This document shows positions 1 through 64,000 of a stretch of 64,000 bases of DNA, in pieces. The notes beneath the pieces were generated by a model, which was given only the letters and a program-made list of their open reading frames with translations, did no database searches and was not told the origin of the DNA. Made by a program: the position numbers and the translations under genes. This DNA comes from Spirochaetota bacterium. GTDB lineage: Bacteria > Spirochaetota > UBA4802 > JAFGDQ01. How positions within the stretch are numbered: the stretch's first letter is position 1; every line of letters begins with the position of its first letter. Location of the stretch: positions 2,541 through 66,540 of the forward strand of contig JAXHTS010000081.1 of the NCBI GenBank assembly GCA_034190085.1, in the 5' to 3' direction.

Positions 1-805
1 CAACAGTCAGCTCGAATGGCAGGCTTGATATAAGTTTATTGAATAGAGAAGTATCAATATTATTCTTAATTATCCTCAATTCTTCCCTTGAATACTTTCT
101 AGAAATGGCCAGATAATATTGCAGGAAAAATAATTCATTATAGGAGAGTCTTTTCCTTGCTTGTTCAGCCTTCTCCATCGAATCCGGGAAATGCAGGGAA
201 AAGATGGCCTCCTGAAGGGGGTTAAGCTGAAGCCTTAAGAGTAGAGATGCATCGAGAGGATCCTCAATGTAGAATAGGTGTGAATCGATAGCATCCCTGA
301 TTATTCTCCTGAAACCCTTTGAATCAAGACCGTATCTCTTTAGCTTTTGAGTAGATCTGTATAGCGGTACAATCCTTCCAGTATGGATGGATTGTATCTG
401 AGAGTCTATATCAATGAAGTCAAAATCGGGATGAACAATCTGCTTCTTTCTATAAAAATCTATTCTCCCAGAGAAAAGAACGTAATCCCCTAAATTAAAA
501 ATGCCCCTTAAATATTGCAATCCTTGAAAAAAGATGCCGCAAAGGGAGTCAGTGTCATCGGTAATTTCCACTTCAAGAAATTTTCTGTTTCTACCAAGGA
601 CCCTTACACTCTTGATTGTGCCAGCGATAGTGACAGTCTCATTGACAAAGGAGTCTTTTATTGCTTTGAATGCAGACCTGTCAATATATTTCCTTGGAGC
701 AAAGTATAAGAGGTCTTCAATTGTTTCTATCCCAACCTCGCTCCTAAGAATGTCGGCCCTTTTCTGACCTATTCCCCTTAAAAACTGAACGTTGCTGTTG
801 AGCAA
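1..805 (-). CDS. recG: ATP-dependent DNA helicase RecG, N-terminal (wedge-domain) part; the gene continues beyond the window start
   Basis: Reverse-strand translation of 1-790 reads IGQKRADILRSEVGIETIEDLLYFAPRKYIDRS...TVTIAGTIKSVRVLGRNRKFLEVEITDDTDSLCGIFFQ, which matches the RecG N-terminal helix and wedge domain (DLLxxxPRRYxDR signature). An in-frame TAG lies just upstream, so the start is probably TTG/GTG near 805. The gene is not in the ORF track because it runs off the window edge. Confidence 0.7.
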   Translation of the reverse strand, partial: MLNSNVQFLRGIGQKRADILRSEVGIETIEDLLYFAPRKYIDRSAFKAIKDSFVNETVTIAGTIKSVRVLGRNRKFLEVEITDDTDSLCGIFFQGLQYLRGIFNLGDYVLFSGRIDFYRKKQIVHPDFDFIDIDSQIQSIHTGRIVPLYRSTQKLKRYGLDSKGFRRIIRDAIDSHLFYIEDPLDASLLLRLQLNPLQEAIFSLHFPDSMEKAEQARKRLSYNELFFLQYYLAISRKYSREELRIIKNNIDTSLFNKLISSLPFELTV

Positions 806-806
806 C

Positions 807-1124
807 CTACTCCTCTTCTGCTACATACCATACAGAATTCGGTATTTGAACATATTTCCCATCACGAGTATAGAAGTAAGTATAATTTCTCCCTTCCTTG
901 CCGGATGTTATCTTCTGTACTCCATTCCACCTCTTAATAATTTTTCCATCAAAACCAAAAATTGTAACAGTAAGATTTTGACCGGTGATGACTTCGATCT
1001 TTCTCTTGACAATATTCCTCTGCTCATAAGTAAAGAAGTATCTAAAATATACAAAAATTCCAGCAATCAAAACTAATATTAGAATAATCCCAAAAATCTT
1101 TAATTTTTTTGCCATTCTATCCAA
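807..1124 (-). CDS. small membrane-anchored hypothetical protein (N-terminal TM helix)
   Basis: 105-aa ORF with a hydrophobic N-terminus (IFGIILILVLIAGIFVYF). It ends 2 bp before the recG start, so it is operon-like. Confidence 0.4.
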   Translation of the reverse strand: MDRMAKKLKIFGIILILVLIAGIFVYFRYFFTYEQRNIVKRKIEVITGQNLTVTIFGFDGKIIKRWNGVQKITSGKEGRNYTYFYTRDGKYVQIPNSVWYVAEEE

Positions 1125-1200
1125 GTCTCCTCATTTAATTATCTATACTTTGGTTACACTTATGATTTAATTTGATGCATTAAAATATATCTCATACAAA

Positions 1201-2133
1201 CTACACTAACCTCTCTTCAATATCTTCAGCTATTTTTATAGCTTCCGTTAAATTTGGAATCCCATTCCTGCCTCCGTATTCTCTACAGGAGAGTGAGGCC
1301 ACGGTTACAGAAAGCTTAACCGCCATATCCAAGGTATAATCCCTGTTTATGGCATAAGCCAAAGCTGCATGAAAGTTGTCGCCGGCCCCAATAGTATCCT
1401 TAATCCGAATTTTGATGGCTGGGACATGGTAAAGACTCTTGTTCTTTATATAGTAGGCGCCCTCAATGCCCTTTGTCACTATTATCTCTCCCTTCAACAT
1501 CTCCTTTAGCCTGAATATCTTATCAAAGAATGATTTATTATCAAAGGGTAGCTCTTTTGAGTCAAGGAAGTCTGCGGTTGGGACAAAGTAATCAGCAACC
1601 TCCATGATGTCAGTTATGCCATCCCGCCATCTCTCGCAATCATAGATAATCCTAAACCTATCCTCAGCCAAGGGCCTTAACACCTTGGCAAGATAAGTCA
1701 CCTCCGGATCAAGCAATACTACCCTGGCTTTAGATAGTATTTCCTCGATACTCTTCGTAATCTCTATTATGGGAAGGGTGGAATGATCATAGATTATCGT
1801 TCTCTTGCCATTCGATTTTGTCACAAATACATAAGCGATGGGGGTTCTTCCCTTCTTTACTATCTCAATATATTTTGTATTAACACGAAAGTCCTTCAGG
1901 CGGTTTAAACAGAATCTTCCAACCTCATCATCACCGACCTTCCCAATATAGGCAACTGATCCACCAAGCCTAGAGATGCAGCAGGATGAAGTGCCACCCT
2001 GTCCTCCGGCTTCCTCTAATCTGAATTCAAGGGGAACCTTCTGATCCTCCCTGGGAAATTCATCAACTATCGCAATATAATCAATGCAATTGCGGCCAAA
2101 GACTATAATCTCCGGATAATTCATGAGTCTCAA
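1201..2133 (-). CDS. PfkB-family carbohydrate kinase (ribokinase-like)
   Basis: GG motif near the N-terminus (EAGGQGG) and PfkB signature 2, DTIGAGDNFHAA, near the C-terminus. Overlaps the upstream gene by 4 bp. Confidence 0.8.
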   Translation of the reverse strand: MRLMNYPEIIVFGRNCIDYIAIVDEFPREDQKVPLEFRLEEAGGQGGTSSCCISRLGGSVAYIGKVGDDEVGRFCLNRLKDFRVNTKYIEIVKKGRTPIAYVFVTKSNGKRTIIYDHSTLPIIEITKSIEEILSKARVVLLDPEVTYLAKVLRPLAEDRFRIIYDCERWRDGITDIMEVADYFVPTADFLDSKELPFDNKSFFDKIFRLKEMLKGEIIVTKGIEGAYYIKNKSLYHVPAIKIRIKDTIGAGDNFHAALAYAINRDYTLDMAVKLSVTVASLSCREYGGRNGIPNLTEAIKIAEDIEERLV

Positions 2134-2864
2134 ATTAGCGTAGGAAGGATCTCTGCCAGAGAATCGGACAATTTATAAGCCGCGTATTTATCATAAGGGG
2201 TTGGATCTCGATTGATGATTATTATCGGTCTTTTGTTATGGTAAGCCACCTCAACGAATGAGCATACAGGAAACACCACCAATGAGCTACCAAGCGACAT
2301 AAAGAGATCGCATTCCTTTGATGCCTTCTCCGCAAGGGAAATATGATCAGGATTCAGGTTCTGTCCAAAGGATACGGTATTGGGCTTAATATACCCATTG
2401 CAATCCACACACCTGGGATCATAGTCGAATTCAGCAATCTGATCAAACACATCTTCAATATTGAATATTTTTTTACAGCTCCAGCAGATTGCTTTCATAT
2501 TAGTTCCATGCAGGTTTACTATTCTTTCTTCCGCAACCCCGCCCTTTTCGTGAAGGCCATCAATATTTTGAGTTAAGAGCCAGAATAATCTGCCATCCTT
2601 ATCCAGCTTGCCCAATGCGAAATGAGCCGGATTTGGTTCCGCATTAATCATTGAAGGAATTGTATCGCTCTTGTATCTCCAGTAATACCTCCGCTTTTCA
2701 CTATCGCTTAGGAATTCCTGAAGGGTTACGGTCTTATATTGACTCCATACTCCTCCAGGACTCCTAAAATCAGAAATGCCAGATTCAGTTGAGATGCCTG
2801 CGCCAGTAAGTACAGTGATTTTATTTGAATTGTGAATTAGTCTTTTAATCTCTCTATGATCCAT
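2130..2864 (-). CDS. cobB: NAD-dependent protein deacylase, Sir2/CobB family
   Basis: GAGISTESGISDFRS Rossmann/NAD motif, two zinc-binding Cys pairs (CWSCKK...CVDCNG), and a ~245 aa size typical of bacterial sirtuins. Confidence 0.85.
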   Translation of the reverse strand: MDHREIKRLIHNSNKITVLTGAGISTESGISDFRSPGGVWSQYKTVTLQEFLSDSEKRRYYWRYKSDTIPSMINAEPNPAHFALGKLDKDGRLFWLLTQNIDGLHEKGGVAEERIVNLHGTNMKAICWSCKKIFNIEDVFDQIAEFDYDPRCVDCNGYIKPNTVSFGQNLNPDHISLAEKASKECDLFMSLGSSLVVFPVCSFVEVAYHNKRPIIIINRDPTPYDKYAAYKLSDSLAEILPTLI

Positions 2865-2949
2865 GTCGCTAAAATGCTTGTCGGAATCATTGTATTGATA
2901 TGCTCTGTACTCTATCGGAACAGATCCCTGATGAGAAACAACATTTGAG

Positions 2950-4182
2950 TTATCTTTTTACCCTTTTTAGATTGCGGTTCATCAATCTCTCTACTCCAGC
3001 TTCATTTTCTGCCTCAACCTGCTGTATTTGCTCATCAGAATAGTTCAATATATCCATTAAGACCTCTTTTGTATGCTGTCCCAAATCTGGAGCCGGCTCC
3101 GGATCTCCCTCCAGCTCATTTTCCATCTTGAATACAGGACCAATGGTTTTATATTTTTGCCCCTTGATCTCCATCTCAATTATCATATTATTATGCTCAA
3201 CCTGAGGATCATTGGCAACCTGTTCATAACTCAGAACAGGCCCTGAGGGTATATCGTTTTCATCCCGAAATATATTTACCCACTCATCGGTGTTCTTCTT
3301 TTTCAGGGCATTGGCAAAATGTTCCCTGAATTCCTCCGCATTGAGAATTCTATTCATCATATTATCGAATTTCGGATCCTTAAACATCCAATCAAGACCC
3401 ACCAACTCTACCAACTTATCCTCGCTTCCAGGTCCAATTGTCATATATCCATCCTTTGTGTCATGAACGCCATAGGTTTGCATCATATGATGTCTTCTCC
3501 CCTGAAGCCCTGGGAGATTGCCGCTGGCAAAATAGTTCTGGAAGAGAACCTTTTGCATGAGTATAAGTGAATCCAGAAGATTAACCTCTGCCTTGACACC
3601 CTTCCCATCTTTATCTCTACTTATTAGCGCAGCTAGGATAGATAGCACAGCAAAGATGCCGCCCATCATATCAGCCATTGCTATGCCGCCTGGGATTACT
3701 GGGGGTCTATCGGGTTCCCCAGAGAGGCTTAGAATTCCGCTGTGACCGCAGGCTATTATATCAAAGGAGGGGTACTTGACGTATGGTCCAGTCGGGCCAT
3801 ATCCAGAGATGTTGCATCTTATAATATTGGGATTGATCTCCTTCAGGGTTTCGAAGTCACTCCCCTGCCTCTTAGGAACATCTGCCCGAAAATTAGAAAA
3901 AACCACATCTGATTTTTTTACCAAGTCATAAAATGCCTTCTTCCCCTTTTCGCTTCCAAGGTCTAATACAATGCCCTTCTTATTCCGATTAAGTGTTAAA
4001 ACATAGTAGTTTATCGGATTTACCTCTTTTTCACCATATCTCAATATATCTCCCAGCGGGGATTCAATTTTTATGATCTCTGCTCCAAGATCTCCTAAAA
4101 GCATAGTTCCAAAGGGTCCAGCATGAGCTTGACTCATGTCGAGAATCCTAATGCCGCACAATGGGCCTTTCGTTATTGCCAT
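2950..4182 (-). CDS. CoA-transferase family III protein (CaiB/BaiF/Frc-like)
   Basis: N-terminal GPLxGIRxLDxSxxxAGPxxxxxLxDLGAEVIKxE motif characteristic of family III CoA-transferases; 410 aa. Confidence 0.8.
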   Translation of the reverse strand: MAITKGPLCGIRILDMSQAHAGPFGTMLLGDLGAEIIKIESPLGDILRYGEKEVNPINYYVLTLNRNKKGIVLDLGSEKGKKAFYDLVKKSDVVFSNFRADVPKRQGSDFETLKEINPNIIRCNISGYGPTGPYVKYPSFDIIACGHSGILSLSGEPDRPPVIPGGIAMADMMGGIFAVLSILAALISRDKDGKGVKAEVNLLDSLILMQKVLFQNYFASGNLPGLQGRRHHMMQTYGVHDTKDGYMTIGPGSEDKLVELVGLDWMFKDPKFDNMMNRILNAEEFREHFANALKKKNTDEWVNIFRDENDIPSGPVLSYEQVANDPQVEHNNMIIEMEIKGQKYKTIGPVFKMENELEGDPEPAPDLGQHTKEVLMDILNYSDEQIQQVEAENEAGVERLMNRNLKRVKR

Positions 4183-4289
4183 TTTATTTTATTCCTCCTC
4201 TCTTGTCTTCTGTTTTGCAAAATAACCGTGTAAACTATGATAGTATATTTTCAATCTTTTACTTACTATTGATACTCGTTTTATTATGA

Positions 4290-5582
4290 TTAATTATTTT
4301 GATTTTTTGTCTTCTCCGCCTCTGCAATGTCATCTTCTGTGAGCAGGGTCATGCTCTTTACGCGCTCCTGCGTTCTCTTTAGACCTGATTGAGTCTCAGT
4401 AATTAATTCATCAATTTGATCGCCAGAATATCCTAATACCTCACTCAATACATCTTCAATATCCTGATTCAAATCAGGAGGCGGTTCAGGATTACCCTCA
4501 ATTAGACTCCCGTCTTCATTATATAACCTAAAAAGAGAGCCTACAGTATTGTATTTTTCCCCCTTAAGCGCCATTTCAATAATCATCTTATTATGCTTAA
4601 CCTGGGGATCATTAATCACATCATCTAGATTGAGCACAGGCCCTGAGGCTATATCGTTTTCATCACGCAAGATTTTAAGCCATTCTTCAGTCGTTTTCTC
4701 AAGGAAGGCCTTTTCAATCAATTGATCCAATCCCTTTTTGTTGGCTAATCTCTTTTCAGAGGAATCATAAAGCGGATCGCTCAACACATACTCCAGTCCA
4801 ATGAGCTTAAGCACCCTCTCCAAATCAATTGGAGCTATGGTTATATATCCATCCTTTGTATCATATATCCCATATCCGGCAGCCATCATATGTCTTCTCC
4901 CCTGATGGCCAGGCTCATTCCCTGATAGGAAATAGAGTTGAAACATAACCTGTTGCATAACCAAAAGCCCATCAAGAAGGTTTATTTCCAGTTTCATCCC
5001 CTTGCCATCCCTATTCCTCTTCACAAGGGCGGCTAATACGGACATGCACCCAAAGATACCGCCCATCATATCAGCTAATGCTATACCGCCGGGTATTACC
5101 GGAGCCCTTCCAGGCTCTCCAGATATGCTCAAAATTCCGCTATGCCCGCATGCGATGATGTCAAAGGAGGGATAAGCAATATAGGGTCCCGTCTCACCAT
5201 AACCCGAAATATTAAGACGGATAATACCTGGGTTTATCTTCTTAAGGGTATCAAAATCGCTTCCCTGTCTCTTGGGCACATCAGCTCGATAATTTGAAAA
5301 GACTATATCAGATTTCTTCACTAATTCGTAGAAGGTCTTTCTGCCTATTTCACCCTTTAAATCTAATGATATACTCTTCTTATTGCGATTGAGTCCTATT
5401 ATGTAGGAATGCGAAACATGTACCTTAGGATCTCCCATTCTCATGAATTCACCTGTAGGTGGCTCCACCTTTATTATTTCAGCCCCAAGATCCCCTAAAA
5501 GCAGGGTGCCAAAGGGACCTGCATGAGCCTGAGTCAAATCTAATACTCTGATACCGTTTAACGGCCCTTTTGTGATTGGCAT
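4290..5582 (-). CDS. CoA-transferase family III protein, tandem paralog
   Basis: Same N-terminal signature (MPITKGPLNGIRVLDLTQAHAGPFGTLLLGDLGAEIIKVE) and collinear with its neighbour over the full length. Confidence 0.8.
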   Translation of the reverse strand: MPITKGPLNGIRVLDLTQAHAGPFGTLLLGDLGAEIIKVEPPTGEFMRMGDPKVHVSHSYIIGLNRNKKSISLDLKGEIGRKTFYELVKKSDIVFSNYRADVPKRQGSDFDTLKKINPGIIRLNISGYGETGPYIAYPSFDIIACGHSGILSISGEPGRAPVIPGGIALADMMGGIFGCMSVLAALVKRNRDGKGMKLEINLLDGLLVMQQVMFQLYFLSGNEPGHQGRRHMMAAGYGIYDTKDGYITIAPIDLERVLKLIGLEYVLSDPLYDSSEKRLANKKGLDQLIEKAFLEKTTEEWLKILRDENDIASGPVLNLDDVINDPQVKHNKMIIEMALKGEKYNTVGSLFRLYNEDGSLIEGNPEPPPDLNQDIEDVLSEVLGYSGDQIDELITETQSGLKRTQERVKSMTLLTEDDIAEAEKTKNQNN

Positions 5583-6022
5583 ATATTATACTCCTTTATT
5601 TGTAAAAATCTGGGTTTGTTGCTGCAAAATATCTATATTAGAATATTACTTGACATAATTCGCTATAATAATCTTCAAGAAGTGATGGCATTATGGGAAT
5701 AGCCTTACTGCAGAAACAATAACAACTACCTAATATTATTTGATGATAAAAAACTAAATAATTGAATATTGTCAAGAAAAAAGTCGAGTTATTTTAAAGT
5801 AAACAACCTCAATCATCCTGCGGGTGAAAATCATTTTAAATCTCAACAGAGAAAGTGTTTAGGGTTTTATCGGTTGTATATGCTCATGATAGTTGCATAG
5901 CATTTATCTTTCTTATCTGAAACTCAAAATCGGATTACCCCTTCTCAACTTCATTGATAAGAAAGGGATAAGGACATAATCACACTCTATCAATTTCTAT
6001 AGTTCAATAAATATCCAAACAC

Positions 6023-6982
6023 CTATTTGAATGCATAAATGACCATAGAGCTTGTGATTGATGAGTCCCTGTACCTGATTTTGCTAATATAGTGATAGAA
6101 TGATATTCTAAACCACTTATGATAGTCTGTATATGATTTGAAATAATATCTTGACTTTAAAAGCTTGGGCAACAGACCGAATTCAACTGGATGAAATGTA
6201 ATAATTCTACTAAATCCTTGCCATTTTAAAAGAGAGGTTAGATTTTTTTTTGTAAAATAGGATAAATGAACCGGCATATAATAGGCATATCTATCACCCA
6301 ATACTCTTGCTTGGAGTCCATCCATATTCGCTGTCTGAATAACAAGCAGCCCGCCACCTTTCAGTAGCCTGTAACATTCCCTAATAGCTGTTACTGGATC
6401 TGCAAGATGCTCTATGAGTTCTATCATGGTGATAACTGAAAAGAATTTTTCTTTAAAGGGATTATCATATAGGCTGCCAATATGAATATTATTACCAAAA
6501 AGGCCCTTTGCGTATGTTCCAGCATACTCCGATAGCTCTATACCATAGGGGGAGAAGTATTGTGAGGCTAATTTTAGGAATCCGCCAAAAGCGGAGCCTA
6601 TGTCAAGTAAATTGCCCTTGGCTGCATGCCCTCTTATTATTTCAATCCTCTTTTCCCACACATAGCCGGCATATCTTTCCAACTCCCTCTCATCATAGTA
6701 GGAATAATCCCTTCCACATTTATAATAATCCTCACTATAGAAATCCTCGATTATGCTCTCTTGAAAGGCGGGATTCATAAAGATGAAGCCACATAATCTG
6801 CATCTATCGACCCTAAAAAAAGGATTATATTTATCTATTATGTATTTGAGTTCAATCTCTTTCCCGCCGCAAAGGGGACAATGGTCCTTTAATTGACTGT
6901 ATATCGATGAATCTGAGAAGGTATATTCTTTTTCTACAAAAGGCATCTGATACCTTAATACAAATATATTGAAATTAAGCAA
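6023..6982 (-). CDS. class I SAM-dependent methyltransferase with N-terminal C4 zinc ribbon
   Basis: CPLCGG...CRLCG zinc ribbon, then SAM motif I LLDIGSAFGGF and the acidic motif II/post-I region. The start may be the internal Met (MPFVEKEY). Confidence 0.7.
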   Translation of the reverse strand: MLNFNIFVLRYQMPFVEKEYTFSDSSIYSQLKDHCPLCGGKEIELKYIIDKYNPFFRVDRCRLCGFIFMNPAFQESIIEDFYSEDYYKCGRDYSYYDERELERYAGYVWEKRIEIIRGHAAKGNLLDIGSAFGGFLKLASQYFSPYGIELSEYAGTYAKGLFGNNIHIGSLYDNPFKEKFFSVITMIELIEHLADPVTAIRECYRLLKGGGLLVIQTANMDGLQARVLGDRYAYYMPVHLSYFTKKNLTSLLKWQGFSRIITFHPVEFGLLPKLLKSRYYFKSYTDYHKWFRISFYHYISKIRYRDSSITSSMVIYAFK

Positions 6983-7432
6983 CTAATCAGCTAATGTCAT
7001 TCCAGCGAATGCAGGAGTCTTAAATGTTTTCAAAACCCTTTAAAAAATTGCTTTAGATTCCGGCATTTCGTTACGCTACAGCCGGGATGACATACTTTTA
7101 ATACCCCTAACTCATCCTTTATACATTTTTTGTCTAATAGTGTATATGAAAAAACACATGACTAGTTACAATATTAATAAATTTAATGGAGAATAGGAGA
7201 GCAAGGCCTTAGATTTCCTTTTTATTATCGTTTGAAACCGTAAGTAGTTGTATAATTATTGAAGTGCTTGATTTATTCAGCGATACTTTGTCAATTGAGA
7301 TGAGACTAGCTAAGGGCCGTAGAACCATAAAAAATTGCTTTTATTGGTTATGGAAAGAATAATCATGGACAATTTTTTTGAAGGATTGTTGACCCTTAGG
7401 CAAGGTTAGTGTAGAGGGGGAAGCCTTTCTCA

Positions 7433-8851
7433 ATGACAGTAAATAAGGAGTGTGTCAATACCATGGAGAATATCTCAAATAGTGAAATTAAGAATATGTT
7501 TCAGGGAAGGATATGGCCTGTGACATTAAAACTTACAATACCAATAGCAATAAGCAATCTACTAGCATACCTATACCTGATAACAGACACATTCTTCATC
7601 ACACAGATTGACCCCTCATCAACTGCCCTTCTCAGTGGTCCTGCGCTTGTTTTCCCCTTTTTCTTTTTATTTATGTCATTAGGCATAGGCCTCACAGTGG
7701 GGGTAAGTACCCTTATTGCGAGGGGCATCGGGGAAAATAATAAAAGGATAATTGATAATACTGCGGATACAGGGCTCTTCATCTCTTCAATTATTGCATT
7801 CTTTATAATTACCTTCGGATATTCATTTGCACATGAAATCATCCATCTCCTTGCGGGAACAGAATTAACCGTTGATGCTATACAGTATGGGCTTGATTAT
7901 TATTATTATCTGCTTCCGGGTCTTGGGATGATGCTCTTCGCATATGTATTTTTTGGCCTTCTCCAGGGGGAAGGATTAACCAAGAATATTGCCATAGCCT
8001 CAATTATTGCGTTTGTGTCAAATATGATACTCGATCCCCTTCTTATTTTTGGATTTAAAATGGAGGTGGCTGGCGCTGCACTAGCCTCTACAATCTCCTA
8101 TGCCATTGCCGGGGTATATGTGATTCAGCTTTTCATTACAAAAAAATCATGCGTTCCTATTCATTGGAATCTATTTAAAACTAGAAAAACAATTATATAC
8201 CATATTATTCGTATTGGATTTCCTGAATCCCTCAGCATGCTCTCTATGTCCATCACATTTATCTTTCTGAATAATATAGTAAGCTCAATTGATGAAGTGG
8301 CTATGAACTCCTGGTCTCTTTGCAGCAGAACTGATCAAATATTGCTTATCCCGGCGATAGCTGTATCTTCTTCCACTATCACAATGATCGGACAGAATTA
8401 TGGAAGAAAGAATATAAGGAGATTGATCAATATTTATAAATTTAATGTTATGTTTGCCTTATCTATTGTATTATTCCTGGCCTTTGTCTACAATTTAGCT
8501 GCTCGTCCATTATTCGGTTTTTTTACAACGGTTCAGGAGGTAATTGAGGGGGCTGTTTTACAGATAAGATATATTTCATTTACCTATATCGGCATCTCCA
8601 CTATCGCTATATCCGGAGCCACCTTTCAAGCCACAGGAAGGCCCCTGCCGGCCCTCTTAATACGATTGATCCAAATAGGACTAATTACAATACCCCTGGC
8701 ATTCTTATCAGTAAAATTTTTGCAGATGGGAATGGTTGGCATCTTCATAAGCATCGCCACAGGGCATATGCTTTTATTGATTATATCGTGGTTTTGGACA
8801 GATCTACATTTAAAAAATTTAGAACACAGAACTTTGGATTATTTGGATTAA
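7433..8851 (+). CDS. MATE family efflux transporter
   Basis: About 12 predicted TM segments, MATE-like N-terminus (LTIPIAISNLLAYLYLITDTFFI) and the internal-duplication pattern. The true start is possibly ATG 7463, which has an AAGGAG upstream. Confidence 0.8.
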   Translation: MTVNKECVNTMENISNSEIKNMFQGRIWPVTLKLTIPIAISNLLAYLYLITDTFFITQIDPSSTALLSGPALVFPFFFLFMSLGIGLTVGVSTLIARGIGENNKRIIDNTADTGLFISSIIAFFIITFGYSFAHEIIHLLAGTELTVDAIQYGLDYYYYLLPGLGMMLFAYVFFGLLQGEGLTKNIAIASIIAFVSNMILDPLLIFGFKMEVAGAALASTISYAIAGVYVIQLFITKKSCVPIHWNLFKTRKTIIYHIIRIGFPESLSMLSMSITFIFLNNIVSSIDEVAMNSWSLCSRTDQILLIPAIAVSSSTITMIGQNYGRKNIRRLINIYKFNVMFALSIVLFLAFVYNLAARPLFGFFTTVQEVIEGAVLQIRYISFTYIGISTIAISGATFQATGRPLPALLIRLIQIGLITIPLAFLSVKFLQMGMVGIFISIATGHMLLLIISWFWTDLHLKNLEHRTLDYLD

Positions 8852-8897
8852 GGGGATGGGGGATAGAACTGGGCAGCATGAATAATTTTTTTTAATA

Positions 8898-9164
8898 TTA
8901 AGTCTTTATTCTCAGATTGAATGCCCTTCTATTTGTGCTCCTCCTGTTTGAATTTCTTCTATCAAGTTTGTCTTTATTATCTGTCTCATATCTATTTTTA
9001 TGAACTCTCCGCTCTGATCTTCTCCTCTCTGAAATTCTTCTGTCAAAAACCCCGCCATTGAATTTGGAATATCGAAGCAGAATTAAAAAAATTATTATTA
9101 TTACAACTTCAATTGTTATAAACACAAAAAAATCCATATTATAGAAAAATAGATTATTATCCAT
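8898..9164 (-). CDS. small membrane protein with an Arg/Ser-rich basic cytoplasmic tail
   Basis: One TM helix, then RRISERRRSERR...DRRNSNRRSTNRR. No recognisable family. Confidence 0.35.
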   Translation of the reverse strand: MDNNLFFYNMDFFVFITIEVVIIIIFLILLRYSKFNGGVFDRRISERRRSERRVHKNRYETDNKDKLDRRNSNRRSTNRRAFNLRIKT

Positions 9165-9300
9165 GTCATGCCTTATCCAGCATTAGCAGTATGATAGATA
9201 AGATAATATAATTATCGTCTATCGATGAAAATAATATTAGAGTTAAATTCGTGGATTTTTAATTTTGTATCAATAAGTAAGAAATATCATCTGGTAATAT

Positions 9301-10218
9301 CTAGGATACGGAGTGTATGATTTTCCCAGATTCACTGAAATCGTAATTGCCAAGGGGCTTAACGATTTTTCTGAATTCCTCTGTTTTAAGGGTGTCAATG
9401 AATGCCTGTAGGCCCTTTAGGAAAAATGTTTCTTGCGAAAGAACCATATCAAAGCTTTCCCGTACTAAAGGAACAAAGGGCAGGCCGAATAGATTTGATA
9501 TAGCTACAGTCGCAATGCCAATATTTGCCTCGCCTGACAACACAGCGAGTCCCACTTCAAAGTGTGTATGTACCACACGCTCATAGCCATTTATCAGATG
9601 GGGATCAATATCCGTCCGCTGCAAATGATAATCGAGCAGCACTCGGGTGCCTGATCCCTCCTGTCGATTGACAAACTCCACGCCCTTAGCTGTGAGATCA
9701 CTAAATTCGGTTACATTTAATTTTGCCTGTGGAGAGAGGATAAAACCGAGTTCTCTATAGAAAAGATGCACCACTGCGACCTTCATATCCTGAATATAAT
9801 CTGCTAAATATGGAATGTTGTAATCGCCGGTTTTGGGATCTAGCAGGTGACACCAGGCAACGTCAATTTTCCTTTCGCCCAGCATACATAGACCCTTGGT
9901 GCTTCCAATACTACAGGTGAATATGTAAAAACCAGGATGAGACTGTTTCATATAGCTCAAAAGAATATCAAGGATCGGATCATTGCTACCGGCAGACATT
10001 ATGTATCCCTCAGGGGTTTTAGTCTTTCCCTCTGTGCCTGTTGTCCCATGTTGGGCATGTGATGTGATCCATTCATCGATAATGTGCTTTGGAAATATCC
10101 ATTTGCCTGTAATGCGTGTGCAGGGGATTCTGCCGGACTTTATTAGCGAATAAACCTGTTTCTCGTGAATTCCGAGATACTCCGCCACTTCCTTTGTGTT
10201 CATCATATCCTTGGGCAT
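9301..10218 (-). CDS. transcriptional regulator: excisionase/MerR-type HTH (HTH_17) fused to a periplasmic-binding-protein-like oxyanion-binding domain (TunR/ModE-like architecture)
   Basis: N-terminus MNTKEVAEYLGIHEKQVYSLIKSGRIPCTRITGKWIFPKHIIDEW is a typical HTH_17. The C-terminal ~230 aa have PBP-like alpha/beta character, as in the PBP_like (pfam12727) molybdate/tungstate-responsive regulators. Divergently oriented to the cytochrome gene. Confidence 0.7.
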   Translation of the reverse strand: MPKDMMNTKEVAEYLGIHEKQVYSLIKSGRIPCTRITGKWIFPKHIIDEWITSHAQHGTTGTEGKTKTPEGYIMSAGSNDPILDILLSYMKQSHPGFYIFTCSIGSTKGLCMLGERKIDVAWCHLLDPKTGDYNIPYLADYIQDMKVAVVHLFYRELGFILSPQAKLNVTEFSDLTAKGVEFVNRQEGSGTRVLLDYHLQRTDIDPHLINGYERVVHTHFEVGLAVLSGEANIGIATVAISNLFGLPFVPLVRESFDMVLSQETFFLKGLQAFIDTLKTEEFRKIVKPLGNYDFSESGKIIHSVS

Positions 10219-10399
10219 GGATTCCCCTCCATCATTTTCTATAAGGGATATGGATAATTTTCAATAACTAATTTGATAAATTACATAAATTTCGCATACC
10301 TATTTGTAGTTTATACCCAGTCATATAGAACAATCGTCCGCTTTAATCGCCCTTTTTGCGTGAAATACTACAATATATAGTTAATTATTACATTTTATT

Positions 10400-10425
10400 A
10401 CAATAAATTACTTTTATTGTTGACA
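10400..10425 (+). promoter_or_regulatory. candidate operator palindrome (ACAATAAA-N5-TTTATTGT) overlapping a TTGACA -35-like hexamer upstream of the cytochrome gene
   Basis: Seen directly: acaataaattacttttattgt at 10400-10420 is followed by ttgaca at 10420-10425. The -10 is weak, and the RBS AGGAGGA sits 8 nt before the ATG at 10482. Confidence 0.25.
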
Positions 10426-10481
10426 TGCTAGTAACCGCTTTTTTCATGGAAAAAACTATTAAAGATTAGGAGGAATCCGTT

Positions 10482-11696
10482 ATGCTAAATAAATTAAATA
10501 ATCCTATGGTCATCCTTTACATTGTTCTGATCGCCTTCTGCGCATGTTCAGATGATAGCAGCTCTAATAGCTTTGTCCCAACGGAAATTGTCTCATCACG
10601 GGCATATTCAGGCCATGAAAGTGATGTGGATGCTAACAATTTTGTGAAAACATATCCCTCCACAGTTGGCAAACGACTCGATGATTGCCAGACATGCCAT
10701 TCCGGGGGAAGGATTACCTATGCGGATAGCGGAAAGACAAAGAATATCGATAATCCCTGTTCTTATTGCCATCTAAAGGCATTTGAAGAGGGGAGTGACT
10801 TCACATCCGGGTACCCTTCAACCTATGAGTCTACCCTTAATCCCTATGGCCTTGCTTATAATAATGCGGGCAGAAATCAGGAAGCACTGCAAGCTATCGC
10901 TGATCAGGATTCTGATAGTGATACATATTCAAATGCGGAAGAGATTGAGGACTTGCGTTTTCCCGGGGATGCCGACAGTTATCCTGGTCAGCCCCTTGCT
11001 CCCACAATAGAGCTTTACTGGGATGATGTTACCGCAATGAATAAACATGAACAGTTTATGCTGCTTAACGCTCATAAACAGCAATATGATGATTATGTAA
11101 CCTACAAAGGGGTAACAATCCTGGATCTAATCGCTGCGGCGGGCATTGATTTATCAGGCGCTACTGGCATGACCTTCTTTGCTCCTGATGGTTATCAGAA
11201 GGATTTTGATCTGGATGAGGATATCAATTACAGTTATCCCAGGGGCATATATTATTCAGTCCCCAGTTGGCCCGATGATCCTGAGAGGAATCTCATCAAT
11301 TATCCTGATATAATCCCGGATGGGCTAGCCCATGGCAGCGAGATCCCTGATGAGTTATATATGATTCTTGCTTATGAACGCGATGATGGCTATCTGGATG
11401 AATCCTACTACGATAGCACAGACGGGAGAATAGGCGGAGAGGGCCCCTATCGAATTGTGCGTCCCCAGGAATCGGCCGGAAGACCGGATCGTGGCTCAAG
11501 AGCCAATACATATGGCGATGGATGGGACTATGACGATAACATTGATCATAATGCAGGCGATGCTGTTAAGGGCACTTGTGTAATTCGCATTGATCCTATG
11601 CCCGATGGGTATGAGGAATATGATTGGATAAACGGATGGTCCTTGATTATGGATAAAAAACTTATTGTTTATGGCCAAGGGGTAACGGAAAAATAG
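10482..11696 (+). CDS. diheme c-type cytochrome lipoprotein with a C-terminal domain resembling the sulfite-oxidase-family (Oxidored_molyb / YedY-MsrP-like) fold
   Basis: Signal peptide plus Cys (LIAFCACS). Two CxxCH heme motifs (CQTCH, CSYCH) about 25 aa apart. Downstream are the pattern YKGVTILDLIAAAGIDLSGATGMTFFAPDGYQ ... ELYMILAYERDDGYL...GGEGPYRIVRPQ ... KGTCVIRIDP, which parallels the WxGVxLxDLL...F.A.DGY / LAY.mNGe.L...GgPxRLvvP blocks of Moco-domain proteins. The usual Mo-ligating Cys upstream of the WxGV block is absent. Confidence 0.6.
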   Translation: MLNKLNNPMVILYIVLIAFCACSDDSSSNSFVPTEIVSSRAYSGHESDVDANNFVKTYPSTVGKRLDDCQTCHSGGRITYADSGKTKNIDNPCSYCHLKAFEEGSDFTSGYPSTYESTLNPYGLAYNNAGRNQEALQAIADQDSDSDTYSNAEEIEDLRFPGDADSYPGQPLAPTIELYWDDVTAMNKHEQFMLLNAHKQQYDDYVTYKGVTILDLIAAAGIDLSGATGMTFFAPDGYQKDFDLDEDINYSYPRGIYYSVPSWPDDPERNLINYPDIIPDGLAHGSEIPDELYMILAYERDDGYLDESYYDSTDGRIGGEGPYRIVRPQESAGRPDRGSRANTYGDGWDYDDNIDHNAGDAVKGTCVIRIDPMPDGYEEYDWINGWSLIMDKKLIVYGQGVTEK

Positions 11697-11735
11697 ATAG
11701 AGCGACGCCATGTATCGTAAGAATATAGTTAAAAT

Positions 11736-12971
11736 ATGGCTTTGAGAAGTTTATTGATTCTATTGGTGTTATTTTTTTGCTATCCCCTAAAGGCGCAGAA
11801 TAACCCTGCGTCTATTTATATCAATGGAGGAATCAATAATCCCGAAATCCCTGATAAGATTAAGGATGATCCTCTTTATACCTTTAATGTGCATATTGGA
11901 GGTTATCTTCAGTTATGGTATATCTATGAAGGGGTGGAGAATGGGAAGCGGCAGCGTTTAACAAATGATGAGGCTGCACAGCAGGCATCGGGGTTCAGCT
12001 TTAATAGGGCAAGGGTATATATTGAGAATATTGATGGCAAACTTAGGGGCAAGATATCAGCAAAGCTTGAAAGCGGCACCCCATCAATGCTGGATGCCTA
12101 TGTACATTATTTATTGATAAAGGATAATCTTCAACTCCGGGCCGGGCAGATGAAGATACCATCAACCTATGAGGTTGAAACCAGCAGCTCAAATCTTGAA
12201 TTTGCTACACGAAGCCGCTTTACCGACAATGTGGCCAACTGGTCATTATCAAAGAGCACATCGAGCATCTCCCCCTTTACCAGCGTCCAAACCTATTATA
12301 GGGATTTGGGTGTGGCTATTAGGGGAAATCTTTACGGATTCACATATCACTGTATGATATCAAATGGGCTTGGGGCAAATCTTTTTGTAGGGGGCAATGA
12401 GAGCAGGCAATTTGTATACACTAACACCTTTGGAGCATATTTTTTCGGGACGAGGCTATCATGGGATATTATGAGGCTTTTTCATCTGGTAGATTTCCCA
12501 GTATCATCATTTCGCCTTGGGGGGCATAGAAATCGGAACAGACACCCGAATATACTCTATAATGACACAAAGACGGTTCTTGATATAGATCGGGAATCCT
12601 GGTCCTCTGACATACAGATAATCATCTTTAATCGAATCAGACTCACTGGCATGTATGGGAAAGGGGTTGTTGAGGATGACTTTGACAACAATAATGAGCC
12701 GGATTATAGGTATCACGGCTATGAACTCAGGGTTATTGTTGAGATACTGAAGGATCGTCTTGAAGCTGGATTTAGATTCGATTCCTACACTGATGAAAAC
12801 TCTATCTTTGGCGGGGAAGAGACTATGAAGACCTATACCCTTGGGATTAACTACTATATCCCTCCTGGTCTAAGGATGCAGCCCAATTATAAATGGAAAA
12901 GGCTTGAGGGTGAACTCAATATTGAGACCAATGATGATATCTTCATCCTTTCAGCGCAATATGAATTTTGA
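11736..12971 (+). CDS. outer-membrane beta-barrel porin-like protein
   Basis: Signal peptide (cleavage after LKA), alternating amphipathic beta-strand pattern, C-terminal ...ILSAQYEF with a terminal Phe typical of OMPs; 411 aa. Lies 40 bp downstream of the cytochrome gene. Confidence 0.55.
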   Translation: MALRSLLILLVLFFCYPLKAQNNPASIYINGGINNPEIPDKIKDDPLYTFNVHIGGYLQLWYIYEGVENGKRQRLTNDEAAQQASGFSFNRARVYIENIDGKLRGKISAKLESGTPSMLDAYVHYLLIKDNLQLRAGQMKIPSTYEVETSSSNLEFATRSRFTDNVANWSLSKSTSSISPFTSVQTYYRDLGVAIRGNLYGFTYHCMISNGLGANLFVGGNESRQFVYTNTFGAYFFGTRLSWDIMRLFHLVDFPVSSFRLGGHRNRNRHPNILYNDTKTVLDIDRESWSSDIQIIIFNRIRLTGMYGKGVVEDDFDNNNEPDYRYHGYELRVIVEILKDRLEAGFRFDSYTDENSIFGGEETMKTYTLGINYYIPPGLRMQPNYKWKRLEGELNIETNDDIFILSAQYEF

Positions 12972-12983
12972 TCGAATTGGCAA

Positions 12984-13673
12984 TTATCTTTTCATTGAGG
13001 CAAGTCCATTATTAAGAGTTTTTCTCTTCTCCTTGAGCCTCTTTATATGATCATCAATAATCCTGCGATAATTTAATTCTCCCTTAATAATGGAATACCT
13101 CTCTGACTCAATGAATCCCAGGTCTGTTGTTATCCTGATGTTGCTGGCCTTCTCCGCATATCCTTTGGCTTTATTCCAATAGCCTATAGCCTTCCTGTAC
13201 AGCCCTTCAGCAATGTCAAGGCTCTCCCTGATCTCCTTAGCAAAATCGAGGTTGTAGAAATAGATTCGTCTTTTGTCATATCTTGACGCTATTCTTAGAT
13301 AATTTCTCATTATGAGAATGTTTATATGCATAAACATGAGCCTTCGGTATTTGAGATATTCATCCTTTGTCTCAATCTTAATTAGAGCCTCTGAAGGATG
13401 CCTAAATCTGCATTCTAGGGCCCTCTTCAATCTTTCAATATTCTTTCTTAGCGAGTTTTCATTATAATACTGTTTCTTTCCATAAAGCTGGTAATAATCC
13501 TCCAGGTAGTGCGGCACAGTTTTATAGTGGAGCCTAACCTTTGGTATATAGTCAGAAAATGGTGTGTATTCCTTCTTTTCTTTGAAATACTGATACTGAT
13601 AATCCTCTGCATCTAATTGCGGGGCACACAGATGCACAATAAGAATGATCTGTAGAACAAGGCATTTTTTCAT
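12984..13673 (-). CDS. secreted basic Tyr-rich hypothetical protein
   Basis: N-terminal signal peptide (MKKCLVLQIILIVHLCAP); no recognisable domain. Confidence 0.45.
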   Translation of the reverse strand: MKKCLVLQIILIVHLCAPQLDAEDYQYQYFKEKKEYTPFSDYIPKVRLHYKTVPHYLEDYYQLYGKKQYYNENSLRKNIERLKRALECRFRHPSEALIKIETKDEYLKYRRLMFMHINILIMRNYLRIASRYDKRRIYFYNLDFAKEIRESLDIAEGLYRKAIGYWNKAKGYAEKASNIRITTDLGFIESERYSIIKGELNYRRIIDDHIKRLKEKRKTLNNGLASMKR

Positions 13674-13857
13674 ATCTTTAATGGTGTCTTAAGGGCATTA
13701 TTATGAATATATTATCGGACTCCTGGATTGTTTTAATGATAGGTTATATGCGATGTTTCTACAGTCCCATTTATTTGGATGATGTTTTAAATTGAATTTA
13801 TTGTTTAATATATAGTCGCTATTTTGAAACTTTACAGGTAGCAAATTAAATTTTAGG

Positions 13858-14124
13858 TCATGCCGCTATAACATGAGTCTTGCCATGCTCCCTGATATAA
13901 TCATTTGAATTTATAGAATTCCAGAAATTATGCCAACGGTCTTCGAAATATTTACATCGAAGCCTTGCCATTGCATTCGCATGCTGGAGAGTCCAGCGTA
14001 TACCCGTCAATTTTAACCGGCCTGAAAGGCTTTGAACGAATCTCTCACATATACCCCTGATTATTAATTTTGCTCCGCAATGCGAGCAGTTTTTTTTGCT
14101 CAACTTTTTCCCGTTGTTCTTCAA
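13858..14124 (-). CDS. hypothetical small protein with an N-terminal CxxC motif
   Basis: 88-aa ORF (NCSHCGAK...). Weak coding signal; possibly a gene remnant. Confidence 0.3.
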   Translation of the reverse strand: MKNNGKKLSKKNCSHCGAKLIIRGICERFVQSLSGRLKLTGIRWTLQHANAMARLRCKYFEDRWHNFWNSINSNDYIREHGKTHVIAA

Positions 14125-14406
14125 GTGACTTCTCAGTTATTCGCCTTTGAAATTCCTTCCCAATATTTAATGCATCCCCTTCAATTTTATCAAAGCCTCG
14201 AATGCCTTCGCTTACCCTATGTATTTTATGGATGTATTATTAAATGGGGTTGATTTTTTCACCTTTTCGTGTGATTATAACTAGTATTAGTGCCAATATT
14301 GAGCAAGAATCATTCTACACCTGATAAACCATATGCGCATCAAATATCTTGGATATATTTAATTCAGAATATGCGATTACAGCGGGAAAGTAAGAATTAA
14401 TAATTT

Positions 14407-16134
14407 ATGAAGATAGTAATATTCTATATAGATCCTAAGGTTACCAGAATGTTCGTTGAAAAGACTGATGAGCAGGGGAATAAATCTCTGGCTCTTTCAT
14501 CGCCAAATAATTTTGTGTATAGAAATGAAAATATCGCTAAAGTAGTCGAAGGCGACGATATTGAGGATGCGACCATACATATTGATAATGAATATAGCTT
14601 TCATACAATCGTAAAACTAGTTACTTTAAAATCTGGTGAAGGAATATATTTTGATGAGAAGTCAAAGATTTATAAGACCTCAGATTATGGCTTTTCAATA
14701 TTTGATAAAAACAGTTCAACTATATCATTGTTTCAACCTCTACAGATTCCAAAGGATAAGAGCAAGGCTTATTATATAGTCCATCCGACAAAATTTCGGA
14801 AGATCCCAACAAATAGGGATATAGAGGAGACATTGGTTAAGAAGAACATCTTTTCCATTGTGGAAAAAAATTTGATTATAGATCAATTAACCAAAATCGA
14901 TGTAAATGAACCAAAGATTACCCGAATATTAGTAGCTTCTGGGAGGGACCCGATTGATGGGTGCCATGAGTATTTTATACCACTTATTGAAATGGAGAGG
15001 AAGGCTGGTAAGGTCTTGGAGGATGGAAGTATGGATTTCAGGGAGATCAATTCAATTATTGAGGTAAGGAAGGGACAAAAGATATTAGAGAAGATTCCGG
15101 CAATTGAACCTGAGGATGGATTTAATATCTACGGGGATAAGATCGAGGCGACATTTTTAGAGAATAAGGGATATGATAGAGGAAGCAATATTGTGCAATC
15201 CGGCAGCGATAAATCAATTTATGTATCTTCAATAGATGGATGCCTTGAAATAACAAAGAGAAGGGTATCAGTAAAACCCGTTGCATTGATTAAGGGAGAT
15301 GTGGACTATGATACAGGGAATATTGACTTCAATGGTTCTGTTCATATATTCGGATCTGTCTTACCCGGTTTTTCTGTGATAGCAAAGGACAACATTATTA
15401 TAGATGGGCATGTTGATGATGCTATAATTGATGCGGGTGGGGATATTCAAGTGAAATTGGGGATAGGTGGCAAGGGCCTAACAGAGATAAAAGCCGGAGG
15501 CGGGGTTAAGGCTAAATATATACTCAATTCAACAATTCAGGCTGTGGGAGAGATTGAGATTGTAGATTCTATCATCAATAGTAATGTCTCATCAAATGAC
15601 AAGATTACTGTAACGGATAAACATGGGAAAATAATTGGCGGGGAAGCGGTTGCCTTGCATGAGATCATTGTTAATGAATCCGGGGTTCCCAAGGAGAATA
15701 AGACAATACTTAATGTAGGAAAGAGCATATACGAAAGAGATGTTAAGGAAAAGAAGAGAAAAATGGATATGATGAAGTATAATATTGAAGAGGTTAGGGA
15801 ATATATAAAATCGATCTTTGGCGAGAAGCTCTTTAACGATCCAAAGGTTTTCATCTCAAATCTTATTCCTGTAAGGAGAAAGAGCTGTCTCTTGCTACTA
15901 TCGAAGATTACTGATTATAATAAAGAACTCAAGCTATTAACAGAGGATTACAATTCGTCAAAGGAGATGACACAACTAAAACGGGAACCAATGGTACATA
16001 TATTAAATAAGATTTATCCCGGCACTCAAGTCAATATTAATAATTGTGTAAAGCTTATTGAAAAGGTACTAACTAATGTCAAATTTTATGAAGACAAAGA
16101 TGAAAGGATTATTCGATTTACTAATATAGTATAA
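14407..16134 (+). CDS. FapA-family protein (DUF342; flagellar-assembly/chemotaxis-associated, beta-helix repeats)
   Basis: C-terminal repetitive GDVDYDTGNIDFNGSVHIFGSVLPGFSVIAKDNIIIDGHVDDAIIDAGGDIQV...IIGGEAVA pattern, typical of DUF342. Confidence 0.75.
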   Translation: MKIVIFYIDPKVTRMFVEKTDEQGNKSLALSSPNNFVYRNENIAKVVEGDDIEDATIHIDNEYSFHTIVKLVTLKSGEGIYFDEKSKIYKTSDYGFSIFDKNSSTISLFQPLQIPKDKSKAYYIVHPTKFRKIPTNRDIEETLVKKNIFSIVEKNLIIDQLTKIDVNEPKITRILVASGRDPIDGCHEYFIPLIEMERKAGKVLEDGSMDFREINSIIEVRKGQKILEKIPAIEPEDGFNIYGDKIEATFLENKGYDRGSNIVQSGSDKSIYVSSIDGCLEITKRRVSVKPVALIKGDVDYDTGNIDFNGSVHIFGSVLPGFSVIAKDNIIIDGHVDDAIIDAGGDIQVKLGIGGKGLTEIKAGGGVKAKYILNSTIQAVGEIEIVDSIINSNVSSNDKITVTDKHGKIIGGEAVALHEIIVNESGVPKENKTILNVGKSIYERDVKEKKRKMDMMKYNIEEVREYIKSIFGEKLFNDPKVFISNLIPVRRKSCLLLLSKITDYNKELKLLTEDYNSSKEMTQLKREPMVHILNKIYPGTQVNINNCVKLIEKVLTNVKFYEDKDERIIRFTNIV

Positions 16135-16191
16135 ATGACTATTTTTATTGAGGTTAATAACAACTCCGATTTTGAAAGGATAGGATAAGCT

Positions 16192-17061
16192 ATGGAGAAA
16201 AAAGAACTAAGAGAGATAATTTATTCAAAGATTGAAGAGCTTCCCACACTCCCTGCTGTGGTTCCCAAGCTCTTGAGCCTAATAGAAGACTCGAAGAGCA
16301 ACGCTTCAGACATTACAGATGTGATCTCCCATGATCCGGCATTGACATCAAAGATATTAAAGGTTGCCAATTCAGCCTATTATGGCTTCTCTGAACAGAT
16401 ATCAGAATTAAATAAATCTGTAACCCTTCTTGGCTTTAACATGGTAAAGTCTTTGGCCTTGTCCATAGGAGTCATGAAGAGCCTGCCCACATTCAAGAAG
16501 AATCCCTACTTTTCGCAGGATGGCTTGTGGACTCATAGTTTGGCTGTGGCTACGCTGATTCAGGAATTAGGCAAAAGGCATTGCAAGAAGGATGCCAATG
16601 AATCACTTTTCATAATAGGACTCCTTCATGATGTTGGTAAGATTGTGCTTGATCAATTTTTTCATGAGAAATTTCTTGAGGCTTTAGAGTATGCAAATAA
16701 ACTTGAAAAGCTTAGCCTCCACATAGCCGAGCGGGCGGTAATCGGTATCGATCATTGTGAAGTGGCGTCAATGCTTTTAAAGCGATGGAAATTTCCCCAA
16801 AAAATAATAAATCCAATCGATTTTCATCATATGAAAGAACTACCAGAGGAGATTAGCGTCGCTGACGTTTCCCTGCTCAGAATCGCAAATGCTTTGAGTC
16901 AGGAACTAAAGCTGGGGGATGAAGGAAACTCGATCCCTAATGAGATTGGTGAATGCGATCTAAAGCTGTTAAACATGGAAGCAAAGGATTTGGAAGAGAT
17001 GAGAACCTTTGCCAATAAAAATCGGGATAAGGTCAATGATCTCTTAAAAGCTATGATCTGA
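16192..17061 (+). CDS. HDOD domain protein (HD-related output domain; signalling/chemotaxis accessory)
   Basis: LPTLPAVVPKLLSL...DVISHDPALTSKILKVANSAYYG...LGFNMVKSLALSIG...LHDVGKIVL matches HDOD. Confidence 0.75.
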   Translation: MEKKELREIIYSKIEELPTLPAVVPKLLSLIEDSKSNASDITDVISHDPALTSKILKVANSAYYGFSEQISELNKSVTLLGFNMVKSLALSIGVMKSLPTFKKNPYFSQDGLWTHSLAVATLIQELGKRHCKKDANESLFIIGLLHDVGKIVLDQFFHEKFLEALEYANKLEKLSLHIAERAVIGIDHCEVASMLLKRWKFPQKIINPIDFHHMKELPEEISVADVSLLRIANALSQELKLGDEGNSIPNEIGECDLKLLNMEAKDLEEMRTFANKNRDKVNDLLKAMI

Positions 17062-17065
17062 TGTC

Positions 17066-19027
17066 CTATTCCAATTCATTTGATGGCTCTAACCAGATGA
17101 CATCATAAGGCTGCATTGTTATAAATAGCCTTCCATCCTCTGCCATCCACTTCATGTTGCTTACTATATCAATCCAATATTCATTGGTGGAGGATGCTAT
17201 TGGAAGGGGTAGAGTACTTAGAGGAATCTCCAGATGGCAAACCCTGTTTGTCACATTGGTTAGGGCTATTATATGCTGATCCATTTCAGGGGATATCCTC
17301 AAGAGGGCAAATATATCAGATGATAGATCTAAGATGTGTTGATCTCCATTAGGGTGAAAGGCTCGTTTCTTTGTTCTGATTGAAATTAGCCTGCCGAGTT
17401 CCCGATTTATACGCGATATCTTGGAAAAGGGATCGTTCATGGCCTCGGTTATGGCCCTATAAGAGATAACAGTGCGATTGATATCCCTCTTGGATTGGGT
17501 TTTCAATACAGCCTGGATGTCGTTGATGGTTCCTATTAGGCTATGGAGATAGATACCAGGAACCCCCTTAAGAATCAAGGCTATAATTCTCGAAGCAACA
17601 AATCTCTTGACTTGAAAGGCAATATCTTCATCAGAATCCTCGCGATTAAGGGCGCTAAACCAGGTTATATTGATCTCATATGGCTCTTCAATGCCACCTT
17701 CGCCACTCTTGTAAGAGATGTATCCGCCATGTTCCTCTGCCCTATGGATGAGGATGTCAATATCCCCTTTTTGTAATATGTTCTTAACCGCCATAAGGCC
17801 AATGCCGTCATGTGAATCCAGAAAGTTGAAAAAAGTGGTGGTGTTCGAAGGGACATGGAGAGACTTTGCCCAATTGGAAAGCTGAGTTGCATCCTCTTTG
17901 TAGAAGGTATACAGAACAAGGGGAGGCAGGGCAAAGTTATAAACCATATGAGCCTCATCATTGCCATTGCCGAAATAGGAGATGTTCTCTTCATGAGGCA
18001 CATTTGTCTCTGTTATTAGGGCCACCCCGGGCGCAACGATATCTAAAATATCATGAAAGAGTTTCACTATCTCATGTGTCTGTTCCAGGTGAATACAGCG
18101 AGTCCCTGGCTCTGCCCATAGATATGTTACAGCATCCAACCGAATAATATCAGCCCCGTGACGCACATACATAAGTAGGATATCGATTACCCGTATCAAC
18201 ACGTTTGGATTTTTATAATTGAGGTCAATCTGATCAGATGAAAATGTAGCCCATACATATTTTGGGCCATTGATCGTATCAAATTTAATAAGTATATCAG
18301 AGGTTCTTGGACGGAATATCAAATTACGCTCTTCAAGCGTTAGCTCATCATATGAGTTGAATGTTATGAAAAAGTCCCTGTAGTAGGGGCTTCCGTTCAG
18401 GAATTCCTGAAACCAATGACTCTTCGATGAAACATGATTGATGACTCCATCGAACATCAATTGATAGCGCTCCTCTAGGTCTTCAATGTCTGCCCAGGAA
18501 CCAAGTCTAGGATCCACAGTTCCGAAGTCGATAATGGAGAAACCCCTATCTGATGAGTAGGGGAAGAAGGGCAGGATATGGAGTGTATTGATTGTCCCTT
18601 TGAGGAATGTATCGCAAAATTTTGCTAGGGTGGCAAGGGGGGAGCGCTCTTCGCCATGAAGGATGTCTCCATAGGTGATGAGGATAACGTCCTTTTCTGA
18701 AAACCTGTCACTTGGATCACACATCTCCTCATCATTGATCATTCGGTCAGGTTTATGAGCATAGTAAATCTGAATATATCGCTCCAGTTCGGGCATATAG
18801 GCTTCCGCTATATCTCTGCCATAGAGGAAGATCAACCTGTTTAAAATATTGTTATGTTCTTCCGGGGTGAGTTGAAACACTTCCCTTGAATAATCCGGTT
18901 CATGATTGTGAAAGGTTTTTGTATATTTAACGGATATTTCTGAATCGGTATCTTTGGTGTTATTATTTGAGCATTCCTTTATCATGGTTGTTTTGTCCGA
19001 TGAACCAGTCAGATCGTCTCTCTGCAT
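17066..19027 (-). CDS. GH13 sugar phosphorylase (sucrose-phosphorylase-like, GH13_18) with a ~150 aa N-terminal extension
   Basis: IRLDAVTYLW (catalytic nucleophile region), ITETNVPHEENISYF and FLDSHDGIG blocks as in sucrose / glucosylglycerate phosphorylases. 653 aa versus ~490-500 for typical enzymes. Confidence 0.75.
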   Translation of the reverse strand: MQRDDLTGSSDKTTMIKECSNNNTKDTDSEISVKYTKTFHNHEPDYSREVFQLTPEEHNNILNRLIFLYGRDIAEAYMPELERYIQIYYAHKPDRMINDEEMCDPSDRFSEKDVILITYGDILHGEERSPLATLAKFCDTFLKGTINTLHILPFFPYSSDRGFSIIDFGTVDPRLGSWADIEDLEERYQLMFDGVINHVSSKSHWFQEFLNGSPYYRDFFITFNSYDELTLEERNLIFRPRTSDILIKFDTINGPKYVWATFSSDQIDLNYKNPNVLIRVIDILLMYVRHGADIIRLDAVTYLWAEPGTRCIHLEQTHEIVKLFHDILDIVAPGVALITETNVPHEENISYFGNGNDEAHMVYNFALPPLVLYTFYKEDATQLSNWAKSLHVPSNTTTFFNFLDSHDGIGLMAVKNILQKGDIDILIHRAEEHGGYISYKSGEGGIEEPYEINITWFSALNREDSDEDIAFQVKRFVASRIIALILKGVPGIYLHSLIGTINDIQAVLKTQSKRDINRTVISYRAITEAMNDPFSKISRINRELGRLISIRTKKRAFHPNGDQHILDLSSDIFALLRISPEMDQHIIALTNVTNRVCHLEIPLSTLPLPIASSTNEYWIDIVSNMKWMAEDGRLFITMQPYDVIWLEPSNELE

Positions 19028-19210
19028 ATTGCTTCCCCTTTTATATTGACTATGCTGAATCTTCGTTATAAAGAGTGATGTATAGAATTGTAAAAATATC
19101 AGCCATAATTCTATAAACAGGACTAGAACGAGCCGCCTATAGTATATCCCAACAATATAAGCATGAGCCCTTGTTTTCGCAAAGATAAAGGCAGCTGTTA
19201 AGTTTATATG

Positions 19211-19690
19211 TTACTTTACGGCTATACTTATCTCCAGCGGACCGTATGGGCTGTATAGATTAAGGACCAATACTGAATATTTCCCTGTGCTGTAGGTTCC
19301 GAAGTTGGGTCTATCCATAACTGTTGGGGTTGATATATCCAGACCCTTATCGGATAATATATTTATCGCATTACCTGTGATCATGTTGGCAAGCTCCCCG
19401 ATAATATCTTTGTACTCACACATTATCTGTTCCTCTGACAGGCCTGGCACGAGGACATCTGCAATCTTATTCACTGTATAAAATCCGATACTATATACCA
19501 CCATTCCTTGAACATTGCCGGTAATCTCTAACTTGATGACTACCTCATGTGAGGGTTTAGGATTATTTGCAATTTTTACTTTTCCTTTCTTAAGCTCAAT
19601 TTTAAGAAGCTGTTTAAAGACCATACTGGCTCCAACTAGAAAGGGATTAACATATTCGATGTTGATTTTTTTCTCCACTATTTGTTTCAC
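19211..19690 (-). CDS. cheX: chemotaxis phosphatase CheX-like (CheC/CheX/FliY family)
   Basis: 159 aa, GELANMITGNAI motif and overall CheX-like pattern. Confidence 0.7.
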   Translation of the reverse strand: MKQIVEKKINIEYVNPFLVGASMVFKQLLKIELKKGKVKIANNPKPSHEVVIKLEITGNVQGMVVYSIGFYTVNKIADVLVPGLSEEQIMCEYKDIIGELANMITGNAINILSDKGLDISTPTVMDRPNFGTYSTGKYSVLVLNLYSPYGPLEISIAVK

Positions 19691-20222
19691 TCCACCTTGA
19701 TCTTAATGATATAATATCCCATTGGCGAGTTATTATATTAAATATATGTTTATGAAAATTTTTGTTTCATTGGTATGACTTTATTATATTCGTTGAAGTT
19801 AGATATATAACTTTGCCATTGATATTGATTTAACTTGATTATGTTGAAAGAACTCCCCATTGCAAGCGGGTTAACCTTCATTGGGCGCCAAGATTTCTTT
19901 CAATATAATATTCAGTCATCGGTTTTTATATTGATATAAAATTAATCCAATATTGTTGTTAATTTCTTCAAATGTAGATATGATATACGATTATCTGAAG
20001 AGAGTCAAGAAACATTCATTACCCAATTGATTTATTATTTATATAAACAGCATAAAGAAATATTTTTAATGACTTTTTCCCAATATTATAATATTATAGC
20101 ATAGGAAAAATAAATCCCTTCTCATTTTGGTTATTTTAGTTGTGAATGTATATCAGAGGGATGCTGTTAGAATAGCGTGTGTCTCAATTGTCGTTATACA
20201 AGTTTTCATATAGAGGTGTAAT

Positions 20223-21974
20223 ATGAGAAAGACTAAGATAGTATGCACTCTTGGCCCTGCAACGGAGAGGAATAATATCTTAAGACAACTCTTCATCAAT
20301 GGCATGAACGTCGCAAGATTGAATTTTTCTCATGGCACGCATGACGAGCACAGAAAGACTGTTGAAAAATTTATGGCCCTTAGGGATGAATTGGATATTC
20401 CAGTTGGCTTGCTTATGGATACAAAGGGTCCGGAGATTAGAGTTCAACAGTTTGAAAAGGATCGCATAGAACTCAAGGCTGGGAGTATATTTACATTGAC
20501 CACAGATGATGTTGTCGGGAATGAAAAAATAGTCTCAGTCACCTACAAAGGATTAACAAATGATGTGGATAGGGGCGATATAATTTTAATTGATGACGGT
20601 TTGATTAAATTGAAGGTTGTAAGTAGAAATAAAATAGAAATTCAATGCGAGGTTATTAACGGAGGCCCTGTAAGCAATAATAAAGGTATAAACGTGCCTA
20701 ATGTGTCGATCAATATGCCCTATATTAACGAAAGGGATAGAAAGGATTTCCAATTTGTAACAGAAAATAATTTTGATTTTATTGCTGCCTCCTTTGTGAA
20801 AAATGCCAGTTGCATAAAGGAATTAAGAAGGACTCTGGAGGATTATGGAGGGGGGAATCTAAAAATAATTGCAAAAATTGAGAACAGGGAAGGGGTAGAT
20901 AATGCAGATGATATTATTAGAATTAGCGATGGAGTGATGATTGCAAGGGGGGATATGGGGGTTGAGATCCCCTTTGAGGAATTACCGTCAATACAAAAGG
21001 AATTGATAAGCAAATGTTACCTCGCTGGAAAGCCAGTTATTACTGCTACGCAAATGCTTGATTCCATGATACATAACCCAAGACCAACAAGGGCTGAGAT
21101 AACTGATGTGGCAAATGCAATCTATGATGGCACAAGCGCAATAATGCTTTCAGGCGAAACGTCTATAGGGAAATATCCCTTGGAAGCATTGTTGACCATG
21201 TCTAAGATAGCTATTCATGCCGAAAAGAACATCGATTATATATCTAGATTTAACAACACTCATTTTGCAGTTTCAAGAAATGTGACCAATGCTATTAGTC
21301 ATGCCACATGTGTTACTGCTCATACCCTTGACGCTTCAGCAATAATTTCTGTAACCAAATCAGGACATACTGCTCAGATGATATCGAAATTTAGGCCAGC
21401 ATCTCCAATAATTGCTACAACCGTTAATCGAAATGTCTATTGGCAGTTATCATTATCATGGGGGGTTCGTCCCGTGCTAACTGAGATTAAGGATTCCACA
21501 GATGATATCTTTGATCAGGCTATTGAAAAGGCCTCAAATTCAGACATAATAAAGAATGGAGATTTAGTCGTAATTACTGGCGGAACGCCTGCCGGTATAA
21601 GTGGAACAACGAACACCCTGAAGGTTCATATAATCGGGGATGTCCTGGTAGAGGGGAAGGGATTAAATAATCTCTCTGTAACCGGAAATTTATACGTTGT
21701 CCACAAAAAGGATGATGCTATGAAAGATTTTAACGCGGGGGATATCGTAGTTATTTCAAAAACAACGGATGAGATACTATTGGCCTTAAAATATGCTTCC
21801 GGGGTTATTACTGAGGAGGATGAAGAGGACTCAAGGGCGGCAGTCGTTGGAATGGCATTAGAGATACCCGTGATAGCAAATGCAGTTGAAGCGACAACGG
21901 TTTTGAAGAGTGGGACTGTAGTCTCACTCGATGCCTTATCGGGGGTTGTGTATAGCGGACTTAAGAGGAATTGA
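20223..21974 (+). CDS. pyk: pyruvate kinase with C-terminal PEP-utilising (mobile) domain
   Basis: MRKTKIVCTLGPATE N-terminus, K+/Mg-binding blocks, MIARGDMGVEIP, and an extra ~110 aa C-terminal domain as in Geobacillus-type PK. Confidence 0.9.
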   Translation: MRKTKIVCTLGPATERNNILRQLFINGMNVARLNFSHGTHDEHRKTVEKFMALRDELDIPVGLLMDTKGPEIRVQQFEKDRIELKAGSIFTLTTDDVVGNEKIVSVTYKGLTNDVDRGDIILIDDGLIKLKVVSRNKIEIQCEVINGGPVSNNKGINVPNVSINMPYINERDRKDFQFVTENNFDFIAASFVKNASCIKELRRTLEDYGGGNLKIIAKIENREGVDNADDIIRISDGVMIARGDMGVEIPFEELPSIQKELISKCYLAGKPVITATQMLDSMIHNPRPTRAEITDVANAIYDGTSAIMLSGETSIGKYPLEALLTMSKIAIHAEKNIDYISRFNNTHFAVSRNVTNAISHATCVTAHTLDASAIISVTKSGHTAQMISKFRPASPIIATTVNRNVYWQLSLSWGVRPVLTEIKDSTDDIFDQAIEKASNSDIIKNGDLVVITGGTPAGISGTTNTLKVHIIGDVLVEGKGLNNLSVTGNLYVVHKKDDAMKDFNAGDIVVISKTTDEILLALKYASGVITEEDEEDSRAAVVGMALEIPVIANAVEATTVLKSGTVVSLDALSGVVYSGLKRN

Positions 21975-22094
21975 AATTTTGGATTATAATGTGAAATGCT
22001 TCTTCTGTTCCATAGAAAATAAAATTTAGAGATTATTTTAAAATATGAAATTTGAGAGACCCGGCAATATAGAGGAGTGAAAAGATATTACCTC

Positions 22095-23321
22095 ATGAAT
22101 AGATTCAGCGGGATAAAGATTCTGGTGATCAACTGTGGGAGTTCTACAGTAAAATTTCAATTAATTGACATGTCCAATGAAAATGTGCTGGCTAAGGGGG
22201 TTGTTGATAGGATTGGTCAGACTGATTCAAAAATGAAATACAGGCTTATGGATAATGATTATGCTAAAGAGTGCGATACTCATGATCATGGCTCTGCCAT
22301 TTCAAGAATTATTGATGAGATAACAAATAGCGAATTTGGTGTGATAGGGGACAGAAGTGAGATCTCAGCCGTTGGTCATAGGGTAGTGCATGGGGCGGAA
22401 AAATTCGCTAAATCTGTTCTAATAGATGATGATACGATTGATCAGATTGAAGCATGCATTGAGCTTGCCCCTCTTCATAATCCTCATAATCTGAATGGGA
22501 TACTTGTGTGCAAAGATCTATTGCCGAATGTAGCTCAGGTGGCTGTGTTTGATACTGCTTTTCATCAAACAATGGAGGATCATGTCTTTATGTATGGGTT
22601 GGCATACAGGTTTTATGAAGAGCATAGGTTCAGGCGTTATGGGTTTCATGGAACCAGCCATTTCTATGTTTCCAAGAGGGCTTCAGAGATTGTTGGAATT
22701 GACATACAGAAGCTGAGGATAATTACATGTCATCTTGGGAATGGGGCCAGCGTAACGGCAGTGAAATTTGGAAGGTCGGTTGATACATCCATGGGATTTA
22801 CTCCCCTTGAGGGTCTCATGATGGGCACAAGGTGCGGGGATGTTGATCCCTCCATGGCTTTGTTTGTTATGGAGAAGGACAACTTGACATCAGCGGAATG
22901 CGATGCGTTGATGAACAAGGAGTGCGGATTGATCGGGGTATCTGGCATTAGTTCGGATATGCGTGATCTGATCAACGCTTATAATGATGGCAATAGCAGG
23001 GCTAGGCTTGCTCTAGAGATGTATGCATATCGCATTAAAAAATATATTGGGATGTATGCTGCTGTAATGAATGGGGTCGATATAATTGTCTTTACCGGAG
23101 GGATAGGTGAAAATGCGTCGCTTATAAGAGGCATGTGCTGTAGTGAGATGGAATATCTAGGCGTGGAATTGGATGAGGGGAGGAATATAAGAATAATCGG
23201 AGCTGAAGGGGAATTGAATACACAGAATTCAAGGGTTAAGGTGTTGTGTGTGCCGACAAATGAAGAGCTGGTCATAGCCAGGGATACAGCTCGGATAGTC
23301 AGCAATGAGAATGGTCGTTAG
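22095..23321 (+). CDS. ackA: acetate kinase
   Basis: KILVINCGSSTVKFQL N-terminus and acetate/propionate kinase signature blocks. The start was moved to ATG 22095 so that the N-terminus aligns with AckA; the track start 22077 is a GTG that abuts the RBS. Confidence 0.9.
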   Translation: MNRFSGIKILVINCGSSTVKFQLIDMSNENVLAKGVVDRIGQTDSKMKYRLMDNDYAKECDTHDHGSAISRIIDEITNSEFGVIGDRSEISAVGHRVVHGAEKFAKSVLIDDDTIDQIEACIELAPLHNPHNLNGILVCKDLLPNVAQVAVFDTAFHQTMEDHVFMYGLAYRFYEEHRFRRYGFHGTSHFYVSKRASEIVGIDIQKLRIITCHLGNGASVTAVKFGRSVDTSMGFTPLEGLMMGTRCGDVDPSMALFVMEKDNLTSAECDALMNKECGLIGVSGISSDMRDLINAYNDGNSRARLALEMYAYRIKKYIGMYAAVMNGVDIIVFTGGIGENASLIRGMCCSEMEYLGVELDEGRNIRIIGAEGELNTQNSRVKVLCVPTNEELVIARDTARIVSNENGR

Positions 23322-23458
23322 GCTTATTGTATTCAAAGTAACTAATAGATATTTCTAACATTGCCTTAGCTTGCCCAAAATTAATATTATATTATGGATG
23401 AGAAGCGGATTTATGCTTCTCCCATGTAAACAAAAGTCTTTGGCGGGGTTTATCAAAC

Positions 23459-25561
23459 ATGGCGAAAAATATTTTTGTTGCATCTACTGGTCCAAATACA
23501 GGTAAAAGCGTAGTATGTCTTGGTTTGATAAATGCGCTTAGAGGTATGGTCGCTAGCGTTGGATATTTTAAGCCTATTGGGCAAAAATATATCAAAAATG
23601 CTAAATTTGATAAAGAATCAGTGATGATAAAGGAGATTTTCGGCATTGAGGATGAATTGGAGTATATTAATCCCCTGTCTATGAAGGATGTAAATTATTA
23701 CATTTCGAATAACGAGACTGATGTCCTGTTTCAGAGGATACAGGATTGCTGTAAAAGGATTGAGATAGGAAAGGATGTTGTTGTTATTGATGGTACCGAT
23801 TACTTGGGTATGATATCTGCTTACGAATTTGATATAAACGCTGATATTGCCAATAATCTGAATGCCAGCATATTGCTTATAGAGGATGGATATAATAAAT
23901 CTATCGATGAGATAGTGTCAGATATATATACAGGCAAGGCTTCATTTGATGAAGAGTCCTGTGATTTCCTTGGCGTTATTGTAAACAAGGTCGATCCTGG
24001 AGATGGGTCTCAGATTGAAGTGAGTTTAAAGGGTGTTCTTGAGAAAAGAGGCATTGATTTCTTTGGCGCTATTCCCTATGATTCTGTTTTGCCAAAACCA
24101 CGGATATACGATATTGCGCAAAGTCTTGACGCTGATATCTTATTCGGTCAGGATTATCTGTCGAATATTGCCATTGAGCCTTTAATAGCGTCAATGACCT
24201 TTGAGAATGCTTTAAAATATATCCATGATGGTTCTCTGATTATAACCGGTGGGGACAGAAATGAGATTCTTCTTGGCTCCATCGTTTCCTTTCTCTCCAC
24301 TTCATATCCGAACATATCAGGCATAATACTAACAGGAGGGCTCCTGCCGAATAAGGATATTAAGGATCTGATTGGCAGTTTGTCGGATCTAACCTTTCCA
24401 ATTCTTAGCGTGCAGAGTAACACGCTCTCAACCGCAAATAGAATTGAATCCCTTGCTGTTCATGTCTCTTCAAGGGATACTCAGAAGATAGATGCCGCAA
24501 AGTCTTTAATCTATAAATATGTTAATTATGAGAAGATTAACGCAAAGATGAAGGTGGACAAGATCAGGAAGCGGACGCCTGATATATTTAAATACGAAAT
24601 AATTGAGAGGGCTCATTTAAAAAAGATGCGCATAGTGCTTCCAGAAGGAGATGAGGAGAGGACATTAAAAGCGGTTGAAAGGGTGAGGTCTATAAATATT
24701 GCGGATATTATACTCCTGGGTTCTCCGGATATTGTCTGGAAGAGAGCTAAGGGTTTGGGGATAAATCTGGATAATGGGGTTGAGATTGTTGATCCGATTA
24801 AGTCTCAAAATTTTGATAACTATGTCAATAGTTATCTTGAGTTAAGGAAACACAAGCATATTACATTGGACGTTGCGAGGGATCGGATACAGGAAGCCAT
24901 ATATTATGGCACCATGATGGTATATCAGGGTGACGCTGATGGATTGGTGTCAGGAGCAGTGCATACAACGAGGAATACCATTAGACCAGCTTTTGAAATT
25001 ATTAAAACAAGACCTGATACATTGATCGCATCAAGCATATTCTTCATGTGTCTGAAGGATAGGGTGTTGGTATATGGCGACTGCGCCATAGTGCCGGATC
25101 CGAATGCAGAGGAACTTGCGGATATTGCAATATCAAGCGCTGATACAGCGAGGATGTTTAATATTGAACCTTTAGTTGCGATGCTTTCATATTCCACAGG
25201 TGAGTCTGGGACAGGGCCGGAGGTTGAGAGGGTAAGGGAGGCTGCAGCAATAGCAAAAAAGAAAAGAAGCGATCTTCGTATTGAGGGGCCAATACAGTAT
25301 GATGCGGCTATTGATCCGGGTGTCGCTAAGACAAAGCTTCCAAATAGTGAAGTGGCTGGCAGGGCTACAGTATTCATTTTTCCTGATCTCAACACCGGCA
25401 ATAACACCTATAAGGCTGTTCAGAGGTCAGCTGGGGCTGTGGCCATTGGTCCTGTTGTGCAGGGTTTGAGGAGGCCTGTGAATGACCTGAGTAGGGGTTG
25501 TCTCATAGAGGACATCGTTTATACGATTGCCATAACAGCAATACAGGCACAGAATTCATAG
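23459..25561 (+). CDS. pta: phosphate acetyltransferase, long form (N-terminal DRTGG/P-loop-like domain plus Pta catalytic domain)
   Basis: 700 aa; N-terminus IFVASTGPNTGKSVVCLGL as in E. coli-type Pta; C-terminal PTA_PTB domain. Confidence 0.9.
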   Translation: MAKNIFVASTGPNTGKSVVCLGLINALRGMVASVGYFKPIGQKYIKNAKFDKESVMIKEIFGIEDELEYINPLSMKDVNYYISNNETDVLFQRIQDCCKRIEIGKDVVVIDGTDYLGMISAYEFDINADIANNLNASILLIEDGYNKSIDEIVSDIYTGKASFDEESCDFLGVIVNKVDPGDGSQIEVSLKGVLEKRGIDFFGAIPYDSVLPKPRIYDIAQSLDADILFGQDYLSNIAIEPLIASMTFENALKYIHDGSLIITGGDRNEILLGSIVSFLSTSYPNISGIILTGGLLPNKDIKDLIGSLSDLTFPILSVQSNTLSTANRIESLAVHVSSRDTQKIDAAKSLIYKYVNYEKINAKMKVDKIRKRTPDIFKYEIIERAHLKKMRIVLPEGDEERTLKAVERVRSINIADIILLGSPDIVWKRAKGLGINLDNGVEIVDPIKSQNFDNYVNSYLELRKHKHITLDVARDRIQEAIYYGTMMVYQGDADGLVSGAVHTTRNTIRPAFEIIKTRPDTLIASSIFFMCLKDRVLVYGDCAIVPDPNAEELADIAISSADTARMFNIEPLVAMLSYSTGESGTGPEVERVREAAAIAKKKRSDLRIEGPIQYDAAIDPGVAKTKLPNSEVAGRATVFIFPDLNTGNNTYKAVQRSAGAVAIGPVVQGLRRPVNDLSRGCLIEDIVYTIAITAIQAQNS

Positions 25562-25753
25562 ATTAATTATTCATAAGGAATATGCTTTTATCACCGCATT
25601 TAGGCAACTATAAGAGCTAATTGAGACCTGTGTAATGTGCTAAAAACCTATAATTTGTAAAATGATTGACACGCATTTTTTTTTTAATATATATTTAATC
25701 TAATGAATTATTAAAAAGATAATAGTTTTTTTATTACAAATAAACAATCCTGG

Positions 25754-26371
25754 ATGTATTTTAAAATGAATAGATATTTATGCAAATTAATGTTGATTCT
25801 CCTTATCATGGGTTATTCCCTTCCATTATCTTCTGAAAATGGTTACATTATCTATAAAAATGGGGAATATAACTATGAGATAATACTTCCCCAATCCTGG
25901 AAAAGGGCGGTTGTAACCTTGAGTAAGAAGCACATTATGTATGCCGATAGGGCGAGCCATACTGACATCAAGGTGAGAGCCTTCAGATCATCTGCTGATG
26001 ATATTGAAAAGACTGTGCTTGAAAATAAATGGAGTCTAAGGAATATTGATTCCAGATTAAACGAAATAATCGAAACCGAAAGGATTGAAATTAAGAAGAA
26101 TGTTACAGGCAAGTTGTTAGTCTTTGAGTTTAGATCAAACAAAAAGAATCTGCTGCAGAGGACTATGATAACCATTAACAACGGTATAGTATATATTATA
26201 GAGTGTAAATCTCCATTAAAAACCTTTTATGAATATGAGGATATATTTACAATTGCTATGGCCAGTTTTAACTACCTGAATGGAGATGAACAGGCTAATC
26301 GTTTTGACAGTGAAAAGGGGGGATGGGAAACGAAAAAGACAGGTTCAAAGGAGTTGGAGGATTTGATTTAG
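25754..26371 (+). CDS. secreted hypothetical protein
   Basis: Signal peptide. A TTGACA-N16-ATATAT promoter-like sequence lies ~60 bp upstream. Confidence 0.5.
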   Translation: MYFKMNRYLCKLMLILLIMGYSLPLSSENGYIIYKNGEYNYEIILPQSWKRAVVTLSKKHIMYADRASHTDIKVRAFRSSADDIEKTVLENKWSLRNIDSRLNEIIETERIEIKKNVTGKLLVFEFRSNKKNLLQRTMITINNGIVYIIECKSPLKTFYEYEDIFTIAMASFNYLNGDEQANRFDSEKGGWETKKTGSKELEDLI

Positions 26372-26542
26372 ATTATTGATGATCCTGTAACTGATCAATA
26401 CATTGAGTTGGGCTGCTCTCAATTTTTGTGATAATAAATTTTTCTCCATTAGCCTTTAGCAAATCTACACCGTAAGCGGAGGACCATTCGCACTGCAACT
26501 TTCAGGATGATACAATAAGGGATTAATTCGATTAGATTGTAT

Positions 26543-27133
26543 TTAGATTATGTGCTGTTCTGGATCAACAGGCGCTCCATTAATTCTTGTTAAGTAATAT
26601 CTTTCAATAATATGCTTATCCGCATCAAAGGCCATCTCAGGGAGGGGGCCAGAAAGGGGGAACCATTTAAGAGTATCTAATTCTTCGCTTGTGGTTAATG
26701 TGCCGCTGATAACTTTGGCTAATAGAACAATAACAAGGGTGTGAAGCTCCGCGGTAAGATAATTGGTTACTACACTAATAATTGATTGAATCTCAACTTC
26801 AAATCCAGTCTCTTCCTTAACCTCCCGATTTGCGGCTGTCAGAAAATCTTCATCGAACTCAATAAAACCACCGGGCAAGCACCATTTACCATCCCTGAAT
26901 TTTCCAGGGGCCCGCTTACCTAATAGAACTCTCTCATCTTGCTTAATTAAAACAACGACTCCAGGATAAGGGTTTCTAAAATGTACATATCCACAACTTT
27001 GACAAACAGGTCTTTCTCTTCCACCCCTTTTATTTAATATACATTCCATTCCACAATGGGGGCAGTATTTCAGTTTGTCGATTCCGCTATTCCCCTCCCA
27101 ATTATACGAAGGGAAAACCTGTTTGGGCCGCAT
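26543..27133 (-). CDS. Nudix hydrolase with N-terminal C4 zinc ribbon (NudC / NADH pyrophosphatase-like)
   Basis: CPHCG...CQSCG zinc ribbon, then Nudix box GGFIEFDEDFLTAANREVKEETGFEV. The track ORF (to 27223) is extended spuriously through the tRNA-Leu gene. The realistic start is ATG 27133, because ATG 27145 shares its A with the tRNA discriminator base. Confidence 0.7.
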   Translation of the reverse strand: MRPKQVFPSYNWEGNSGIDKLKYCPHCGMECILNKRGGRERPVCQSCGYVHFRNPYPGVVVLIKQDERVLLGKRAPGKFRDGKWCLPGGFIEFDEDFLTAANREVKEETGFEVEIQSIISVVTNYLTAELHTLVIVLLAKVISGTLTTSEELDTLKWFPLSGPLPEMAFDADKHIIERYYLTRINGAPVDPEQHII

Positions 27134-27144
27134 TTTGAAATCCA

Positions 27145-27229
27145 TGCCCAAGGCCGGACTTGAACCGGCACGGATATTAAATCCGAGGGATTTTAAGTCC
27201 CTTGTGTCTACCAATTCCACCACTTGGGC
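27145..27229 (-). tRNA. tRNA-Leu (anticodon UAA), type II with long variable arm
   Basis: The 85-nt sequence folds by hand into a cloverleaf: acceptor GCCCAAG/CTTGGGC, anticodon stem AGGGA/TCCCT with loop CTTAAAA, variable stem-loop CGGAT...ATCCG, T-arm GCCGG TTCAAGT CCGGC, discriminator A. Confidence 0.9.
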
Positions 27230-27444
27230 TTTTTCTGTTTTATGATTATTATATGTTTTTATCGAGTGTAATCAGCAAAGCAATTAGATCGCTCAATGAG
27301 TATTTTTCAGTATATTCTTTAAACAATTAACATGGCTGAATACTTGGTATTTTTTTATTCTGTCCTGACTGCTATAAAATGGAATTTATATTCTCTTTGT
27401 TGTGCGAAGACTTCTCTGATTCGCTATATTGTTGTAAAGTCATG

Positions 27445-27517
27445 AGGCGCCGAGCGGATTCGAACCGCTGGATAAAGGTTTTGCAGACCTCTCCCTTAGC
27501 CACTTGGGTACGGCGCC
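27445..27517 (-). tRNA. tRNA-Cys (anticodon GCA)
   Basis: 73-nt cloverleaf: acceptor GGCGCCG/CGGCGCC, anticodon loop CTGCAAA, T-arm AGCGG TTCGAAT CCGCT, discriminator U (a Cys identity element). Confidence 0.9.
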
Positions 27518-27692
27518 TTTTGAAATATTTTGACTCTTATATAGTCAATTATGATACTTTGTCAATCCAAAAAAAAAGGTCTTTCTAAAAAGTGAAAGGG
27601 GAGTTGGAAACCCATCTATCCCCCTTCTTCTGTACTGACTTCTACTCACATTTTTTTGTGTAAAACAAGGAGATGTGGGGATTAAAGAGATA

Positions 27693-28036
27693 TGGAGATA
27701 TTTAATCAATTTCTATTCTTCTAAAATCTGCCCTCTCCTTAGCAAAGTTAACAAGAATACCAACTTAAAGTCCGGTTGCTTTTAAATATGAAGGAATTTG
27801 AGCATAATGTGATTTACTAAGATTTTCAACAGTCTTTAGTTCAATAATAATTCTATTTTCTACAAGAATATCAAGCCTATGACAGCCAATTTGTTCATCT
27901 TGATAAAAGATAATAACTTACTTTTCGTTTTCTGCTGTAATATTTCAATTGTTTAACTCAATTAATAATGCCTTTCTATAAATACTTTCCAAAAACCCTG
28001 AACCAAGAGTATTATGAACCTTAATAATTGACATTA
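27693..28036 (-). pseudogene. GxxExxY-family PD-(D/E)XK nuclease-fold gene (PDDEXK_3-like), interrupted by three in-frame stop codons
   Basis: Minus-strand frame reads MSIIKVHNTLGSGFLESIYRKALLIELNN*NITAENEK*VIIFYQDEQIGCHRLDILVENRIIIELKTVENLSKSHYAQIPSYLKATGL*VGILVNFAKERADFRRIEID*. The GxxExxY, D, ExK, QxxxY and GLKLGLLINF-like blocks all stay in one frame, with TGA, TAA and TAA at positions where the family normally has K/G residues. AGGAGGA lies upstream of the ATG. Missed by the ORF track. Confidence 0.55.
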
Positions 28037-28153
28037 TTATTAATTAAGTTAGTTTATCCTCCTTAATATTCAATCACCTTATCTCTATAATCCCCTTATC
28101 CTCTATTTTACACTAGTTTGTGGGTAGATGTCAGTCTTCAATAAAGGGTAGGA

Positions 28154-28513
28154 CTAAAATACTATCCTTGTTGCATCAGCCCACAGCTTTTCGAGTTGGT
28201 AGAACTCTCTCATCTCCTGAGTGAAGATGTGGACTACTATATCAGTATAGTCAAGAAGAATCCATCCAGAATCTAATTTAGACTTTGACCTCTCCTTTAG
28301 ACTAATCGCTTTAAATAACTTACGTATTTCTCTGCCCAGGGATCTGCAATGGAGAAATGAATTTCCAGTTGAAATTATAAAATAGTCAAAGTAGTTATTT
28401 ATTTTACTCAAATCAAGTATTATAATATCCGCTGCCTTCTTTTCATCCAGTAGTCTTGCACAGTCCCTGGCAATATCAACTATTCTATTATCCTGCAGAT
28501 CGCTTTCTATCAC
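28154..28513 (-). CDS. rsfS: ribosome silencing factor RsfS (Iojap)
   Basis: 119 aa; ILDLSKINNYFDYFIISTGNS...WILLDYTDIVVHIF matches RsfS/Iojap. Confidence 0.85.
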   Translation of the reverse strand: MIESDLQDNRIVDIARDCARLLDEKKAADIIILDLSKINNYFDYFIISTGNSFLHCRSLGREIRKLFKAISLKERSKSKLDSGWILLDYTDIVVHIFTQEMREFYQLEKLWADATRIVF

Positions 28514-29613
28514 CTTGCAAAATCCTTTCCCACAATTAGCAAAACACTGCTCAATTGCATATTATCAATGATATGATATATTCTGTTCACTCCTATTAAT
28601 TCTGAAACCCTTTTCACGGCTCCAATATCCCCCTTCTGATTGATAATAATTGAATGATCTATTATAGGGTATGGGGATGTCCCAAATTCAACAACATTCA
28701 GTCCCTCCCTTACAAGAAGATTCCTCATCTTTCTAGCCATGCCTGAGATACCAGAGCCGTTTAGTATCTTCACCTTCATGGAGGATTCAATTTCATTATT
28801 GAATACAAGTTTGGTTAAGAATTCTTTCTCATAGATTTTGTATGAAATATCATCAAAATGTAGAAACCCATCATTATATTGGCCCGGTAGTATAGCGCAA
28901 ATTAGATCCGATTTTTTGTATAATAGATCTATAATTGTCATTGCCTCCTGAGGAACAAGATTTGTTTTAATCGTTTTTAGGGCTTCAGATATTAATTTTA
29001 TATTCACATATTTTTTATATTTATTTTTATTATAAAATAAGGTTAACAGAATATCCTGTATCCGATCATATTTAATAAATATCGAATTCTCTTCAGCTGA
29101 ATTAATATATTTGATAGTCTTCATGCCGTCAAAATAATTCAAGCCGTATTCTATGCCATCAATTTCATCAATCTGATAGATTACGTATAGATCAATGCCT
29201 TCAATAATGTCAACCAACCTCTCTACATCCGGGGAATATAGTTCAATGTAAAAGGGTATATTCAATTGTAGTTTTTGGTTCAGGAAGGTGCTCAGCTTCT
29301 TGAAATTATTAATATCGATTTGGCTTATTCTTTGAAGTGCTTTGCTCCGACTATCAATGCTGATTGTAAGGTTAGGTGGAATAATTGTAAAACCTATTCT
29401 TTCATTTTCTGGATTGATGCTCAATATACCATAGAACTGATGTTTATTATCATTAAAAACATTGCTTCCCGCAATAAGTACATTGATCATCTTTTTATTC
29501 TGAATCAGTTTCTCAATTGAATTCCGCGCGAATATTGAATTATAATACAAAATGAATAGAATAATAAAGAGTATTATTGTTGCTAATCCAATTAAAATGA
29601 ACCCCCTTTTCAA
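28510..29613 (-). CDS. membrane-anchored protein with C-terminal LytR_C (cell-envelope-related) domain
   Basis: N-terminal TM helix. C-terminal KVKILNGSGISGMARKMRNLLVREGLNVVEFGT is typical of the LytR_C domain. 4-bp overlaps with nadD and rsfS indicate one operon. Confidence 0.6.
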   Translation of the reverse strand: MKRGFILIGLATIILFIILFILYYNSIFARNSIEKLIQNKKMINVLIAGSNVFNDNKHQFYGILSINPENERIGFTIIPPNLTISIDSRSKALQRISQIDINNFKKLSTFLNQKLQLNIPFYIELYSPDVERLVDIIEGIDLYVIYQIDEIDGIEYGLNYFDGMKTIKYINSAEENSIFIKYDRIQDILLTLFYNKNKYKKYVNIKLISEALKTIKTNLVPQEAMTIIDLLYKKSDLICAILPGQYNDGFLHFDDISYKIYEKEFLTKLVFNNEIESSMKVKILNGSGISGMARKMRNLLVREGLNVVEFGTSPYPIIDHSIIINQKGDIGAVKRVSELIGVNRIYHIIDNMQLSSVLLIVGKDFAR

Positions 29614-30194
29614 TTTCTATATAACCCTCTCTTTACAATGTATTCCTCAACCTTTGGAGGAACTAGATACCTAATGGATTTACCTTCTCTGATCCTCTTC
29701 CGTATATCTGATGAACTTATCTCTATGTAGGGATTATTAGAGATCATCACGTTCCCGGCAATGTTGTATATTGATTCTTTATTGTAAGTGAAGCCTGGTC
29801 TTTTCATTATAATCAACTCTACCATTTGCATAACTTTTTGGTAATCCTTCCAGGTATCTATCTGTTCAAAGGCATCACTCCCAATAATTAAATACAATCT
29901 ATCATCTTTATATTTTTTCATTAATTGTTTTAATGTTGTTATTGTGTAGGATTTGCTTTTTCTATCAATTTCCATTCGAGAGACATCAAACCCACAGGTG
30001 TCTTCAATTGACAATCTTACCATTTCAAATCTATCATCTGTAGATGTGATGTTTTCAAGTGACTTATGAACAGGATCTTTTGTAGGTAGAAAAATAATTT
30101 TATTTAGGTAATGTTCCTCTTTTATAGCCTGTGCATTGATAAGATGTCCATTATGGATTGGGTTGAACGTCCCGCCAAAGATTCCTAACTTCAA
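29610..30194 (-). CDS. nadD: nicotinate-nucleotide adenylyltransferase
   Basis: MKLGIFGGTFNPIHNGHL (HxGH nucleotidyltransferase motif); 194 aa. Confidence 0.9.
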   Translation of the reverse strand: MKLGIFGGTFNPIHNGHLINAQAIKEEHYLNKIIFLPTKDPVHKSLENITSTDDRFEMVRLSIEDTCGFDVSRMEIDRKSKSYTITTLKQLMKKYKDDRLYLIIGSDAFEQIDTWKDYQKVMQMVELIIMKRPGFTYNKESIYNIAGNVMISNNPYIEISSSDIRKRIREGKSIRYLVPPKVEEYIVKRGLYRN

Positions 30195-30320
30195 TGTCTC
30201 ACCTGAAAAACTTTGATATGCAAAATAATAGAATGAATATCATGATTGGTCAAAGAGTTTTGACATCTCTTATATAGTGAGAAGTAAGAGTCAAAATGCT
30301 TTCTTTGTAGAATGATAGGC

Positions 30321-30372
30321 CAATTTCAATTTGAATCTATGAATTTCTAAGCATAGATTCAAATTGAAATTG
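30321..30372. repeat. perfect 21-bp inverted repeat (hairpin, 10-nt loop) overlapping the 3' end of the TPR gene
   Basis: caatttcaatttgaatctatg / catagattcaaattgaaattg seen directly. No U-tract follows on the transcribed strand, so it is not a canonical intrinsic terminator. Confidence 0.6.
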
Positions 30373-30904
30373 CCATGCTCATAATGATATCATCTCTTAA
30401 TTCTATAGCCTGATCATTAGAGGGATATATATCAAGCAGATTAAGACAAGCAATATAGGCCATATATAGATCTCCCTGGTCATAATAGAGATTGATTATA
30501 TTAAGATGGGTTTCGAGAATAAAGGGATCCGTCTTTAATGACCTAAAATAAAAGTGAATTGCGCTGTCATAATCTCCCTCTTCCCAAAAGATCCCAGCAA
30601 GATTGGCCAGGGTAATGGCGTCTTCAGGATATAAATCTAATGCCTTCTTGAAAAAACGTTTTGAATAACTCGACCTACCTAATTCAAAGAGTGATATTCC
30701 AAGGCCATTTATTATGTCCAGATTGGATTTGTCCAGTCTAAAACCCAGGCTAAATAGGTTGAATGACTTTTTATAATCCTCTTGTTCTATATATTCATAA
30801 CCCAAATCAATTAAACTTTCTAATTCCTGGCTTAATTCATTAAAATCTTTTTTAGGAAAGATACTCTTTAGTTTTTCTTGATTCTTTTTGTCCATGGATG
30901 TCAT
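30359..30904 (-). CDS. TPR-repeat protein
   Basis: Repeated 34-aa helical hairpin pattern with W/LG/Y, A, F/Y, A, P positions. Confidence 0.7.
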   Translation of the reverse strand: MTSMDKKNQEKLKSIFPKKDFNELSQELESLIDLGYEYIEQEDYKKSFNLFSLGFRLDKSNLDIINGLGISLFELGRSSYSKRFFKKALDLYPEDAITLANLAGIFWEEGDYDSAIHFYFRSLKTDPFILETHLNIINLYYDQGDLYMAYIACLNLLDIYPSNDQAIELRDDIIMSMAISI

Positions 30905-31512
30905 ATCTTATTGTGTCATCATTAGCGAAAAAAAACCTCTCTCTTTGACTGTTCATTCTATATTATAAAAACATATATGCAATTGCTTAATAAAAACATG
31001 ACCAGATAATATAAAGTGTTCATCCTTATGGAATTATGAAGAATATGTACCTGGATTTCATAAATTTCAATGTGTATAATATCAATTTGTTAATGGATGA
31101 TTCCCTTTCGTTTGATGATATATAGTTGAATGATTCTTTTTCAACAATTGATAAGTTAGTAAACTATTGATTAAAATGGTTGTAATTGTCAATATTTTTA
31201 TATTATTAATTCTTAGAATCCATTTCAGCAAAGGAAGTCTTAAATTTGCTTGTTATACCTTTTGGGGAATTTTTATGAATAATATTCTTCTTGGCAAAGA
31301 TCAATTAAAATTGAAAATCTGAATGGCATGAATGAGTGCATATCGTTTTAAATGTATTATGCAATAAAATATAGTTTTCAAAAAATTGAAAAATTATCAG
31401 TAGCTTTGATTCCCTAAAATATGATTGACATTTCTCAATCAGCACTATATTCGTACTCTATTCAATAAAAGATATATGGTTTTAAATAATAATTATTTCG
31501 GAGGATATCTAC

Positions 31513-32904
31513 ATGAAAAGAATTTTTTTTGGATTATTGATTCTTTTTGTTGCCTTAAGCGCAGGGTGTAAAGGTGAGGGTGATGTTTTAGCTACCTATA
31601 AAGGCGGGGGTATCACTAGAGGTGAATTCTATGATTGGATTAAATCAAATCATTATGCAATGGATTCAATAATAAAGAGTAAGAAAAGGCAAAAGAATCG
31701 ATTAAGGATGATGATGATTGAGCGATTAACTGTAGAAAAGGCGAAAGGGGAAGGATTTGACAAGAGTGATGATTTTAAGGGAATTCATGATCGGATAACA
31801 GAATCTCAATTGATGAGTATTCTATACAAAAAGGAAATAAGAGAGAAAGCAAAATTTCAAGAGCCTGCAATAAGGGTAAGCCATATTTTGTTTAGAGTGA
31901 AAGAATATAAGGCAGAGAAGAATAAGCGGAAAAAGTTTGTTAAGGATGCTATTGATAAAACATTTGATAAGAAGATGGGGGAGGCTAAGGGGATAATTGA
32001 AAGGCTGAATAAGGGCGAAAGTTTTGAGGAGATAGCCAAAAAGCAATCGGATGATTTTTCAAAAAAGAAGGGTGGAGATATCGGATACATCACTCATGAT
32101 ATGATGCCTGCTGAATATTCAGAGATAGCCTTTTCATTAGATAAGGGAGAATATACAAAAGATCCGGTAAGAACAGCTAAGGGTGTTTATATAATTAAAG
32201 TTACAGATAAGAAGGAATTAACAGAGAAGAATATTGAGAATGTAATAGAGGATAAGGCTCAGGCTAAGAGAATAAAGGCAAGACTACAGAGAAAATACGC
32301 AAAGGACTATATTGATAGATTAACAGATGCCGATGATGTTGAAGAGCATTTTGACAAGGCGACAAGCAAAAAGAAAGAGGATGTAATATTCAAGGTCGGA
32401 GATAGGGTTTTTACTGTTTTGGACCTGAATAATCGCATTGAGAGAACCATGAGAAGGAGTACTGGTGGTCAGAAAAAATTGCCAGAGATTTCGGATAAAC
32501 AGAGGGAGGGATTAGCAAGAAGCATGTTTAAATTTGAAATCCTAAAGCGGGTTGCTCAAGAGAAGGGTATTGAGGGGGAGCCTGAATACAAAAAGGATAT
32601 TGATTCCAAATTGAATGCAGCCTTAGCAAGGGAATTCACAAAGAAGATTGGCTCATCAAATATTGCTGTGACAAGGGATGAGATGCTACAGGAGTATAAA
32701 AAGAATAAAGATAAAAGATATTATAAAATGGTAATGAAAAAAAAGAAGAGGGTGAAGGTTGTTGAGCCATTTGAGAAGGTAAAGGATAAAATTGAAAGAG
32801 TGCTTGTCAATAAAAAGCGTCGAGATTTTATGAAGCATTGGAAAGATGATTTATTGAAGGAGTATGAGTTTGCTATAGTAGAATCGAAACTGGAGGGCGA
32901 ATAG
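31513..32904 (+). CDS. parvulin-type peptidyl-prolyl cis-trans isomerase lipoprotein (PrsA/SurA-like chaperone)
   Basis: Lipoprotein signal (LSAGC). Central parvulin domain: IRVSHILFRV...GGDIGYITHDMMPAEYSEIAFSL...GVYIIKV. Confidence 0.7.
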   Translation: MKRIFFGLLILFVALSAGCKGEGDVLATYKGGGITRGEFYDWIKSNHYAMDSIIKSKKRQKNRLRMMMIERLTVEKAKGEGFDKSDDFKGIHDRITESQLMSILYKKEIREKAKFQEPAIRVSHILFRVKEYKAEKNKRKKFVKDAIDKTFDKKMGEAKGIIERLNKGESFEEIAKKQSDDFSKKKGGDIGYITHDMMPAEYSEIAFSLDKGEYTKDPVRTAKGVYIIKVTDKKELTEKNIENVIEDKAQAKRIKARLQRKYAKDYIDRLTDADDVEEHFDKATSKKKEDVIFKVGDRVFTVLDLNNRIERTMRRSTGGQKKLPEISDKQREGLARSMFKFEILKRVAQEKGIEGEPEYKKDIDSKLNAALAREFTKKIGSSNIAVTRDEMLQEYKKNKDKRYYKMVMKKKKRVKVVEPFEKVKDKIERVLVNKKRRDFMKHWKDDLLKEYEFAIVESKLEGE

Positions 32905-33043
32905 GCTAATCCTTTATAGATAATAACAAGTCTTTTAATTGGTTTCCTCCCCAATGAATGTGAGGTTGGGGAGGAGTTTATACAATTACTCATATTATCG
33001 ATTATTGAAACAATATTTGAAGAGAGGTCTCTTTTAATATAAA

Positions 33044-33295
33044 TCAATTTATTGCATTTGTCTTGGATTGGTAGGTCTCGTTTGGTATGATTGTGTGTTC
33101 CCCATCAATTGAGATAGCCTCAAAATTATCTACAATTAATCCAAGTTCTTTAGCAGAATCAATATAGAATAAAAGAACATTCTTAATCCTCCCAAGGGCT
33201 TTTTCCTTTGTTGGCCCATAACAATTGATATCTAACTCTTGACATGTGGCGATGAATTCATTTCCTGCTTCGATCAATTTTACAGATAATTTCAT
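33044..33295 (-). CDS. HicB-like / UPF0150-type antitoxin-fold small protein (orphan)
   Basis: 83 aa; the FIATCQELDINCYGPTKEKALGRIKNVL pattern resembles the HicB N-terminal domain. No HicA partner is visible. Confidence 0.4.
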   Translation of the reverse strand: MKLSVKLIEAGNEFIATCQELDINCYGPTKEKALGRIKNVLLFYIDSAKELGLIVDNFEAISIDGEHTIIPNETYQSKTNAIN

Positions 33296-33803
33296 ATTAT
33301 TTCCTAATATTACGGTTTGTGATGGAAGATATAGAGATTTGTATCTATCTATTTTTATTGCTAATAATTATATCGACTTGGATCAAAAGTTGCTTAACAG
33401 ATTTAATATCTTTTATCCCAAATGTGCATAGAGGCTTTTTGTCTTAGTATGTCATTTGGGGTAGGAATATAGGATTATTTACAAGTATTGAGATTGTATA
33501 TATATTAAAGCGAGTGTAGAATCCCTTCAAAATATTGGAGATGAAAATTTTTTGCAATTTTAATAATTATTTGTTGACTTGGAGCTACCACTTCACCTAT
33601 TAGGTGTATATTGTTCATCATCACGAAGATGGCAACATTGTTAATGATTATTCAAATTTTACCATAATTGTAGTGATGAGAGACTTCGGTCTTTGACCTT
33701 TTATTCACAATGATTTGATATGATATTCAGGATATTTTAAGTGGTTTAATTGAGTTAGCCTATTTCAATTTATCATAATTAGCCGCTTTATGGAGAGATA
33801 ATT

Positions 33804-35303
33804 ATGGAGACAATTCATTCTGCGACTCCACTATTCGCGCAACTAACTTCTCTGATTGGTGCATTCCTGGTTTTGTTTACAGGTGAGAAGAGACCTAATC
33901 TCCGTGAAACTTGGACTATTATAGCTTCTGTAGTTAAATTTGTGCTTTTGTTTTCAATAATATCTCATGTCATCGATGGTAACATTATTGAATTCACGCT
34001 AGTGGAGGTCTGTAAAGGGGTATCCCTTCAGTTTAGGATAGATGCTTTTGGGGCTATATTTGCTTTGCTCGCTTCCTTTCTATGGATTGTGGTTTCGATT
34101 TACTCTATTGGATACATGCGGGGATTGAAGGAGCATGCTCAAACTCGTTTTTATTTTTGTTTTGCTCTTGCAATTTTTAGCGCAACTGGCATAGCTATGG
34201 CAGGAAATCTATTAACCCTTTATATGTTTTATGAGATATTGACTGTCGCCACATTCTTGCTTGTAGCTCATAAGGAGACACCGGACGCGATCAAGTCTGG
34301 TAGAAAGTACCTTACTTACTTATTGTCAGGTGCGGCTTTAGTTCTTTTTTCCATGGGAATGACCTACCATCTTACAGGAACTCTAGATTTTATTCCAGGT
34401 GGATTTATTGGTGGGCATGGGTCTAATGCCCTTTTGAGTCTGGTCTTTGTATTGTTTATCATTGGATTTGGCACCAAGGCTGCCATAATGCCTTTTCATG
34501 AATGGCTTCCTTCGGCAATGGTGGCGCCTACCCCTGTAAGCGCATTGCTTCACGCTGTTGCAGTTGTAAAGGCTGGGGTTTTCTGCTGTCTTAGAATAAT
34601 CCTTTATGTTTATGGGCCGGATTTGCTGACAGACTTAGGACTATGGACAATATTAGCTATCTTTGTTTCTATTACTGTGATTGTTGCCAACTTCTTTGCT
34701 TTAACACAGGATCATTTGAAAAGGAGGTTGGCTTTTTCAACAATCAATAATCTTTCTTTAATTATTTTAGGCGCTGCTTTGATCTCTTCTGATGGGATCA
34801 AAGGGGCAATGCTTCATATCCCATTTCATGGATTTATGAAAATTACACTATTTATGTGTGCCGGAGCGATTCTTGTTAAAACACATAAAGAGAATATCAG
34901 TGAAATTGATGGCATAGGGAGGCAGATGCCCATAACAATGGCCGCTTTTACTATCGGCGCGGCAGGTCTGACAGGGCTGCCGCCTGTATGTGGATTGATT
35001 AGCAAGTGGTATCTATGCCTTGGGGCTTTGCAAGCCAATGCGATAATATTTTTATGTGTATTCCTCTTGAGTGCGATACTGGACGCGGCTTACTTCTTTC
35101 CTATAGTGTACAGTGCCTTTTTTAAGAAAGCTGCAAATGATATTAAATCGCATTTTGATGAGGCGCCTATATTTGCTGTGACTGCTATTGTGATTACAGC
35201 GGTTTTCTCGGTGCTTCTATTCCTGTTCCCTGATTTGATATTCAATTTTTACTCAATAGTTGGATTGGCAGTTGAATCCATAGTTTCTGGAGGAGGATTG
35301 TGA
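33804..35303 (+). CDS. Mrp/NuoN-family antiporter-like large subunit (MrpD-like, paralog 1)
   Basis: 499 aa, ~14 TM helices, conserved HAxxKAxxF/charged-Lys TM blocks of the NuoL/M/N-MrpA/D family. Confidence 0.8.
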   Translation: METIHSATPLFAQLTSLIGAFLVLFTGEKRPNLRETWTIIASVVKFVLLFSIISHVIDGNIIEFTLVEVCKGVSLQFRIDAFGAIFALLASFLWIVVSIYSIGYMRGLKEHAQTRFYFCFALAIFSATGIAMAGNLLTLYMFYEILTVATFLLVAHKETPDAIKSGRKYLTYLLSGAALVLFSMGMTYHLTGTLDFIPGGFIGGHGSNALLSLVFVLFIIGFGTKAAIMPFHEWLPSAMVAPTPVSALLHAVAVVKAGVFCCLRIILYVYGPDLLTDLGLWTILAIFVSITVIVANFFALTQDHLKRRLAFSTINNLSLIILGAALISSDGIKGAMLHIPFHGFMKITLFMCAGAILVKTHKENISEIDGIGRQMPITMAAFTIGAAGLTGLPPVCGLISKWYLCLGALQANAIIFLCVFLLSAILDAAYFFPIVYSAFFKKAANDIKSHFDEAPIFAVTAIVITAVFSVLLFLFPDLIFNFYSIVGLAVESIVSGGGL

Positions 35304-35518
35304 TGTTTAAGCTATTTAAATGGATATTTTATCTTTCAATTGCTATATGCTGCCTTTTGGGTTTTTATTTTCGTGCAGAACATCCCCACTTTTTTTGGCA
35401 GAAAATACCTGTCTACGATGCGGTTATGGGATTTGTTGGTTGTATAATAATTGTCATAGTGTCAAAAGCACTAGGTCACAACTGGTTACAGAAAGAGGAA
35501 GACTATTATGATAAATAA
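35300..35518 (+). CDS. small 2-TM membrane protein
   Basis: GGAGGAGGA RBS 4-7 nt upstream of the GTG/ATG start at 35300/35303; two hydrophobic helices. The overlapping 35320-35511 frame is rejected. Confidence 0.45.
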   Translation: MMFKLFKWIFYLSIAICCLLGFYFRAEHPHFFWQKIPVYDAVMGFVGCIIIVIVSKALGHNWLQKEEDYYDK

Positions 35519-37259
35519 TAACCTAGTACATCCAGCTCTAATATTTATTATTGGGGCTATTCTGCTTCCATTTCTTAAATGGAGAATCCTTAAGCAGTTG
35601 ATTGTGTTGCTTATTCCTGCTTTTGCTTTTATGATGATCTATCATATGCCAGAGGGTGTGTATTGGTGCTTTGATTTTTTAAACTATACCCTTGTATTTG
35701 GCAGGGTTGATAAACTTAGTCTCGTCTTTGGGTATATATTTGTGATTATGGCCTTTTTGGGTATGGTATATGCCATCAAGATTGAAGAATATGGTCAACA
35801 TGTAGCCGCATTAACATATATCGGAGGCACTTTAGGGGTAGTGTTCGCTGGTGATTTCTTCACTCTCTTTGTTTTTTGGGAATTGATGGCAATATCATCG
35901 GTTTTCTTGGTATGGTATGCTCGAAATGAGAGAGCATTAAAGGCTGGTTTTAGGTATTTGATGGTCCATCTTGTCGGGGGATGTGTTCTTCTTGCAGGTA
36001 TAATCATCGTAGTATCGGATACAGGCACAATTGCCTTTAGTAACATCGAGTTCGAGGGCTTAGGCCCAATACTCATACTTATCGGATTTATATTAAATGC
36101 AGCGGTACCTCCTCTTAGTGCATGGTTACCGGATGCATATCCAGAAGCTACTGTCACAGGCAGTGTATTCATGACGGCCTTCACAACCAAGAGCGCTGTC
36201 TATATTTTAGCTAGGACATTCCCTGGGGTTGAGATACTGGTTTGGTTAGGAGCCATTATGGCCCTTTATGGTGTTGTGTTTGCTGTTCTTGAAAACGATA
36301 TCAGAAGGTTGTTGGCATACCATATTATTAGCCAGGTGGGCTATATGGTGTGTGGTGTAGGTTTAGGTAGTGAGATGGCCATTAATGGTGCAAGTGCGCA
36401 TGCCTTTTGCCATATCTTATATAAGGCTCTCCTCTTTATGGGAGCTGGAGCTGTAATTCATGTAACAGGTAAGAATAAGATGACCGAACTTCAGGGAAGG
36501 GGTCTGTATAAGAGTATGCCGATTACCTTGACCCTCTATATGGTAGGTGCATTTTCAATCTCCGCTGTTCCCTTGTTTAATGGATTTATTAGTAAAACCA
36601 TGGTAGTAGCTGCGGCTGGCGAGTTGCACAGACCAGCTATTGAGTTGATGCTTCATCTCGCATCCGTCGGAACATTTCTTCATACAGGACTAAAGCTACC
36701 GTGGGGTACTTGGTTCGGGAAATCTGATAAGCCTGTAGGTGAGCTTAAGGCTGAAGAGCCTCCATTTAATATGCTCTTAGCAATGGGGATTGCTGCATTC
36801 CTATGTGTTTTAACCGGGATTTATCCAAGTGTGCTCTATAATATTTTGCCTTATGAGGTAACTTACCATCCCTACACCGCCTATCACGTGGTTGGAATGC
36901 TTCAGCTTTTGGTTTTAACTGGTGCTGCATTTTGGCTAATGATTGACAAATTGGGCGGAGAGCCTACGGTGAGCATGGATACAGATTGGTTTTATCGCAA
37001 GGGTGGTGAACAATTTATGCGGTTCTGCGAGGGGTTGAGCCTGTTCAGGATCGTTGTTCAAGAGTATGCTAAGCGTTTGGTAAACAGTGCAATTAAACTG
37101 AGTTATAATCCAATATATTATACAAGGTTGATATTCAATAAGAGTGAAACCGAAGTAGTTCATTTTGATGCGAATATCTATCGTAATGCCGTAGGGATCG
37201 GCGTTATGGTTTCACTGGCCCTGTTTTCACTATTCAGTATCATCTTTCTGGTGAGTTAA
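35508..37259 (+). CDS. Mrp/NuoL-family antiporter-like large subunit (MrpA/D-like, paralog 2)
   Basis: 583 aa; GASAHAFCHILYKALLFMGAGAVIH block typical of NuoL/MrpA/MrpD. Confidence 0.8.
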   Translation: MINNNLVHPALIFIIGAILLPFLKWRILKQLIVLLIPAFAFMMIYHMPEGVYWCFDFLNYTLVFGRVDKLSLVFGYIFVIMAFLGMVYAIKIEEYGQHVAALTYIGGTLGVVFAGDFFTLFVFWELMAISSVFLVWYARNERALKAGFRYLMVHLVGGCVLLAGIIIVVSDTGTIAFSNIEFEGLGPILILIGFILNAAVPPLSAWLPDAYPEATVTGSVFMTAFTTKSAVYILARTFPGVEILVWLGAIMALYGVVFAVLENDIRRLLAYHIISQVGYMVCGVGLGSEMAINGASAHAFCHILYKALLFMGAGAVIHVTGKNKMTELQGRGLYKSMPITLTLYMVGAFSISAVPLFNGFISKTMVVAAAGELHRPAIELMLHLASVGTFLHTGLKLPWGTWFGKSDKPVGELKAEEPPFNMLLAMGIAAFLCVLTGIYPSVLYNILPYEVTYHPYTAYHVVGMLQLLVLTGAAFWLMIDKLGGEPTVSMDTDWFYRKGGEQFMRFCEGLSLFRIVVQEYAKRLVNSAIKLSYNPIYYTRLIFNKSETEVVHFDANIYRNAVGIGVMVSLALFSLFSIIFLVS

Positions 37260-37436
37260 GTGAAGTCGTTATGGTGTTCGGAGGTCATGATGGAAGGATT
37301 ATATTATTATTACTACAATGAAATGTTTTGCTTGACCTTTCCCAATTGTTTAAATAGAGCTGCAAAAGAAGTAATAGTGTTTATATAGGTCTATGGGCTT
37401 GTATAGCGTTAAGATTTTATAAGATAAGGAAGTAAG

Positions 37437-37919
37437 ATGGCATTTACAGTTACGTTTATAATTTTATTGATTTTTTGGATATTAGTATCTGGTTTATTTG
37501 ACTACTGGCATTTTACGTTGGGAATAATATCATGTGCGTTGGTTGCATATATGTCAAGCAGTGTATTGTTTAAGAATAATAAAGTAAGGGGAAAGTCCTT
37601 CACGGAAGTATTACGATTATTAACATATTTGCCTTGGCTCTTGTACCAGATAATTTTGGCGAATCTACAAATTGCCTATTTAGCATTGCACCCAAGGATG
37701 CGGGAGCTTATAGACCCACACATAATAAAGTTTAGAACGAAACTTAAAAAAGATTTATCCCTTGTACTCTTTGCCAATTCGATAACACTAACTCCTGGTA
37801 CAATTACAGTACTTATTGAGGATGATCAATATTATGTTCATGCCATAAACAAATCTATTGCTGCAGATTTGCCAGGCAAGATGGAAGAAAAGGTAGCTCA
37901 GGTATTTTTGGAGGATTAG
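37437..37919 (+). CDS. mrpE: Na+/H+ antiporter subunit E (MrpE/MnhE; MbhA-like)
   Basis: 160 aa; LTPGTITVLIEDD motif. Confidence 0.75.
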   Translation: MAFTVTFIILLIFWILVSGLFDYWHFTLGIISCALVAYMSSSVLFKNNKVRGKSFTEVLRLLTYLPWLLYQIILANLQIAYLALHPRMRELIDPHIIKFRTKLKKDLSLVLFANSITLTPGTITVLIEDDQYYVHAINKSIAADLPGKMEEKVAQVFLED

Positions 37920-38186
37920 ATGGAGAATTTCTCTTTAATTATTGCGTTAGCAATAGGTTTTTTAATGATGTTAAGTATATACAGGGCGGTTTTTGGGCCT
38001 ACCATATTTGACAGAATAATCGGTTCCGGATTCATTGGCACCAAGACTATCATCCTTCTTGTTCTTATTGGATTTATCTATAATAGAATAGATATGTTTA
38101 TTGATTTAGCCATAGTATACTCAATCTTAAGCTTTACTGGAACCTTGTTATTTGCCAAGTACTTTGTGAGAAAAGGAGACAAGTAG
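37920..38186 (+). CDS. mrpF: antiporter subunit F (MrpF/MnhF; MbhB-like)
   Basis: 88-aa 3-TM protein immediately following mrpE (adjacent coordinates). Confidence 0.7.
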   Translation: MENFSLIIALAIGFLMMLSIYRAVFGPTIFDRIIGSGFIGTKTIILLVLIGFIYNRIDMFIDLAIVYSILSFTGTLLFAKYFVRKGDK

Positions 38187-38540
38187 ATGGTTATAGCGTC
38201 AAAGATTTTGATTGTGTCAGGTCTGTTTTTTCTGACTACTGGTGTAATAGGTTTTTTACGGTTTCCGGATTTTTATAGCAGAATGCACGCAACCGGGAAG
38301 GGGGATACTTTAGGGGCATTGCTTATTCTACTGGGATTTGCCCTGTATAATCTTCATCATGGATTTGTATGGCTTGATATCGTTCAAAGTGTTAAGCTTA
38401 TATTAATAGCAGTCTTCTGGATTATCGCTAGTCCTACGGCCACACATGCTCTGCTTAGATCCACATTCGAGTCAGGTGTTCAGCCGTGGACAAAGGATGG
38501 GAAGACTGTAATAGATTGGCCATTAAAAGAGGAGAAATAA
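38187..38540 (+). CDS. mrpG: antiporter subunit G (MrpG/MnhG; MbhC-like)
   Basis: FYSRMHATGKGDTLGALL motif. Confidence 0.75.
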   Translation: MVIASKILIVSGLFFLTTGVIGFLRFPDFYSRMHATGKGDTLGALLILLGFALYNLHHGFVWLDIVQSVKLILIAVFWIIASPTATHALLRSTFESGVQPWTKDGKTVIDWPLKEEK

Positions 38541-38786
38541 ATGATTTGGCAATTAGATATTATTCTCTTAATATTTGCAGCGATTGTAGCCATTGCTGCC
38601 ATAAATGTTAAAGATTTATTGGCTTCTGTTGCGCTCCTTAGCGCATTCAGCCTTTTCATGTGTCTAATATGGACGGAGATGGGGGCTGTGGATGTGGCAT
38701 TTACTGAAGCTACTGTAGGTGCTGGAGTAAGTACTGCATTTTTTATTGTTGCGGTATATAACACAACTAGGAGGTCAAAAGATTGA
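38541..38786 (+). CDS. MrpB N-terminal-domain protein (DUF4040; MbhD-like)
   Basis: 81-aa 3-TM protein in the position and with the character of MbhD. Confidence 0.55.
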   Translation: MIWQLDIILLIFAAIVAIAAINVKDLLASVALLSAFSLFMCLIWTEMGAVDVAFTEATVGAGVSTAFFIVAVYNTTRRSKD

Positions 38787-39055
38787 GGAAGCTACTATCC
38801 ATCATTATTATTCTTATAGCTGGGGGGGTGCTTGTATACGGAGTAAATGATTTCCCCAAATGGGCAGATCCAGATCAACCAGCCAGTACTCATGTTTCAC
38901 CAAAATATATTGAAGAGATTTATGAGAAGACAGCTGTCCCCAATATGGTAACTGCGGTTCTTGCTGACTATAGAGGCTATGACACCATGTTTGAGACCGC
39001 AGTTATATTTACAGCTGGCATTGCAGTTGTAATGTTATTAAGGAGAAGGTCATAA
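38783..39055 (+). CDS. MrpB/MnhB-like small subunit (MbhE-like)
   Basis: VTAVLADYRGYDTMFE block typical of MnhB. Confidence 0.6.
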   Translation: MRKLLSIIIILIAGGVLVYGVNDFPKWADPDQPASTHVSPKYIEEIYEKTAVPNMVTAVLADYRGYDTMFETAVIFTAGIAVVMLLRRRS

Positions 39056-39056
39056 A

Positions 39057-39515
39057 ATGATTAGAAAATATGATAACATTATAATCCAGACAGTTGGCAG
39101 GATTATGATACCATTTATGCAGGTTTACAGCCTTTATGTGTTGGTTCATGGGCATGGAAGTCCTGGCGGAGGTTTTCAGGGAGGTTGTATCCTGGCTGCA
39201 AGCTTTATCCTAATGGCGGTAGCCTATGATATAGAGGAGATAAACAGACGCTTTAAGGAGAGGAGGGTTCTACTTCTTTGCAGCCTGGGTGTTTTTCTTT
39301 ATGTCGGAACTGGTTTTCTGTGTATGTTTTGTGGTGGTAATTTTTTAGATTATGGCTTTCTTAGTAAGATTTTGCCAACGGATGAGATTATGGCGAGGTA
39401 CTATGGGATGGCGATAATAGAGACTGGTGTACAGATTACGGTTATGGCTGTGATGGTCACTATATTTCTTGATTTAGCAACAAGTGGAAAACATGAGGGT
39501 ATGTTAAAGGAATAG
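39057..39515 (+). CDS. mrpB: MrpB/MnhB subunit (MbhF-like)
   Basis: GHGSPGGGFQGG motif typical of MnhB. Confidence 0.7.
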   Translation: MIRKYDNIIIQTVGRIMIPFMQVYSLYVLVHGHGSPGGGFQGGCILAASFILMAVAYDIEEINRRFKERRVLLLCSLGVFLYVGTGFLCMFCGGNFLDYGFLSKILPTDEIMARYYGMAIIETGVQITVMAVMVTIFLDLATSGKHEGMLKE

Positions 39516-39519
39516 GATT

Positions 39520-39897
39520 ATGGAATATATTATAGGTAAAATTAATTATTGGATCTATATAGTTCTAATACTTACCGGTTTTTTTGCCATGATGGCAAAG
39601 GGCAATCTTATGAAGAAGCTGATTGGTATGAATATCTTTCAATGGTCAATAATTCTCTTTTTTGTCTCCATCGGAGCGAAGAAGGGTGCTACTGTGCCTG
39701 TTCTTGGCGGACATGGCGCTGTGCATGATGTTATTCATGCGGTAGATTACATAAATCCATTGCCCCATGTTCTTATGCTTACTGCTATTGTAGTTGGTGT
39801 GGCAACAACTGGAATTGCATTGACACTGCTAATTGTGCTGTATAAGAAGTATGGTACCTTAGAAGAAAATGAAATAATTGAGGAGTTGAAAAGATGA
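39520..39897 (+). CDS. mrpC: antiporter subunit C (MrpC/MnhC, NuoK-like; MbhG-like)
   Basis: 125-aa 3-TM protein, NuoK-like. Confidence 0.75.
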   Translation: MEYIIGKINYWIYIVLILTGFFAMMAKGNLMKKLIGMNIFQWSIILFFVSIGAKKGATVPVLGGHGAVHDVIHAVDYINPLPHVLMLTAIVVGVATTGIALTLLIVLYKKYGTLEENEIIEELKR

Positions 39898-41411
39898 TTA
39901 TGGAACAATTGCCAGCACTTATCGTTGTCACTCCTTTAATTCTTGCTTTTATTGTTCCTATTGTAGGATGGTGGAATAAGAAGTGGTGTTATCCAATAGT
40001 GTTTATTTCGCTTTTAATTAGTTTCTTATCCTCAATTGGCATTATCCATACTGTCATCACTGAGGATCAGCCGATTCACTATTACATGGGTGGTTGGCCA
40101 CCTCCCTGGGGTATTGAATATGTTATTGATTATTTAAATGCACTTGTGCTAGTGTGCGTTGCTTTTGTTTCCTGGGTAGTTTCCCTTTATGCGAAGAGGT
40201 CTGTTGAGAAGGAACTTCCCGAATCAAAGGTGCCTTTATTCTATACACTCCTGTTGCTGCAGGTGGCAGGTCTGTTAGGGATTTGCGCAACCGGCGATAT
40301 GTTTAATCTCTATGTGCTTTTAGAGATTGCCTCTTTTGCAGCATATGCAATTATAGCAATGGGAGAGCGGGGTTCTGTCTTTGCCTCTTTTCGGTATGTG
40401 ATCTATGGTACAATCGGAGCCTGCCTCTATCTCATCGGAGTGGGGTATCTATATATTAGTACTGGTTCTCTTAATATGGCGGATTTATCTCAAATTTTGC
40501 CTGAGTTAATAAATTCTAAAGCAATATTAGTTGGATTTGCTTTTTTCTTGGTGGGTGTTGCGATAAAAATGGGTATTTTCCCCCTTCATTCATGGTTGCC
40601 GGATGCATATACCCTAGCTCCATCTGCTGTAAGTTCATTGCTTGCTCCATTATTTACCAAGGTCGGTGCATATGTTATTATCAGATTGATGTTTACTGTG
40701 TTTGAGCCTTCATTTTCAATAGATGATTACCCGGTGACAGAAGTATTGGGTTGGATATCAGCAATTGGAATAATTTTTGCCGGAGTAATGGCACTTTCTC
40801 AGACTGATTTGAAACGGATGTTTTCATATTTGATTGTAGCGGAGATGGGTTATATAGTGATTGGTATCGCTTCAGCAAACAGGCTAGGATTAACCGGTTC
40901 CATACTTCATATCGTCAATGATATATTTATGATGACATGCTTGTTTACTGCAGTTGGTGCAATCTATTATCAGACAGGTACCAGAAATATCTATGAACTT
41001 AAGTGTTTGCATCGAAAAATGCCTATTACCCTGGCTGTCTTTGTAGTTGGGGCTTTGTCAGTTGTTGGGGTTCCCCCTTTCTGTGGCTTCTTTAGTAAAT
41101 GGTATTTGATACTGGGCACGATTCAATCAAAGGAATGGATGCTTTTAACAGTGCTACTAATTAGCAGTTTAATCAATGCGGTTCTTTTCTTCCGTGTGCT
41201 TGAAAATGCCTATATTGAACCACGTGAAGAGGAAGATCATGCTCATCATCATGATGAAGTACATCATAGTGTTGTTGCTTTAGATGAAGTGCCTATGAGT
41301 ATGCTTATGCCAATGATAGTAATTGCTGTTGGTATTATTCTTCTTGGAATTTTTAGTGGAAATATTGTTAATAATATAATTGATTTTGCCATACCTTCAT
41401 CATTATTATAA
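39894..41411 (+). CDS. mrpD: antiporter-like large subunit (MrpD / MbhH-like, paralog 3) with His-rich C-terminal tail
   Basis: 505 aa; NuoM/N-family blocks; C-terminus EPREEEDHAHHHDEVHH. Confidence 0.8.
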   Translation: MIMEQLPALIVVTPLILAFIVPIVGWWNKKWCYPIVFISLLISFLSSIGIIHTVITEDQPIHYYMGGWPPPWGIEYVIDYLNALVLVCVAFVSWVVSLYAKRSVEKELPESKVPLFYTLLLLQVAGLLGICATGDMFNLYVLLEIASFAAYAIIAMGERGSVFASFRYVIYGTIGACLYLIGVGYLYISTGSLNMADLSQILPELINSKAILVGFAFFLVGVAIKMGIFPLHSWLPDAYTLAPSAVSSLLAPLFTKVGAYVIIRLMFTVFEPSFSIDDYPVTEVLGWISAIGIIFAGVMALSQTDLKRMFSYLIVAEMGYIVIGIASANRLGLTGSILHIVNDIFMMTCLFTAVGAIYYQTGTRNIYELKCLHRKMPITLAVFVVGALSVVGVPPFCGFFSKWYLILGTIQSKEWMLLTVLLISSLINAVLFFRVLENAYIEPREEEDHAHHHDEVHHSVVALDEVPMSMLMPMIVIAVGIILLGIFSGNIVNNIIDFAIPSSLL

Positions 41412-41755
41412 AGATTACGATGAAGGACATTCTATTTGCTAATGTTCTCAACATTTAATAGTATGCATAATTATAAATAGATGTTTTTAACACTCTGTTT
41501 ATATGCTAGTAGTACCCGCCAATTCTTCAAGGGTCTAAAAGTAATTGACGTGTTTAGTTTGTTGAGTGTATAATTATGTTCACAAGTTAGTTGCCACTTT
41601 AATCTTCTAAATAGAGAAGAGGTTATTGGCTGCAAGCAGATATGAGAGACACATAGCCTTATTATGAGGAGACGTGTCTTGTCATTATCAACCGAGATTG
41701 AGAACCTTTACCTTTCTGTGAAATTATATATTAAATTTTAATTAAATAAAAGATT

Positions 41756-42022
41756 TTGAATAGGAAGAATAAAAGCACTAGAAGACTAATATTTGGATAT
41801 TCAACAATAGGAATTCAGTTAGCCGTCACTCTATTGCTTTTTGTATATGGAGGATATAGGTTAGATAATTATTATAAAACAACTCCCTTGTTTGTCATTG
41901 CGGGTACAATTATTGGAATGATTGCAGGCTTTTACAATTTGCTTCAGGGCATAAAGCAGATTGAGGAAAGTACGAAAAGAGAAAAAGAAGAAGTTAATAA
42001 TACAAAAAGCAAATGGCTATGA
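41756..42022 (+). CDS. AtpZ/AtpI-like small membrane protein preceding the F-ATPase operon
   Basis: 88 aa, two TM helices, positioned immediately upstream of atpB, as for pfam ATPase_gene1-type proteins. Confidence 0.5.
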   Translation: MNRKNKSTRRLIFGYSTIGIQLAVTLLLFVYGGYRLDNYYKTTPLFVIAGTIIGMIAGFYNLLQGIKQIEESTKREKEEVNNTKSKWL

Positions 42023-42081
42023 TTATTTAGTTTTTTCATAATTAACTATGTTTAAATTTTAATATTTAAGAGGAATTTAAT

Positions 42082-42942
42082 ATGCTTCAGCTTTTGCACA
42101 CTATGAAGTATTTAATAGTATCTGGTGGTGGCCATGGTGAAGAGGAATCTGTTAGCGAAGTTGTTATTCATCACCTTACGGATCATGTTATTACCTCAGG
42201 TTTTATAGGTAAAATAAACGAGCAATTTCTCAACACAAAGCTTTTTGGCATCTTTGATATGAGGATTACCCGGTGGGTAATTATGATGTGGATAGTATCA
42301 ATTTTATGTATGTTAATTTTTATACCTCTTGCTAAAAAAATTAAGAAGGAAAAGAATGGTTCAAAATCTAAATGGATTAATCTGTGGGAGGTCCTCATCG
42401 GTTTTATTCACGATGATATAGTAGAAACGAATTTTGACGCACATTATGTAAAAAAGGCTATGCCATATATGTGCAGCATATTTTTCTTTATTTTATTTTG
42501 TAATTTGTTGGGTCTTGTGCCGGGGATGTCAACCGCTACTGGTAACCTTGCAGTAACTGGCGGATTAGCCGCATTTACGCTTATAGGAATGATTGGTGTT
42601 GGGATGATTAAACAGGGTCCTTTATGGATTTTCACGGGGATAGTTCCCAAGGGTATTCCCTTCTTTCTATTCCCCTTAATGTGGGTAATAGAGTTGTTGG
42701 GTCTGTTTATTAAACCCTTTGCACTGACTATTCGACTTTTTGCGAATATGACGGCAGGGCATGTAGTTGTTATTATCTTTTTATTTATTTCAATCATGTT
42801 TCACAGTCTATTAGTCGGAATAGGATCAGTTACTGGCGCACTGATGATATACTTACTTGAACTATTAGTATCTTTTATTCAAGCCTATATTTTTACTTCA
42901 CTTTCAGCAATGTTTATTGGGCAGTCAATGCATGCTCATTGA
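42082..42942 (+). CDS. atpB: F0F1 ATP synthase subunit a
   Basis: RLFANMTAGH (the conserved Arg-containing helix) and C-terminal ...SLSAMFIGQSMHAH. Has an N-terminal extension. Confidence 0.85.
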   Translation: MLQLLHTMKYLIVSGGGHGEEESVSEVVIHHLTDHVITSGFIGKINEQFLNTKLFGIFDMRITRWVIMMWIVSILCMLIFIPLAKKIKKEKNGSKSKWINLWEVLIGFIHDDIVETNFDAHYVKKAMPYMCSIFFFILFCNLLGLVPGMSTATGNLAVTGGLAAFTLIGMIGVGMIKQGPLWIFTGIVPKGIPFFLFPLMWVIELLGLFIKPFALTIRLFANMTAGHVVVIIFLFISIMFHSLLVGIGSVTGALMIYLLELLVSFIQAYIFTSLSAMFIGQSMHAH

Positions 42943-42983
42943 GTGAGTTTTAAATTATAATAATTTGATTACAGGAGGAATAG

Positions 42984-43211
42984 ATGGAAGGTTTAGGTCT
43001 ATCTTACTTTGCAGCGGGTATTGGTGCGGGCTTAATAGTGCTTGGCGCTTCGTTTGGAATTGGAAAATTAGCAAGTACAGCTCTGGAGAGTACAGCCCGT
43101 CAACCAGAGAGTAGTGGTGATATTAGAACAACAATGATTATTGCTGCTGCATTAATAGAGGGTTTTACTTTTTTTGCTTTGGTTGTAACATTTATGTTAG
43201 CTACTAAATAG
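42984..43211 (+). CDS. atpE: F0F1 ATP synthase subunit c (H+-type)
   Basis: 75-aa hairpin with the ARQPE loop and a carboxylate in AALIEGFTFFAL. No Q/S-T/Y Na+-binding constellation. Confidence 0.9.
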   Translation: MEGLGLSYFAAGIGAGLIVLGASFGIGKLASTALESTARQPESSGDIRTTMIIAAALIEGFTFFALVVTFMLATK

Positions 43212-43275
43212 TATGCTTTAGTAGCGAGGGCTTTTACCAATGAAGTCCATAAATTGAAAATATGGATAGTGAAAT

Positions 43276-43794
43276 ATGGATGCTATAAGGGAAGGGCTTT
43301 TAAAAGTTGATCCGGGATTATTCCTTTGGACAGTAATAACTTTTCTTGTTTTGTTCTTGATATTATGGAAAGCTGCTTGGAAACCGATAATCGAGGCGCT
43401 TGGAGCTAGAGCAGAAAAGGTGAAGGGCGACATTGAAAGGGCTGAAAGCAATCGTATTGAGGCTGAAAAACTACTAGCTCAGCATAAAGAGATGATGGAT
43501 AAGGCTAAGGATGAAGCGAACAACATTATTACAGAGAGCAGATCTCATGCTGAAAAGGTAAAGAGTGATATGATTGAGAAGGCCAACGAGGAATCAAAGG
43601 AGATTATTGAAAAGGCTAAAAGGGAAATCAATTTGGCAAAGGATAAGGCTATAATTGATTTGAAAGCTGAAGTGGTTAATTTATCTACGGATATTGCATC
43701 TAAGATAATAACCACAAATTTAAAACCAGAGGATCAAAGGGATTTGGTAGAAGAGGTTTTGAAGAATTTAGAATCACAGAAATTTGTTCAATAA
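43276..43794 (+). CDS. atpF: F0F1 ATP synthase subunit b
   Basis: N-terminal TM helix then a long charged coiled coil. Confidence 0.85.
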   Translation: MDAIREGLLKVDPGLFLWTVITFLVLFLILWKAAWKPIIEALGARAEKVKGDIERAESNRIEAEKLLAQHKEMMDKAKDEANNIITESRSHAEKVKSDMIEKANEESKEIIEKAKREINLAKDKAIIDLKAEVVNLSTDIASKIITTNLKPEDQRDLVEEVLKNLESQKFVQ

Positions 43795-43997
43795 TTGCTT
43801 ATTTATAGGAGAACGCGTAATAAATTATTATCAAGTTCCGCATAAAAGATTGTGAGCATTTATTAGAATGAGTATACAGAAGTAAGGAATTTGGCACTAT
43901 TTAATGTGTATAGTAGAGAAATATAGTTATTAACGAATAAACTCCCACAAGTTTGGGAGTAAATAATAATTAAATCACTAATTATAGGGATAGTAGT

Positions 43998-46095
<2,098 letters not shown>

Positions 46096-46125
46096 TCGTA
46101 GAAATGAATAGAAAGGATTGAGGTT

Positions 46126-47013
46126 GTGGCAACTCAAAAAGAAATAAGGAAGAGAATACAGTCTGTATCTACTACAAAGAAGATTACTAAGACCATGGAA
46201 ATGGTTGCAACTGCAAAGATGAAGAAGATGCAGGACCGCCTTAATGCCACCAAACCATATTCATTAAGAACAAAAGAGTTAATCTCTCATATAAAAGAAT
46301 CTGGAATAATGGATAGTGATATACCTCTGATGAAAGAGAGAGAGGATCCCAATCGTGTGCTTTTAATTATGATAACGGGTAATCGTGGGCTTTGCGGCGG
46401 ATATAATATGAATGTGATTGATAATACCCTCAGTTTGAAAGACAAACTCGAAAGGGATGATGGGAGAGAGGTCTTACTCTATGCGATAGGGAAAAAGGGT
46501 AAAAATTATTTTGATTATATGGATATTCCGATTTATCAATCTGTTCAGAATAGAGAGGATAAATTAACCTTTAATGATGCCTCAGAGTTTGGTGATGAAT
46601 TAATAGATTTATTCTTAAAGGGCGAGATAGATGATGTTTATGTATCATATACTGGGATTGTCTCATCAACTTCTCAGAAGCCAGCAATTATAAGATTATT
46701 GCCCATAACATATACAATGGATGTTGATAGTGAAGATTTATTAACTAAGATGCCAGTGCAATATATCTTTGACCCAGAGCCATATAAGGTTTTGTCATCA
46801 TTATTGCCGTTATATATTAAAGTAAGTATCTATACATATTTGTTAGAATCGGGATTTTCAGAACAATTTGCACGAAGGGTCGCAATGAAAAATGCAACAG
46901 ATGCGGCTATTGATATGGTAAAGGAACTAACTGTTAAATATAACAGAGCCAGACAGGCAAAAATAACAAATGAGATAGCGGAGATTGTGGGCGGCGCATC
47001 AGCGCTGGAATAA
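46126..47013 (+). CDS. atpG: F0F1 ATP synthase subunit gamma
   Basis: N-terminal IRKRIQSVSTTKKITKTMEMVATAKMKK and C-terminal ...ITNEIAEIVGGASAL. Confidence 0.9.
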   Translation: MATQKEIRKRIQSVSTTKKITKTMEMVATAKMKKMQDRLNATKPYSLRTKELISHIKESGIMDSDIPLMKEREDPNRVLLIMITGNRGLCGGYNMNVIDNTLSLKDKLERDDGREVLLYAIGKKGKNYFDYMDIPIYQSVQNREDKLTFNDASEFGDELIDLFLKGEIDDVYVSYTGIVSSTSQKPAIIRLLPITYTMDVDSEDLLTKMPVQYIFDPEPYKVLSSLLPLYIKVSIYTYLLESGFSEQFARRVAMKNATDAAIDMVKELTVKYNRARQAKITNEIAEIVGGASALE

Positions 47014-48450
<1,437 letters not shown>

Positions 48451-48594
48451 GATACAGGATTATTCGTAATAATTTAGGTATCTGTTGTTTAGCTACTATT
48501 GTATAGTAAATGATGAGTATTCATAAAAGAGCAAGCGGAATGGTTAGGGCCTGCCTTACTATTAAAGTATATAATAACTTAAAAAGATATAGAT

Positions 48595-48993
48595 ATGGAT
48601 AGAAAAATAGAATGTAGTATAGTTACCCCAGATAGGATTGTATTTGAGGGTCAGGCTGATCTTATGGTAATTCAGGCGCATGATGGAGAGGTAGGTTTTA
48701 TGTATAATCATGCGCCATTTATATCCGAATTAGGGAATGGTGAGGCCAGGATGCGCAATGGTGATCATACTGAGTATCTTATTGTGGAAGGTGGTTTTGT
48801 CGAAATACGAGATAATACACTGATCGTGCTAGCAGAAAATGCTTACAGGAAGGATGAGCTTTGTAAAGCTGAGATTCAGGAGAGTATTGAGGAAATAAAG
48901 AATATCCCAAGAATCATTGACACTGAAGAGGGATTAAGGCTTGAAACTGAGCTTAAAAAACAGAAGGCACGGTTAAAAGTCGCTTCCAGGTGA
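48595..48993 (+). CDS. atpC: F0F1 ATP synthase subunit epsilon
   Basis: 132 aa, beta-sandwich plus helical hairpin pattern, last gene of the operon. Confidence 0.85.
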   Translation: MDRKIECSIVTPDRIVFEGQADLMVIQAHDGEVGFMYNHAPFISELGNGEARMRNGDHTEYLIVEGGFVEIRDNTLIVLAENAYRKDELCKAEIQESIEEIKNIPRIIDTEEGLRLETELKKQKARLKVASR

Positions 48994-49596
48994 TGAATTA
49001 TACCCATTCAAATTTGTTTATTAATAATACCCACTTTTATAATCTGAACAAAATTAAACTGCAACTTTACAACTCCCATCATAGCCAACATTAATAAATA
49101 ATCCCAGAATTAATTTAGGTTCAACATTAAACAAAGAATTCTTTTTTATAATTGTGTTGAATTAAGCAACGCTAATATGGTTAATTCAATAACTATATTT
49201 AATTATAAATGTATCCGATATTATAGATGGATCTCTCTTTAATTGTTGTAACTTCGAAGTTAGTCATCAATTTTTGAGAACTTGCTCTTTTATTTATTTC
49301 CCGCCAGCTGGTTGAGAGACTTCAAAATTAGTGAGATCAATTTGTTTCTCTTTCTCTCTATGCTTGGAGGGGTATTATTGGATTTACTATTATGACTATG
49401 TCACGTTACAGCGGCAAAGGGCAGGTATAAAAATTAACTTGCATTTTAGGTTTTTGTTTCACAAGATTACTATAATATGGCAGATTTTTTTATTTTTTTC
49501 AGAATATTCTCATATAATGATTTATTATTAATGATGTAATGTTGTAGAATATAAATTGTAACCGCTACTTTACGCAGTAAGTCATAAAATTAGATT

Positions 49597-51786
49597 TTGA
49601 TGAAGAATAAGATGATAAAAGAAGGGGACAGCATTGAATTAGACTTTTATGAGAAGAGATTTGAAGAGTATGCAGAGTTTCCAGAAAAGAAAGCTGATAG
49701 TGAACTGATTGGGGAGGATGGCGAACTAAATGAGGAAAGTGATGGAATTAGTGAATATGGGGAGTTGGAGGAGATTGCGGATTTTAGAAATGAGGTTGTA
49801 GAATCAATTCCAATAATTGATGAACTTGTTGATAGCACTTTTTTTGATGGAGGGCATATAGACAGAAGAGTCATTGATACAATTGATGTTGAATTGTTAT
49901 CTGCTGAGGTTGATACTCTTACACAAATAGTGGGAGTTGAGGATGCGAACTCATTGATTTCATCTAATGAAGATGATGATGAGACACGAGATAGGGTAGA
50001 ATATACAAATCTCGTTGAAGAAGAGAATTTTGCAGCAGTTGCATTTGCTGATAGGTCAATTGAAGATGTCAAAGATACTGAGGTATTGTCAGAAGATGAG
50101 ACAATTACTTTATCTACAGATGAGTTAGAGAACATCATAAATGATCCAGAGCTGGATGATTCTTATTCCTCGTCAAAAGAAATTGAACAAAATAATTATG
50201 AGGAAGCGAAACAGGGGAATAAAAATAGTGTCAATTTGAATGAAACACTAAATAATAAGAACAAAAATACGATTACCCTAGAGGTGCCCAATTGTGTATT
50301 AGATAAATTACCAGAAGATTTTAACATGTCTGAACTTAGTATGGTTAATTTAAAGGAGGCTGAAGAGATTGCAAATGAGGATTTTCAATTTACAACTGAG
50401 GATGAGTTTATCAAAGAGTTAGATGAATTAGATCTTATGCCGATACTTAATACTACTAATGAAGAACTTAAAGATGATGTAATTACGGATGGATATGTTG
50501 AAGAGAAGGATGTGGTTGGGAAGAGTGAGGAGAGAATGACAGATTTAGAAAAATCAAAAAAGGTATCAGTGAAACATGAAGAGATTGATCAAATGATCTT
50601 AGAGGAGGTTGCTAACTCCAATGGTATGGATTTAAAAGGAAATGAGAACCAATCAATTATAGAAGAAATACAAGATGAAAGTATAATAGTGATAGATGAT
50701 ACTCCTGAGGAATTAAATAAGAAAGAGGTGAAAGAGGGTACAGAAATTATTGAATCAGTTGAAGAAAACCAAGAGGGTGAAATGGATTTATCTGTGGGGG
50801 ATATGGAAGAGCCTATTGTCAATGATAGATTAGAATTACATGATGATGAGGGAAATGAATCATTTGATTTGCCTACGGGATCGTTAAATATTGATAAAAC
50901 TGAAGATAATTTATATATAATTGATGATGAGGTGATGGTAGAGGATGAGGAGAGTGAGTCTATATTTGAGGATGACGAGTTAGAAAAGATAAGTACTGGG
51001 ATTGTAGAAATAGCGGAGGGTGAAGCAATAATTCTAACTGAGACAGATGCACAGGAGAATCTTAGAGGTCTTGGTGGTATAACAAGTGATATTACCCCTG
51101 ATAGTGAAGATATGTTTAATGATACAGGGGAAAAATTTGTAATGAAAGATGAAGAAATAGACTATATTGATCGTTCATTTACAGGAAAGGGATTTGGGGA
51201 TTATATCAAGGAGGATAAGGGGGACGATGATGAGGTTGAGGATAAGGGGATTGATTCCATGTCAGAATTATTAGGTCTTAAACTTGATGAGATGGATGTA
51301 ATTGAAGACAAGATATATGAAAATGGAAATGGAGTGAATGATCATTATAAACTTGCCAATACCCTAACGGCTGTATCAGGTGAGACTAAAAGAGACGATG
51401 TTCCCTTTAGGGAATGCACATATCTACTTCCAATGGATAAGAGTTTAATAGGCGAAGAGAAAAGAAGCATTGAAGTTGATTTGTTATCATCAAGCGCATT
51501 AGTTGTTGAGGAGGACGTAAAGGAGATCATTAGAAGATTGGAGAGAAAGTCTAGGAAGAGGGTGGGTGATACAGAGGATATAGCTGATATAAGCGATGAT
51601 ATTATAATAATTGAAGAAGTTTCCGAAAAGGATGAGCGACAGGAGCTAGATCAAAAAGAGATGAAAAAGTTATTGAAATACCTAAATGGACTTTTAGAGA
51701 AATTGCCCGAGAATGTAATAGAGAATTTTGCCAAATCTGAGTATTATGAGCTATATAAAAAAGCATTAGAAGATTCTGATGGTTAA
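49597..51786 (+). CDS. very large, extremely acidic (D/E-rich) low-complexity protein; function unknown
   Basis: 729 aa dominated by E/D/I/N with no recognisable catalytic motif. The C-terminal ~60 aa are more ordered (LLKYLNGLLEKLPENVIENFAKSEYYELYKKAL). Its stop abuts the start of the next gene. Confidence 0.6.
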   Translation: MMKNKMIKEGDSIELDFYEKRFEEYAEFPEKKADSELIGEDGELNEESDGISEYGELEEIADFRNEVVESIPIIDELVDSTFFDGGHIDRRVIDTIDVELLSAEVDTLTQIVGVEDANSLISSNEDDDETRDRVEYTNLVEEENFAAVAFADRSIEDVKDTEVLSEDETITLSTDELENIINDPELDDSYSSSKEIEQNNYEEAKQGNKNSVNLNETLNNKNKNTITLEVPNCVLDKLPEDFNMSELSMVNLKEAEEIANEDFQFTTEDEFIKELDELDLMPILNTTNEELKDDVITDGYVEEKDVVGKSEERMTDLEKSKKVSVKHEEIDQMILEEVANSNGMDLKGNENQSIIEEIQDESIIVIDDTPEELNKKEVKEGTEIIESVEENQEGEMDLSVGDMEEPIVNDRLELHDDEGNESFDLPTGSLNIDKTEDNLYIIDDEVMVEDEESESIFEDDELEKISTGIVEIAEGEAIILTETDAQENLRGLGGITSDITPDSEDMFNDTGEKFVMKDEEIDYIDRSFTGKGFGDYIKEDKGDDDEVEDKGIDSMSELLGLKLDEMDVIEDKIYENGNGVNDHYKLANTLTAVSGETKRDDVPFRECTYLLPMDKSLIGEEKRSIEVDLLSSSALVVEEDVKEIIRRLERKSRKRVGDTEDIADISDDIIIIEEVSEKDERQELDQKEMKKLLKYLNGLLEKLPENVIENFAKSEYYELYKKALEDSDG

Positions 51787-53937
51787 GTGATGGGTTTATT
51801 AGAAAAAGCGATGCAATATAAGAAGGATATGAACAGCGTTGGTGCGGAAACACTAGCTGACAATAATAATTTACCTACTGAGACAAATTTCGTCGAAGAC
51901 GAGATGATTCATAATAACAACGGATTGAATGATTCAATTGATTTTGGTAATAGAGAGGACATAAATGGAGGCGATGAATTTTTAATAAATGACGAGGATT
52001 CATTAGATGTTGGGTTTGAGAGCGATCCTATAACAGCATCCCAAGAGGAAAATGGTAAAACGCTATCTGAAATCGAAGAAGTGAAAACAGGGATAGATGA
52101 TGAACTCTTTCAATTGCCAGATGATGATGATCAATCTTTAAAGGAGGCTTTGAACGAACAGAAATCGAAAAAACAGGAGAGTGTCATTGATTCTTCTGTT
52201 GAGGAAGGAATTGTTAATTCAAAAACAGATGGAGGGATCAAAGAGGATGATTTTAAACCTTTAGGTCCTGAGGATGAACCCATAATTGCGGATATGAAGG
52301 AGGGTGTTACTGAAGGGGCAGATGATGTAGAAAGCGATAAGATCGATATTGATAGAGATGTTGATGTTGGTCTTGATGATATATTGAAGGAAGAGTCTAT
52401 AATTGCAGGTGAATTGTCAGAAGCGGTCTATCCCGATACAATGGATTCAGGTGTAGCCTTTGACGATATTGATGCAGGGGCGAAGAGTCCTCCCACATGC
52501 TATAGGGATTATCAAGCATTATACGAGTTCCAGAAAGAAATTGAAAAAATGGGAAGCAGAAGAGAACTGTTTGATTTGATTTTATTCTTAGTAATGGGAC
52601 AGATTGCTATTTCTTCCTCTTCAATTATTTCAATAGACCTGAATGATGAGAAAAGGTGGACTCTAACATGTTCAAAGGGAATAAAACCAAATGAAGAGAA
52701 TGTTGCCTTTGATTTTACAGAAGGCATAGTGAATGAATTGAGAAGAGGAATTGTGGATATTGAAGAGTATAAGGATAATGTAGAATTCAGAGAGTTATAT
52801 TATCAGTTAACCTCAATAGATGCAAGGTTACTGGTGCCTATAGTTGATAATGATAACCTATATGGCACTCTTATCGTTGGAGAGAAGTTGAATACCCTCG
52901 ATTATACAGAAGGAGAGAGAGATTTTATACTCTCTGTATGTAACTCCTCAGCAATTGCATTATCCAGAATGAATGTAATCGAGGACTTAGTAAGTCAAAA
53001 TGCAATCTATAAGAATGATATAGATGTTATACAATATATTGACAATTTTCATGAAAAAGTCGTTAATGTTAACAGTATAAAGGAATTGGAAGAGATTGTT
53101 ATCAGTGAGTTTGAAAAATTGAGTATTGTGTGTTTTGGAGTTTTTATTAAAGATGAAAGGGATGAAGATTATGTGCCAATTATTGTTGAGAGGGAAGATC
53201 TTCTGTCGTTAAATGAATCAAATTTTAGGATAAAGGGTGATAATCCATTTATTGAATATGTGCAAAAAATTAGACATAATGAAAGACTAAAGGATTTTGA
53301 TAGATTAAAGGATATTCATAATCTTTTTGGTGAGAGTCGATTAAAAAAGATGTCAATCCTGTGGATATACCCTTTTAAGATTGGCATTCATCTGATAGGA
53401 TTTATTACCATATTTGATATCTTGGATAAAAATAGGGATTGCGAGATTGAAAAAAAGTTATCTAGGTTTTCAAAGATAATCTTCCACTACATCCTGAATA
53501 TTAGGAGTTATGATATTCATGAAAGTATGTATGTTGATAATGTAGAGATTTTACTGAAAAGAATTAATCAAGAATTGCAAAAAGCAAAGGATCTGCAAAT
53601 ACCCTTAACACTTGTCCTCTTTTCAATAAAGAATTTTAAGCGTTATCATAATGTTTTTGGATATAATGAAGCAAAAAAAATGATAGATAGCCTAATTGAG
53701 GTTATAAAGAGCAGATTGGGAGAGGATGATTTTTCTGTAAGATTGGCAAGACATAAAATTCTCATAGTCCTTCCTGGCAAGGATAAGAAATATGCTATCC
53801 CCTTTGCAAATGTGATAAGAAATGAGATTACTAAAGGATTTAAGAAGAAGGAGATGCAGCTTTTAATAACATTCCTGACGTCTGAATATCCTGAAGATGG
53901 GGATGATCTATACACCCTTTTGGATTGCATTGATTGA
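51787..53937 (+). CDS. acidic N-terminal region, two GAF-like domains and a C-terminal degenerate GGDEF-like domain (likely non-catalytic signalling protein)
   Basis: The N-terminal ~240 aa are D/E-rich. Two GAF-like domains follow. The C-terminus reads PLTLVLFSIKNFKRYHNVFGYNEAKKMI...SVRLARHKILIVLPG...ITFLTSEYPEDGDD, which aligns to the GGDEF fold with the GG(D/E)EF site replaced by RHKIL and a truncated end. Confidence 0.65.
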   Translation: MMGLLEKAMQYKKDMNSVGAETLADNNNLPTETNFVEDEMIHNNNGLNDSIDFGNREDINGGDEFLINDEDSLDVGFESDPITASQEENGKTLSEIEEVKTGIDDELFQLPDDDDQSLKEALNEQKSKKQESVIDSSVEEGIVNSKTDGGIKEDDFKPLGPEDEPIIADMKEGVTEGADDVESDKIDIDRDVDVGLDDILKEESIIAGELSEAVYPDTMDSGVAFDDIDAGAKSPPTCYRDYQALYEFQKEIEKMGSRRELFDLILFLVMGQIAISSSSIISIDLNDEKRWTLTCSKGIKPNEENVAFDFTEGIVNELRRGIVDIEEYKDNVEFRELYYQLTSIDARLLVPIVDNDNLYGTLIVGEKLNTLDYTEGERDFILSVCNSSAIALSRMNVIEDLVSQNAIYKNDIDVIQYIDNFHEKVVNVNSIKELEEIVISEFEKLSIVCFGVFIKDERDEDYVPIIVEREDLLSLNESNFRIKGDNPFIEYVQKIRHNERLKDFDRLKDIHNLFGESRLKKMSILWIYPFKIGIHLIGFITIFDILDKNRDCEIEKKLSRFSKIIFHYILNIRSYDIHESMYVDNVEILLKRINQELQKAKDLQIPLTLVLFSIKNFKRYHNVFGYNEAKKMIDSLIEVIKSRLGEDDFSVRLARHKILIVLPGKDKKYAIPFANVIRNEITKGFKKKEMQLLITFLTSEYPEDGDDLYTLLDCID

Positions 53938-54052
53938 TTGAAGCGAGATACATTTTGACTAATGCCAGTCAATTGCAGTGTTATTATTATAATAACAGAT
54001 AAATTTCAAGGGATAATAAATATAGTAGATTCATATCAAGAGGAATTTTCAT

Positions 54053-54496
54053 TTGCGTGTGAGTAAGAGTGGAGCAATGCCCAAGAAAATAATGTATTTT
54101 CAGAAAGGTGAGAGGATTATTAGAGAAGGAAGACTGGATAAACGGATGTATATAATTTTAGAAGGGAATGTAAAGATATCACTATCTGATGGGGATGAAT
54201 CGATTATAGTGGCAAATTTGAAGAGGGGTGATTTCTTTGGAGAAATGTCACTCTTTAATAATACACCCAGGAGTGCAACCGCAACTGCCGATGGGGATGT
54301 AAAGCTTGCATATATTGATAATATTAAGCAATTAAAGGCGTTCCTTATGGTGAATCCCACATTTGCTGCTAAAATGGTTCATATTCTGGCCTTGCGATTG
54401 GCAAGGACGAATGAAATTCTCGTGAATGAATTCAAAGAACTTAACAAATATAAGTTTATGAGAGATGTGTCTGGTCTGCATTATTTTGTTGATTAG
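54053..54496 (+). CDS. stand-alone cyclic-nucleotide-binding (cNMP/CAP effector) domain protein
   Basis: GDFFGEMSL and RSATATA phosphate-binding cassette; 147 aa with no DNA-binding domain. Confidence 0.7.
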   Translation: MRVSKSGAMPKKIMYFQKGERIIREGRLDKRMYIILEGNVKISLSDGDESIIVANLKRGDFFGEMSLFNNTPRSATATADGDVKLAYIDNIKQLKAFLMVNPTFAAKMVHILALRLARTNEILVNEFKELNKYKFMRDVSGLHYFVD

Positions 54497-54567
54497 GTCT
54501 TTTGCTATCGGATAACTCTGTAGGTCTATGGTGGGAAGTTAGTGTAATTTATATAATCATTGAGATG

Positions 54568-55320
54568 TCAATTCTTCTCTTGTTGTTTTAATATTTCTCT
54601 TGTTAGGTTCATATAATCAATAGCCCCATTACTATCAGTTTTATACTCATATATTGTTTGTCCCCAACTCGGGGCTTCCTGTAGAGAAACATTCTCCCTG
54701 ATAACCGTATCAAAAAGTTTACCAGGAAAGCGTTCTTTTATTTCATCTATTACCTCTCGGTTAATAATCTTTCTGGCATTGTACATCGTTCCGATGATGC
54801 CAGTAACCTCAATATTCTTATTTAGCCTCTTTTTTACAAGCTGCACTGCTTCAAATAGATTGTACATACCATGAAAGGGCAGGAATTGAAGTTGTACAGG
54901 AATAAATATCTCTTTAGCATAACAGAGGGAGTTAAGGGTTAAGGTTCCAAGCGATGGAGGACAGTCAATCAATACATAATCATAACCCTGCAGGTCTTCC
55001 AGTGAGTCCTTGAGCAAGTACTCTTTTGCGGGAATTGGTAGAAATTCAATTCCTCTAAGCTCTAAACAGGATGGTAGGATATGAAGTCCATATCGGTCAA
55101 TCAGTGTCTCTTCAAAGGATATATCGCCCTTGATTACATCAAAGATGCTATATTTTAATTCCTTAGATTTAATGCCAAAGTGATAGGTGGACTGAGCTTG
55201 AGGATCAATATCAATCACAAGAACTCGTTTCCCCTGCAATTGCAGCCCCGCTGCAATGTTAACGGTGCTGGTGGTCTTGCCTACTCCGCCCTTATTATTG
55301 GAGATTGATATTATTCTCAC
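54568..55320 (-). CDS. ParA/MinD-family ATPase (orphan ParA/Soj-like)
   Basis: Deviant Walker A NKGGVGKTTSTVN; 250 aa; no parB nearby. Confidence 0.85.
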   Translation of the reverse strand: MRIISISNNKGGVGKTTSTVNIAAGLQLQGKRVLVIDIDPQAQSTYHFGIKSKELKYSIFDVIKGDISFEETLIDRYGLHILPSCLELRGIEFLPIPAKEYLLKDSLEDLQGYDYVLIDCPPSLGTLTLNSLCYAKEIFIPVQLQFLPFHGMYNLFEAVQLVKKRLNKNIEVTGIIGTMYNARKIINREVIDEIKERFPGKLFDTVIRENVSLQEAPSWGQTIYEYKTDSNGAIDYMNLTREILKQQEKN

Positions 55321-55799
55321 TCATATTCCCCTATGCATTTCTCAACTCAAAATTAGATAAGCCTCTTTTCAATTATAGTTAAAACATGAATAATAAACAG
55401 ACGAAACATATAAGTAGCTTTAATTTGCGTTATTGGATTAGTATATTCAGAATTTATATTATTCCTGTTTTTTTACTCTTATAATATGGGTTTAATAAAA
55501 ATCAACCAAAAAAGGTAATTTATCATTTTGTGAAACATAAATATTGATAATAGTTTTTGTGTTGCTTTAGATGTTAAAGCAATTCTTGCATAAGGGTAAG
55601 GGATGAAATTCAAGTCCAAATTGTATATTTTAAATTGTTTCTCTTGACTTTTGAAGTGATATGACTTATCTAGCCTAGAGTAGGTAATGGTATTTGTAAT
55701 TCAATGAAGTTGGTGAATGTTCATGATCTCTACTGAATTGTTAATAATAAAAATAGATATGGAATGGATTATAATTATATAAATTGATTCAGTGAAAAT

Positions 55800-56906
55800 G
55801 TGAGGATTATAATGACTGAAGGTATTTATGAAGATCTTATCATGCATCTTGGTACAATAAGCTTTGGTCTTTATTCCTGCCCTGAATTATATAGATTACT
55901 CAAAGCTCTTTTTACAGAAGAGGAAGCACGAGTAGCTGTTAACCTATCGCCAATGGCTCCAGAACCTCCGGAGAATGTAGCTCAGCGGATGAAGGAGAAT
56001 CCCAAAAGGATAGCTAAAATTCTGGATGGAATGGCTGATAAGGGTGTAATATACTGCAGTCAGCGAGGGGAGGATAAATGGTACAAGATCATTCAGGTTA
56101 TCCCGGGTATATTTGAGCTTCAGTTTATGCGGGGGGAGGTTGATGATAGAAGTCGAGAATTGGCTAGGCTTTTTGATGATTATTCCCATGCACAGGAGCG
56201 GGTGATCACAGATAAGATTAAGATAACACCATTCGCTAGAGTGATTCCAGTTGAGAAGACTATTAAAGCGGATGTCGAAATATTCCCATTTGAAATGGCT
56301 AATCGGTATATAGATGAAGCTGATACTATCTCGCTCTCTACATGTTACTGCCGCCATGAAAAGAGACTCTTAGAAAAGGGTTGCCAGCATCCTGATGATG
56401 TTTGTCTACAGTTCGGATCCTTTGCGCGTTTCGTAGTGCAGAGAGGATTCGGGAGAGCGATTAGTCGTGATGAGGCGCGGCAAGTTCTTGAGAGAAGCGA
56501 GGAAGCAGGACTCATTCATACATCAAATAACACTCGTGACCGCATCGATTTTATATGCAATTGCTGTATCTGTTGCTGCGGAATTCTTCGATCTATTAAA
56601 TCATCTAATATTCCTTCTATGGCTGCAACGAGTAATTATCTTGCCAGGATTGAAAAAAATAATTGTGTAGGTTGTGGCTATTGTATAGAACGTTGCCAGA
56701 TGGATGCTATTTATTATGATAGTGAGTATATGGTACATATGGATATAGATCGCTGTATAGGATGTGGGGTTTGTGTTTCAAGCTGTACAAACAATGCGAT
56801 TGAACTCGTGTTGGGAGCTGAGCAGAAGAATCCTCCGAGGGATTTTCGAGAGCTTGGTATGATCCAAATGGAGGATGTTAAAGGTCTAATCAATGATAAT
56901 AGCTAG
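55800..56906 (+). CDS. Cys-rich iron-sulfur protein: possible N-terminal winged-helix domain, central CxCCxCCC cluster motif, two C-terminal ferredoxin-type CxxCxxCxxxC motifs
   Basis: FICNCCICCCG; CVGCGYCIERC and CIGCGVCVSSC 4Fe-4S motifs. The N-terminal ~100 aa have a helix-turn-helix/wHTH-like pattern (inference only). Confidence 0.6.
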   Translation: MRIIMTEGIYEDLIMHLGTISFGLYSCPELYRLLKALFTEEEARVAVNLSPMAPEPPENVAQRMKENPKRIAKILDGMADKGVIYCSQRGEDKWYKIIQVIPGIFELQFMRGEVDDRSRELARLFDDYSHAQERVITDKIKITPFARVIPVEKTIKADVEIFPFEMANRYIDEADTISLSTCYCRHEKRLLEKGCQHPDDVCLQFGSFARFVVQRGFGRAISRDEARQVLERSEEAGLIHTSNNTRDRIDFICNCCICCCGILRSIKSSNIPSMAATSNYLARIEKNNCVGCGYCIERCQMDAIYYDSEYMVHMDIDRCIGCGVCVSSCTNNAIELVLGAEQKNPPRDFRELGMIQMEDVKGLINDNS

Positions 56907-57017
56907 AGTTTATGGATAGTCGTCCGGATCAATTAGTCTTATTGGTTAATTTTATTTTGTCAGTAGCTTGGTTATAGCGTTAGCTTTTGTATTTTACATT
57001 CAGCAGATTCAACAGAT

Positions 57018-58301
57018 TTGGCTTATTGCAAACATCCTATTTCTTTAGTCTCTTTATTGAACTGCAGAGTGAATTCTGAAGAAGAAATAAGAGGGAAAAC
57101 GATGTTAACAGAGGTACAAATGGAAAGGTATTCAGATGTTCTCCTATGGGCTCTGAAAACCGCGAGGAGTGGTAATTTTAAAAAGAATGATATTATTTTA
57201 ATTCGTTATGAGAGGGGTTCAATTGAGTTATCTGAAATCATGCATGCAAGATTTCTTGAAATGGGGATGAATCCTGTTCTACGGATGGGATTGACATCAA
57301 GAATGGAGCGAAATTTTTTTGAGAGGGCCAATAATAATCAGCTTGTTTTTCAAGCGCCAAGTGAGAAGGAATTATATAAGAGTATAAATGGGAGTATATT
57401 TCTTCATGCCCCAGAGTCATTAACACATCTCAGCCATATAGATCCGAAAAGGATAGGGAAGGCGATCTTAGCTAGAAAGCCCTTGCGTGACATACTGGAA
57501 AAGAGAGAGGCAGAGGGCACCTTCGGATGGACTCTTTGTATGCTGCCAACATCTGAGTTAGCAAAGCATGCTGGGCTATCTATGAAGAGGTACTCTGATC
57601 AAATCATTAGGGCTTGTTATCTGGATAAAGACGATCCTGTTGGTGAATGGGAAAAGATTTATAAGGATGCTGCTGCAATCAAAAAAAGAATGAATAGCTT
57701 GGATGTTGAATATTTTCATATTCAGTCAGAAAACATAAATCTAATAATAAAACCGGGAAAAAAGAGGAAATGGATTGGAATTTCGGGTCATAATATACCA
57801 AGTTTTGAAATTTTTCTTTCTCCGGACTGGAGAGGGACAGAGGGTGTATATTTTGCCAATCAGCCATCTTTTCGCAGTGGAAATTATGTTGAGAATGTGC
57901 GTATTGAGTTTAGAAGGGGTGTAGCGTTTAAGGTTGAGGCTGCTAAAGGGAAAGATTTTATCTCAAAGCAGTTATCAATAGATATTGGAGCAAGCAGGGT
58001 AGGGGAATTTTCACTCACTGATAAAAGATTTTCCAAGATAAATAAATTTATGGCTAGCACCCTCTATGATGAAAATTACGGGGGTAATTTTGGGAACTGT
58101 CATCTCGCTCTAGGCTCATCCTATTTGGATACATACGATGGGGATGCATCAATGCTTAAAAAAGATGGAAAGGATAAATTGGGATTTAATGATTCGGCAC
58201 TACATTGGGATTTGGTAAATACTGAGAAAAAGACGGTAACCGCTTCCCTTACTTCAGGGGAGAAAAGGGTAATCTATGAGGATGGAATTTTCAAATGCTG
58301 A
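57018..58301 (+). CDS. aminopeptidase, M29 family (aminopeptidase T/AmpS/PepS-like)
   Basis: C-terminal block ASTLYDENYGGNFGNCHLALGSSY parallels the M29 TLFDENAASHIAFG block; the size fits. The true start is probably the MLTEVQM Met near 57100. Confidence 0.65.
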   Translation: MAYCKHPISLVSLLNCRVNSEEEIRGKTMLTEVQMERYSDVLLWALKTARSGNFKKNDIILIRYERGSIELSEIMHARFLEMGMNPVLRMGLTSRMERNFFERANNNQLVFQAPSEKELYKSINGSIFLHAPESLTHLSHIDPKRIGKAILARKPLRDILEKREAEGTFGWTLCMLPTSELAKHAGLSMKRYSDQIIRACYLDKDDPVGEWEKIYKDAAAIKKRMNSLDVEYFHIQSENINLIIKPGKKRKWIGISGHNIPSFEIFLSPDWRGTEGVYFANQPSFRSGNYVENVRIEFRRGVAFKVEAAKGKDFISKQLSIDIGASRVGEFSLTDKRFSKINKFMASTLYDENYGGNFGNCHLALGSSYLDTYDGDASMLKKDGKDKLGFNDSALHWDLVNTEKKTVTASLTSGEKRVIYEDGIFKC

Positions 58302-58525
58302 TGATTTTGTTCAAGTAAATATTGAAAATTTTCAATCCACCCTTGGTGTGGTAAAGCTTAGTAAGAAAAAAAGGATTATTACTTTTGGGGAATTAGGGAA
58401 ATCTATCTATTAACTACATGAATATTCCTTTTATTATCGTTTTATTAGATTTGTCTTGACAACCCCTTGCTTCGATTTAACCTTACTAAAAAATAATTAA
58501 TTCAATTAAAGAGAGGTGAAATGCT

Positions 58526-59437
58526 ATGGGACTATTTATAATATCAATAATAATAATTATTTTAGGATTAGTTATTGCATATTCCAAAGGTGCCGGGGGC
58601 CAAATTATGGAAGGATTTGGTATCAATAAGGAGTTTGGCAAATTTGCAGGATTAGCTGGTGTAATTATAGGTTTATTCATATTAATATATTCCTTTTTGT
58701 TCACAGTTGATGAAGGCGAGGCGGTTGTACTTGTACAATTTGGTAAACTCTACTCTACTATTGATTCACCTGGAGTACATGCGAAGAGACCGTGGGCAAC
58801 CATTCATGCATATCCTAAGAGAATTAGGGAACATACTACAGTTATTGAGGTTAGAACCGAAGATGGGATGAGTGTAAGGATTGATACTACTACATGGTAT
58901 AAGGTGGATACTGGAAGTATTGATAGAATATATAAGGAAATTGCGGCTGATGTTACAGCTTTGGCAGAGAACATTATCTTCCCAGCTTTAAGGACTACAA
59001 TCAGAAATACAGTTTCACAGTATACTGTAAAACAGCTTTATGTTGAGAGAACCGATATATCAAAGAAAATTTTTGAAGATGCAAAGATGGAGTTAGCAAA
59101 AAAATATGTGTTGCTTGATAATGTAATGTTGAGGGATATAAAACTCCCTGAAAATATTGAGAGTGCGGTTCAGATGAAGATAAAGGCTCAACAGGACGCA
59201 GAGGCGGCTGAATATAAGAAGTTGAAGGCAATAAAGGATGCAGAGATAAAAGTAGAGGAGGCAAAGGGGATTGCACAGGCTCAGTCAATAATAAATAGAA
59301 CCCTGACACCCAATTATCTTCAACACGAGGCGATAGCGGCATATAAGGAATTAGTAAACTCGAAGAATACAACATTTGTTATAATGCCAACGAACCCCAA
59401 GGCTACTGGAATGCCATTGATACTTAATTCTAAATAA
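58526..59437 (+). CDS. SPFH/band-7 (prohibitin/HflC-like) membrane protein
   Basis: N-terminal TM helices, then the SPFH domain and a C-terminal coiled coil (EAAEYKKLKAIKDAEIKVEEAKGIAQAQ). Confidence 0.8.
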   Translation: MGLFIISIIIIILGLVIAYSKGAGGQIMEGFGINKEFGKFAGLAGVIIGLFILIYSFLFTVDEGEAVVLVQFGKLYSTIDSPGVHAKRPWATIHAYPKRIREHTTVIEVRTEDGMSVRIDTTTWYKVDTGSIDRIYKEIAADVTALAENIIFPALRTTIRNTVSQYTVKQLYVERTDISKKIFEDAKMELAKKYVLLDNVMLRDIKLPENIESAVQMKIKAQQDAEAAEYKKLKAIKDAEIKVEEAKGIAQAQSIINRTLTPNYLQHEAIAAYKELVNSKNTTFVIMPTNPKATGMPLILNSK

Positions 59438-59662
59438 TAGATGGAGAGGAATTAATTTTAGTGTAATATTGTATTGTAGTGTTATTGTAACAGGATTTCT
59501 AAGGGACTGTATTATTAAGTATACGAATACTGTTTCATTTATTGTAGCTAACTATGTGGTATCTATTTTCTATGAGATGAGCATTATATAACTTTTCAAG
59601 AGATTATTTCCCTGACCTTGGTTATGTAGAGAGTGTATGAAATATTTTTTTGTATAGAAAAA

Positions 59663-60076
59663 TTATCTTAAGAGGGTTTCGTAGGCTTTCTGAATGGAAA
59701 TAAATTTGTTGTGGGCCATCTCCTGAAATTCTTGCCCAAGGTGTTGAACTTTATCTGGGTGATATTGTACTATCAATCTGTTATATGCTGATCTAATCTC
59801 TTCCTTTGAGGCTCCTTGTTTAATTCCAAGTATCTTGTAAGGGTCATCATCCGGATATCTCTTATTATCGGTTGATTGTTGCTCCTTTCTATATGAGTAC
59901 GATGAAGCCCTTCCAGTTTTGTGAATTCGTTTCATTCTGGATATCCACCATACAACTAAAGCTATTATTGAGAGGTCATCTATCCATCCAGCACCTAATA
60001 AGAAATCTGGCACAATATCAAAAGGATTGAGCAAATATGCAATTGCTATTATCCATAGAAGATACTTTTTGATCAT
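59663..60076 (-). CDS. DUF1232 membrane domain fused to a C-terminal DnaJ (J) domain
   Basis: YLLNPFDIVPDFLLGAGWIDDL (DUF1232/YkvA-like) plus DPYKILGIKQGASKEEIRSAYNRLIVQYHPDK (J-domain with HPD). Confidence 0.7.
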   Translation of the reverse strand: MIKKYLLWIIAIAYLLNPFDIVPDFLLGAGWIDDLSIIALVVWWISRMKRIHKTGRASSYSYRKEQQSTDNKRYPDDDPYKILGIKQGASKEEIRSAYNRLIVQYHPDKVQHLGQEFQEMAHNKFISIQKAYETLLR

Positions 60077-60424
60077 TTTCCTATTCGCCCTGTGTATGGA
60101 ATTATATAAATTTTGTGATTATTATTTGTTAATAATAGTCAACGTTTTTATACTAATAAAAAATTAATTTCTATATAACTCAGATAAGTAGAGGTGGTAG
60201 CAAACAAATAATTGAATATAATAGGCTAGAATATTGTATAGAATTAATTACTATTATAGTATTGTTCTCTATTGTATAATATATAAAAAGTATAGGTCTA
60301 GTCTGAGGGGATTTGATAGACTGTAACTTACATTATCTACTAAGTATTTATCCTTATTATTATTAATAAAATTTGTTTCTCATTTTATACTATTACTTGT
60401 AGCAGTATAAAATGAGTCCCTCGA

Positions 60425-60955
60425 TTAAAAACTATATAATAGACCAAAAGTCAGCTTTAGCATTGTTTTATCTCTGTCAGCTATATCGTGAAATAAAAAT
60501 CTGACTTCAAAAATCATGGAAAGTGGTCCGTTTATATCAAATTCAATACCACCGAATCCCTCAATTCCAGCATCAGAGTCCTCATCAGTTGTGGTGTCAT
60601 CTTCGTAATCAAGATAGTTTAATGCAGGTCCAAATCCAAGGAATGGCGATACAGTGCTTTTTTTCAAAAAAAACCAGTACCAGTCGATGTGGAAGGCGTA
60701 AACATCAAATAATTCCGTATCATCTATTGCCATCTCAACATAATCTATACTTGGTCTAAACCTAAGAGAATTGAATATAAATGTTCCTAAATCAAAGAGG
60801 ATACCCAATGTCCAAGTATCATCGAATTCTAGATCAGAGTAATCATCCATCATTTTAGCATATCCACCTTTTACCCCCATCGCCCTTGAGTATGATTTAT
60901 CAGTTGATATAAAGATAATACTAACAACCAATAACAGGATTCCCAATATTTTCAT
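60425..60955 (-). CDS. small outer-membrane beta-barrel protein (OmpW/OMP_b-brl-like)
   Basis: Signal peptide, alternating beta-strand pattern, C-terminal ...LTFGLLYSF. Confidence 0.6.
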   Translation of the reverse strand: MKILGILLLVVSIIFISTDKSYSRAMGVKGGYAKMMDDYSDLEFDDTWTLGILFDLGTFIFNSLRFRPSIDYVEMAIDDTELFDVYAFHIDWYWFFLKKSTVSPFLGFGPALNYLDYEDDTTTDEDSDAGIEGFGGIEFDINGPLSMIFEVRFLFHDIADRDKTMLKLTFGLLYSF

Positions 60956-61416
60956 TTCTATCTCCTTAATAATATTTAGATTTCATAATTATATTTTCAT
61001 AGTTCTAATGATTTTGTAGATTAGGGATTGGTGTGAATTCTGTCAATACATTTATTATCAGTAGTATTTTAAAAAGTGGAGTAATTTTAATAGATAGTGC
61101 GTATTTCAGTTAAACCTACCAACTATTCCTGATTGTTATAATAGTAATATATTGAAAGAACATATTTTTATATCACATAACCCTCATATATCCAGGTATT
61201 TTGTGATTTAGAAATTTATATGATAAATATACGAAGTCAGGTATAGATGGCAAGACTAGCAGGATTATCAAACAAGCTATTAAGTGAATTATATTGCTAT
61301 AAAGAATAGTAGTATAATTATGTGGAATATTATAATAATCCAGTATAGCTACAATCAAAATGGGAAGTATTTCCCTCGCACTTAGTGCTTCTTCTTTTCT
61401 TCTTCCATATTCATTA

Positions 61417-63312
61417 TTATTGAGTGCTTACGTTATAATCAATCATACTAAAAAAAAGAAGCTGGTTATTTTTACTATAAATTGGTCTATCCTTAAGAAC
61501 ATTTTTTATCTCACTTATTATCTTCATACCATTGTCAATATATCCATTTCTGTTAAGATATATTCCATTAAATCCGGTTTTAGATAAAATTTTAATCATT
61601 TCTTTTACAGGTTTTGATGCAATTGATTTTTGCCATGCATCATCTTTCCTACCCTTTATTACTCCATAACTCCATCGCAAGGTTTTTGAATGCAAGTAAC
61701 ATCTAAAATGATCATAATGTTCCATATTATGAACTGTTGAAGTTCCAGGATAAGAGTCGTAGGGCAATTGAAAAATCATGGAATTTTCAGGGATTGATTT
61801 TTCAATTCTCTGAATAAATTCCTTATCGTGTTCATAAGCTGATTTGTACTTATCTTGTTTATGAATAAAATATAAACTTGATTGATCAAATAAACCCAAA
61901 AGTAGTATTAGAATAGCAAAAATGTTTAAAAAAAATTTCGATAAATTTATCCTTTTATACCCCTTACCGATTGGGAGTTTTATATAGTACTTTTCATCAA
62001 GATATTTTTTATACAAAATTTCAATTAGAACAAGTATAGCAATAAATGAAAAAAAAGCAATGTACACACTAATTCTATTATATGCACGAATTCTATAAGC
62101 AACAAGGGGAGAAATTATTGAACAAAAACCACCAACTGTTGCTAGTAAAACCGCAGAGATATTTAAGATGCTTAAATGGTTCAATAATTTTATTCTCTCT
62201 TTTTCCATTAAAATATTCCTTTGATAAAACAATAAAAAGGCAATTAATATAATAAATCCTGCAAATCCAATTACTCCCAATGTGGCACAATCATTTTCAT
62301 TTACCATAAGCGCTTTCTCATTATATATGTTCTTAACATCTGCTAATAAGTCTACCCTATGTCCGGTTACAGGAAGAAACATCTGAAATATTTTTAATGC
62401 AAATTTTTCAGTGCCACCATAATGTCTGTTTGGCACTTCACTGTTAATCCCATTTTTTATCTGATAAATAAAAGTTGGAGAAATGTTTATTAAACCTGTG
62501 CAGGTAATTGTTACTATAAGAATAACTGCAGAGATTAAAGAAGGTGACCTCTTTCCCATAAAATAACTTGCTGTTCCTGCAATTAAAAGAAAGAAACAAG
62601 CAAAAAAAGCATAATATATTCCTGAAGTAGCAACTAATATACATATTACAATGCTAAAAATAGCTTTAGGATTTATACTTAAGTAAAATCCTTTTCCACC
62701 TTCTTTTGGTTTAACTAATGTCAATTCACCTGAAAATATCCATAGTATCACCATTATCGTTAGCGGCACCAAGTAATAGGCTGATAGAAAAATGTGGTCT
62801 ATATTTCTAAAGAGATGATAAGGAAGAAAAGTATAAAGGATTGCGCCGACAAAAGACAGCAGAAATGAAAAATTAAACTTTCTGAAAACATAAAACGATG
62901 CAGCAGCGATCAAAGGAAATGTAAATATAAAAAATAAATTTATCGCGATGAAAACATCATCAAAAAAAAATGAGATCAGTTTTATCAATAAAAAATGCAG
63001 ATTATCAGACTGTGGAAAATCATATACATCCTGACCAAATGGCATCCCTACAAAATCATTATGCAAATACCAGCCATTATCAATCATTCCTTTAATCCAT
63101 TCAGCGAATAAAAAGTAATCATTGCTGTATCGAAATGGAATATTTAAATTGATTTGCCATAATTCCATAACATATGTTAAAATTATTAAGCTTGATATAA
63201 ATATGAATAAATATATACAAATTATTTTTGTAATAGATAATCGGTTAATTGTTTTCCTCATATTTTTATATTCATAGATATAATATTTTTTTATCCGATA
63301 AATAAGTGACAC
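61417..63312 (-). CDS. large polytopic membrane protein with C-terminal soluble domain (putative GT-C-type glycosyltransferase / surface-polysaccharide-associated)
   Basis: 631 aa with >10 TM helices, then a ~130 aa hydrophilic C-terminal domain. Very low GC, Asn/Ile/Lys/Tyr-rich. Confidence 0.45.
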   Translation of the reverse strand: MSLIYRIKKYYIYEYKNMRKTINRLSITKIICIYLFIFISSLIILTYVMELWQINLNIPFRYSNDYFLFAEWIKGMIDNGWYLHNDFVGMPFGQDVYDFPQSDNLHFLLIKLISFFFDDVFIAINLFFIFTFPLIAAASFYVFRKFNFSFLLSFVGAILYTFLPYHLFRNIDHIFLSAYYLVPLTIMVILWIFSGELTLVKPKEGGKGFYLSINPKAIFSIVICILVATSGIYYAFFACFFLLIAGTASYFMGKRSPSLISAVILIVTITCTGLINISPTFIYQIKNGINSEVPNRHYGGTEKFALKIFQMFLPVTGHRVDLLADVKNIYNEKALMVNENDCATLGVIGFAGFIILIAFLLFYQRNILMEKERIKLLNHLSILNISAVLLATVGGFCSIISPLVAYRIRAYNRISVYIAFFSFIAILVLIEILYKKYLDEKYYIKLPIGKGYKRINLSKFFLNIFAILILLLGLFDQSSLYFIHKQDKYKSAYEHDKEFIQRIEKSIPENSMIFQLPYDSYPGTSTVHNMEHYDHFRCYLHSKTLRWSYGVIKGRKDDAWQKSIASKPVKEMIKILSKTGFNGIYLNRNGYIDNGMKIISEIKNVLKDRPIYSKNNQLLFFSMIDYNVSTQ

Positions 63313-63616
63313 AACCGCAAAGGGATAATTAATGAAAAAATAAAAACTTCAAATTCCGATATGCTGAATTATATTATTACAATATTCATTGTTATTTCGT
63401 GACTACTCAGGCGTCTTTTGAATGAGGACAATTCATCCCGAATCTTCTGCATCCGTAGGAGCAGTTTCCGGTGTTATAGTAGTGAGGAATAGATCCAATT
63501 TTTTTTCTATCAAATTGCTTTTTGTTTCCAGCATAGTTGAATTGACAAAAAAATTTACTTAACAATAACACTATACTGAAGAATAGATCTTAAGCAGTCA
63601 ATAAGAAAATAGGGCA

Positions 63617-64000
63617 CTATTTTTTATTAAAAGCCTTAAGCGCGTCCTCAACAAATCCAAAACCAATGTTATTTATAACTTGTTCATTAGCTTCAATTAT
63701 AATAATATTATTTTTTAACATTTCCATATACAAATTCAAATTCTTTTTGTCGATTACTTCATCTGTTTGCTGAGGTAATGTCCTGTTTAAGTTATAATAA
63801 AAATATAAATTGCATTGCGAATATACATCGCATGTATTTAGATAGTAAAAAATATTCCTCAGAAAACTACCACCAACAAATAACAGCTTAGGTTTAAACA
63901 ATTTCCCATTATTATTGCGGCATGAAATTTTTGGATATTGATATCTGTCGTATAACGATTTAGTAAATATTATGTTCGTCAGTTCTGCAATGTCATTATC
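63617..64000 (-). CDS. hypothetical protein, 3' part (the ORF continues upstream beyond the window end)
   Basis: The reading frame stays open from the window edge (DNDIAELTNIIFTKSLYDRYQYPKISC...KPKLLFVGGSFLRN...) to the stop at 63617. Confidence 0.35.
   Translation of the reverse strand, partial: DNDIAELTNIIFTKSLYDRYQYPKISCRNNNGKLFKPKLLFVGGSFLRNIFYYLNTCDVYSQCNLYFYYNLNRTLPQQTDEVIDKKNLNLYMEMLKNNIIIIEANEQVINNIGFGFVEDALKAFNKK

Follow-up and report, generated by a model that had tools for sequence, protein, structure and literature searches.

The three-gene locus at positions 9301-12971 of the window, i.e. the 64-kb stretch of DNA analysed here, may be an accessory module that works outside the cytoplasm in the acquisition of tungstate/molybdate and is controlled by oxyanion, a reading adopted tentatively. 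The ORF list and domain matches bear out the gene identities and divergent layout given in an earlier note on this DNA. A gene for a transcriptional regulator (9301-10218, minus strand; 305 aa) faces, across an AT-rich intergenic region of 263 bp (10219-10481), a plus-strand pair of genes for a GEGP motif-containing diheme c-type cytochrome lipoprotein (10482-11696; 404 aa) and an outer-membrane porin (11736-12971; 411 aa). The porin gene starts 39 nt past the cytochrome stop, and no terminator-like site was seen on scanning this gap. Each of the three proteins has hundreds to thousands of homologues across which the motifs are invariant, hence these features are not due to chance.

The intergenic region presumably holds both promoters and an operator. 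Candidate elements are a perfect 8-bp inverted repeat, ACAATAAA-N5-TTTATTGT, at 10400-10420, a TTGACA hexamer that it overlaps (10420-10425), and an AGGAGG ribosome-binding site (10468-10473). A consensus promoter scan of 10219-10481 gave a score not above shuffled expectation.

The cytochrome is a full-length member of NCBIfam family NF041762 (449 bits, cut-off 300), and a protein identical to it bears the NCBI name 'GEGP motif-containing diheme protein'. The two heme c attachment motifs (10686-10772) are CQTCH at residues 69-73 (nt 10686-10700) and CSYCH at residues 93-97 (nt 10758-10772); 35 diverse homologues all keep C69, C72, H73, C93, C96 and H97. The Sec/lipoprotein signal ends in LIAFCAC, followed by SDD (Cys20/Cys22), and a canonical [GAS]-C lipobox is found in most porin-linked homologues, in agreement with the earlier assignment of the first gene product as a lipoprotein. 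When the N-termini of all 11 porin-linked rows (window included) were read, a [GAS]-C or V-C lipoprotein cysteine was found to end the signal peptide in all except L001 and L093, the recovered N-termini of which look shortened; a stricter pattern flagged 7.

An acidic DSDxD loop lies at about residues 143-147. The C-terminal half of the protein is predicted to adopt the Moco-domain fold of sulfite oxidase (SUOX), as in YedY and PruR, with approximate boundaries at 10989-11681, and the GEGP motif (residues 319-322) is within this domain. The enzyme-like domain noticed earlier is therefore present at the level of fold only, as a Pfam search gave no match to PF00174. The domain has no conserved Cys to serve as Mo ligand and the protein carries no Tat signal; hence it is not a molybdoenzyme. 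It is exported via Sec as a lipoprotein, in which two c-type heme sites are combined with a SUOX-fold domain devoid of the Mo-binding cysteine. In the lack of a PF00174 match, a conserved Cys and a Tat signal it is unlike the group comprising the SorAB/SoxCD sulfite dehydrogenases, YedY/MsrP and PruR, and it differs further in carrying the heme and SUOX parts on one lipoprotein chain. GEGP genes have transporter genes as neighbours, not those for sulfur oxidation or c-di-GMP.

Several longer GEGP proteins carry three SLH domains (in a Syntrophomonas MAG), three CWB2 domains, or a C-terminal FlgD_ig domain, the last with a sub-threshold match to a T9SS sorting domain. Both CxxCH motifs are kept in all of these; the GEGP motif is kept in the two cell-wall-anchored variants and in P0340, and reads GSGP in P0309. 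Judging from their gene context in other genomes, the cell-wall-anchored or secreted variants would act on the cell surface.

Most GEGP genes have no porin gene next to them and instead lie beside genes for a TupABC-like transporter and Moco biosynthesis, a specific TonB-dependent receptor, or aldehyde:ferredoxin oxidoreductase (AOR). Genes for a TupA-like binding protein, a TupB-like permease and an ATPase are present in 22 of the 44 GEGP loci whose upstream flank is long enough. This unit is often directly divergent from the GEGP gene and, where the flank reaches far enough, is followed by MoeA, MoaC, MOSC and MoaA genes; in a third sequence cluster (L021), the binding-protein gene is upstream of the GEGP gene on the same strand. 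The sole NCBIfam match of the TupA-like proteins is TupA (NF041772) at 194-213 bits, which is below the equivalog cut-off of 400 bits. Many of the Tup-linked loci belong to Acidobacteriota/Aminicenantes-like genomes that are related to one another and syntenic (Dus, M28 peptidase, PdxJ), and so represent a few independent observations, not 22. An AOR gene adjoins the GEGP gene in L071 and lies at a distance of about 3 kb from it in L034 and L082. Members of one TonB-dependent receptor subfamily (40-53% identity) are encoded adjacent to, and co-directionally with, the GEGP gene in L033, L050, L067 and L087, and related receptor fragments occupy the same position in L022, L057 and L062.

These contexts suggest that GEGP proteins act outside the cytoplasm beside the outer-membrane entry route of the organism, either this porin or a dedicated TonB-dependent receptor. 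They would feed a tungstate/molybdate importer of the TupABC type, the synthesis of Moco/Wco, and tungstoenzymes, for example AOR. The metal/oxyanion link proposed in the earlier note thus gains support, for tungsten/molybdenum, from independent gene-context evidence that spans several lineages. Counted against it, the window includes no tup, mod or Moco genes, and the ten other porin-linked loci include neither W/Mo genes nor a regulator of the window type.

The lack of W/Mo genes in the porin-linked loci would also suit a different substrate. The cytochrome could be an extracytoplasmic redox enzyme for sulfite, thiosulfate/polysulfide, arsenite, selenite, phosphite, or a pterin- or flavin-type shuttle, with the porin supplying or removing the substrate and the regulator sensing that compound rather than W/Mo. 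The SUOX fold centres on an oxyanion pocket, and PruR, a SUOX-fold relative also devoid of the Cys, binds free pterins in the periplasm (PMC11194511). The porin family takes its name from phosphate selectivity, a profile search gave a weak, sub-threshold similarity of the regulator to phosphonate-binding proteins, and the surface-anchored GEGP variants would suit an extracellular substrate or shuttle. However, no genes of sulfur, arsenic, selenium or phosphorus metabolism were seen to recur beside GEGP genes, whereas those for TupABC-like transporters, Moco synthesis, AOR and TonB-dependent receptors do, and a close homologue of the regulator gene adjoins a Mop/TOBE gene. A different substrate is considered rather unlikely.

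The regulator has an N-terminal excisionase/MerR-like HTH_17 domain (residues 5-54; PF12728, E 1.6e-14) and a C-terminal PBP_like solute-binding domain (residues 89-278; PF12727, E 1.1e-57), the latter as anticipated in the earlier note. This domain pair is common to more than 2173 homologues, and a Pfam search found no Mop/TOBE domain. We know of no experimentally characterised HTH_17-PBP_like regulator. The TunR-like architecture suggested earlier is probably wrong, as TunR, reportedly in the work of Kazakov et al. from 2013, combines a XerC/XerD-like DNA-binding domain with a ModE-like Mop domain. In its proposed role, an oxyanion-sensing transcription factor beside W/Mo-handling genes, the protein resembles ModE, TunR of Desulfovibrio and TaoR, but it differs from that group in its HTH_17 and PF12727 domains and the lack of Mop/TOBE. 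TaoR is cited as tungstate-responsive in PMC12327845. The C-terminal domain of the window regulator aligns at 200 bits to PRK14498, a MoeA-fusion model, in the PBP part at the C-terminus of the latter; the fusion of this sensor domain to MoeA was counted toward the W/Mo link. An oxyanion is the presumed ligand of the PBP_like domain.

The regulator might also be unrelated to the gene pair. The divergent layout would then be accidental, and the target might be the regulator gene itself, the small ORF downstream of it or a tup operon elsewhere in the genome. The absence of a window-type regulator from all ten other porin-linked loci and the size of the family, which occurs in many contexts, are in line with this, as is the failure to find an operator in the intergenic region; none conserved with L094/L095 could be aligned. 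In those two loci, on the other hand, the closest homologue with readable context (69% identity) is again divergent from a GEGP remnant, a pairing that was counted toward the tungstate/molybdate reading. Likewise, the gene for a homologue with 62% identity (L096) adjoins the TOBE/Mop gene in a cluster that also encodes a heme/SUOX-like secreted protein and a TonB-dependent receptor. An accidental layout is unlikely. The remnant in L094 is decayed, and the GEGP gene is therefore dispensable, at least there.

Signalling in place of uptake is improbable. In this case, a pterin or a comparable signal would be the ligand of the SUOX-fold domain, and a partner would be informed of the redox state by the hemes, in the manner of the periplasmic ligand sensor PruR. 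By both fold and sequence, PruR structures rank among the top matches of the domain, and PruR likewise is exported via Sec, has no Mo-ligand Cys and is possibly lipidated (PMC11194511). However, its Pro-Trp motif is absent at the aligned position in GEGP proteins, which have three times its size and two hemes. No DcpA-type GGDEF/EAL protein or other recurrent signalling partner is encoded beside GEGP genes; the recurrent partners are transporters.

The porin matches PF07396 (Porin_O_P; 42.5 bits, cut-off 20.9) and has a Sec signal ending in PLKA, followed by QNN, and a C-terminal Phe. Its AF2 model (pLDDT 89, pTM 0.83) shows 16 predicted β-strands and a narrow barrel constricted by a long inward-folded loop with a helix (about residues 141-188). 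Foldseek matched the model to classical trimeric porins, among them Omp32, OmpT and OmpF, and the TM-scores were highest for OprP (2o4v; 0.65) and OprO (0.62); no MtrB-type sheath was among the top matches. As modelled, the protein is a diffusion porin of the ordinary 16-strand kind, within the phosphate/anion-porin family. It shares the Pfam family, strand number and internal loop with the phosphate/pyrophosphate-selective OprP/OprO of Pseudomonas, but belongs to a separate subfamily of 62 database proteins tied to the GEGP gene, and its proposed substrate differs. OprP is part of a nutrient-limitation regulon for an oxyanion, the same logic as is proposed here. It owes its phosphate specificity to an arginine ladder, for which no confirmation was obtained in the window porin. 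The likeness is one of family and fold, from which anion selectivity is expected; identity to OprP is only about 14%, and the conserved charged residues are about evenly basic and acidic.

The porin gene is directly downstream of the GEGP gene in the window and in every other inspected locus of the subfamily (L001, L007, L008, L010, L011, L029, L032, L091, L092 and L093), P0179 is a read-through ORF fusing the two genes, and eight further porin/GEGP match pairs are on contigs of equal size. The two genes are thus a conserved pair, and no inspected member of the subfamily lacks its cytochrome partner. Porin-linked GEGP proteins fall into 8 of 13 clusters at 60% identity. Conversely, a porin was present in only 6 of the 53 loci found via the GEGP gene with enough downstream flank, i.e. 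about 90% of GEGP genes have no adjacent porin.

This conserved gene order, periplasmic c-type cytochrome then outer-membrane barrel, is that of MtrAB, PioAB and Geobacter Pcc, and together with the surface display of some family members and a very weak, sub-threshold similarity of the heme region to MtrC/OmcA models it had invited the view that the diheme protein sits inside the barrel and passes electrons across the outer membrane. In known conduits there are 8-10 or more hemes and wide sheaths of 20-26 strands, and two hemes are too few to span the membrane. Heme count and the confidently modelled, constricted 16-strand barrel largely refute that view, which is very improbable also given that no other ORF in the 64-kb window bears CxxCH to provide a surface cytochrome, that most GEGP proteins have no barrel partner, and that others pair with a plugged TonB-dependent receptor unable to house a cytochrome.

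Under the tungstate/molybdate reading, the porin would pass a solute through the outer membrane and the oxyanion, or a species related to it, may bind in the SUOX-like pocket. Its redox or ligand state could be altered by the two hemes, for example by conversion of a thio- or reduced W/Mo species to an oxyanion that TupA can bind. The regulator would sense the cytoplasmic oxyanion via its PBP_like domain and set the level of transcription out of the intergenic region that both units share.

No paper on the family came up in a full-text search that combined 'GEGP' and 'diheme'. NF041762, with which the window protein shares its full length, both CxxCH motifs and the GEGP motif, is defined by motif only, with no function, partner or regulation attached. 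Its SUOX fold and its association with porin, receptor, Tup, Moco and AOR genes come from the present analysis.

The regulator gene (window 9301-10218, reverse strand; 305 aa) and the cytochrome gene (10482-11696, forward strand; 404 aa, with AGGAGG ahead of the start) diverge from an AT-rich intergenic region of 263 bp (10219-10481), and the porin gene (11736-12971, forward strand; 411 aa) begins 39 nt past the cytochrome stop codon. This is the head-to-head arrangement of three open reading frames described in the earlier note. The DNA comes from a Spirochaetota metagenome-assembled genome, and NCBI holds identical cytochrome and regulator proteins encoded on an 81-kb contig. As no terminator-like site was found in the 39-nt gap, the cytochrome and porin genes are likely co-transcribed. 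A repeat search, a consensus promoter/terminator scan (not above shuffled sequences) and an alignment with the intergenic regions of L094 and L095, two contigs with a related regulator, revealed no convincing operator in 10219-10481. Directly downstream of the regulator gene and on the same strand, a small ORF of 88 aa (8898-9164), which may be co-transcribed with it, encodes a single hydrophobic helix and, after it, a repetitive tail rich in Arg (RRISERRRSERR...RRNSNRRSTNRR), with a weak, sub-threshold match to DUF4834. A gene for a 229-aa secreted protein with no family match (12984-13673, reverse strand) is convergent with the porin gene; their stop codons are 12 nt apart, and hence the two transcripts must end inside each other's 3' regions.

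The cytochrome matches NCBIfam NF041762, the 'GEGP motif-containing diheme protein' family, with 449.3 bits (cut-off 300) over positions 1-358 of the 359 in the model, and has no Pfam family. CxxCH motifs are located at residues 69 and 93 and the GEGP motif at residue 319. There are exactly two CxxCH motifs, the same two as in the homologues, and both are invariant in an alignment of 35 homologues that are ~50% identical across phyla. Further invariant features are His45, His356 in DHNAG, a DSDxD acidic loop, GEGPxRxxxPQ and RPDR. The DSDxD segment has weak matches to TSP3_bac and Temptin_C, and three database proteins (P0321, P0373 and P0386) match only positions ~105-160 of the GEGP profile, the region of this loop, in 7-12 tandem copies. 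This suggests a repeatable, TSP3-like module that probably binds calcium.

The C-terminal half of the cytochrome is predicted to adopt the fold of the Moco domain of sulfite oxidase (SUOX). The top 32 Foldseek matches agree, and the GEGP family profile matches PruR (7kom), a Moco-free protein of the SUOX fold, by sequence with an E value of 0.0026. The extra enzyme-like domain proposed in the earlier note is therefore present as a fold, while Oxidored_molyb (PF00174), the Pfam family suggested for it, gave no match at E values up to 0.1. The only invariant cysteines among the 35 homologues are the four of the CxxCH motifs, and a twin-arginine motif is missing from the N-terminus (MLNKLNNPMVILY..). 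Attachment of c-type heme implies export via the Sec pathway. The missing Mo-ligand Cys, the missing twin-arginine motif and the Sec export required by c-type cytochromes argue that the SUOX-fold domain holds no Moco; a true Moco enzyme was rejected given the lack of a Cys ligand and of a PF00174 match, and the Sec signal.

PruR is a periplasmic pterin binder in which Trp replaces the Cys; its hallmarks are a Pro-Trp motif where the Cys used to be and an operon shared with a GGDEF-EAL protein of the DcpA type (PMC11194511). The cytochrome shares with PruR the fold and the loss of the Mo-ligand Cys. However, whereas PruR is small and secreted, the SUOX domain of the cytochrome does not stand alone but is embedded in a 404-aa diheme protein, and the residue aligned with the Trp of the Pro-Trp motif is Gln. 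No GGDEF/EAL neighbour of a GEGP gene was seen in any locus inspected.

The product of the third gene matches PF07396 (Porin_O_P), a family also assigned to many members of its subfamily, with 42.5 bits (gathering threshold 20.9). AF2 modelled the protein (pLDDT 89, pTM 0.83) with 16 strands; a long, helix-containing internal loop (residues 141-188) is the usual constriction loop. Foldseek returned only classical trimeric porins (OprP, OprO, Omp32, OmpT and OmpF), with the best TM-scores for OprP (0.65) and OprO (0.62). The protein thus has an ordinary porin architecture, and its earlier designation as an outer-membrane β-barrel porin is borne out by both the family match and the predicted fold. 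In OprP and OprO, an arginine ladder and a lysine cluster are the basis of anion/phosphate specificity. In the porin subfamily, four arginines (R93, R189, R286 and R347) never vary and two further basic residues (K140 and R240) hardly do, while conserved acidic residues are similar in number. Anion selectivity of the porin is assumed.

The porin subfamily is small, a search retrieving only 62 database proteins. At every locus with a readable context, the window and ten others, the porin gene directly follows a GEGP gene. Six of the ten were reached via the GEGP gene (L001, L007, L008, L029, L032 and L091) and four via the porin (L010, L011, L092 and L093); a single-sequence scan of the genome collection gave only L001, and the remaining gene contexts came from contigs encoding the homologues and from one metagenome scan. 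Eight further pairs of porin and GEGP matches are from contigs of identical size. A read-through ORF that joins both genes is represented by P0179, a 676-aa database 'protein' in which out-of-frame filler connects a GEGP gene to its partner porin, and which is probably an assembly or frameshift artefact, yet documents the adjacency. The porin-linked GEGP proteins span eight of the 13 clusters formed at 60% identity. When N-termini were read by eye, a lipoprotein Cys was found at the end of the signal peptide in nine of the 11 porin-linked rows, including that of the window; in the exceptions, L001 and L093, the recovered N-termini are apparently cut short, and a stricter scripted lipoprotein pattern flagged seven rows. 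Chance adjacency of the cytochrome and porin genes was rejected, as the adjacency noticed in the window is conserved across loci. No recurrent neighbour besides the pair was found in the flanks of L007, L008, L010, L011, L029, L091, L092 and L093, and no tungsten/molybdenum (W/Mo) genes were found in the porin-linked loci. Since their flanks have nothing else in common, the GEGP-porin pair behaves as a self-contained cassette.

The earlier note saw in this pair the gene logic of the porin-cytochrome electron conduits of the MtrAB/PioAB/Pcc type, with which it does share a conserved adjacency of cytochrome and barrel genes. However, conduit cytochromes have ~8-10 or more hemes to span the outer membrane, whereas the protein of the window has two. 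Likewise, conduit sheaths are wide barrels of 20-26 strands that enclose the cytochrome, whereas the modelled barrel is narrow, with 16 strands and a long internal loop. No partner or extracellular multiheme cytochrome was found, there being no other ORF with a CxxCH motif in the 64-kb window, and most GEGP family members have no barrel partner. On these grounds an electron conduit was rejected, and the cassette does not represent a new one.

The regulator contains, in this order, HTH_17 (PF12728; E 1.6e-14) and PBP_like (PF12727; E 1.1e-57) domains, as anticipated in the earlier note. The same two-domain layout occurs in more than 2173 database proteins, and in 120 of 120 among the matches listed. 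In NCBIfam, the sensor domain aligns with the C-terminal region of the MoeA fusion protein PRK14498; no significant match to a solved structure was obtained for the regulator, and a full-text literature search on PF12727 returned nothing relevant. The architectural precedent proposed earlier, TunR (Kazakov et al. 2013), reportedly combines a recombinase-like DNA-binding domain with a ModE-like Mop/TOBE effector domain. In contrast to this layout, neither Pfam nor NCBIfam gave an integrase or TOBE domain in the regulator, and TunR is probably not a precedent for its architecture.

None of the ten other porin-linked loci includes this regulator. Its nearest homologue with a readable context (69% identity), in L094 and L095, which are contigs from two separate samples, is divergent from a GEGP-derived sequence (5446-5900 and 183-580, respectively; no gene called) that in tblastn matches the cytochrome with 70% identity at residues 44-124 and 43% at 125-196. 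This sequence is frameshifted and truncated, with the heme domain only, and is thus a remnant. The two genes next after it are DUF169 genes. In a Spirochaetes contig (L096; cluster at 1955-9124), a homologue with 62% identity lies just downstream of a TOBE/Mop gene. The cluster further includes a divergent gene for a 587-aa secreted protein with one CxxCH motif, a faint PF00174 signal and a TP_methylase domain, a gene for a 358-aa secreted paralogue of it (26% identity), a TonB-dependent receptor gene and a cytochrome c assembly gene. The GEGP profile matches the two SUOX-like proteins weakly (hhalign E 0.002 at 14% probability, and E 0.17), and they are not counted as members of the GEGP family. 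The cluster looks like a parallel system, in which a heme/SUOX-like protein and an outer-membrane transporter are under the same type of regulator. The MoeA-fusion relationship, the TOBE neighbour of the 62% homologue and the W/Mo setting of the GEGP family point indirectly to a putative W/Mo-responsive regulator, which would bind tungstate or molybdate and control W/Mo genes.

The W/Mo context is provided by GEGP genes elsewhere. An exhaustive profile search gave 1548 representatives of the family at E <= 0.001, the named sources of matches including Spirochaetota, Acidobacteriota/Aminicenantes, Desulfobacteraceae and a Syntrophomonas MAG. The porin is present at six of the 53 GEGP-found loci with enough downstream sequence, and an ABC transporter at 22 of the 44 with enough upstream sequence. 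The binding protein of the transporter has TupA as its only NCBIfam match, with a score (194-213 bits) short of the equivalog cut-off of 400 bits, and the permease is TupB-like. Where the flank reaches far enough, MoeA, MoaC, MOSC and MoaA genes follow the Tup-like genes on the same strand. The binding-protein gene is directly divergent from the GEGP gene in a dozen loci; in L021, from a third sequence cluster, it lies upstream on the same strand. The Tup-linked loci span two sequence clusters and two arrangements, many of them being syntenic relatives that are phylogenetically clustered and represent few independent events. Among the 35 remaining loci, four (L033, L050, L067 and L087) have an adjacent, co-directional gene for a TonB-dependent receptor of one subfamily (40-53% identical over the full length), and related fragments occupy the same position in L022, L057 and L062; the receptor of L009 is unrelated to this subfamily. 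A gene for aldehyde:ferredoxin oxidoreductase (AOR) directly adjoins the GEGP gene in L071 and lies ~3 kb from it in L034 and L082. In loci of the Aminicenantes type, the Dus and GEGP genes flank a gene for a conserved product of 275 aa that matches neither Pfam nor NCBIfam (L005, 5998-6825, reverse strand; L023, L037, L042, L048, L055 and others).

In a subgroup of long proteins among the profile-search matches (P0358, P0360, P0309, P0337 and P0334), further domains are appended C-terminally to a complete GEGP module. They are three SLH domains (P0358, from the Syntrophomonas MAG), CWB2 in three copies together with an Ig-like domain, an FlgD_ig domain with a sub-threshold match to a T9SS sorting domain, and either seven EPTP repeats or a CarboxypepD_reg domain. 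Both heme motifs are kept in the variants of the SLH, CWB2 and FlgD_ig types; the GEGP motif is kept in the SLH, CWB2 and P0340 variants, and P0309 has GSGP in its place. Hence the GEGP module acts extracytoplasmically, and its site of action in some organisms is probably the cell surface.

In the window itself, Pfam, applied to every ORF of 120 aa or longer within 1-37919 (27 of 52 in the window), revealed no W/Mo genes, and tblastn with the Tup and Moco proteins of L005 revealed none across the whole 64 kb. The metabolic genes at 20223-25561 and 33804-41411, with consecutive pyruvate kinase, acetate kinase and phosphotransacetylase genes followed by an Mrp-type cation/proton antiporter-like cluster (two Proton_antipo_M and MNHE), suggest that the host is fermentative. 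The lone c-type cytochrome gene stands out, since the scan of 27 ORFs (1-37919) revealed no respiratory gene and a CxxCH motif occurs in no second ORF of the window. A MatE efflux gene (7433-8851, forward strand) is located <2 kb from the GEGP gene, as is one in an unrelated Candidatus Vecturithrix locus (L002, 9120-10502); this is probably a coincidence.

From the TupABC-like transporter with Moco synthesis, the AOR genes, the Mop gene by the regulator homologue and the MoeA-associated sensor domain, we infer with moderate confidence that the cassette belongs to W/Mo handling. This assignment is weakened by the absence of W/Mo genes from the window and the porin-linked loci, the phylogenetic clustering of the Tup-linked loci and the failure to find an operator, and a role in handling a different oxyanion, or as a redox shuttle, is a serious rival.

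GEGP genes are also found repeatedly next to an outer-membrane entry route. Speculatively, the hemes and SUOX-like pocket of the lipoprotein would convert or capture W/Mo species between the outer-membrane channel and TupA, and the regulator would report the cytoplasmic oxyanion. It is possible, if on balance unlikely, that GEGP proteins constitute an unrecognised first step of W/Mo acquisition, leading from a surface heme enzyme via a porin or receptor to TupABC. They would then be heme enzymes, extracytoplasmic or on the cell surface, with a sulfite-oxidase fold that holds no Moco, and would generate the oxyanion from W/Mo species of the environment, namely the thio-, reduced or complexed forms that typify anoxic sulfidic habitats. 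The recipients of the oxyanion would be a dedicated outer-membrane channel (the OprP-like porin, or else a particular TonB-dependent receptor) and TupABC, with an HTH_17-PBP_like tungstate/molybdate sensor in control.

All three proteins belong to catalogued families, the GEGP family being named after its motif only, and no paper on the latter was found. New here are the SUOX fold of the C-terminal half, the surface-anchored variants, the W/Mo context, and the fixed partnership with a dedicated porin subfamily, or alternatively with a receptor subfamily. Should the link to W/Mo prove wrong, what is left is a conserved pairing of a heme lipoprotein with a porin. In syntrophic and fermentative anaerobes, tungsten enzymes (e.g. 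AOR and formate dehydrogenases) have a central place. To our knowledge, the passage of tungstate and molybdate across the outer membrane is poorly understood, and so is the need of anaerobes to process environmental W/Mo species before uptake by TupABC/ModABC. The assignment provides specific porin and TonB-dependent receptor subfamilies as objects for testing, together with an uncharacterised class of regulators with a likely oxyanion sensor. If it is true, the widespread GEGP family would be a dedicated envelope component of W/Mo acquisition and the second case, after PruR, of a sulfite-oxidase fold put to a new use without Moco, in this case joined to hemes. The locus is best described as a probable oxyanion-uptake regulon with an OprP-like porin, and its uncharacterised heme component could be a new step in tungsten/molybdenum acquisition.

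Follow-up and report, generated by a model that had tools for sequence, protein, structure and literature searches.

The gene at 10482..11696 (+) of the 64-kb stretch of DNA analysed here (the window) encodes a 404-aa protein of the GEGP motif-containing diheme family, in which two c-type heme motifs are joined to a pocket domain of the sulfite oxidase (SUOX) fold devoid of the Mo-ligating Cys, and which is linked, in the window and at related loci, to a gene for an outer-membrane porin and to control elements of the tungsten/molybdenum type, with tupABC genes at some of the related loci. The explanation that we favour, and whose probability we place slightly short of even, is that the GEGP protein is a Moco-free, heme-wired pocket protein with a dedicated porin, acting as an accessory of tungsten (possibly molybdenum) cofactor supply. 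Because of its Cys-less pocket, its own anion porin and the tungsten/molybdenum-cofactor sensors at its operons, it probably constitutes an uncharacterised outer step of tungsten supply.

A diheme protein with a Cys-less sulfite-oxidase-type domain

The initial annotation had described this open reading frame as a diheme cytochrome c fused to a sulfite-oxidase-like domain, and the frame and its two CxxCH motifs are present as claimed. It starts with ATG, preceded by a ribosome-binding site (AGGAGG, 10468-10473), and its product shares 100% identity with an NCBI entry from a Spirochaetota MAG, named GEGP motif-containing diheme protein. It matches the NCBIfam model NF041762 over residues 41-400 with 449.3 bits (cut-off 300; E=1e-134), far above what chance would give. 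The family is thus already named by NCBIfam, with a name that carries no function, and a literature search with that name returned no paper. It comprises 139 clusters at E<1e-30 in a 50%-identity library (139 to 443 clusters being the overall range), and its members are found in Spirochaetota, Acidobacteriota/Aminicenantes, Myxococcota, Desulfobacterota, Planctomycetota and monoderms, and probably also in Bacteroidota, as a variant with a T9SS sorting domain.

A signal peptide up to Cys20/Cys22, followed by a Ser/Asp-rich linker (10482..10547, +; MLNKLNNPMVILYIVLIAFCAC|SDDSSS), is a probable lipoprotein signal with no twin-arginine: no RR is present in the signal of the window protein and none is conserved among 120 homologs, of which a loose RR pattern fits only seven, while the signal of E. 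coli MsrP, taken as a control, shows RRQVLK. A lipobox was found in at least 28 of the 120 homologs and in 12 of the 13 readable porin-linked ones (11 by script, plus L016, with VYGC, added by eye). The Tup-linked Aminicenantes proteins have plain Sec signals by reading, the lipobox reported by the script in 2/20 being taken as false positives. Judged by its signal, the window protein is probably Sec-exported, periplasmic and lipid-anchored at the outer membrane. In other lineages the module is anchored at the cell surface by SLH, CWB2 or T9SS domains, a feature newly recognised here. The two CxxCH motifs (10686..10772, +), C69QTCH73 (nt 10686-10700) and C93SYCH97 (nt 10758-10772), are invariant and lie behind a signal peptide, as in c-type cytochromes, so that heme attachment is predicted; exactly two such motifs are found in 120/120 homologs. 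A candidate distal heme ligand is H45 (nt 10614-10616), which no sequence of the 41-member alignment lacks and which is present in 57 of 60 cluster representatives. A loop of the calcium-binding, bacterial TSP3-like type (DxDxD...N..E, D143-E154; 10908..10943, +) has D143, D145, D147, N151 and E154 invariant in the alignment, and Pfam reported TSP3_bac in 14 and Temptin_C in 34 of the 41 members.

The C-terminal domain (aa 170-404, ~235 aa; 10989..11693, +), modelled with pLDDT mostly >90, belongs to the sulfite-oxidase family by its predicted fold. The best 36 matches of a Foldseek search against the PDB were all of the SUOX fold (PruR, YedY/MsrP, sulfite oxidases/dehydrogenases and the Mo domain of one assimilatory nitrate reductase), with no unrelated fold among them. 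Moreover, residues 170-330 were aligned with the PruR family by hhalign with a probability of 96.7% (E=3.7e-10), and a search of the PDB with the GEGP profile rendered 7kom (PruR) at E=0.0036. The blocks that had been taken as typical of Moco-binding domains are all found in the expected order, namely YKGVTILDLIAAAG (208-221), FFAPDGYQ (232-239), LAYERDDGYL (296-305), GEGPYRIVRPQ (319-329) and KGTCVIRI (363-370). On the other hand, Pfam PF00174 (Oxidored_molyb), which PruR-family members often match, gave no match with the window protein at E<=1, and thus did not reach the gathering score, and gave weak matches in 7/41 members (best E 0.0079). Comparison of the family by hhalign with the single E. 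coli MsrP sequence returned nothing, and the C-terminal HMMER profile did not align MsrP, so the mapping of residues onto SUOX by tool rests on the PruR alignment, and that onto MsrP was made by eye. GEGPYRIVRPQ (11436..11468, +), which contains the motif that names the family (G319-E-G-P322), is aligned by hhalign with DKGPFWLIYPQ of PruR, and resembles NGAPVRLIVPW of MsrP in the ungapped alignment by eye.

The beta-hairpin equivalent to that bearing the Mo-Cys in SUOX enzymes is located at aa 189-212 (11046..11117, +). Its tip, N196-Q201 (NAHKQQ, nt 11067-11084), contains no Cys and reads N-[KTA]-[TSN]-[KTS]-[QE]-[QRP] across homologs, with N196 and K/R199 conserved and the other positions variable. 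The claim that no Mo-ligating Cys precedes the WxGV-equivalent block (here YKGV) holds for residues 186-207 of the window protein and of all 120 homologs. Nor is there a hidden conserved Cys: no conserved non-heme Cys column was found in the family, either among the 120 homologs or among the 60 cluster representatives, and C366 was rejected as a Mo ligand because it is not conserved, being Cys in 97/120 close homologs and in only 3/60 cluster representatives. The pocket domain is then a degenerate SUOX fold that has lost the Mo-ligating Cys, and the GEGP protein would therefore be Moco-free in the manner of PruR.

It could also be the case that the protein is a genuine extracytoplasmic tungsten/molybdenum redox enzyme whose Cys-less pocket still holds a metal centre, either an exported pyranopterin cofactor or tungstate/molybdate bound via a non-Cys ligand. 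In that case, electrons would pass to or from the metal centre via the hemes, in an arrangement like that of SorAB or SoxCD but within one polypeptide; an anionic substrate would come in through the porin, and the metal would be delivered by tupABC and reported by the regulators. In line with this, all four SUOX motif blocks are kept, the hairpin is full-length and not truncated as in PruR (PMC11194511), the pterin-contacting N-x-Y positions are conserved as D-G-aromatic, and Moco biosynthesis and XdhC-type maturation genes are found among the neighbours. We nevertheless consider an enzyme unlikely: the hairpin tip carries neither Cys nor any other invariant ligand, the window protein is not reached by Oxidored_molyb, its nearest relatives, the PruR proteins, are not enzymes, and Sec/lipoprotein signals, c hemes and cell-wall/T9SS anchors imply export in an unfolded state. 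Every periplasmic SUOX enzyme known to us is loaded with Moco before export and leaves the cytoplasm by Tat, and we know of no Moco exporter, both of which count against an enzyme. Sec/lipoprotein export and c-type hemes thus disfavour a Moco enzyme loaded in the cytoplasm, and of the two alternatives initially offered these signals and hemes, together with the surface anchors, favour the Moco-independent derivative over the Mo/W enzyme.

Asp, Asn and aromatic residues abound in the conserved pocket. Its A-P-D-G-Y stretch (aa 234-238; 11181..11195, +) is aligned with the pterin-contacting A-L-N-D-Y of PruR, D236 and G237 being invariant in the family and position 238 always aromatic. An insertion of ~30 residues relative to SUOX/PruR (11484..11558, +; pLDDT about 90) contains the conserved residues P335-D336-R337, D346-G-W348 and D355-H356-N357-A-G, which are presumed to shape the pocket or to face the hemes; position 348 is aromatic in 49/60 cluster representatives. 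In PruR, pterin is sandwiched between Tyr and Trp, with a hydrogen bond from Asn (PMC11194511). The composition of the GEGP pocket fits a planar, pterin-like ligand more readily than an oxyanion alone, which counts against a role in acquisition. It might be that the protein binds free pterin (excreted pterin, cPMP or molybdopterin) in a PruR-like manner, so that pterin could be salvaged or redox-cycled at the surface or in the periplasm, with the hemes reducing or oxidising the bound pterin and with anionic pterin passing through the porin or a TonB-dependent receptor. The pterin binders of the PruR family are indeed nearest by fold and profile, D236-G-aromatic238 lies at the aligned positions with a second aromatic at 348, Acidobacteriota members occur with TonB receptors and cofactor-type ABC importers, and Moco biosynthesis genes are frequent neighbours. 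However, the commonest linked inner-membrane partner is an oxyanion transporter of the TupA type and not a cofactor importer, the PW motif and C-terminal Trp of PruR are not aligned in GEGP, and neither pterin-biosynthesis genes of the PruA/FolX type nor a DcpA-type partner are present in the annotated neighbourhoods, so that we regard free-pterin binding as distinctly improbable. Signalling in the manner of PruR was also considered and discarded, since no signalling partner is conserved next to GEGP.

The porin partner and tungsten/molybdenum control elements

The gene at 11736..12971 (+), co-transcribed with GEGP, encodes an outer-membrane beta-barrel distantly related to OprP/OprO (PF07396, Porin_O_P, 6.7e-11; 42.5 bits vs gathering 20.9), with a signal peptide and a C-terminal Phe; in a profile search of the PDB, OprP (2o4v) was the best match at E=0.0035, followed by OprO. 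Among 80 genome loci, 17 have a porin homolog directly 3' of GEGP and in the same orientation; these belong to Spirochaetota, Planctomycetota, Myxococcota and Desulfobacterota. A reciprocal search of metagenomes with the porin alone rendered 29 loci, and GEGP lies immediately 5' of the porin in 25 of the 26 in which the DNA on that side was long enough; this search used a closer set of eight sequences, the 17-sequence alignment being too diverse for a scan of the collection. The porin is thus a near-obligate partner of GEGP, a pairing newly recognised here. Neighbour counts at GEGP loci were made by tblastn, and gene clusters c6, c8 and c25 were rejected as neighbours, being artefacts of antisense ORFs in high-GC loci.

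An oxyanion-type regulator next door had initially been taken as a hint of molybdenum or tungsten, and the divergent gene at 9301..10218 (-) does encode one, with PBP_like (PF12727, 1.1e-57) and HTH_17 (1.6e-14) domains, the former matching the C-terminal domain of the MoeA-fusion PRK14498 at 3.6e-59. TunR differs from this architecture. HTH_17 plus PBP_like is the architecture of TaoR (PMC11980592), and a TunR-like identity was rejected in favour of the TaoR/TupR family (PMC11980592, PMC10102598). From its family and from the tupABC neighbours in L073, L074 and L109, we infer that the regulator may respond to tungstate/molybdate. Regulators of this type adjoin GEGP in eight relatives (L068, L073, L074, L076, L081-L083 and L109). 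The AT-rich intergenic region between the two divergent genes (10219..10481) contains a perfect inverted repeat, ACAATAAA-N5-TTTATTGT (10400-10420), beside TTGACA, which together make a candidate operator/promoter.

No riboswitch was found in the whole 64-kb window. In five related loci (L008, L054, L102, L091 and L092), the Moco riboswitch RF01055 is located directly 5' of the GEGP operon, with scores of 67-74 bits (gathering 36) and in all cases without P3, and P3-less variants correlate with tungsten-cofactor metabolism (PMC2408646). Hairpins resembling intrinsic terminators lie 3' of the aptamers in L091, L092 and L008, and a second riboswitch of L054, sister to the one at GEGP, controls an NAD(P) aldehyde dehydrogenase of the cofactor-independent kind. 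By analogy with the E. coli moaA riboswitch, which is an OFF switch (PMC2408646), these terminators and the aldehyde dehydrogenase would fit a response to low tungsten cofactor.

Regarding transport, TupA/TupB/ATPase-like genes lie within the GEGP operon in L073, and tup-like genes lie near GEGP in L074, L105, L109, L111, L112 and L116, so that seven porin-type loci have tupABC-like genes in the operon or nearby; the TTTS motif is present in all tup-type loci checked except L074. A tupABC-moeA-moaC-MOSC-moaA operon under riboswitch control is found 0.3-4.5 kb from GEGP in 34 loci of the Aminicenantes type, with a Dus gene lying between GEGP and tup. No outer-membrane channel is adjacent to GEGP in Aminicenantes, and the tup link there is synteny within one lineage, observations that count against a role in acquisition. 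The CWB2 variant is flanked by XdhC (of the AOR-maturation type) and MoCF_biosynth, and an AOR gene is located 2.4 kb from GEGP in L088. The monoderm-type loci L091 and L092 have resB and resC (system II cytochrome c maturation) in the GEGP operon. In the window itself, no mod, tup, moa, moe, AOR or cytochrome-maturation gene was found among the 35 larger ORFs scanned, which are about two thirds of those of >=120 aa in the 64 kb, and the lack of the first four among these ORFs also speaks against acquisition.

Three independent marks of a tungsten-cofactor regulon, namely the riboswitch, the TaoR-type regulator and the tupABC operons, are therefore found on the GEGP family, and the riboswitches and tupABC at related loci strengthen the hint initially seen in the regulator. 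Their position suggests that these elements regulate the GEGP operon and that the GEGP-porin operon belongs to the tungsten/molybdenum-cofactor regulon, a link newly recognised here. P3-less riboswitches and TaoR-type regulators are also described as lying 5' of and controlling tungsten-cofactor-using enzymes (PMC2408646; PMC11980592 and PMC10102598, citing Rajeev et al. 2019), which is in keeping with an enzyme. Because the same elements control such enzymes, membership in the regulon cannot separate a supplier of tungsten from a user.

The two c hemes, the lipoprotein or surface anchor and the beta-barrel partner would also suit a general electron-transfer module, either a minimal porin-cytochrome pair or a surface cytochrome for extracellular exchange, which would be tied to tungsten through its regulation only, for instance as an electron outlet for W-dependent AOR/FDH metabolism. 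One locus in fact sits behind a multiheme cytochrome/cytochrome b cluster, and weak similarities to MtrC domains and cytochrome c7 are detected in GEGP proteins. The barrel, at about 400 aa, is however an anion porin of the OprP type and not an MtrB/porin-cytochrome sheath, the co-operonic tupABC points to transport, and the large conserved SUOX-like pocket domain would be left unexplained. Moreover, if the OFF logic holds, GEGP would be made while tungsten enzymes are inactive. We consider electron transfer as the sole role very improbable.

A possible role in extracytoplasmic tungsten supply

In the supply role that we favour, the OprP-like porin would admit anionic tungsten/molybdenum species, which could be captured in the Cys-less pocket by the aromatic residues 238 and 348 together with D236, N357, N196, K/R199 and R324. 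Electrons might pass between the two hemes and the captured species, or the carrier of that species, and freed tungstate would be handed to a Tup-type ABC importer. Expression would be set by the adjoining TaoR/TupR-type regulator in this genome, and by riboswitches of the tungsten-cofactor type in relatives. The gene context suggests that the protein takes part in acquisition and that it is repressed when cofactor is plentiful, whereas the pocket ligand and the redox chemistry are speculative.

We know of no precedent for two hemes in oxyanion uptake, which counts against acquisition. The same is true of the about ten Acidobacteriota loci in which GEGP is accompanied instead by TonB-dependent receptors and heme/siderophore-type ABC transporters, of the locus next to the multiheme cluster, and of several loci with no tungsten/molybdenum gene within 10 kb of GEGP.

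It is also conceivable, although rather unlikely, that GEGP is a novel type of tungsten (or molybdenum) redox module, which works outside the cytoplasm and can also be put together there, and whose heme-wired, Cys-less pocket binds and converts a tungsten/molybdenum species, be it tungstate, thiotungstate, a form bound to minerals or chelates, or a pterin cofactor that has been exported. It would then be the first Sec-compatible tungsten/molybdenum enzyme, or a 'tungsten mobiliser' feeding TupABC via its dedicated porin. A metal held in the pocket would break the rule that pyranopterin enzymes are loaded in the cytoplasm.

Comparison with known systems

PruR (7kos, 7kom, 7rkb, 7kp2; PMC11194511) is, like GEGP, a Sec-secreted protein of SUOX-type fold without the Mo-Cys, and its N-x-Y pterin motif aligns with the invariant D-G-aromatic of GEGP. 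However, it is a periplasmic single-domain protein of ~150 aa, found in Proteobacteria, with a truncated hairpin, a PW motif and no hemes (PMC11194511), whereas GEGP is a multidomain protein of 404 aa with two c hemes, a Ca loop, the 30-residue insertion, a porin and tungsten/molybdenum control. PruR acts on the c-di-GMP enzyme DcpA encoded downstream (PMC11194511), while the gene downstream of GEGP encodes a porin in 17 + 25 related loci. The GEGP hairpin is four residues longer than that of PruR, whose PW positions align with the variable Q200/Q201 and whose C-terminal Trp region is unaligned, W348 being a candidate counterpart.

The SUOX molybdoenzymes YedY/MsrP (1xdq), SorA/SorT (4pw3) and the sulfite oxidases of T. 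thermophilus (6y0k) and chicken (1sox) share with GEGP the fold and the order of motif blocks, and appear as its second-tier Foldseek matches (E 0.02-0.4). They have an invariant hairpin Cys, reach the PF00174 threshold and are exported by Tat with pre-loaded Moco, and GEGP has none of these features. In SorAB and SoxCD, a SUOX Moco subunit and a separate c-type cytochrome subunit are exported by Tat and Sec, respectively. GEGP likewise combines a SUOX-type domain with a c-type heme relay, but in one Sec-type polypeptide and with the Mo ligand missing. After PruR, it would be the second case, and a much larger one, of a SUOX fold put to new use in the absence of molybdenum, with c hemes added in this instance.

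The Pseudomonas porins OprP and OprO (2o4v, 4rjx), which select phosphate/pyrophosphate, share Porin_O_P with the GEGP-linked barrel, although very distantly (E 0.0035), and are phosphate-starvation porins without a lipoprotein partner, unlike the GEGP-linked one. In redox-assisted metal uptake, as by EfeUOB, and in pairs of a surface lipoprotein with an outer-membrane channel, such as TbpBA and BtuG-BtuB, a heme protein or lipoprotein outside the cytoplasm readies or captures a metal species in short supply for its own channel or transporter; the likeness of GEGP to them is one of analogy only, with no relationship in sequence or fold.

The first step covered by the known tungstate/molybdate systems is that of the periplasmic binding proteins TupA, ModA and WtpA. 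To our knowledge, the passage of tungstate/molybdate through the outer membrane and the gain of tungsten by anaerobes at trace or sulfidic conditions are essentially uncharacterised, and we know of no outer-membrane or periplasmic accessory, or cytochrome, described in tungstate uptake, our literature searches having covered the family name, the regulators and the riboswitch. The control elements of the known systems (TaoR/TupR regulators and the P3-less Moco, or 'Tuco', riboswitch) and neighbours resembling their TupABC importer are the same that are found at the GEGP-porin operon, and GEGP together with its anion porin is a candidate for the outer step that the known tungsten supply lacks.

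A sulfite oxidase fold devoid of the molybdenum-ligating cysteine

The gene at 10482..11696 (+), whose ATG is preceded by AGGAGG, encodes a 404-aa protein with a hydrophobic N-terminal signal ending at Cys20/Cys22, an SDDSSS linker and two heme-attachment motifs (C69QTCH73 and C93SYCH97). No significant match to it was found in Pfam; NCBIfam NF041762 covers it end to end (E=1e-134, 449 bits versus a cut-off of 300), and an NCBI Spirochaetota MAG entry named 'GEGP motif-containing diheme protein' is identical to it. The family is already catalogued, under a purely descriptive name, and a full-text literature search for 'GEGP motif' returned no paper. An exhaustive search of cluster representatives rendered 139 clusters at E<1e-30 and 443 at E<1e-10.

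The initial annotation had assigned the C-terminal region to the sulfite oxidase (SUOX) fold from several sequence blocks, all of which are found in the protein in the order given. An AlphaFold2 model built on 41 homologs was confident from residue ~110 to the C-terminus (mean pLDDT 82, most blocks >90), the heme segment being modelled poorly, as expected without heme. The best 36 Foldseek matches of this model in the PDB were all SUOX-fold proteins, with unrelated folds listed only at E>1. At the top was PruR, a Moco-free periplasmic pterin-binding protein (7kos, 7kom, 7rkb, 7kp2; E from 1.5e-3, probability 1.0), followed by YedY/MsrP, sulfite oxidases/dehydrogenases (Thermus, chicken, SorT) and the Mo domain of one yeast nitrate reductase. 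PruR 7kom was also found by the family profile among all PDB sequences (E=0.0036), and hhalign of the family against a 25-sequence PruR alignment gave 96.7% probability (E=3.7e-10, residues 170-330), so that the fold assignment was correct. Pfam Oxidored_molyb matched 7 of the 41 members weakly. The position of the GEGP motif is occupied by DKGP in PruR and, aligned by eye, by NGAP in MsrP, and a 30-residue insertion in the GEGP proteins bears conserved PDR, DGW and DHNAG.

In SUOX enzymes the Mo-ligating cysteine lies at the end of a long beta-hairpin, which in PruR is truncated, the cysteine being replaced by the Trp of a PW motif (PMC11194511). The equivalent hairpin of the GEGP protein (residues 189-212) is four residues longer than that of PruR, whose PW positions align with Q200/Q201; in an ungapped alignment by eye, the cysteine of E. 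coli MsrP falls at position 198. The tip reads N196-[KTA]-[TSN]-[KTS]-[QE]-[QRP] in close homologs; over the wider family, conservation is limited to N196 and a basic residue at 199. Exactly two CxxCH motifs are present in 120 out of 120 close homologs. The absence of the canonical ligand, also pointed out initially, is upheld, since only the four heme cysteines are invariant across the 41 sequences. A fifth frequent cysteine, C366 (in KGTCVIRI), is present in 97 of the 120 close homologs, but as a hidden Mo ligand it was ruled out by its occurrence in just 3 of 60 full-length cluster representatives.

The pterin-contacting N-x-Y of PruR aligns with an invariant D236-G237-aromatic238. Judging from sequence, a pterin-phosphate would fit the pocket (two aromatics, Asp/Asn, Arg/Lys) no less well than an oxyanion. 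A PruR-like, pterin-handling role we regard as improbable.

Export and outer-membrane partners

A polypeptide that acquires c hemes outside the cytoplasm is exported unfolded, whereas the periplasmic SUOX enzymes known so far have Moco inserted in the cytoplasm and are Tat-exported. The MsrP signal has RRQVLK, and no twin-arginine motif is conserved in the signals of the 120 close homologs scanned. The difference in export is our main argument that the GEGP domain is Moco-free in the usual sense; that it works outside the cytoplasm as a genuine W/Mo enzyme, with an unconventional centre, appears unlikely to us. By our reading of the sequences, lipoprotein-type signals are present in the protein studied here and in 12 of the 13 readable porin-linked homologs, and plain Sec signals in the Aminicenantes forms. 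In a subfamily of 440-760 aa, SLH repeats, CWB2 repeats, a T9SS sorting domain, CarboxypepD_reg or EPTP repeats come after the GEGP module, an arrangement indicative of cell-surface display. Two monoderm-type loci (L091:1327-6796 and L092:1976-7276) share a one-operon cassette of riboswitch, resB, resC, a Big_5/fn3 protein (~425 aa, no NCBIfam match) and GEGP with CWB2 or SLH anchors.

The gene at 11736..12971, which starts 39 nt downstream of GEGP, encodes a Porin_O_P family barrel (Pfam), for which OprP and OprO are the closest relatives among PDB sequences. Of 80 species-representative genome loci, which all come from MAGs, 17 have a porin homolog directly downstream of GEGP and in the same orientation; these 17 belong to Spirochaetota, Leptospirales, Planctomycetota, Myxococcota and Desulfobacterota. 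Reciprocally, metagenome contigs searched with the porin alone rendered 29 loci, 26 of them with enough upstream DNA, and GEGP is immediately upstream in 25 of these; the sole porin homolog with no GEGP gene detected, in 3.3 kb of upstream DNA, is at L103:3323-4360. GEGP and the porin are thus a near-obligate gene pair in diderm lineages other than Acidobacteriota. Convergent to the porin gene, 12984-13673 (-) encodes a protein of 229 aa that has a signal peptide and matches no family.

Some contexts fit poorly. About 10 Acidobacteriota loci pair GEGP with TonB-dependent receptors, and some of them add Peripla_BP_2/FecCD/ABC genes scoring closest to heme/siderophore importers. In these non-Aminicenantes Acidobacteriota (L018, L019, L023, L034, L035, L040, L042, L045 and L072, around position 10000 each) the receptors sometimes lie on both sides of GEGP, and L018 and L019 have DUF2117 proteins encoded upstream. 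In the porin-type, Acidobacteriota and monoderm-type loci, GEGP is thus accompanied by a surface anchor or by an outer-membrane channel, be it a porin or a TonB receptor; in the Aminicenantes loci and in the several loci with no informative neighbour it is not. It could also be the case that these diheme proteins serve as a general electron conduit, to which we give little credence. At the P0036 locus (JGI 3300075153), GEGP lies 3' of five multiheme cytochrome genes and a cytochrome b (Ni_hydr_CYTB) fusion, and is followed by a gene for a 429-aa protein without Pfam match, probably a barrel.

Elsewhere in the window (33804-41411 and 42082-48450) there are three Proton_antipo_M (Mrp/Nuo-type) membrane subunits followed by an F-type ATP synthase operon, with pyruvate kinase carrying a PEP-utilizers domain, acetate kinase and a long DRTGG-type phosphotransacetylase upstream, and two tRNA genes (27145-27229 and 27445-27517, both -).

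Association with tungsten and molybdenum genes

Several independent lines, namely regulator, riboswitch, transport genes and other neighbours, converge on a link of GEGP to tungsten or molybdenum. The divergent neighbour of GEGP (9301..10218) encodes a regulator of HTH_17 + PBP_like architecture, which PMC11980592 describes for TaoR, of the TaoR/TupR family (Rajeev et al. 2019, as cited in PMC11980592 and PMC10102598). Homologs of this regulator flank GEGP in L068, L073, L074, L076, L081-L083 and L109. The intergenic region holds a perfect 8-nt inverted repeat, ACAATAAA-N5-TTTATTGT (10400-10420), which is a possible operator and lies just upstream of a TTGACA. A small ORF at 8898-9164 (-) encodes 88 aa with a single hydrophobic segment and RR/SERR-type repeats in its tail.

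RF01055 Moco riboswitches (Rfam; 67-74 bits versus a gathering threshold of 36) immediately precede the GEGP operon in five loci: the Spirochaetes MAGs L008, whose GEGP protein is 57% identical to the one studied here, and L054, the metagenome contig L102, and L091 and L092. All five lack the P3 stem, and the P3-less variant tracks tungsten-cofactor metabolism (Regulski et al., PMC2408646). Terminator-like hairpins with U-runs follow the aptamers of L091, L092 and L008, an arrangement described for other Moco RNAs, among which the E. coli one that has been tested acts as an OFF switch (PMC2408646). The hairpins, together with a cofactor-independent NAD(P) aldehyde dehydrogenase in L054 that is possibly a substitute for the tungsten-dependent AOR, suggest that the riboswitch-linked genes are turned on by scarcity of the tungsten cofactor, in agreement with a role in acquisition. 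Taken by itself, however, such control would also be compatible with an enzyme, because cofactor-using enzymes too lie behind such RNAs (Regulski et al., PMC2408646).

The Spirochaetia MAG L054 has three P3-less riboswitches within 5 kb, at 3079-3200 (+), 7828-7951 (-) and 8039-8158 (+), which precede, one each, the aldehyde dehydrogenase, a 324-aa shikimate-dehydrogenase-like protein and GEGP-porin; XdhC, YqeC and YqeB are encoded upstream, and GntR and MoaA downstream. In L102 (2429-2512) the 3' strand of the P1 stem holds AGGAG and then an ATG opening a 27-codon ORF, possibly a leader peptide or else a duplicated platform; GEGP itself starts beyond it, at 2574, where the GGAAAGGAGAATG sequence is repeated.

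As for transport, Myxococcota L073 carries on one strand the regulator, GEGP, porin, TupA-like, TupB-like and ABC ATPase genes, and TupA/B-like genes adjoin the GEGP-porin pair also in L074, L105, L109, L111, L112 and L116; of those checked, all but L074 have a TTTS motif. A riboswitch-led tupABC-moeA-moaC-MOSC-moaA operon is also present, divergently oriented and 0.3-4.5 kb from GEGP, in 34 Aminicenantes-type loci, which we count as one weak observation because it involves a single lineage and an intervening Dus gene. Further neighbours are an AOR-type XdhC maturation factor and a MoCF_biosynth gene flanking a CWB2 variant, an AOR gene 2.4 kb from GEGP in L088, and MoaA 3' of the GEGP-porin pair in L054. 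In the window itself, no riboswitch was found by an Rfam scan of the whole 64 kb, and no further Mo/W gene among the 35 larger ORFs scanned.

GEGP proteins and known systems

We conclude that GEGP proteins join a Moco-free SUOX-fold pocket to a two-heme relay outside the cytoplasm, with a dedicated anion porin, within the response to tungsten (possibly molybdenum) cofactor supply. They may act there as acquisition accessories, the reading that we tentatively favour. Known beforehand were the name of the family, the SUOX fold and its cysteine-less precedent PruR, as well as TaoR/TupR, the Tuco-type riboswitch and TupABC. What appears to be new is that GEGP proteins have the SUOX fold, that a porin is their near-obligate partner, and that their genes lie in operons with tupABC and under apparent tungsten-cofactor control. 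The family thereby becomes a concrete candidate for an outer step, so far uncharacterised, in the uptake of tungsten.

Follow-up and report, generated by a model that had tools for sequence, protein, structure and literature searches.

We found that eleven membrane-protein ORFs, all located on the + strand at 33804-41411 of the window (i.e. the complete 64-kb stretch of DNA that was analysed), are likely to specify a single cation/proton antiporter of the group 3 Mrp type (CPA3) that stands alone, with no redox input. Going by the sequences, it most likely functions in Na+(K+)/H+ antiport driven by the proton-motive force, with a third channel for protons. The genes fall into a core that runs from mrpE to mrpD and, ahead of that core, a cassette for two further antiporter-like subunits (D1 and D2) with a small protein (s72) encoded in between.

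The ORFs were assigned to families by means of Pfam and NCBIfam profile searches. The cassette opens with D1 (33804..35303, 499 aa; PF00361 1.5e-56, PF00662), an antiporter-like subunit of the MrpA-N/NuoL-type without a lateral helix, and continues with s72 (35300..35518, with a start at GTG 35300 or ATG 35303), a two-helix membrane protein of 71 or 72 aa, and D2 (35508..37259, 583 aa; PF00361 5e-48, NF009310), again antiporter-like and of the MrpA-N/NuoL-type; the overlap amounts to 1-4 bp for D1/s72 and to 11 bp for s72/D2. A gap of 177 bp (37260..37436), which may represent the boundary between two transcription units, separates D2 from mrpE (37437..37919; MbhA-like, PF01899 2.3e-33). The core then comprises mrpF (37920..38186; MbhB-like, PF04066 8.9e-12), mrpG (38187..38540; MbhC-like, PF03334 7.4e-25, TIGR01300 84.7 bits), an MbhD-like gene (38541..38786; PF13244 3.3e-18) and an MbhE-like gene (38783..39055; PF20501 1.1e-9) for parts one and two of the MrpA C-terminal domain, mrpB/MnhB (39057..39515; MbhF-like, PF04039 2.4e-31, NF009162 123.9 bits), mrpC (39520..39897; MbhG/NuoK-like, PF00420 3.4e-18, NF005624 95.6 bits) and D3, which is mrpD proper (39894..41411, 505 aa; MbhH/MbsH-like, with MrpD models as the best NCBIfam matches). 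From mrpE through D3 the spacing is 0, 0, 0, -4, +1, +4 and -4 bp. The matches to PF01899, PF04066, PF03334, PF04039, PF00420 and PF00361 all exceeded the gathering scores, the bit scores given for TIGR01300, NF009162 and NF005624 were above the respective cut-offs, and the NCBIfam Mrp models agreed with the Pfam assignments. An earlier, sequence-only reading of this DNA had described the same gene content and order, three antiporter-like subunits and the lack of a catalytic module, all of which the profile searches in the 64-kb window bear out, together with the tight coupling (0-4 bp) of the genes at 37437-41411; from its pair of consecutive MnhB genes the second was retained (PF04039) and the first turned out to be the MbhE-like gene (PF20501).

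In the case of D1, the PF00662 match corresponds to the NuoL N-terminus, sequence comparison with the PDB gave MbhH, MbsH, MrpA and NuoL as the best matches, and residues E144, K225, H250, K256, H338, H342, K346 and K401 are invariant among 72 homologues. The small protein s72 had no match in Pfam, NCBIfam or the PDB; homologues were recovered in 391 representative clusters (E<=1e-3), the conserved motif reads P..YG..SC..II.VSK..G..WLM..EDYYD, and the gene is always placed between D1 and D2, in Mrp-type and complex-I-type loci alike. D2 scored 709.7 bits (cut-off 564) against the NCBI equivalog model NF009310, 'Na(+)/H(+) antiporter subunit D', and had already been named accordingly by that model. 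In its AF2 model (pLDDT 77.8, pTM 0.79) TM15 is followed by a lateral helix of ~50 residues and by TM16 (helices 458-482, 494-543 and 555-582), and the best Foldseek matches were MrpA (7qru_A and 6z16_A), followed by NdhF/NuoL/ND5. Judged by this predicted fold, D2 belongs to the MrpA-N/NuoL-type and carries a lateral helix, an identity that had escaped the sequence-only reading, and this would imply that MrpA has been split and is not absent.

The residues E125, K228, H298, H302, K306 and K363 are retained in D2. The position that is aligned with the TM7 lysine of MrpA and MbsH' is taken by an asparagine, N197, which is invariant in 80/80 homologues. Since the corresponding lysine of Bacillus MrpA (K223) is essential (PMC5703873), it is uncertain whether D2 conducts protons. 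The best PDB matches of D3 were MbsH (234 bits), MbhH (201) and MrpD (185), and its conserved residues are E144, K225, K256, H339 and K402; the proton-path set (TM5 Glu, TM7 Lys, TM8 Lys/His and TM12 Lys) is full in D1 and D3 and atypical in D2. The mrpF product carries a GP..DR motif, which we take to be D32/R33 of MrpF. Finally, the MbhD-like and MbhE-like products match positions ~600-700 and ~705-790 of the MrpA NCBIfam models, respectively, and the two together correspond to the MrpA C-terminal domain (PMC7419157).

Group 3 Mrp systems are defined as lacking a full-length mrpA (i.e. a pump domain fused to an MrpB-like C-terminal domain) and as having large subunits of the MrpD-type only, sometimes in multiple copies (PMC8415708). 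The window has clustered homologues of MrpE, MrpF, MrpG, MrpB, MrpC and MrpD, no full-length mrpA, the MrpA C-terminal domain in the form of the separate MbhD-like and MbhE-like genes, and three large subunits (499, 583 and 505 aa). The MrpA-N-like fold of D2, including the lateral helix, adds a nuance to this class assignment. Compared to the canonical group 1/2 systems (mrpABCDEFG; 6z16, 7qru and 7d3u), all subunit families are represented, the N-terminal domain of MrpA, lateral helix included, is the nearest structural counterpart of D2, and the MbhD-like and MbhE-like proteins stand for the C-terminal domain; nevertheless, MrpA is distributed over several genes, D1 and s72 are additional, the gene order is different and D2 is devoid of the TM7 lysine. 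A closer parallel for the core is the stand-alone mrpEFGBB'CD cluster of P. furiosus (PF1147-53), for which a role in Na+-coupled pH homeostasis has been shown genetically and which likewise has the order E-F-G-B-B'-C-D, no mrpA, no redox module and homology to MbhA-H (PMC8415708). It differs in having one antiporter-like subunit, whereas the window has three by virtue of the added D1, s72 and D2, and the MrpA-C part is formed in the window by two genes (MbhD-like and MbhE-like).

The sequence-only reading had treated the MBH-like gene order as special, yet this is the very layout that defines group 3 Mrp (PMC8415708), and the core order was identical to that of the window in every one of the 22 related clusters that had both ends in view. 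These loci, from Desulfobacterota, Nitrospirota, ANME/Methanoperedens archaea and others, each contain the same set of eleven genes; the finding that would by its own account speak against that reading, namely an order common among Mrp operons, is thus what we observed. Large subunits beyond those of a standard Mrp have precedents as well: 'MrpEFGBBBCD, MrpDD' was reported for the candidate phylum NPL-UPA2 (PMC6305446), and in Ca. Nitrospira alkalitolerans MrpD/NuoL-like genes have been noted in addition to a group 3 Mrp (PMC7784846), the interpretation being that of a Na+/H+ antiporter. Going by the published gene names, both share with the window E, F, G, three MrpB-domain genes, C, D and two more large subunits; the additional subunits, the small protein encoded between these and the link with complex I were analysed in neither study. 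For the cyanobacterial group 3 Mrp of Aphanothece, Na+/H+ antiport is stated to have been demonstrated (Fukaya et al. 2009, as cited in PMC5703873). The cyanobacterial systems (mrpCD1D2EFGAB / mrpCDCDEFGBB), as outlined in that secondary account, resemble the window in having several MrpD-like genes ahead of EFG and split MrpB-domain genes, and are unlike it in gene order and in the duplication of MrpC. We therefore regard the cluster as a fairly ordinary hydrogenase-free group 3 Mrp with two extra pump-like subunits, of a type that is widespread in anaerobes and present in published genomes.

The D1-s72-D2 triad was also recovered from 47 complex-I-type loci, where it lies between nuoJK and nuoMN. 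Identity between the proteins of the window and those encoded inside nuo operons is 45-50% for D1, 28-47% for s72 and 53-63% for D2, the latter including copies from Acidobacteriota, Planctomycetota and others. The same conserved residues are found in these copies, including Asn at the position of the TM7 Lys, and the C-terminal lateral-helix tail of D2 has a median length of 104 residues in copies without nearby Mrp genes (mostly complex-I-type) versus 104.5 in Mrp-type copies. By homology, the triad is the cassette that substitutes for NuoL in the operons of four-pump ('green') complex I (Degli Esposti & Martinez-Romero 2016 and Chadwick et al. 2018, as cited in PMC9040806 and PMC7419157), a relationship missed before; two MrpD-like subunits in place of NuoL, with the lateral helix on MrpD2, have been described (PMC9040806). 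In the window, unlike in those operons, the cassette accompanies MrpEFG/B/C/D and not NuoA/B/C/D/H/I/J/K/M/N. That the cluster itself encodes a complex I was ruled out, as homologues of NuoJ, K, A, B, D and EF were not found in the 64-kb window.

The stand-alone antiporter that we propose would be organised as follows. The Na+ module and small subunits (MrpE, MrpF, MrpG, MbhD-like, MbhE-like, MrpB and MrpC), like D3, have their counterparts in the stand-alone Mrp of P. furiosus and in the membrane arm of MBH, and the three-gene extension cassette would add two MrpA-N/NuoL-type antiporter-like subunits to this core. D2 would sit at the distal end, from where its C-terminal lateral helix and TM16 would extend back across the adjacent subunits. 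The N-terminal pump domain of a split MrpA would be represented by D2 (and/or D1) and the C-terminal domain by the MbhD-like and MbhE-like proteins, which would leave one entire pump subunit as surplus. Protons would enter via the antiporter-like subunits along the conserved Glu/Lys/His chain, as in the solved Mrp structures, and thereby power the export of Na+ (or K+) by way of the small-subunit module; with a third proton channel, more H+ would be taken up per Na+ and the exchanger would become more electrogenic. If so, it could, at high pH or when the proton-motive force is low, pump out Na+ or acidify the cytoplasm. The co-occurrence of the genes suggests that all eleven proteins belong to a single complex; how the subunits are ordered in the membrane, which ions are exchanged and at what stoichiometry is likewise our inference.

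The arrangement of the genes among the relatives bears on an alternative that we consider unlikely, namely that the region encodes two independent systems: an eight-subunit group 3 antiporter (MrpEFG-MbhD-MbhE-B-C-D) and a separate two-pump transporter or module D1-s72-D2 that works alone or with another partner. The eleven-gene set occurs in at least three circular gene orders. Usually it forms one tight operon, E-F-G-MbhD-MbhE-B-C-D3-D1-s72-D2; a second order, with the triad ahead of mrpE, is that of the window and of locus L083, which has a gap of 245 bp where the window has the 177-bp gap between D2 and mrpE; and a third, s72-D2-E..D3-D1, is found in L009, L010, L011, L013 and L015. The two gaps agree with a division into two units, and L086, which at 76% identity is the closest relative, even has the triad on its own, flanked by a tRNA-like end and by genes for sensor kinases, from which it follows that the cassette can be encoded away from the core and might conceivably function apart. 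The modular presence of the triad in complex I operons, the fact that the P. furiosus Mrp works with a single MrpD (PMC8415708) and the separate listing of 'MrpEFGBBBCD' and 'MrpDD' (PMC6305446) point in the same direction. Nevertheless, D1 lies directly 3' of D3 within one operon in 15 of the 22 complete clusters (with gaps of -17 to ~+90 bp where read out), and the full set stays together despite the circular permutation, even in the L009-type rotation, which parts D1 from s72-D2. Moreover, the triads of complex I operons clearly contribute a set of subunits to a larger complex and are not autonomous transporters, and in L024, where the triad seemingly stands alone, D1 is truncated.

The eleven-gene cluster has as its downstream neighbour, outside the system itself, an F1Fo ATP synthase operon (atpZ-B-E-F-H-A-G-D-C, 41756..48993, + strand), in which atpZ (PF09527, 7.6e-16) and atpC (PF02823) were recognised along with the other atp genes (atpB, atpE and atpF by NCBIfam, and Pfam gene calls on L088). 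The sequence-only reading had proposed a dedicated ion-gradient generator or converter that feeds this ATP synthase. In the form considered here, the antiporter would be co-regulated or co-transcribed with the ATP synthase and would turn a gradient of H+ into one of Na+, or the reverse, for the synthesis or hydrolysis of ATP. Both operons are indeed on one strand, and in the 344-bp gap between mrpD and atpZ (41412..41755) neither a terminator-like site nor an Rfam match was found; the same gap, however, contains a sigma-70-like site (41545-41574, TTGACG-18-TATAAT) that agrees at 11/12 positions. The c subunit (42984-43211), aligned on the RQPE loop, has I26, E59, G60, F61 and F64. We take the Na+-binding ligand set to be Gln32, Glu65, Ser66, Thr67 and Tyr70 (Ilyobacter tartaricus numbering), so that I26, G60, F61 and F64 presumably occupy the positions of the Na+-type Q, S, T and Y. 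Because this Gln/Ser/Thr/Tyr set is lacking, coupling of the ATP synthase to H+ is predicted, with no need for a Na+ gradient. Adjacency recurs in one unrelated lineage (L016, L018, L019 and L020; 4/22), where atpF'-F-H-A lies divergently and directly upstream of mrpE at a distance of 108-319 bp, which would be unlikely by chance if the events were independent. Against this, the remaining 18 of the 22 complete loci have no atp genes next to the cluster, nor does the lone triad of L086 adjoin any, and the 550 bp that follow D3 in L083, which shares the gene order of the window, contain no atpZ-like ORF, a weakly informative result as the contig ends in an IS630-like transposase fragment. The proposal of a dedicated converter is therefore weak and, in our view, quite improbable; the ATP synthase operon is probably a separately transcribed, H+-coupled neighbour.

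With respect to a redox partner for the antiporter, Pfam searches of the other large ORFs and tblastn revealed no hydrogenase or NuoB/NuoD-like gene in the 64-kb window. Using NuoB and NuoD from L045 as tblastn queries (E<=1e-3), matches were obtained in the 47 complex-I-type loci and none within 10 kb of any Mrp-type relative. Every ORF at 33804-41411 belongs to an Mrp family or is s72, and none is a NuoH-like anchor (MbhM) or an MbhI connecting subunit according to Pfam and NCBIfam. The interpretation of the cluster as the membrane arm of a redox-driven MBH/MBS/complex-I-like complex, with a catalytic module elsewhere or of an unfamiliar kind, draws on the MbhA-H gene order, on the fact that D3 and D2 are most similar to MbsH and MbsH', both from the sulfane reductase MBS, and on the service of the cassette in redox complexes of other phyla, yet it is highly improbable in view of the absence of NuoB/NuoD (MbhJ/L) from the 64-kb window and from the 10 kb around the Mrp-type relatives, the complete assignment of the ORFs and the established status of stand-alone group 3 Mrp as a class of its own, for which an ion-homeostasis phenotype has been demonstrated (PMC8415708), and the respiratory-complex-like assembly lacking a redox input that had been envisaged is unneeded. 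The remainder of the window looks fermentative, with pyk, ackA and pta.

The cluster at 33804-41411 (+) encodes a group 3 Mrp antiporter (i.e. of the hydrogenase-free layout without a full-length mrpA) with extra MrpD-like subunits, a type that has already been named by the NCBI pipeline and mentioned in MAG papers. The sequence-only reading was right in what it observed, but largely wrong in how it interpreted this. The eleven open reading frames that it described are all present and have strong family matches, except that s72 matched no family. The cluster opens with a triad, namely D1, an antiporter-like subunit of 499 aa (33804-35303; PF00361 and the NuoL-type N-terminal domain PF00662), s72, a two-helix protein of 71 or 72 aa (35300/35303-35518), and D2, an antiporter-like subunit of 583 aa (35508-37259; PF00361, and above the cut-off of the NCBIfam equivalog NF009310). 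Beyond a gap of 177 bp lie, likewise with strong family matches, the genes for MrpE, MrpF, MrpG, an MbhD-like and an MbhE-like protein, MnhB, MrpC and D3, the MrpD-type subunit (505 aa; 39894-41411), and from mrpE to D3 they are separated by 0 to 4 bp or overlap shortly. The pair that had been read as two copies of MnhB thus contains one, the second, the first being MbhE-like. D2 is identical to an NCBI protein of a "Spirochaetota bacterium" MAG that is named "Na(+)/H(+) antiporter subunit D", and short Logan contigs carry the same genes as the cluster. Upstream of D1 there is an AT-rich non-coding stretch of about 500 bp (33296-33803) with several promoter-like sites and no Rfam match; the Rfam scan for riboswitches and leaders (32800-42200, covering 500 bp upstream and both gaps) yielded a single, chance-level match (E 0.26).

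Subunit affinities were judged by phmmer bit scores against PDB chains and by Foldseek ranks, which serve as a proxy. In the PDB sequence search D3 was nearest to MbsH, MbhH and MrpD, D1 to MbhH, MrpA and NuoL, and D2 to MbsH' and MrpA. The AlphaFold2 model of D2 (37 homologues; pLDDT 77.8, pTM 0.79) shows a 14-helix core with the TM2-3 beta-hairpin, past which there are helices at 458-482, 494-543 (long) and 555-582 (final), i.e. TM15, the lateral helix and TM16; Foldseek ranked MrpA (7qru_A, 6z16_A) at the top for this model, followed by NdhF, NuoL and ND5. The published subunit correspondences equate the C-terminal domain of MrpA with an MbhD-like and an MbhE-like protein together (PMC7419157). 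From the comparisons of the sequences of D1, D2 and D3 and of the fold of D2 it follows that MrpA is split rather than missing: D2 (and/or D1) is its N-terminal pump domain and the MbhD-like and MbhE-like proteins are its C-terminal domain, which makes one pump subunit and s72 extra.

A scan with D2, using one genome per species, gave 564 confirmed relatives, and the proteins of the window were mapped onto the best 80 of these and onto five loci with close relatives of D2 that were retrieved by exact protein look-up (L082-L086). Both ends of the cluster are in view in 22 cases, and all 22 contain E-F-G-MbhD-(MbhE)-B-C-D3 as well as D1-s72-D2, with Desulfobacterota, Nitrospirota, ANME-2/Methanoperedens archaea, a "Nanoarchaeia" bin and others as hosts. 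The same set of eleven genes appears in three circular orders (L002-L037, L082 and L083 versus the window). The commonest is a single tight operon, E..C-D3-D1-s72-D2 (e.g. L021, L025, L032 and L082), in which D1 overlaps D3 by up to 17 bp or follows it at a distance of up to about 19 bp; the window shares with L083 the rotation in which D1-s72-D2 precedes E..D3, and the third rotation, s72-D2-E..D3-D1, is that of L009, L010, L011, L013 and L015. Such rotations might conceivably have arisen by a tandem duplication with later loss. The gene order, which had been held to be unusual, is therefore common among Mrp operons, as the core order recurs in 22/22 complete clusters and in the stand-alone mrpEFGBB'CD operon of P. 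furiosus, deletion of which alters Na+-coupled pH homeostasis (PMC8415708). In L012 the D3 (mrpD) homologue is spread over four overlapping ORFs (6741-8238), reflecting either a pseudogene or frameshift errors of a long-read assembly, and in L016 a single protein of 372 aa joins MrpE to MnhB.

The absence of a catalytic module beside the cluster was borne out. NuoJ, K, A, B, D and EF of a complex-I-type locus (L045) were used as tblastn queries against all loci and the window; homologues were present in 47 loci, and the window and the Mrp-type loci, with flanks of up to 10 kb, yielded none. Every ORF of the cluster is accounted for and none is a NuoH/MbhM-like subunit, and according to Pfam there is no hydrogenase among twenty other large ORFs of the window, which include pyruvate kinase, acetate kinase, phosphotransacetylase, CoA-transferases, signalling proteins and one ferredoxin-domain protein. 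The lack of a catalytic module beside the cluster is no peculiarity of the locus but a rule of the family, the Mrp-type relatives having no NuoB/NuoD-type genes within flanks of up to 10 kb either. Pyruvate kinase (with a PEP-utiliser domain), acetate kinase and a long-form phosphotransacetylase are encoded in a row at 20223-25561, which is consistent with a fermentative, acetate-producing lifestyle.

The triad also occurs inside complex I operons of Acidobacteriota, Planctomycetota, Thermodesulfovibrionia and others (47 loci), for instance in the order nuoJ-nuoK-[D1-s72-D2]-nuoM-nuoN-nuoA-nuoB-..-nuoD-nuoEF in L045. It sits exactly where nuoL would be expected in the operons of the four-pump ('green') complex I, in which two MrpD-like subunits replace NuoL (PMC9040806, citing work that includes Chadwick et al. 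2018; see also PMC7419157). The tail of D2 (lateral helix and TM16) has a median length of 104.5 residues in the Mrp-type copies versus 104 in the copies without nearby Mrp genes, which are mostly of the complex I type, and this equality suggests that the lateral helix reaches over equally many neighbours in the two kinds of locus.

Homologues from both genomic contexts were aligned (72 for D1, 80 for D2 and 21 for D3). Invariant residues are E144, K225, H250, K256, H338, H342, K346 and K401 in D1, E144, K225, H339 and K402 in D3 (with K256 in 20/21) and E125, K228, H298, H302, K306 and K363 in D2. At the position of the TM7 lysine all 80 D2 homologues have an asparagine (Asn197), which in HMMER alignments faces the TM7 lysine of MbsH' and of A. 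flavithermus MrpA; in MbsH' K217 is part of the charged axis (review PMC8165549) and in Bacillus the equivalent residue, MrpA-K223, is essential (PMC5703873). TM6 of D2 contains a histidine, His154, that is both invariant and D2-specific; that it makes up for the lost lysine is speculation. The small protein s72 is conserved as well (about 70-90 aa, two helices, motif P..YG..SC..II.VSK..G..WLM..EDYYD) and always separates D1 from D2, whether the triad belongs to an Mrp cluster or to a complex I operon (L002-L086). It was recovered in 391 representative clusters at E<=1e-3 and is unannotated, with nothing meaningful found in Pfam or in a PDB sequence search. The idea that s72 supplies a helix absent from D2 was dropped, since no helix of the 14-helix core is missing from the D2 model, which also has the hairpin.

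The triad and E..D3 more likely form one complex, because the triad, where it belongs to complex I, clearly provides subunits and is not an autonomous transporter. That the triad would be separate from the E..D3 complex is less likely: although the two are 177 bp apart in the window and 245 bp in L083, and although a published MAG annotation has "MrpEFGBBBCD" and "MrpDD" as separate entries (PMC6305446), they strictly co-occur in the 22 loci, are contiguous in most of these, and the full gene set is kept together despite the circular permutation. A further point in favour of separation is L086, the closest relative (D1 77% and D2 76% identical), where the triad stands alone. The order there (1-7636) is a tRNA-like contig end, an AT-rich spacer of ~550 bp, D1-s72-D2 and then PAS/HisKA sensor kinase genes; in L082 a sensor kinase and a sigma-54 response regulator come after D2, and these neighbours hint at two-component control. 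L024 was discarded as a stand-alone triad locus, since a minus-strand ORF of 415 aa truncates its D1, leaving 166 aa. This triad, located at 8033-9752 on a Nitrospiraceae chromosome with no other mrp or nuo genes within 10 kb, looks like a decayed cassette.

We put forward, as a tentative reading that we lean slightly against, that the triad may act as a portable 'pump-extension cassette', docking on MrpD (window) or on NuoM (four-pump complex I), and that the complex I version may have evolved from the three-pump Mrp. Such a cassette would raise the H+/Na+ stoichiometry of the antiporter, would work with an unusual terminal subunit that invariably has Asn in place of the otherwise essential TM7 lysine, with the D2-specific invariant His154 nearby, and would require the conserved, unannotated s72. 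In a rough NJ tree the D2 of the window falls among Mrp-type Desulfobacterota sequences and the complex-I-type clade stands beside the Mrp-type L021, L025 and L032, with which a transfer from Mrp to complex I is compatible. Part of the cassette idea is probably already contained in the 2018 work of Chadwick et al.; the 2022 paper by Chadwick on ANME makes no mention of Mrp.

Downstream of D3 there is a gap of 344 bp, followed by atpZ (PF09527) and atpBEFHAGDC, and the cluster had therefore been proposed to be a dedicated ion-gradient feeder of the ATP synthase. This proposal is not supported. The gap contains a promoter-like site (TTGACG-18-TATAAT, 11/12 positions matched) and neither a terminator-like structure nor an Rfam element; the terminator scan, with totals at the level of shuffled sequence, found none in the D2-mrpE gap either. 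Na+-binding c subunits have Gln32, Ser66, Thr67 and Tyr70. At these positions the c subunit of the window, aligned by the RQPE loop to the Ilyobacter tartaricus sequence, has Ile, Gly, Phe and Phe, so that the ATP synthase is predicted to be H+-coupled and would have no need of an Mrp-made Na+ gradient. Finally, L082 and most other complete loci have no atp genes next to the cluster, and none flank the solitary triad of L086. The contig of L083, the nearest relative that shares the gene order of the window, ends 550 bp after mrpD in an IS630-like transposase fragment and weighs neither for nor against the adjacency; the fragment (9096-9281 (-), PYSPDLNPIEKMW...), directly after mrpD, is an IS630-family-like transposase C-terminus. 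In another lineage, made up of Ca. Anaeroferrophillacea and related MAGs (L016, L018, L019 and L020), atpF'-atpF-atpH-atpA lie divergently and directly upstream of mrpE, at 108-319 bp (L016 377-3931; L019 167-3552). As two independent adjacencies exceed what chance would easily give, we keep a loose co-regulation of the mrp cluster and the atp genes in view, as a minor lead on the co-regulation of ion homeostasis and energy conservation.

Homology, conserved residues and the fold of D2 come directly from the analysis; the assembly, subunit order, ion specificity and stoichiometry of the antiporter are inferred. The proton-motive force would power a secondary antiporter in which Na+ (or K+) exits via the module of MrpE/F/G, the MbhD/E-like proteins, MrpB and MrpC and H+ enters via D3, D1 and possibly D2, the three being coupled by the conserved Glu/Lys/His axis, with the lateral helix of D2 holding them together. 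The extra pump subunit would move more H+ per Na+, which may suit a fermentative anaerobe with a small proton-motive force, or alkaline or saline conditions. The locus alone adds little, being one more example, in an uncultured Spirochaetota MAG, of a widespread and already annotated Mrp variant. To our knowledge, neither purification nor a structure nor an activity assay has ever been reported for an Mrp with three antiporter-like subunits. As a family, the three-pump Mrp would be a redox-free test system for the relation between the number of pump subunits and ion stoichiometry in the complex I superfamily, and could reveal the workings of a terminal subunit that lacks the TM7 lysine as well as the role of s72. 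Since the cassette is common to the four-pump complex I, answers from Mrp would be transferable there, and for these reasons the family has moderate value as a model system.

Elsewhere in the window, two large ORFs (49597-51786, 729 aa, and 61417-63312 (-), 631 aa) are without a Pfam match at E<=1e-5, and the GC content falls to 29% over 60-64 kb, versus about 38% in the remainder.

Follow-up and report, generated by a model that had tools for sequence, protein, structure and literature searches.

What might two adjacent and strongly acidic proteins, the second of which is built like a diguanylate cyclase, do together in a spirochaete? The question is raised by genes A and B on the forward strand of the window, the whole 64,000-nucleotide stretch analysed here. 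The sequence-only reading of this DNA had described ORFs of 729 and 716 aa that meet at TAA-GTG-ATG behind a 600-bp AT-rich leader, and both ORFs, the junction and the leader were recovered. Gene A (49597..51786), which is hyper-acidic and mostly predicted to be disordered, spans 729 aa from its TTG, or 724 aa in the NCBI model, which starts from an ATG at 49612. The ORF of gene B runs for 716 aa from the GTG (51787–53937), but because the N-terminus of the family reads MGLLEKA, the true start is the ATG at 51790, which lies 3 nt past the stop codon of A within the junction (51784..51792). The resulting protein of 715 aa (51790..53937) comprises an N-terminal motif, an acidic linker, a GAF domain, a GAF-like domain and a remodelled, truncated GGDEF domain. 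At about 720 aa each, the two proteins were overstated as ‘giant’. The leader is a spacer of 603 nt and 27.5% GC between atpC and A (48994..49596; family median 243 nt, n = 32), and it is probably the site of the pair's own promoter. Searches of this spacer found no conserved sequence, no remnant of an SLBB gene, no Rfam match and no surplus of promoter-like sites over shuffled sequence.

The two genes are obligately linked. B follows A in 51/51 loci with sequence continuing past A, and A lies upstream in all 38 testable metagenome loci that were found by B alone, counts that are not phylogenetically independent because the majority of the loci belong to uncultured Spirochaetota lineages related to one another. 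Overall, 87 of 92 pairs are separated by −1 to +5 nt (49/54 genome and lookup pairs and 38/38 metagenome pairs), and the pair is kept across many spirochaete lineages at 25–30% identity, with flanks that vary on both sides and two alternative downstream blocks. The co-occurrence check thus upheld the pair as conserved; its spacing is of the kind usual for translational coupling, with which it is compatible without proving it.

Gene A contains 29.6% D+E, has a net charge of −144 and is the most acidic of the 36 long ORFs of the window (mean D+E 12.8%). Lineage-wide compositional noise was looked for, and the high acidity turned out to be specific to the A and B proteins: D+E reaches 22–31% in the A family versus an average of 12.5% in neighbours, and the acidity of A is kept across the family where its sequence diverges. 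The description of A as almost entirely acidic low complexity was right about the acidity but not about the complexity, as A has no tandem repeats and is conserved over residues 226–285 and 436–729 in a comparison of 48 relatives. The first of these stretches (50272..50451; conservation 0.5–0.7), with the pattern ITLEVP..DKLPEDF..L..VNLKEAEEIANED...LDELDL, is an island bordered by variable segments and modelled at pLDDT 54–66. The second forms the C-terminal half (50902..51783; occupancy ~1.0, conservation 0.4–0.86) and contains a three-helix module (51628..51774) with the highest conservation in A (0.78–0.86) and the family consensus LLkYLDgLFEkLPE.vIknFA.SEYFdLY.KvL. This module is the sole confident part of the AF2 model of A (pLDDT 74–83), in which 549/724 residues fall below pLDDT 50. 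Overall confidence is low for the models of the two proteins (pLDDT 51 and 43; MSAs of 4 and 10 sequences), and the low values in A may partly stem from the shallow alignment instead of real disorder. Homologues of A are found with E down to 3e-39, and more distant ones (P0007–P0010, P0012–P0014) carry Pfam PF27359, ‘TP_0179’, named for Treponema pallidum TP0179. No PF27359 match is recorded for A itself; by transitive homology, it would belong to the TP_0179 superfamily (2,157 representatives), with which it shares the hyper-acidic composition and the C-terminal module, the signature of the superfamily. Among the best 150 of the 2,157 superfamily matches, the module sits right at the C-terminal end in almost every case, and no A–B fusion protein was found.

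Gene B has a net charge of −66 and, in line with the ~240 acidic residues first proposed, is acidic over its first ~235 residues. These open with a 32-residue motif (51790..51885; consensus MGLLEKAL.YK..IN..G.ETLID.I.GPAET) that is near-invariant in 52 relatives and modelled as a helix over residues 2–23 (AF2). The following linker of ~200 residues (aa 33–235; 51886..52494) contains 30.5% D+E and 7.4% K+R and is predicted to be disordered (pLDDT <40); its length and sequence differ across the family while its acidity stays (mean 26% D+E), and the motifs DELFQLPDDDD and LGPEDEP recur in 19/36 and 11/36 relatives. Two GAF-like domains had been proposed, the first of which (aa 236–400; 52495..52989) was corroborated by sequence: the family profile matches PDB GAF domains with E=3.5e-9, Pfam GAF_2 scores 27.8 bits (cutoff 28.6), and pLDDT is 70–85. 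This domain lacks the NKFDE cyclic-nucleotide signature and any recognisable ligand signature. The second (aa ~430–570; 53077..53499) is GAF-like at the fold level, through the alpha/beta pattern of a moderate-confidence AF2 model (pLDDT 50–79), and has no sequence-profile match to any GAF. The best matches of the whole B model are tandem-GAF structures (PDE2A 1mc0, E=6e-10, 370 columns), and it aligns with the phytochrome-linked cyclase 5llw over about 500 columns. The order of sensor and output domains equals that of GAF-GGDEF cyclases (NCBIfam DgcA NF041606; 5llw), and the GAF domain of DgcA is the closest to the first GAF domain of B. However, B scores only 58 bits against the NF041606 cutoff of 370, has no catalytic residue and carries a 235-residue N-terminal extension.

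The C-terminal domain of B (aa 575–715; 53512..53934) does align with GGDEF by profile methods, both to Pfam PF00990 (residues 584–713; 41.8 bits, cutoff 23.8) and, as a family profile, to PDB GGDEF domains (E=7e-10). Its end is truncated, as previously noted, since the Pfam match spans only model positions 10–145 of 161, and the last helix is missing. In alignments to 5m3c and 6eib, SIKNFKRY (53623..53646) takes the place of the metal-binding D-x-D-x-F-K-x-x, with D changed to S and D to K; the replacing residues in the family are K in 48/49, N in 49/49 and R in 49/49 members. The GGDEF signature had also been called replaced, correctly, but by RHKIL, a reading shifted by one: alignments to solved cyclases place ARHKI (53746..53760) there, with D-R-(N/H)-K-(I/F) as the consensus in the family (R in 47/49, K in 45/49). 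Across the family, other residues stand in for the Mg-binding Asp, for the second Asp, for the Asn and Asp that contact guanine, and for the GGDEF motif. Judged by these residues, the domain cannot be an active cyclase, which agrees with the earlier view, and the near-invariance of the substituted residues (K, N, R, R, K) indicates selection for a new function, not decay.

We tentatively favour an explanation in which B is a pseudo-cyclase sensor in a co-translated complex with A, its acidic scaffold. The two would be subunits of one conserved cytoplasmic spirochaete module, made from one transcript with tightly spaced and probably coupled translation. B would be a pseudo-enzyme that is laid out like a ligand-regulated diguanylate cyclase, with tandem GAF and GGDEF domains, but cannot make c-di-GMP, its former Mg/GTP site being rebuilt as a conserved Lys/Arg cluster. 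A would be a scaffold, long, polyanionic and for the most part disordered, that carries a few conserved docking islands and the small C-terminal three-helix module. This three-helix module would bind the invariant N-terminal motif of B as the ribosome releases B; the most conserved parts, the C-terminus in A and the N-terminus in B, were counted as pointing to these contact surfaces. The GAF domain(s) might sense a small molecule and relay the signal to the remodelled GGDEF domain. There, a basic pocket could accommodate an anionic ligand, for which a metal-free nucleotide or polyphosphate and the acidic segments present in A and in the B linker are the candidates; this putative pocket is deduced from sequence alignment, not from structure, because the region has pLDDT <50. 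The output might be altered recruitment by, or location of, the acidic scaffold. Precedents for a GGDEF protein docked on an acidic or hub protein are DgcP–FimV (PMC7033161) and CdgA–RomR (PMC3983030).

A narrower version of this explanation, which does not contradict it, would make A a spirochaete analogue of the acidic polar or division-site hubs (HubP/FimV, PopZ, RomR), with C-terminal helices through which it self-assembles; the resulting polyanionic matrix or condensate would bring B and other clients to the pole or septum. We consider it unlikely, although A does combine a long acidic disordered region with a small terminal helical module, and two of its distant relatives are labelled ‘FimV’ at JGI. 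HubP/FimV has a large acidic cytoplasmic docking region comparable to A (PMC12918733), and the acidic cytosolic region of FimV localises the GGDEF protein DgcP (PMC7033161). Envelope, shape, division or flagellar genes also recur as neighbours, including M23 peptidase and bactofilin near the A family (26 loci), PBP1, DivIC and, at locus L001, flagellar genes. On the other hand, A is soluble and comes from an unrelated family; we found in it no LysM domain, no transmembrane-like segment and no C-terminal TPR domain of the FimV kind, and the ATP synthase operon adjoins it more often than any other genes, envelope genes included.

PopA and PelD are degenerate-GGDEF receptors of c-di-GMP. B could likewise be a receptor of the PopA, PelD or CdgA type, with A as partner or effector in a module that reads cellular c-di-GMP; we regard this as rather improbable. 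Such receptors are classically built on a degenerate GGDEF domain; CdgA of Bdellovibrio (GVNEF), which uses a catalytically dead GGDEF for signalling, as B may, binds c-di-GMP and docks on the hubs RomR and Bd2492 (PMC3983030). The conserved Arg/Asp at the old active site (R-x-D-R-N-K) could offer a non-canonical dinucleotide contact, and c-di-GMP signalling in Leptospira forms a rich network (PMC12943098). However, CdgA, PopA and PelD bind c-di-GMP via an intact RxxD I-site, whereas by alignment and family count B has GEDD (53719..53730) at this inhibitory site, and the Arg position is S29/G8/A7/Y2/E1/N1 of 49 family members, never Arg among the residues tallied. The receptor idea raised in the sequence-only reading therefore loses its usual basis, an intact I-site. 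B also differs from these receptors in its rebuilt basic active site and truncated domain, and the Leptospira study PMC12943098 names LIC_11706 alone, not the B relative LIC_11247, as keeping an allosteric site.

The position of the pair right after the ATP synthase operon would be explained if the A and B polyanions buffered or sensed cations (Mg2+, Ca2+, polyamines) in a role linked to energy metabolism. The large net charges of both proteins fit, as does the atp operon, which immediately precedes the pair in 33/54 loci, in L062/L063 and, judged by locus numbers, apparently in L. interrogans. Nevertheless, we find this improbable: the synteny is perhaps just inherited, the pair is also sited away from atp (L001, L005, L025, L064), the median atpC–A gap suggests separate transcription, and conserved islands and invariant termini would be superfluous in a pure ion buffer. 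The neighbourhood as a whole (ATP synthase; M23 peptidase and bactofilin; signalling genes) points to no single output. A stand-alone cNMP-binding gene does lie just downstream in the window as reported, but its absence from all other loci argues against a place in the module. The polycation-interacting role also suggested in the sequence-only reading is speculative. We give equally little credence to the view that A and B are functionally independent and adjacent by shared ancestry, with the acidic stretches of A as tolerated filler: the evidence for interaction is all indirect and the loci are mostly related, but the linkage has held while both flanks were rearranged, as has a spacing of 1–5 nt at such low identity and an acidity of A without sequence conservation there.

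Parts of the favoured sensor–scaffold module are already catalogued, as PF27359 and as LIC_11247 (PMC12943098), so that its earlier description as ‘not a described system’ holds for the pairing and the function only. Our literature search found no functional study of A or B, and TP0179 appears as ‘hypothetical’, present only in population-genomic papers (PMC8789261). At Treponema-like loci, the TP_0179 gene is followed, at 1 nt or with an overlap, by a partner of ~340 aa that is not detectably related to B. The first 7–8 residues of the B motif reappear in these otherwise unrelated partners, which begin MSLLEKA or MGLLQKAL, and this start was also counted toward the A–B contact surfaces. The Leptospira-like locus L062 retains the pair (B-like protein, E=4e-55), and LIC_11247 of L. 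interrogans (UniProt Q72SX5, annotated ‘cGMP-specific phosphodiesterase’) is a full-length member of the B family (E=2e-43 versus the family HMM). It resembles B in its start (MGLLER), its acidic N-terminal region, its GAF core and its dead GGDEF domain (here IGQGKY), at only about 25–30% identity and with GQGK in place of DRNK/ARHK. LIC_11247 was listed in 2026 as a newly recognised GGDEF protein without catalytic residues, present in the core genome (99.18% of 365 isolates), in a report that mentions neither its partner gene nor the pairing (PMC12943098). By analogy with L062, its upstream neighbour LIC_11246 probably belongs to the A family. Through LIC_11247, the pairing of a dead cyclase with an acidic protein would reach the agent of leptospirosis.

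In this window from a Spirochaetota metagenome-assembled genome, protein A, the hyper-acidic member of the pair, is encoded at 49597-51786 (+) (729 aa with a TTG start; the NCBI model starts at the ATG at 49612 and has 724 aa), and protein B in an adjoining ORF called at 51787-53937 (+). Because 52 relatives of B open with MGLL, its start is set at the ATG at 51790, 3 nt past the TAA of A, which gives 715 aa. In NCBI, A is 'hypothetical protein SVZ03_16830' and B a 'diguanylate cyclase'. A genome scan with an A-family profile recovered 53 loci, mostly in Spirochaetota metagenome-assembled genomes (MAGs), the exceptions being a few bins labelled as other phyla or 'uncultured bacterium'. When our own HMMs of the two families were run over all ORFs of these loci, a B-family gene was found immediately downstream and on the same strand in all 51 loci that continue past A, and the three loci without B all stop at a contig edge. 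A metagenome scan with B alone placed an A-family gene directly upstream in 38 of 38 testable loci. The gap between the genes is -1 to +5 nt in 49 of 54 pairs and in all 38 metagenome pairs; these counts include duplicates and close relatives and are not independent events. The adjacency is obligate, and its spacing is typical of the coupled translation that the sequence-only reading of the pair had proposed.

The acidity is specific to this pair and is not lineage-wide compositional noise. Asp and Glu make up on average 12.5% of 406 neighbouring ORFs, only nine of which reach 19%, vs 22-31% of A-family proteins and a mean of 26% of B linkers. Among the 36 long ORFs of the window (mean 12.8%), protein A has the highest acidity (29.6% Asp+Glu, net charge -144). 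Its AlphaFold model has pLDDT below 50 for 549 of 724 residues, in keeping with the disorder predicted earlier, and a C-terminal three-helix module (pLDDT 74-83) is the sole confident part. In an alignment of 48 relatives, residues 1-225 and 286-435 vary in sequence and length with their acidity kept, residues 226-285 and 436-729 are conserved, and conservation peaks at 691-725 (family consensus LLkYLDgLFEkLPE.vIknFA.SEYFdLY.KvL). A is thus a polyanion, predicted to be disordered over most of its length, whose small C-terminal module is conserved; that module lies at the extreme C-terminus in nearly all of the best 150 of 2,157 superfamily matches. The 2,157 are cluster representatives from an exhaustive profile search (1,504 at E<=1e-10); word-indexed protein searches returned only 4 matches for B and 6-10 for A owing to low-complexity composition, so that the family becomes visible only through pattern-based genome and metagenome scans and exhaustive profile searching.

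A gave no match in NCBIfam or in a Pfam copy that does not contain the PF27359 model. Precomputed records assign PF27359 ('TP_0179', named after Treponema pallidum TP0179) to seven more distant relatives (P0007-P0010 and P0012-P0014) and not to A itself, which is clearly homologous to them (E=7e-23, also by profile search). A TM-like segment was not found, as the 19-residue hydropathy peaks at 0.99 in A and does not exceed 1.44 in any of 49 relatives, and a search for tandem-repeat expansion gave nothing meaningful. A fusion of A with B was not seen among the best 150 superfamily matches; the candidate 'Rosetta stone' P0011 turned out to belong to the A family and to have a lengthened acidic region. 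At 1404 aa, P0011 has doubled its length via added acidic sequence, and linker length appears free to differ enormously within the family. A further member, of 890 aa (locus L001, 5326-7998), has a PAS domain inserted in its acidic linker, so an A-type scaffold can itself gain a sensor domain.

The first ~235 residues of B are acidic like A (30.5% Asp+Glu in the linker), and the rest is ordinary in composition (17% Asp+Glu, 14% Lys+Arg). Pfam GGDEF (PF00990) matches residues 584-713 with 41.8 bits against a gathering cutoff of 23.8, and GAF_2 matches residues 260-392 with 27.8 bits, just below its cutoff of 28.6. Region profiles built from 49 family sequences each were searched against PDB sequences: the first (aa 236-400) matched the GAF domains found in phosphodiesterases and in PtsP (E=3.5e-9), the last matched GGDEF domains (E=7e-10), and the middle one (395-585) gave no relevant match. 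The AlphaFold model of B is weak overall (mean pLDDT 51) because only four sequences were admissible; it shows residues 1-239 disordered except for a helix at 2-23, whose hydrophobic moment of only 0.27 led us to reject it as a membrane anchor, a first GAF domain at pLDDT 70-85, and a second alpha/beta domain (~430-570) at 50-79. The structures nearest to it by Foldseek are tandem GAFs (PDE2A 1mc0, E=6e-10 over 370 columns; PDE5/6; phytochrome GAF-PHY), and ~500 columns align with phytochrome-linked cyclases. The architecture of B is therefore GAF, GAF-like and GGDEF; of the two GAF-like domains first proposed, one is recovered in sequence and the other as a fold-level match only. PDE-type GAF domains that bind cyclic nucleotides carry the NKFDE signature (N-K-x5-24-F-x3-D-E), whereas GAF1 of B lacks it; the pattern occurs in 2 of 51 B-family sequences, outside GAF1 and by chance. 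In the L030 locus, a frameshift or an assembly error has divided the B-family gene (8698-10687) into two ORFs that overlap.

Alignment of the GGDEF domain of B to the solved cyclases 5m3c and 6eib locates the loss of catalysis. The metal-binding Asp is Ser and the second Asp is Lys, the guanine-contacting Asn is His and the guanine-contacting Asp is Asn, and GGDEF itself reads ARHKI in B and D-R-(N/H)-K-(I/F) in 49 relatives. The domain stops before the last helix in every relative (the Pfam match in B covers model positions 10-145 of 161), and all end in ...LLDxI(D/E). Compared with an active diguanylate cyclase, B therefore lacks the GG(D/E)EF loop, the D-x-D, the guanine-contacting Asn/Asp and the C-terminal helix, and, judged from these residues, it is not a diguanylate cyclase; motif replacement and truncation both stand, the RHKIL of the original reading being one residue out. 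The replaced sites are themselves conserved. Across the 49 full-length relatives the first reads S/T-I-K-N-x-K/R-R-Y, with Lys in 48 and with Asn and Arg in all 49, and the second R-x-D-R-N/H-K-I/F, with Arg in 47 and Lys in 45. Residue conservation of this kind shows a dead active site apparently rebuilt under selection, not left to decay, and the near-invariant new Lys/Arg at the former Mg/phosphate site argue for a selected, different binding function. Because the model of B is unreliable over the GGDEF domain, we infer that function from sequence.

The pair has relatives in cultured and pathogenic spirochaetes. In the Leptospira-like locus L062 an atp operon and a small SLBB gene are followed by a TP_0179 protein and, 1 nt further, by a 746-aa protein with no Pfam domain on record that is nevertheless a full-length relative of B (E=4e-55). 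In Leptospira interrogans, LIC_11247 (Q72SX5; sequence taken from the supplement of PMC12943098), annotated as 'cGMP-specific phosphodiesterase', matches the B family with E=2e-43. It was newly recognised in 2026 as an untested core-genome GGDEF protein without catalytic residues, and no partner was named for it (PMC12943098); its upstream neighbour LIC11246 appears in the literature only as a 'conserved hypothetical' (PMC2387172), and TP0179 is mentioned only by population-genomic studies, which list it as a recombinant 'hypothetical protein' (PMC8789261). Two Treponema-like loci, L064 (6724-7746) and L119 (4681-5721), encode a ~340-aa protein just downstream of the TP_0179 gene, 1 nt from it or overlapping it, among neighbours that include PBP1, TP_0183_C, DivIC and two MptE-like genes. 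These proteins start with MSLLEKA or MGLLQKAL, and that N-terminal motif is all they detectably have in common with B, with whose body they show no detectable homology (hhalign probability 0.1-2%, hmmsearch 6 bits), so they are doubtful candidates for shortened B homologues.

We are highly confident that A and B form one non-catalytic module. How it works is less certain. The C-terminal module of A may contact the N-terminal motif of B, since these are the most conserved parts of each protein, are encoded a few nucleotides apart, and the motif survives where the partner body is replaced; for these specific surfaces the case is evenly balanced. The GAF domain(s) of B would sense a ligand, the basic GGDEF pocket would hold an anionic ligand or an acidic peptide, and the output, proposed with low confidence, would be a change in what the acidic scaffold brings in or in its location. 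GGDEF proteins that dock on acidic or hub proteins have precedents in DgcP-FimV (PMC7033161) and CdgA-RomR (PMC3983030). Taken as a whole, this docking and pseudo-cyclase explanation is tentative, and we hold it somewhat short of an even bet.

Compatible with it, though unlikely, is that A acts as a polar hub or condensate. A resembles HubP/FimV in its acidity, PMC12918733 describing an extensive acidic cytoplasmic region in those proteins, and differs in lacking a periplasmic LysM domain and a transmembrane segment (by Pfam and hydropathy) as well as the C-terminal FimV TPR domain (by Pfam and NCBIfam); the FimV annotation of distant A relatives likewise finds no support in Pfam or NCBIfam. 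A bolder and rather improbable version would make the TP_0179 protein and its partner an unrecognised spirochaete-specific hub, in which a polyanionic disordered matrix, with the C-terminal helical module as its anchor, would catch any client that is encoded downstream and bears an N-terminal 'MGLLEKA' peptide. The client here would be a pseudo-cyclase whose metal-free basic pocket, formerly the Mg/GTP site, would read a nucleotide, polyphosphate or the acidic tails of the scaffold. If true, it would mean a new docking code, from C-terminal module to N-terminal peptide with co-translational assembly, together with a novel role for the GGDEF fold, both present in the agents of syphilis and leptospirosis.

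Of comparably small probability is that B is a non-canonical c-di-GMP receptor. The canonical basis is absent: receptors of the PopA/PelD/CdgA type keep an intact RxxD that precedes the GGDEF position by five residues, whereas B has GEDD, and the Arg position holds S/G/A, rarely Y/E/N, in the 49 relatives tallied, so that the receptor role suggested at first lacks its defining residue. The flanks bear on two weaker readings. An atp operon lies upstream in 33 of 54 loci, and this synteny, which may be inherited or functional, persists in lineages whose A and B proteins have diverged to 25-30% identity, in L062 and L063 and, as its locus numbers suggest, in L. interrogans; cation buffering tied to the ATP synthase is even so a poor prospect, the upstream flank varying among loci. 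An adjacency that is merely inherited is equally doubtful given that variation, and the downstream genes fall into different blocks: 26 loci have M23 peptidase (-), an unknown gene, bactofilin and PdxA, and ~21 have an FGE-sulfatase-like gene and, after it, genes for PAS-SpoIIE and PAS-histidine kinase.

Outside both blocks are the genes that follow the pair in the window, a stand-alone 147-aa cyclic-nucleotide-binding protein (54053-54496, +; PF00027, 80 bits) and a convergent ParA/MinD-type ATPase (54568-55320, -; AAA_31, 168 bits). Neither is kept beside the pair in other loci, and both were rejected as module parts, including the cyclic-nucleotide-binding protein that the sequence-only reading had drawn into the system. 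PADLOC relates that protein only to the sensor portion of Pycsar TIR effectors; its models match neither A nor B, and an anti-phage defence system was rejected.

Syphilis, leptospirosis and Lyme disease are all caused by spirochaetes, a group in which many of the conserved genes are uncharacterised. The analysis joins three separate catalogue entries, namely the TP0179-named Pfam family, the cryptic dead GGDEF protein LIC_11247 and the MAG genes called 'hypothetical' or 'diguanylate cyclase', in one strictly conserved two-gene module. The comparison shows that the label 'diguanylate cyclase' given to B in MAGs is wrong, as is 'cGMP-specific phosphodiesterase', the UniProt label of LIC_11247. 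The suggestion that this is not a described system holds for the pairing, since the searchable literature contains no report of it or of the I-site absence, the selected basic remodelling or the conserved termini; it does not hold for the components, which are already catalogued, although uncharacterised. As no new mechanism has been demonstrated, the module is not a new category and is best filed with the degenerate-GGDEF signalling proteins, its obligate acidic partner being the unusual feature. Conservation across the sampled spirochaete lineages is wide and relatives occur in pathogens; the functional reading is still inferential, and the module offers a concrete, testable target in the tractable Leptospira biflexa or L. 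interrogans. It also raises the questions of what pseudo-cyclases without an I-site do and how bacteria use very acidic disordered proteins.

In the window the pair lies directly downstream of a complete F1Fo ATP synthase operon (39057-48993, +), and the spacer between the end of atpC at 48993 and A is 603 nt long with 27.5% GC. A regulatory RNA was rejected for this leader (no Rfam match; the best, E=0.45, lies within B), as was a special promoter, promoter-like sites being no more frequent than in shuffles. It shares no conserved sequence with the 31 other atpC-A spacers and contains no remnant of the small SLBB gene of L062. The leader holds two imperfect AT-rich palindromes (~49120-49161 and ~49241-49272; 78-82% self-complementary) that other loci do not conserve. 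Minus-strand ORFs inside A and B, such as 49647-50138 (-), are non-genes, a Ser-rich mirror of the GA-rich acidic coding strand.
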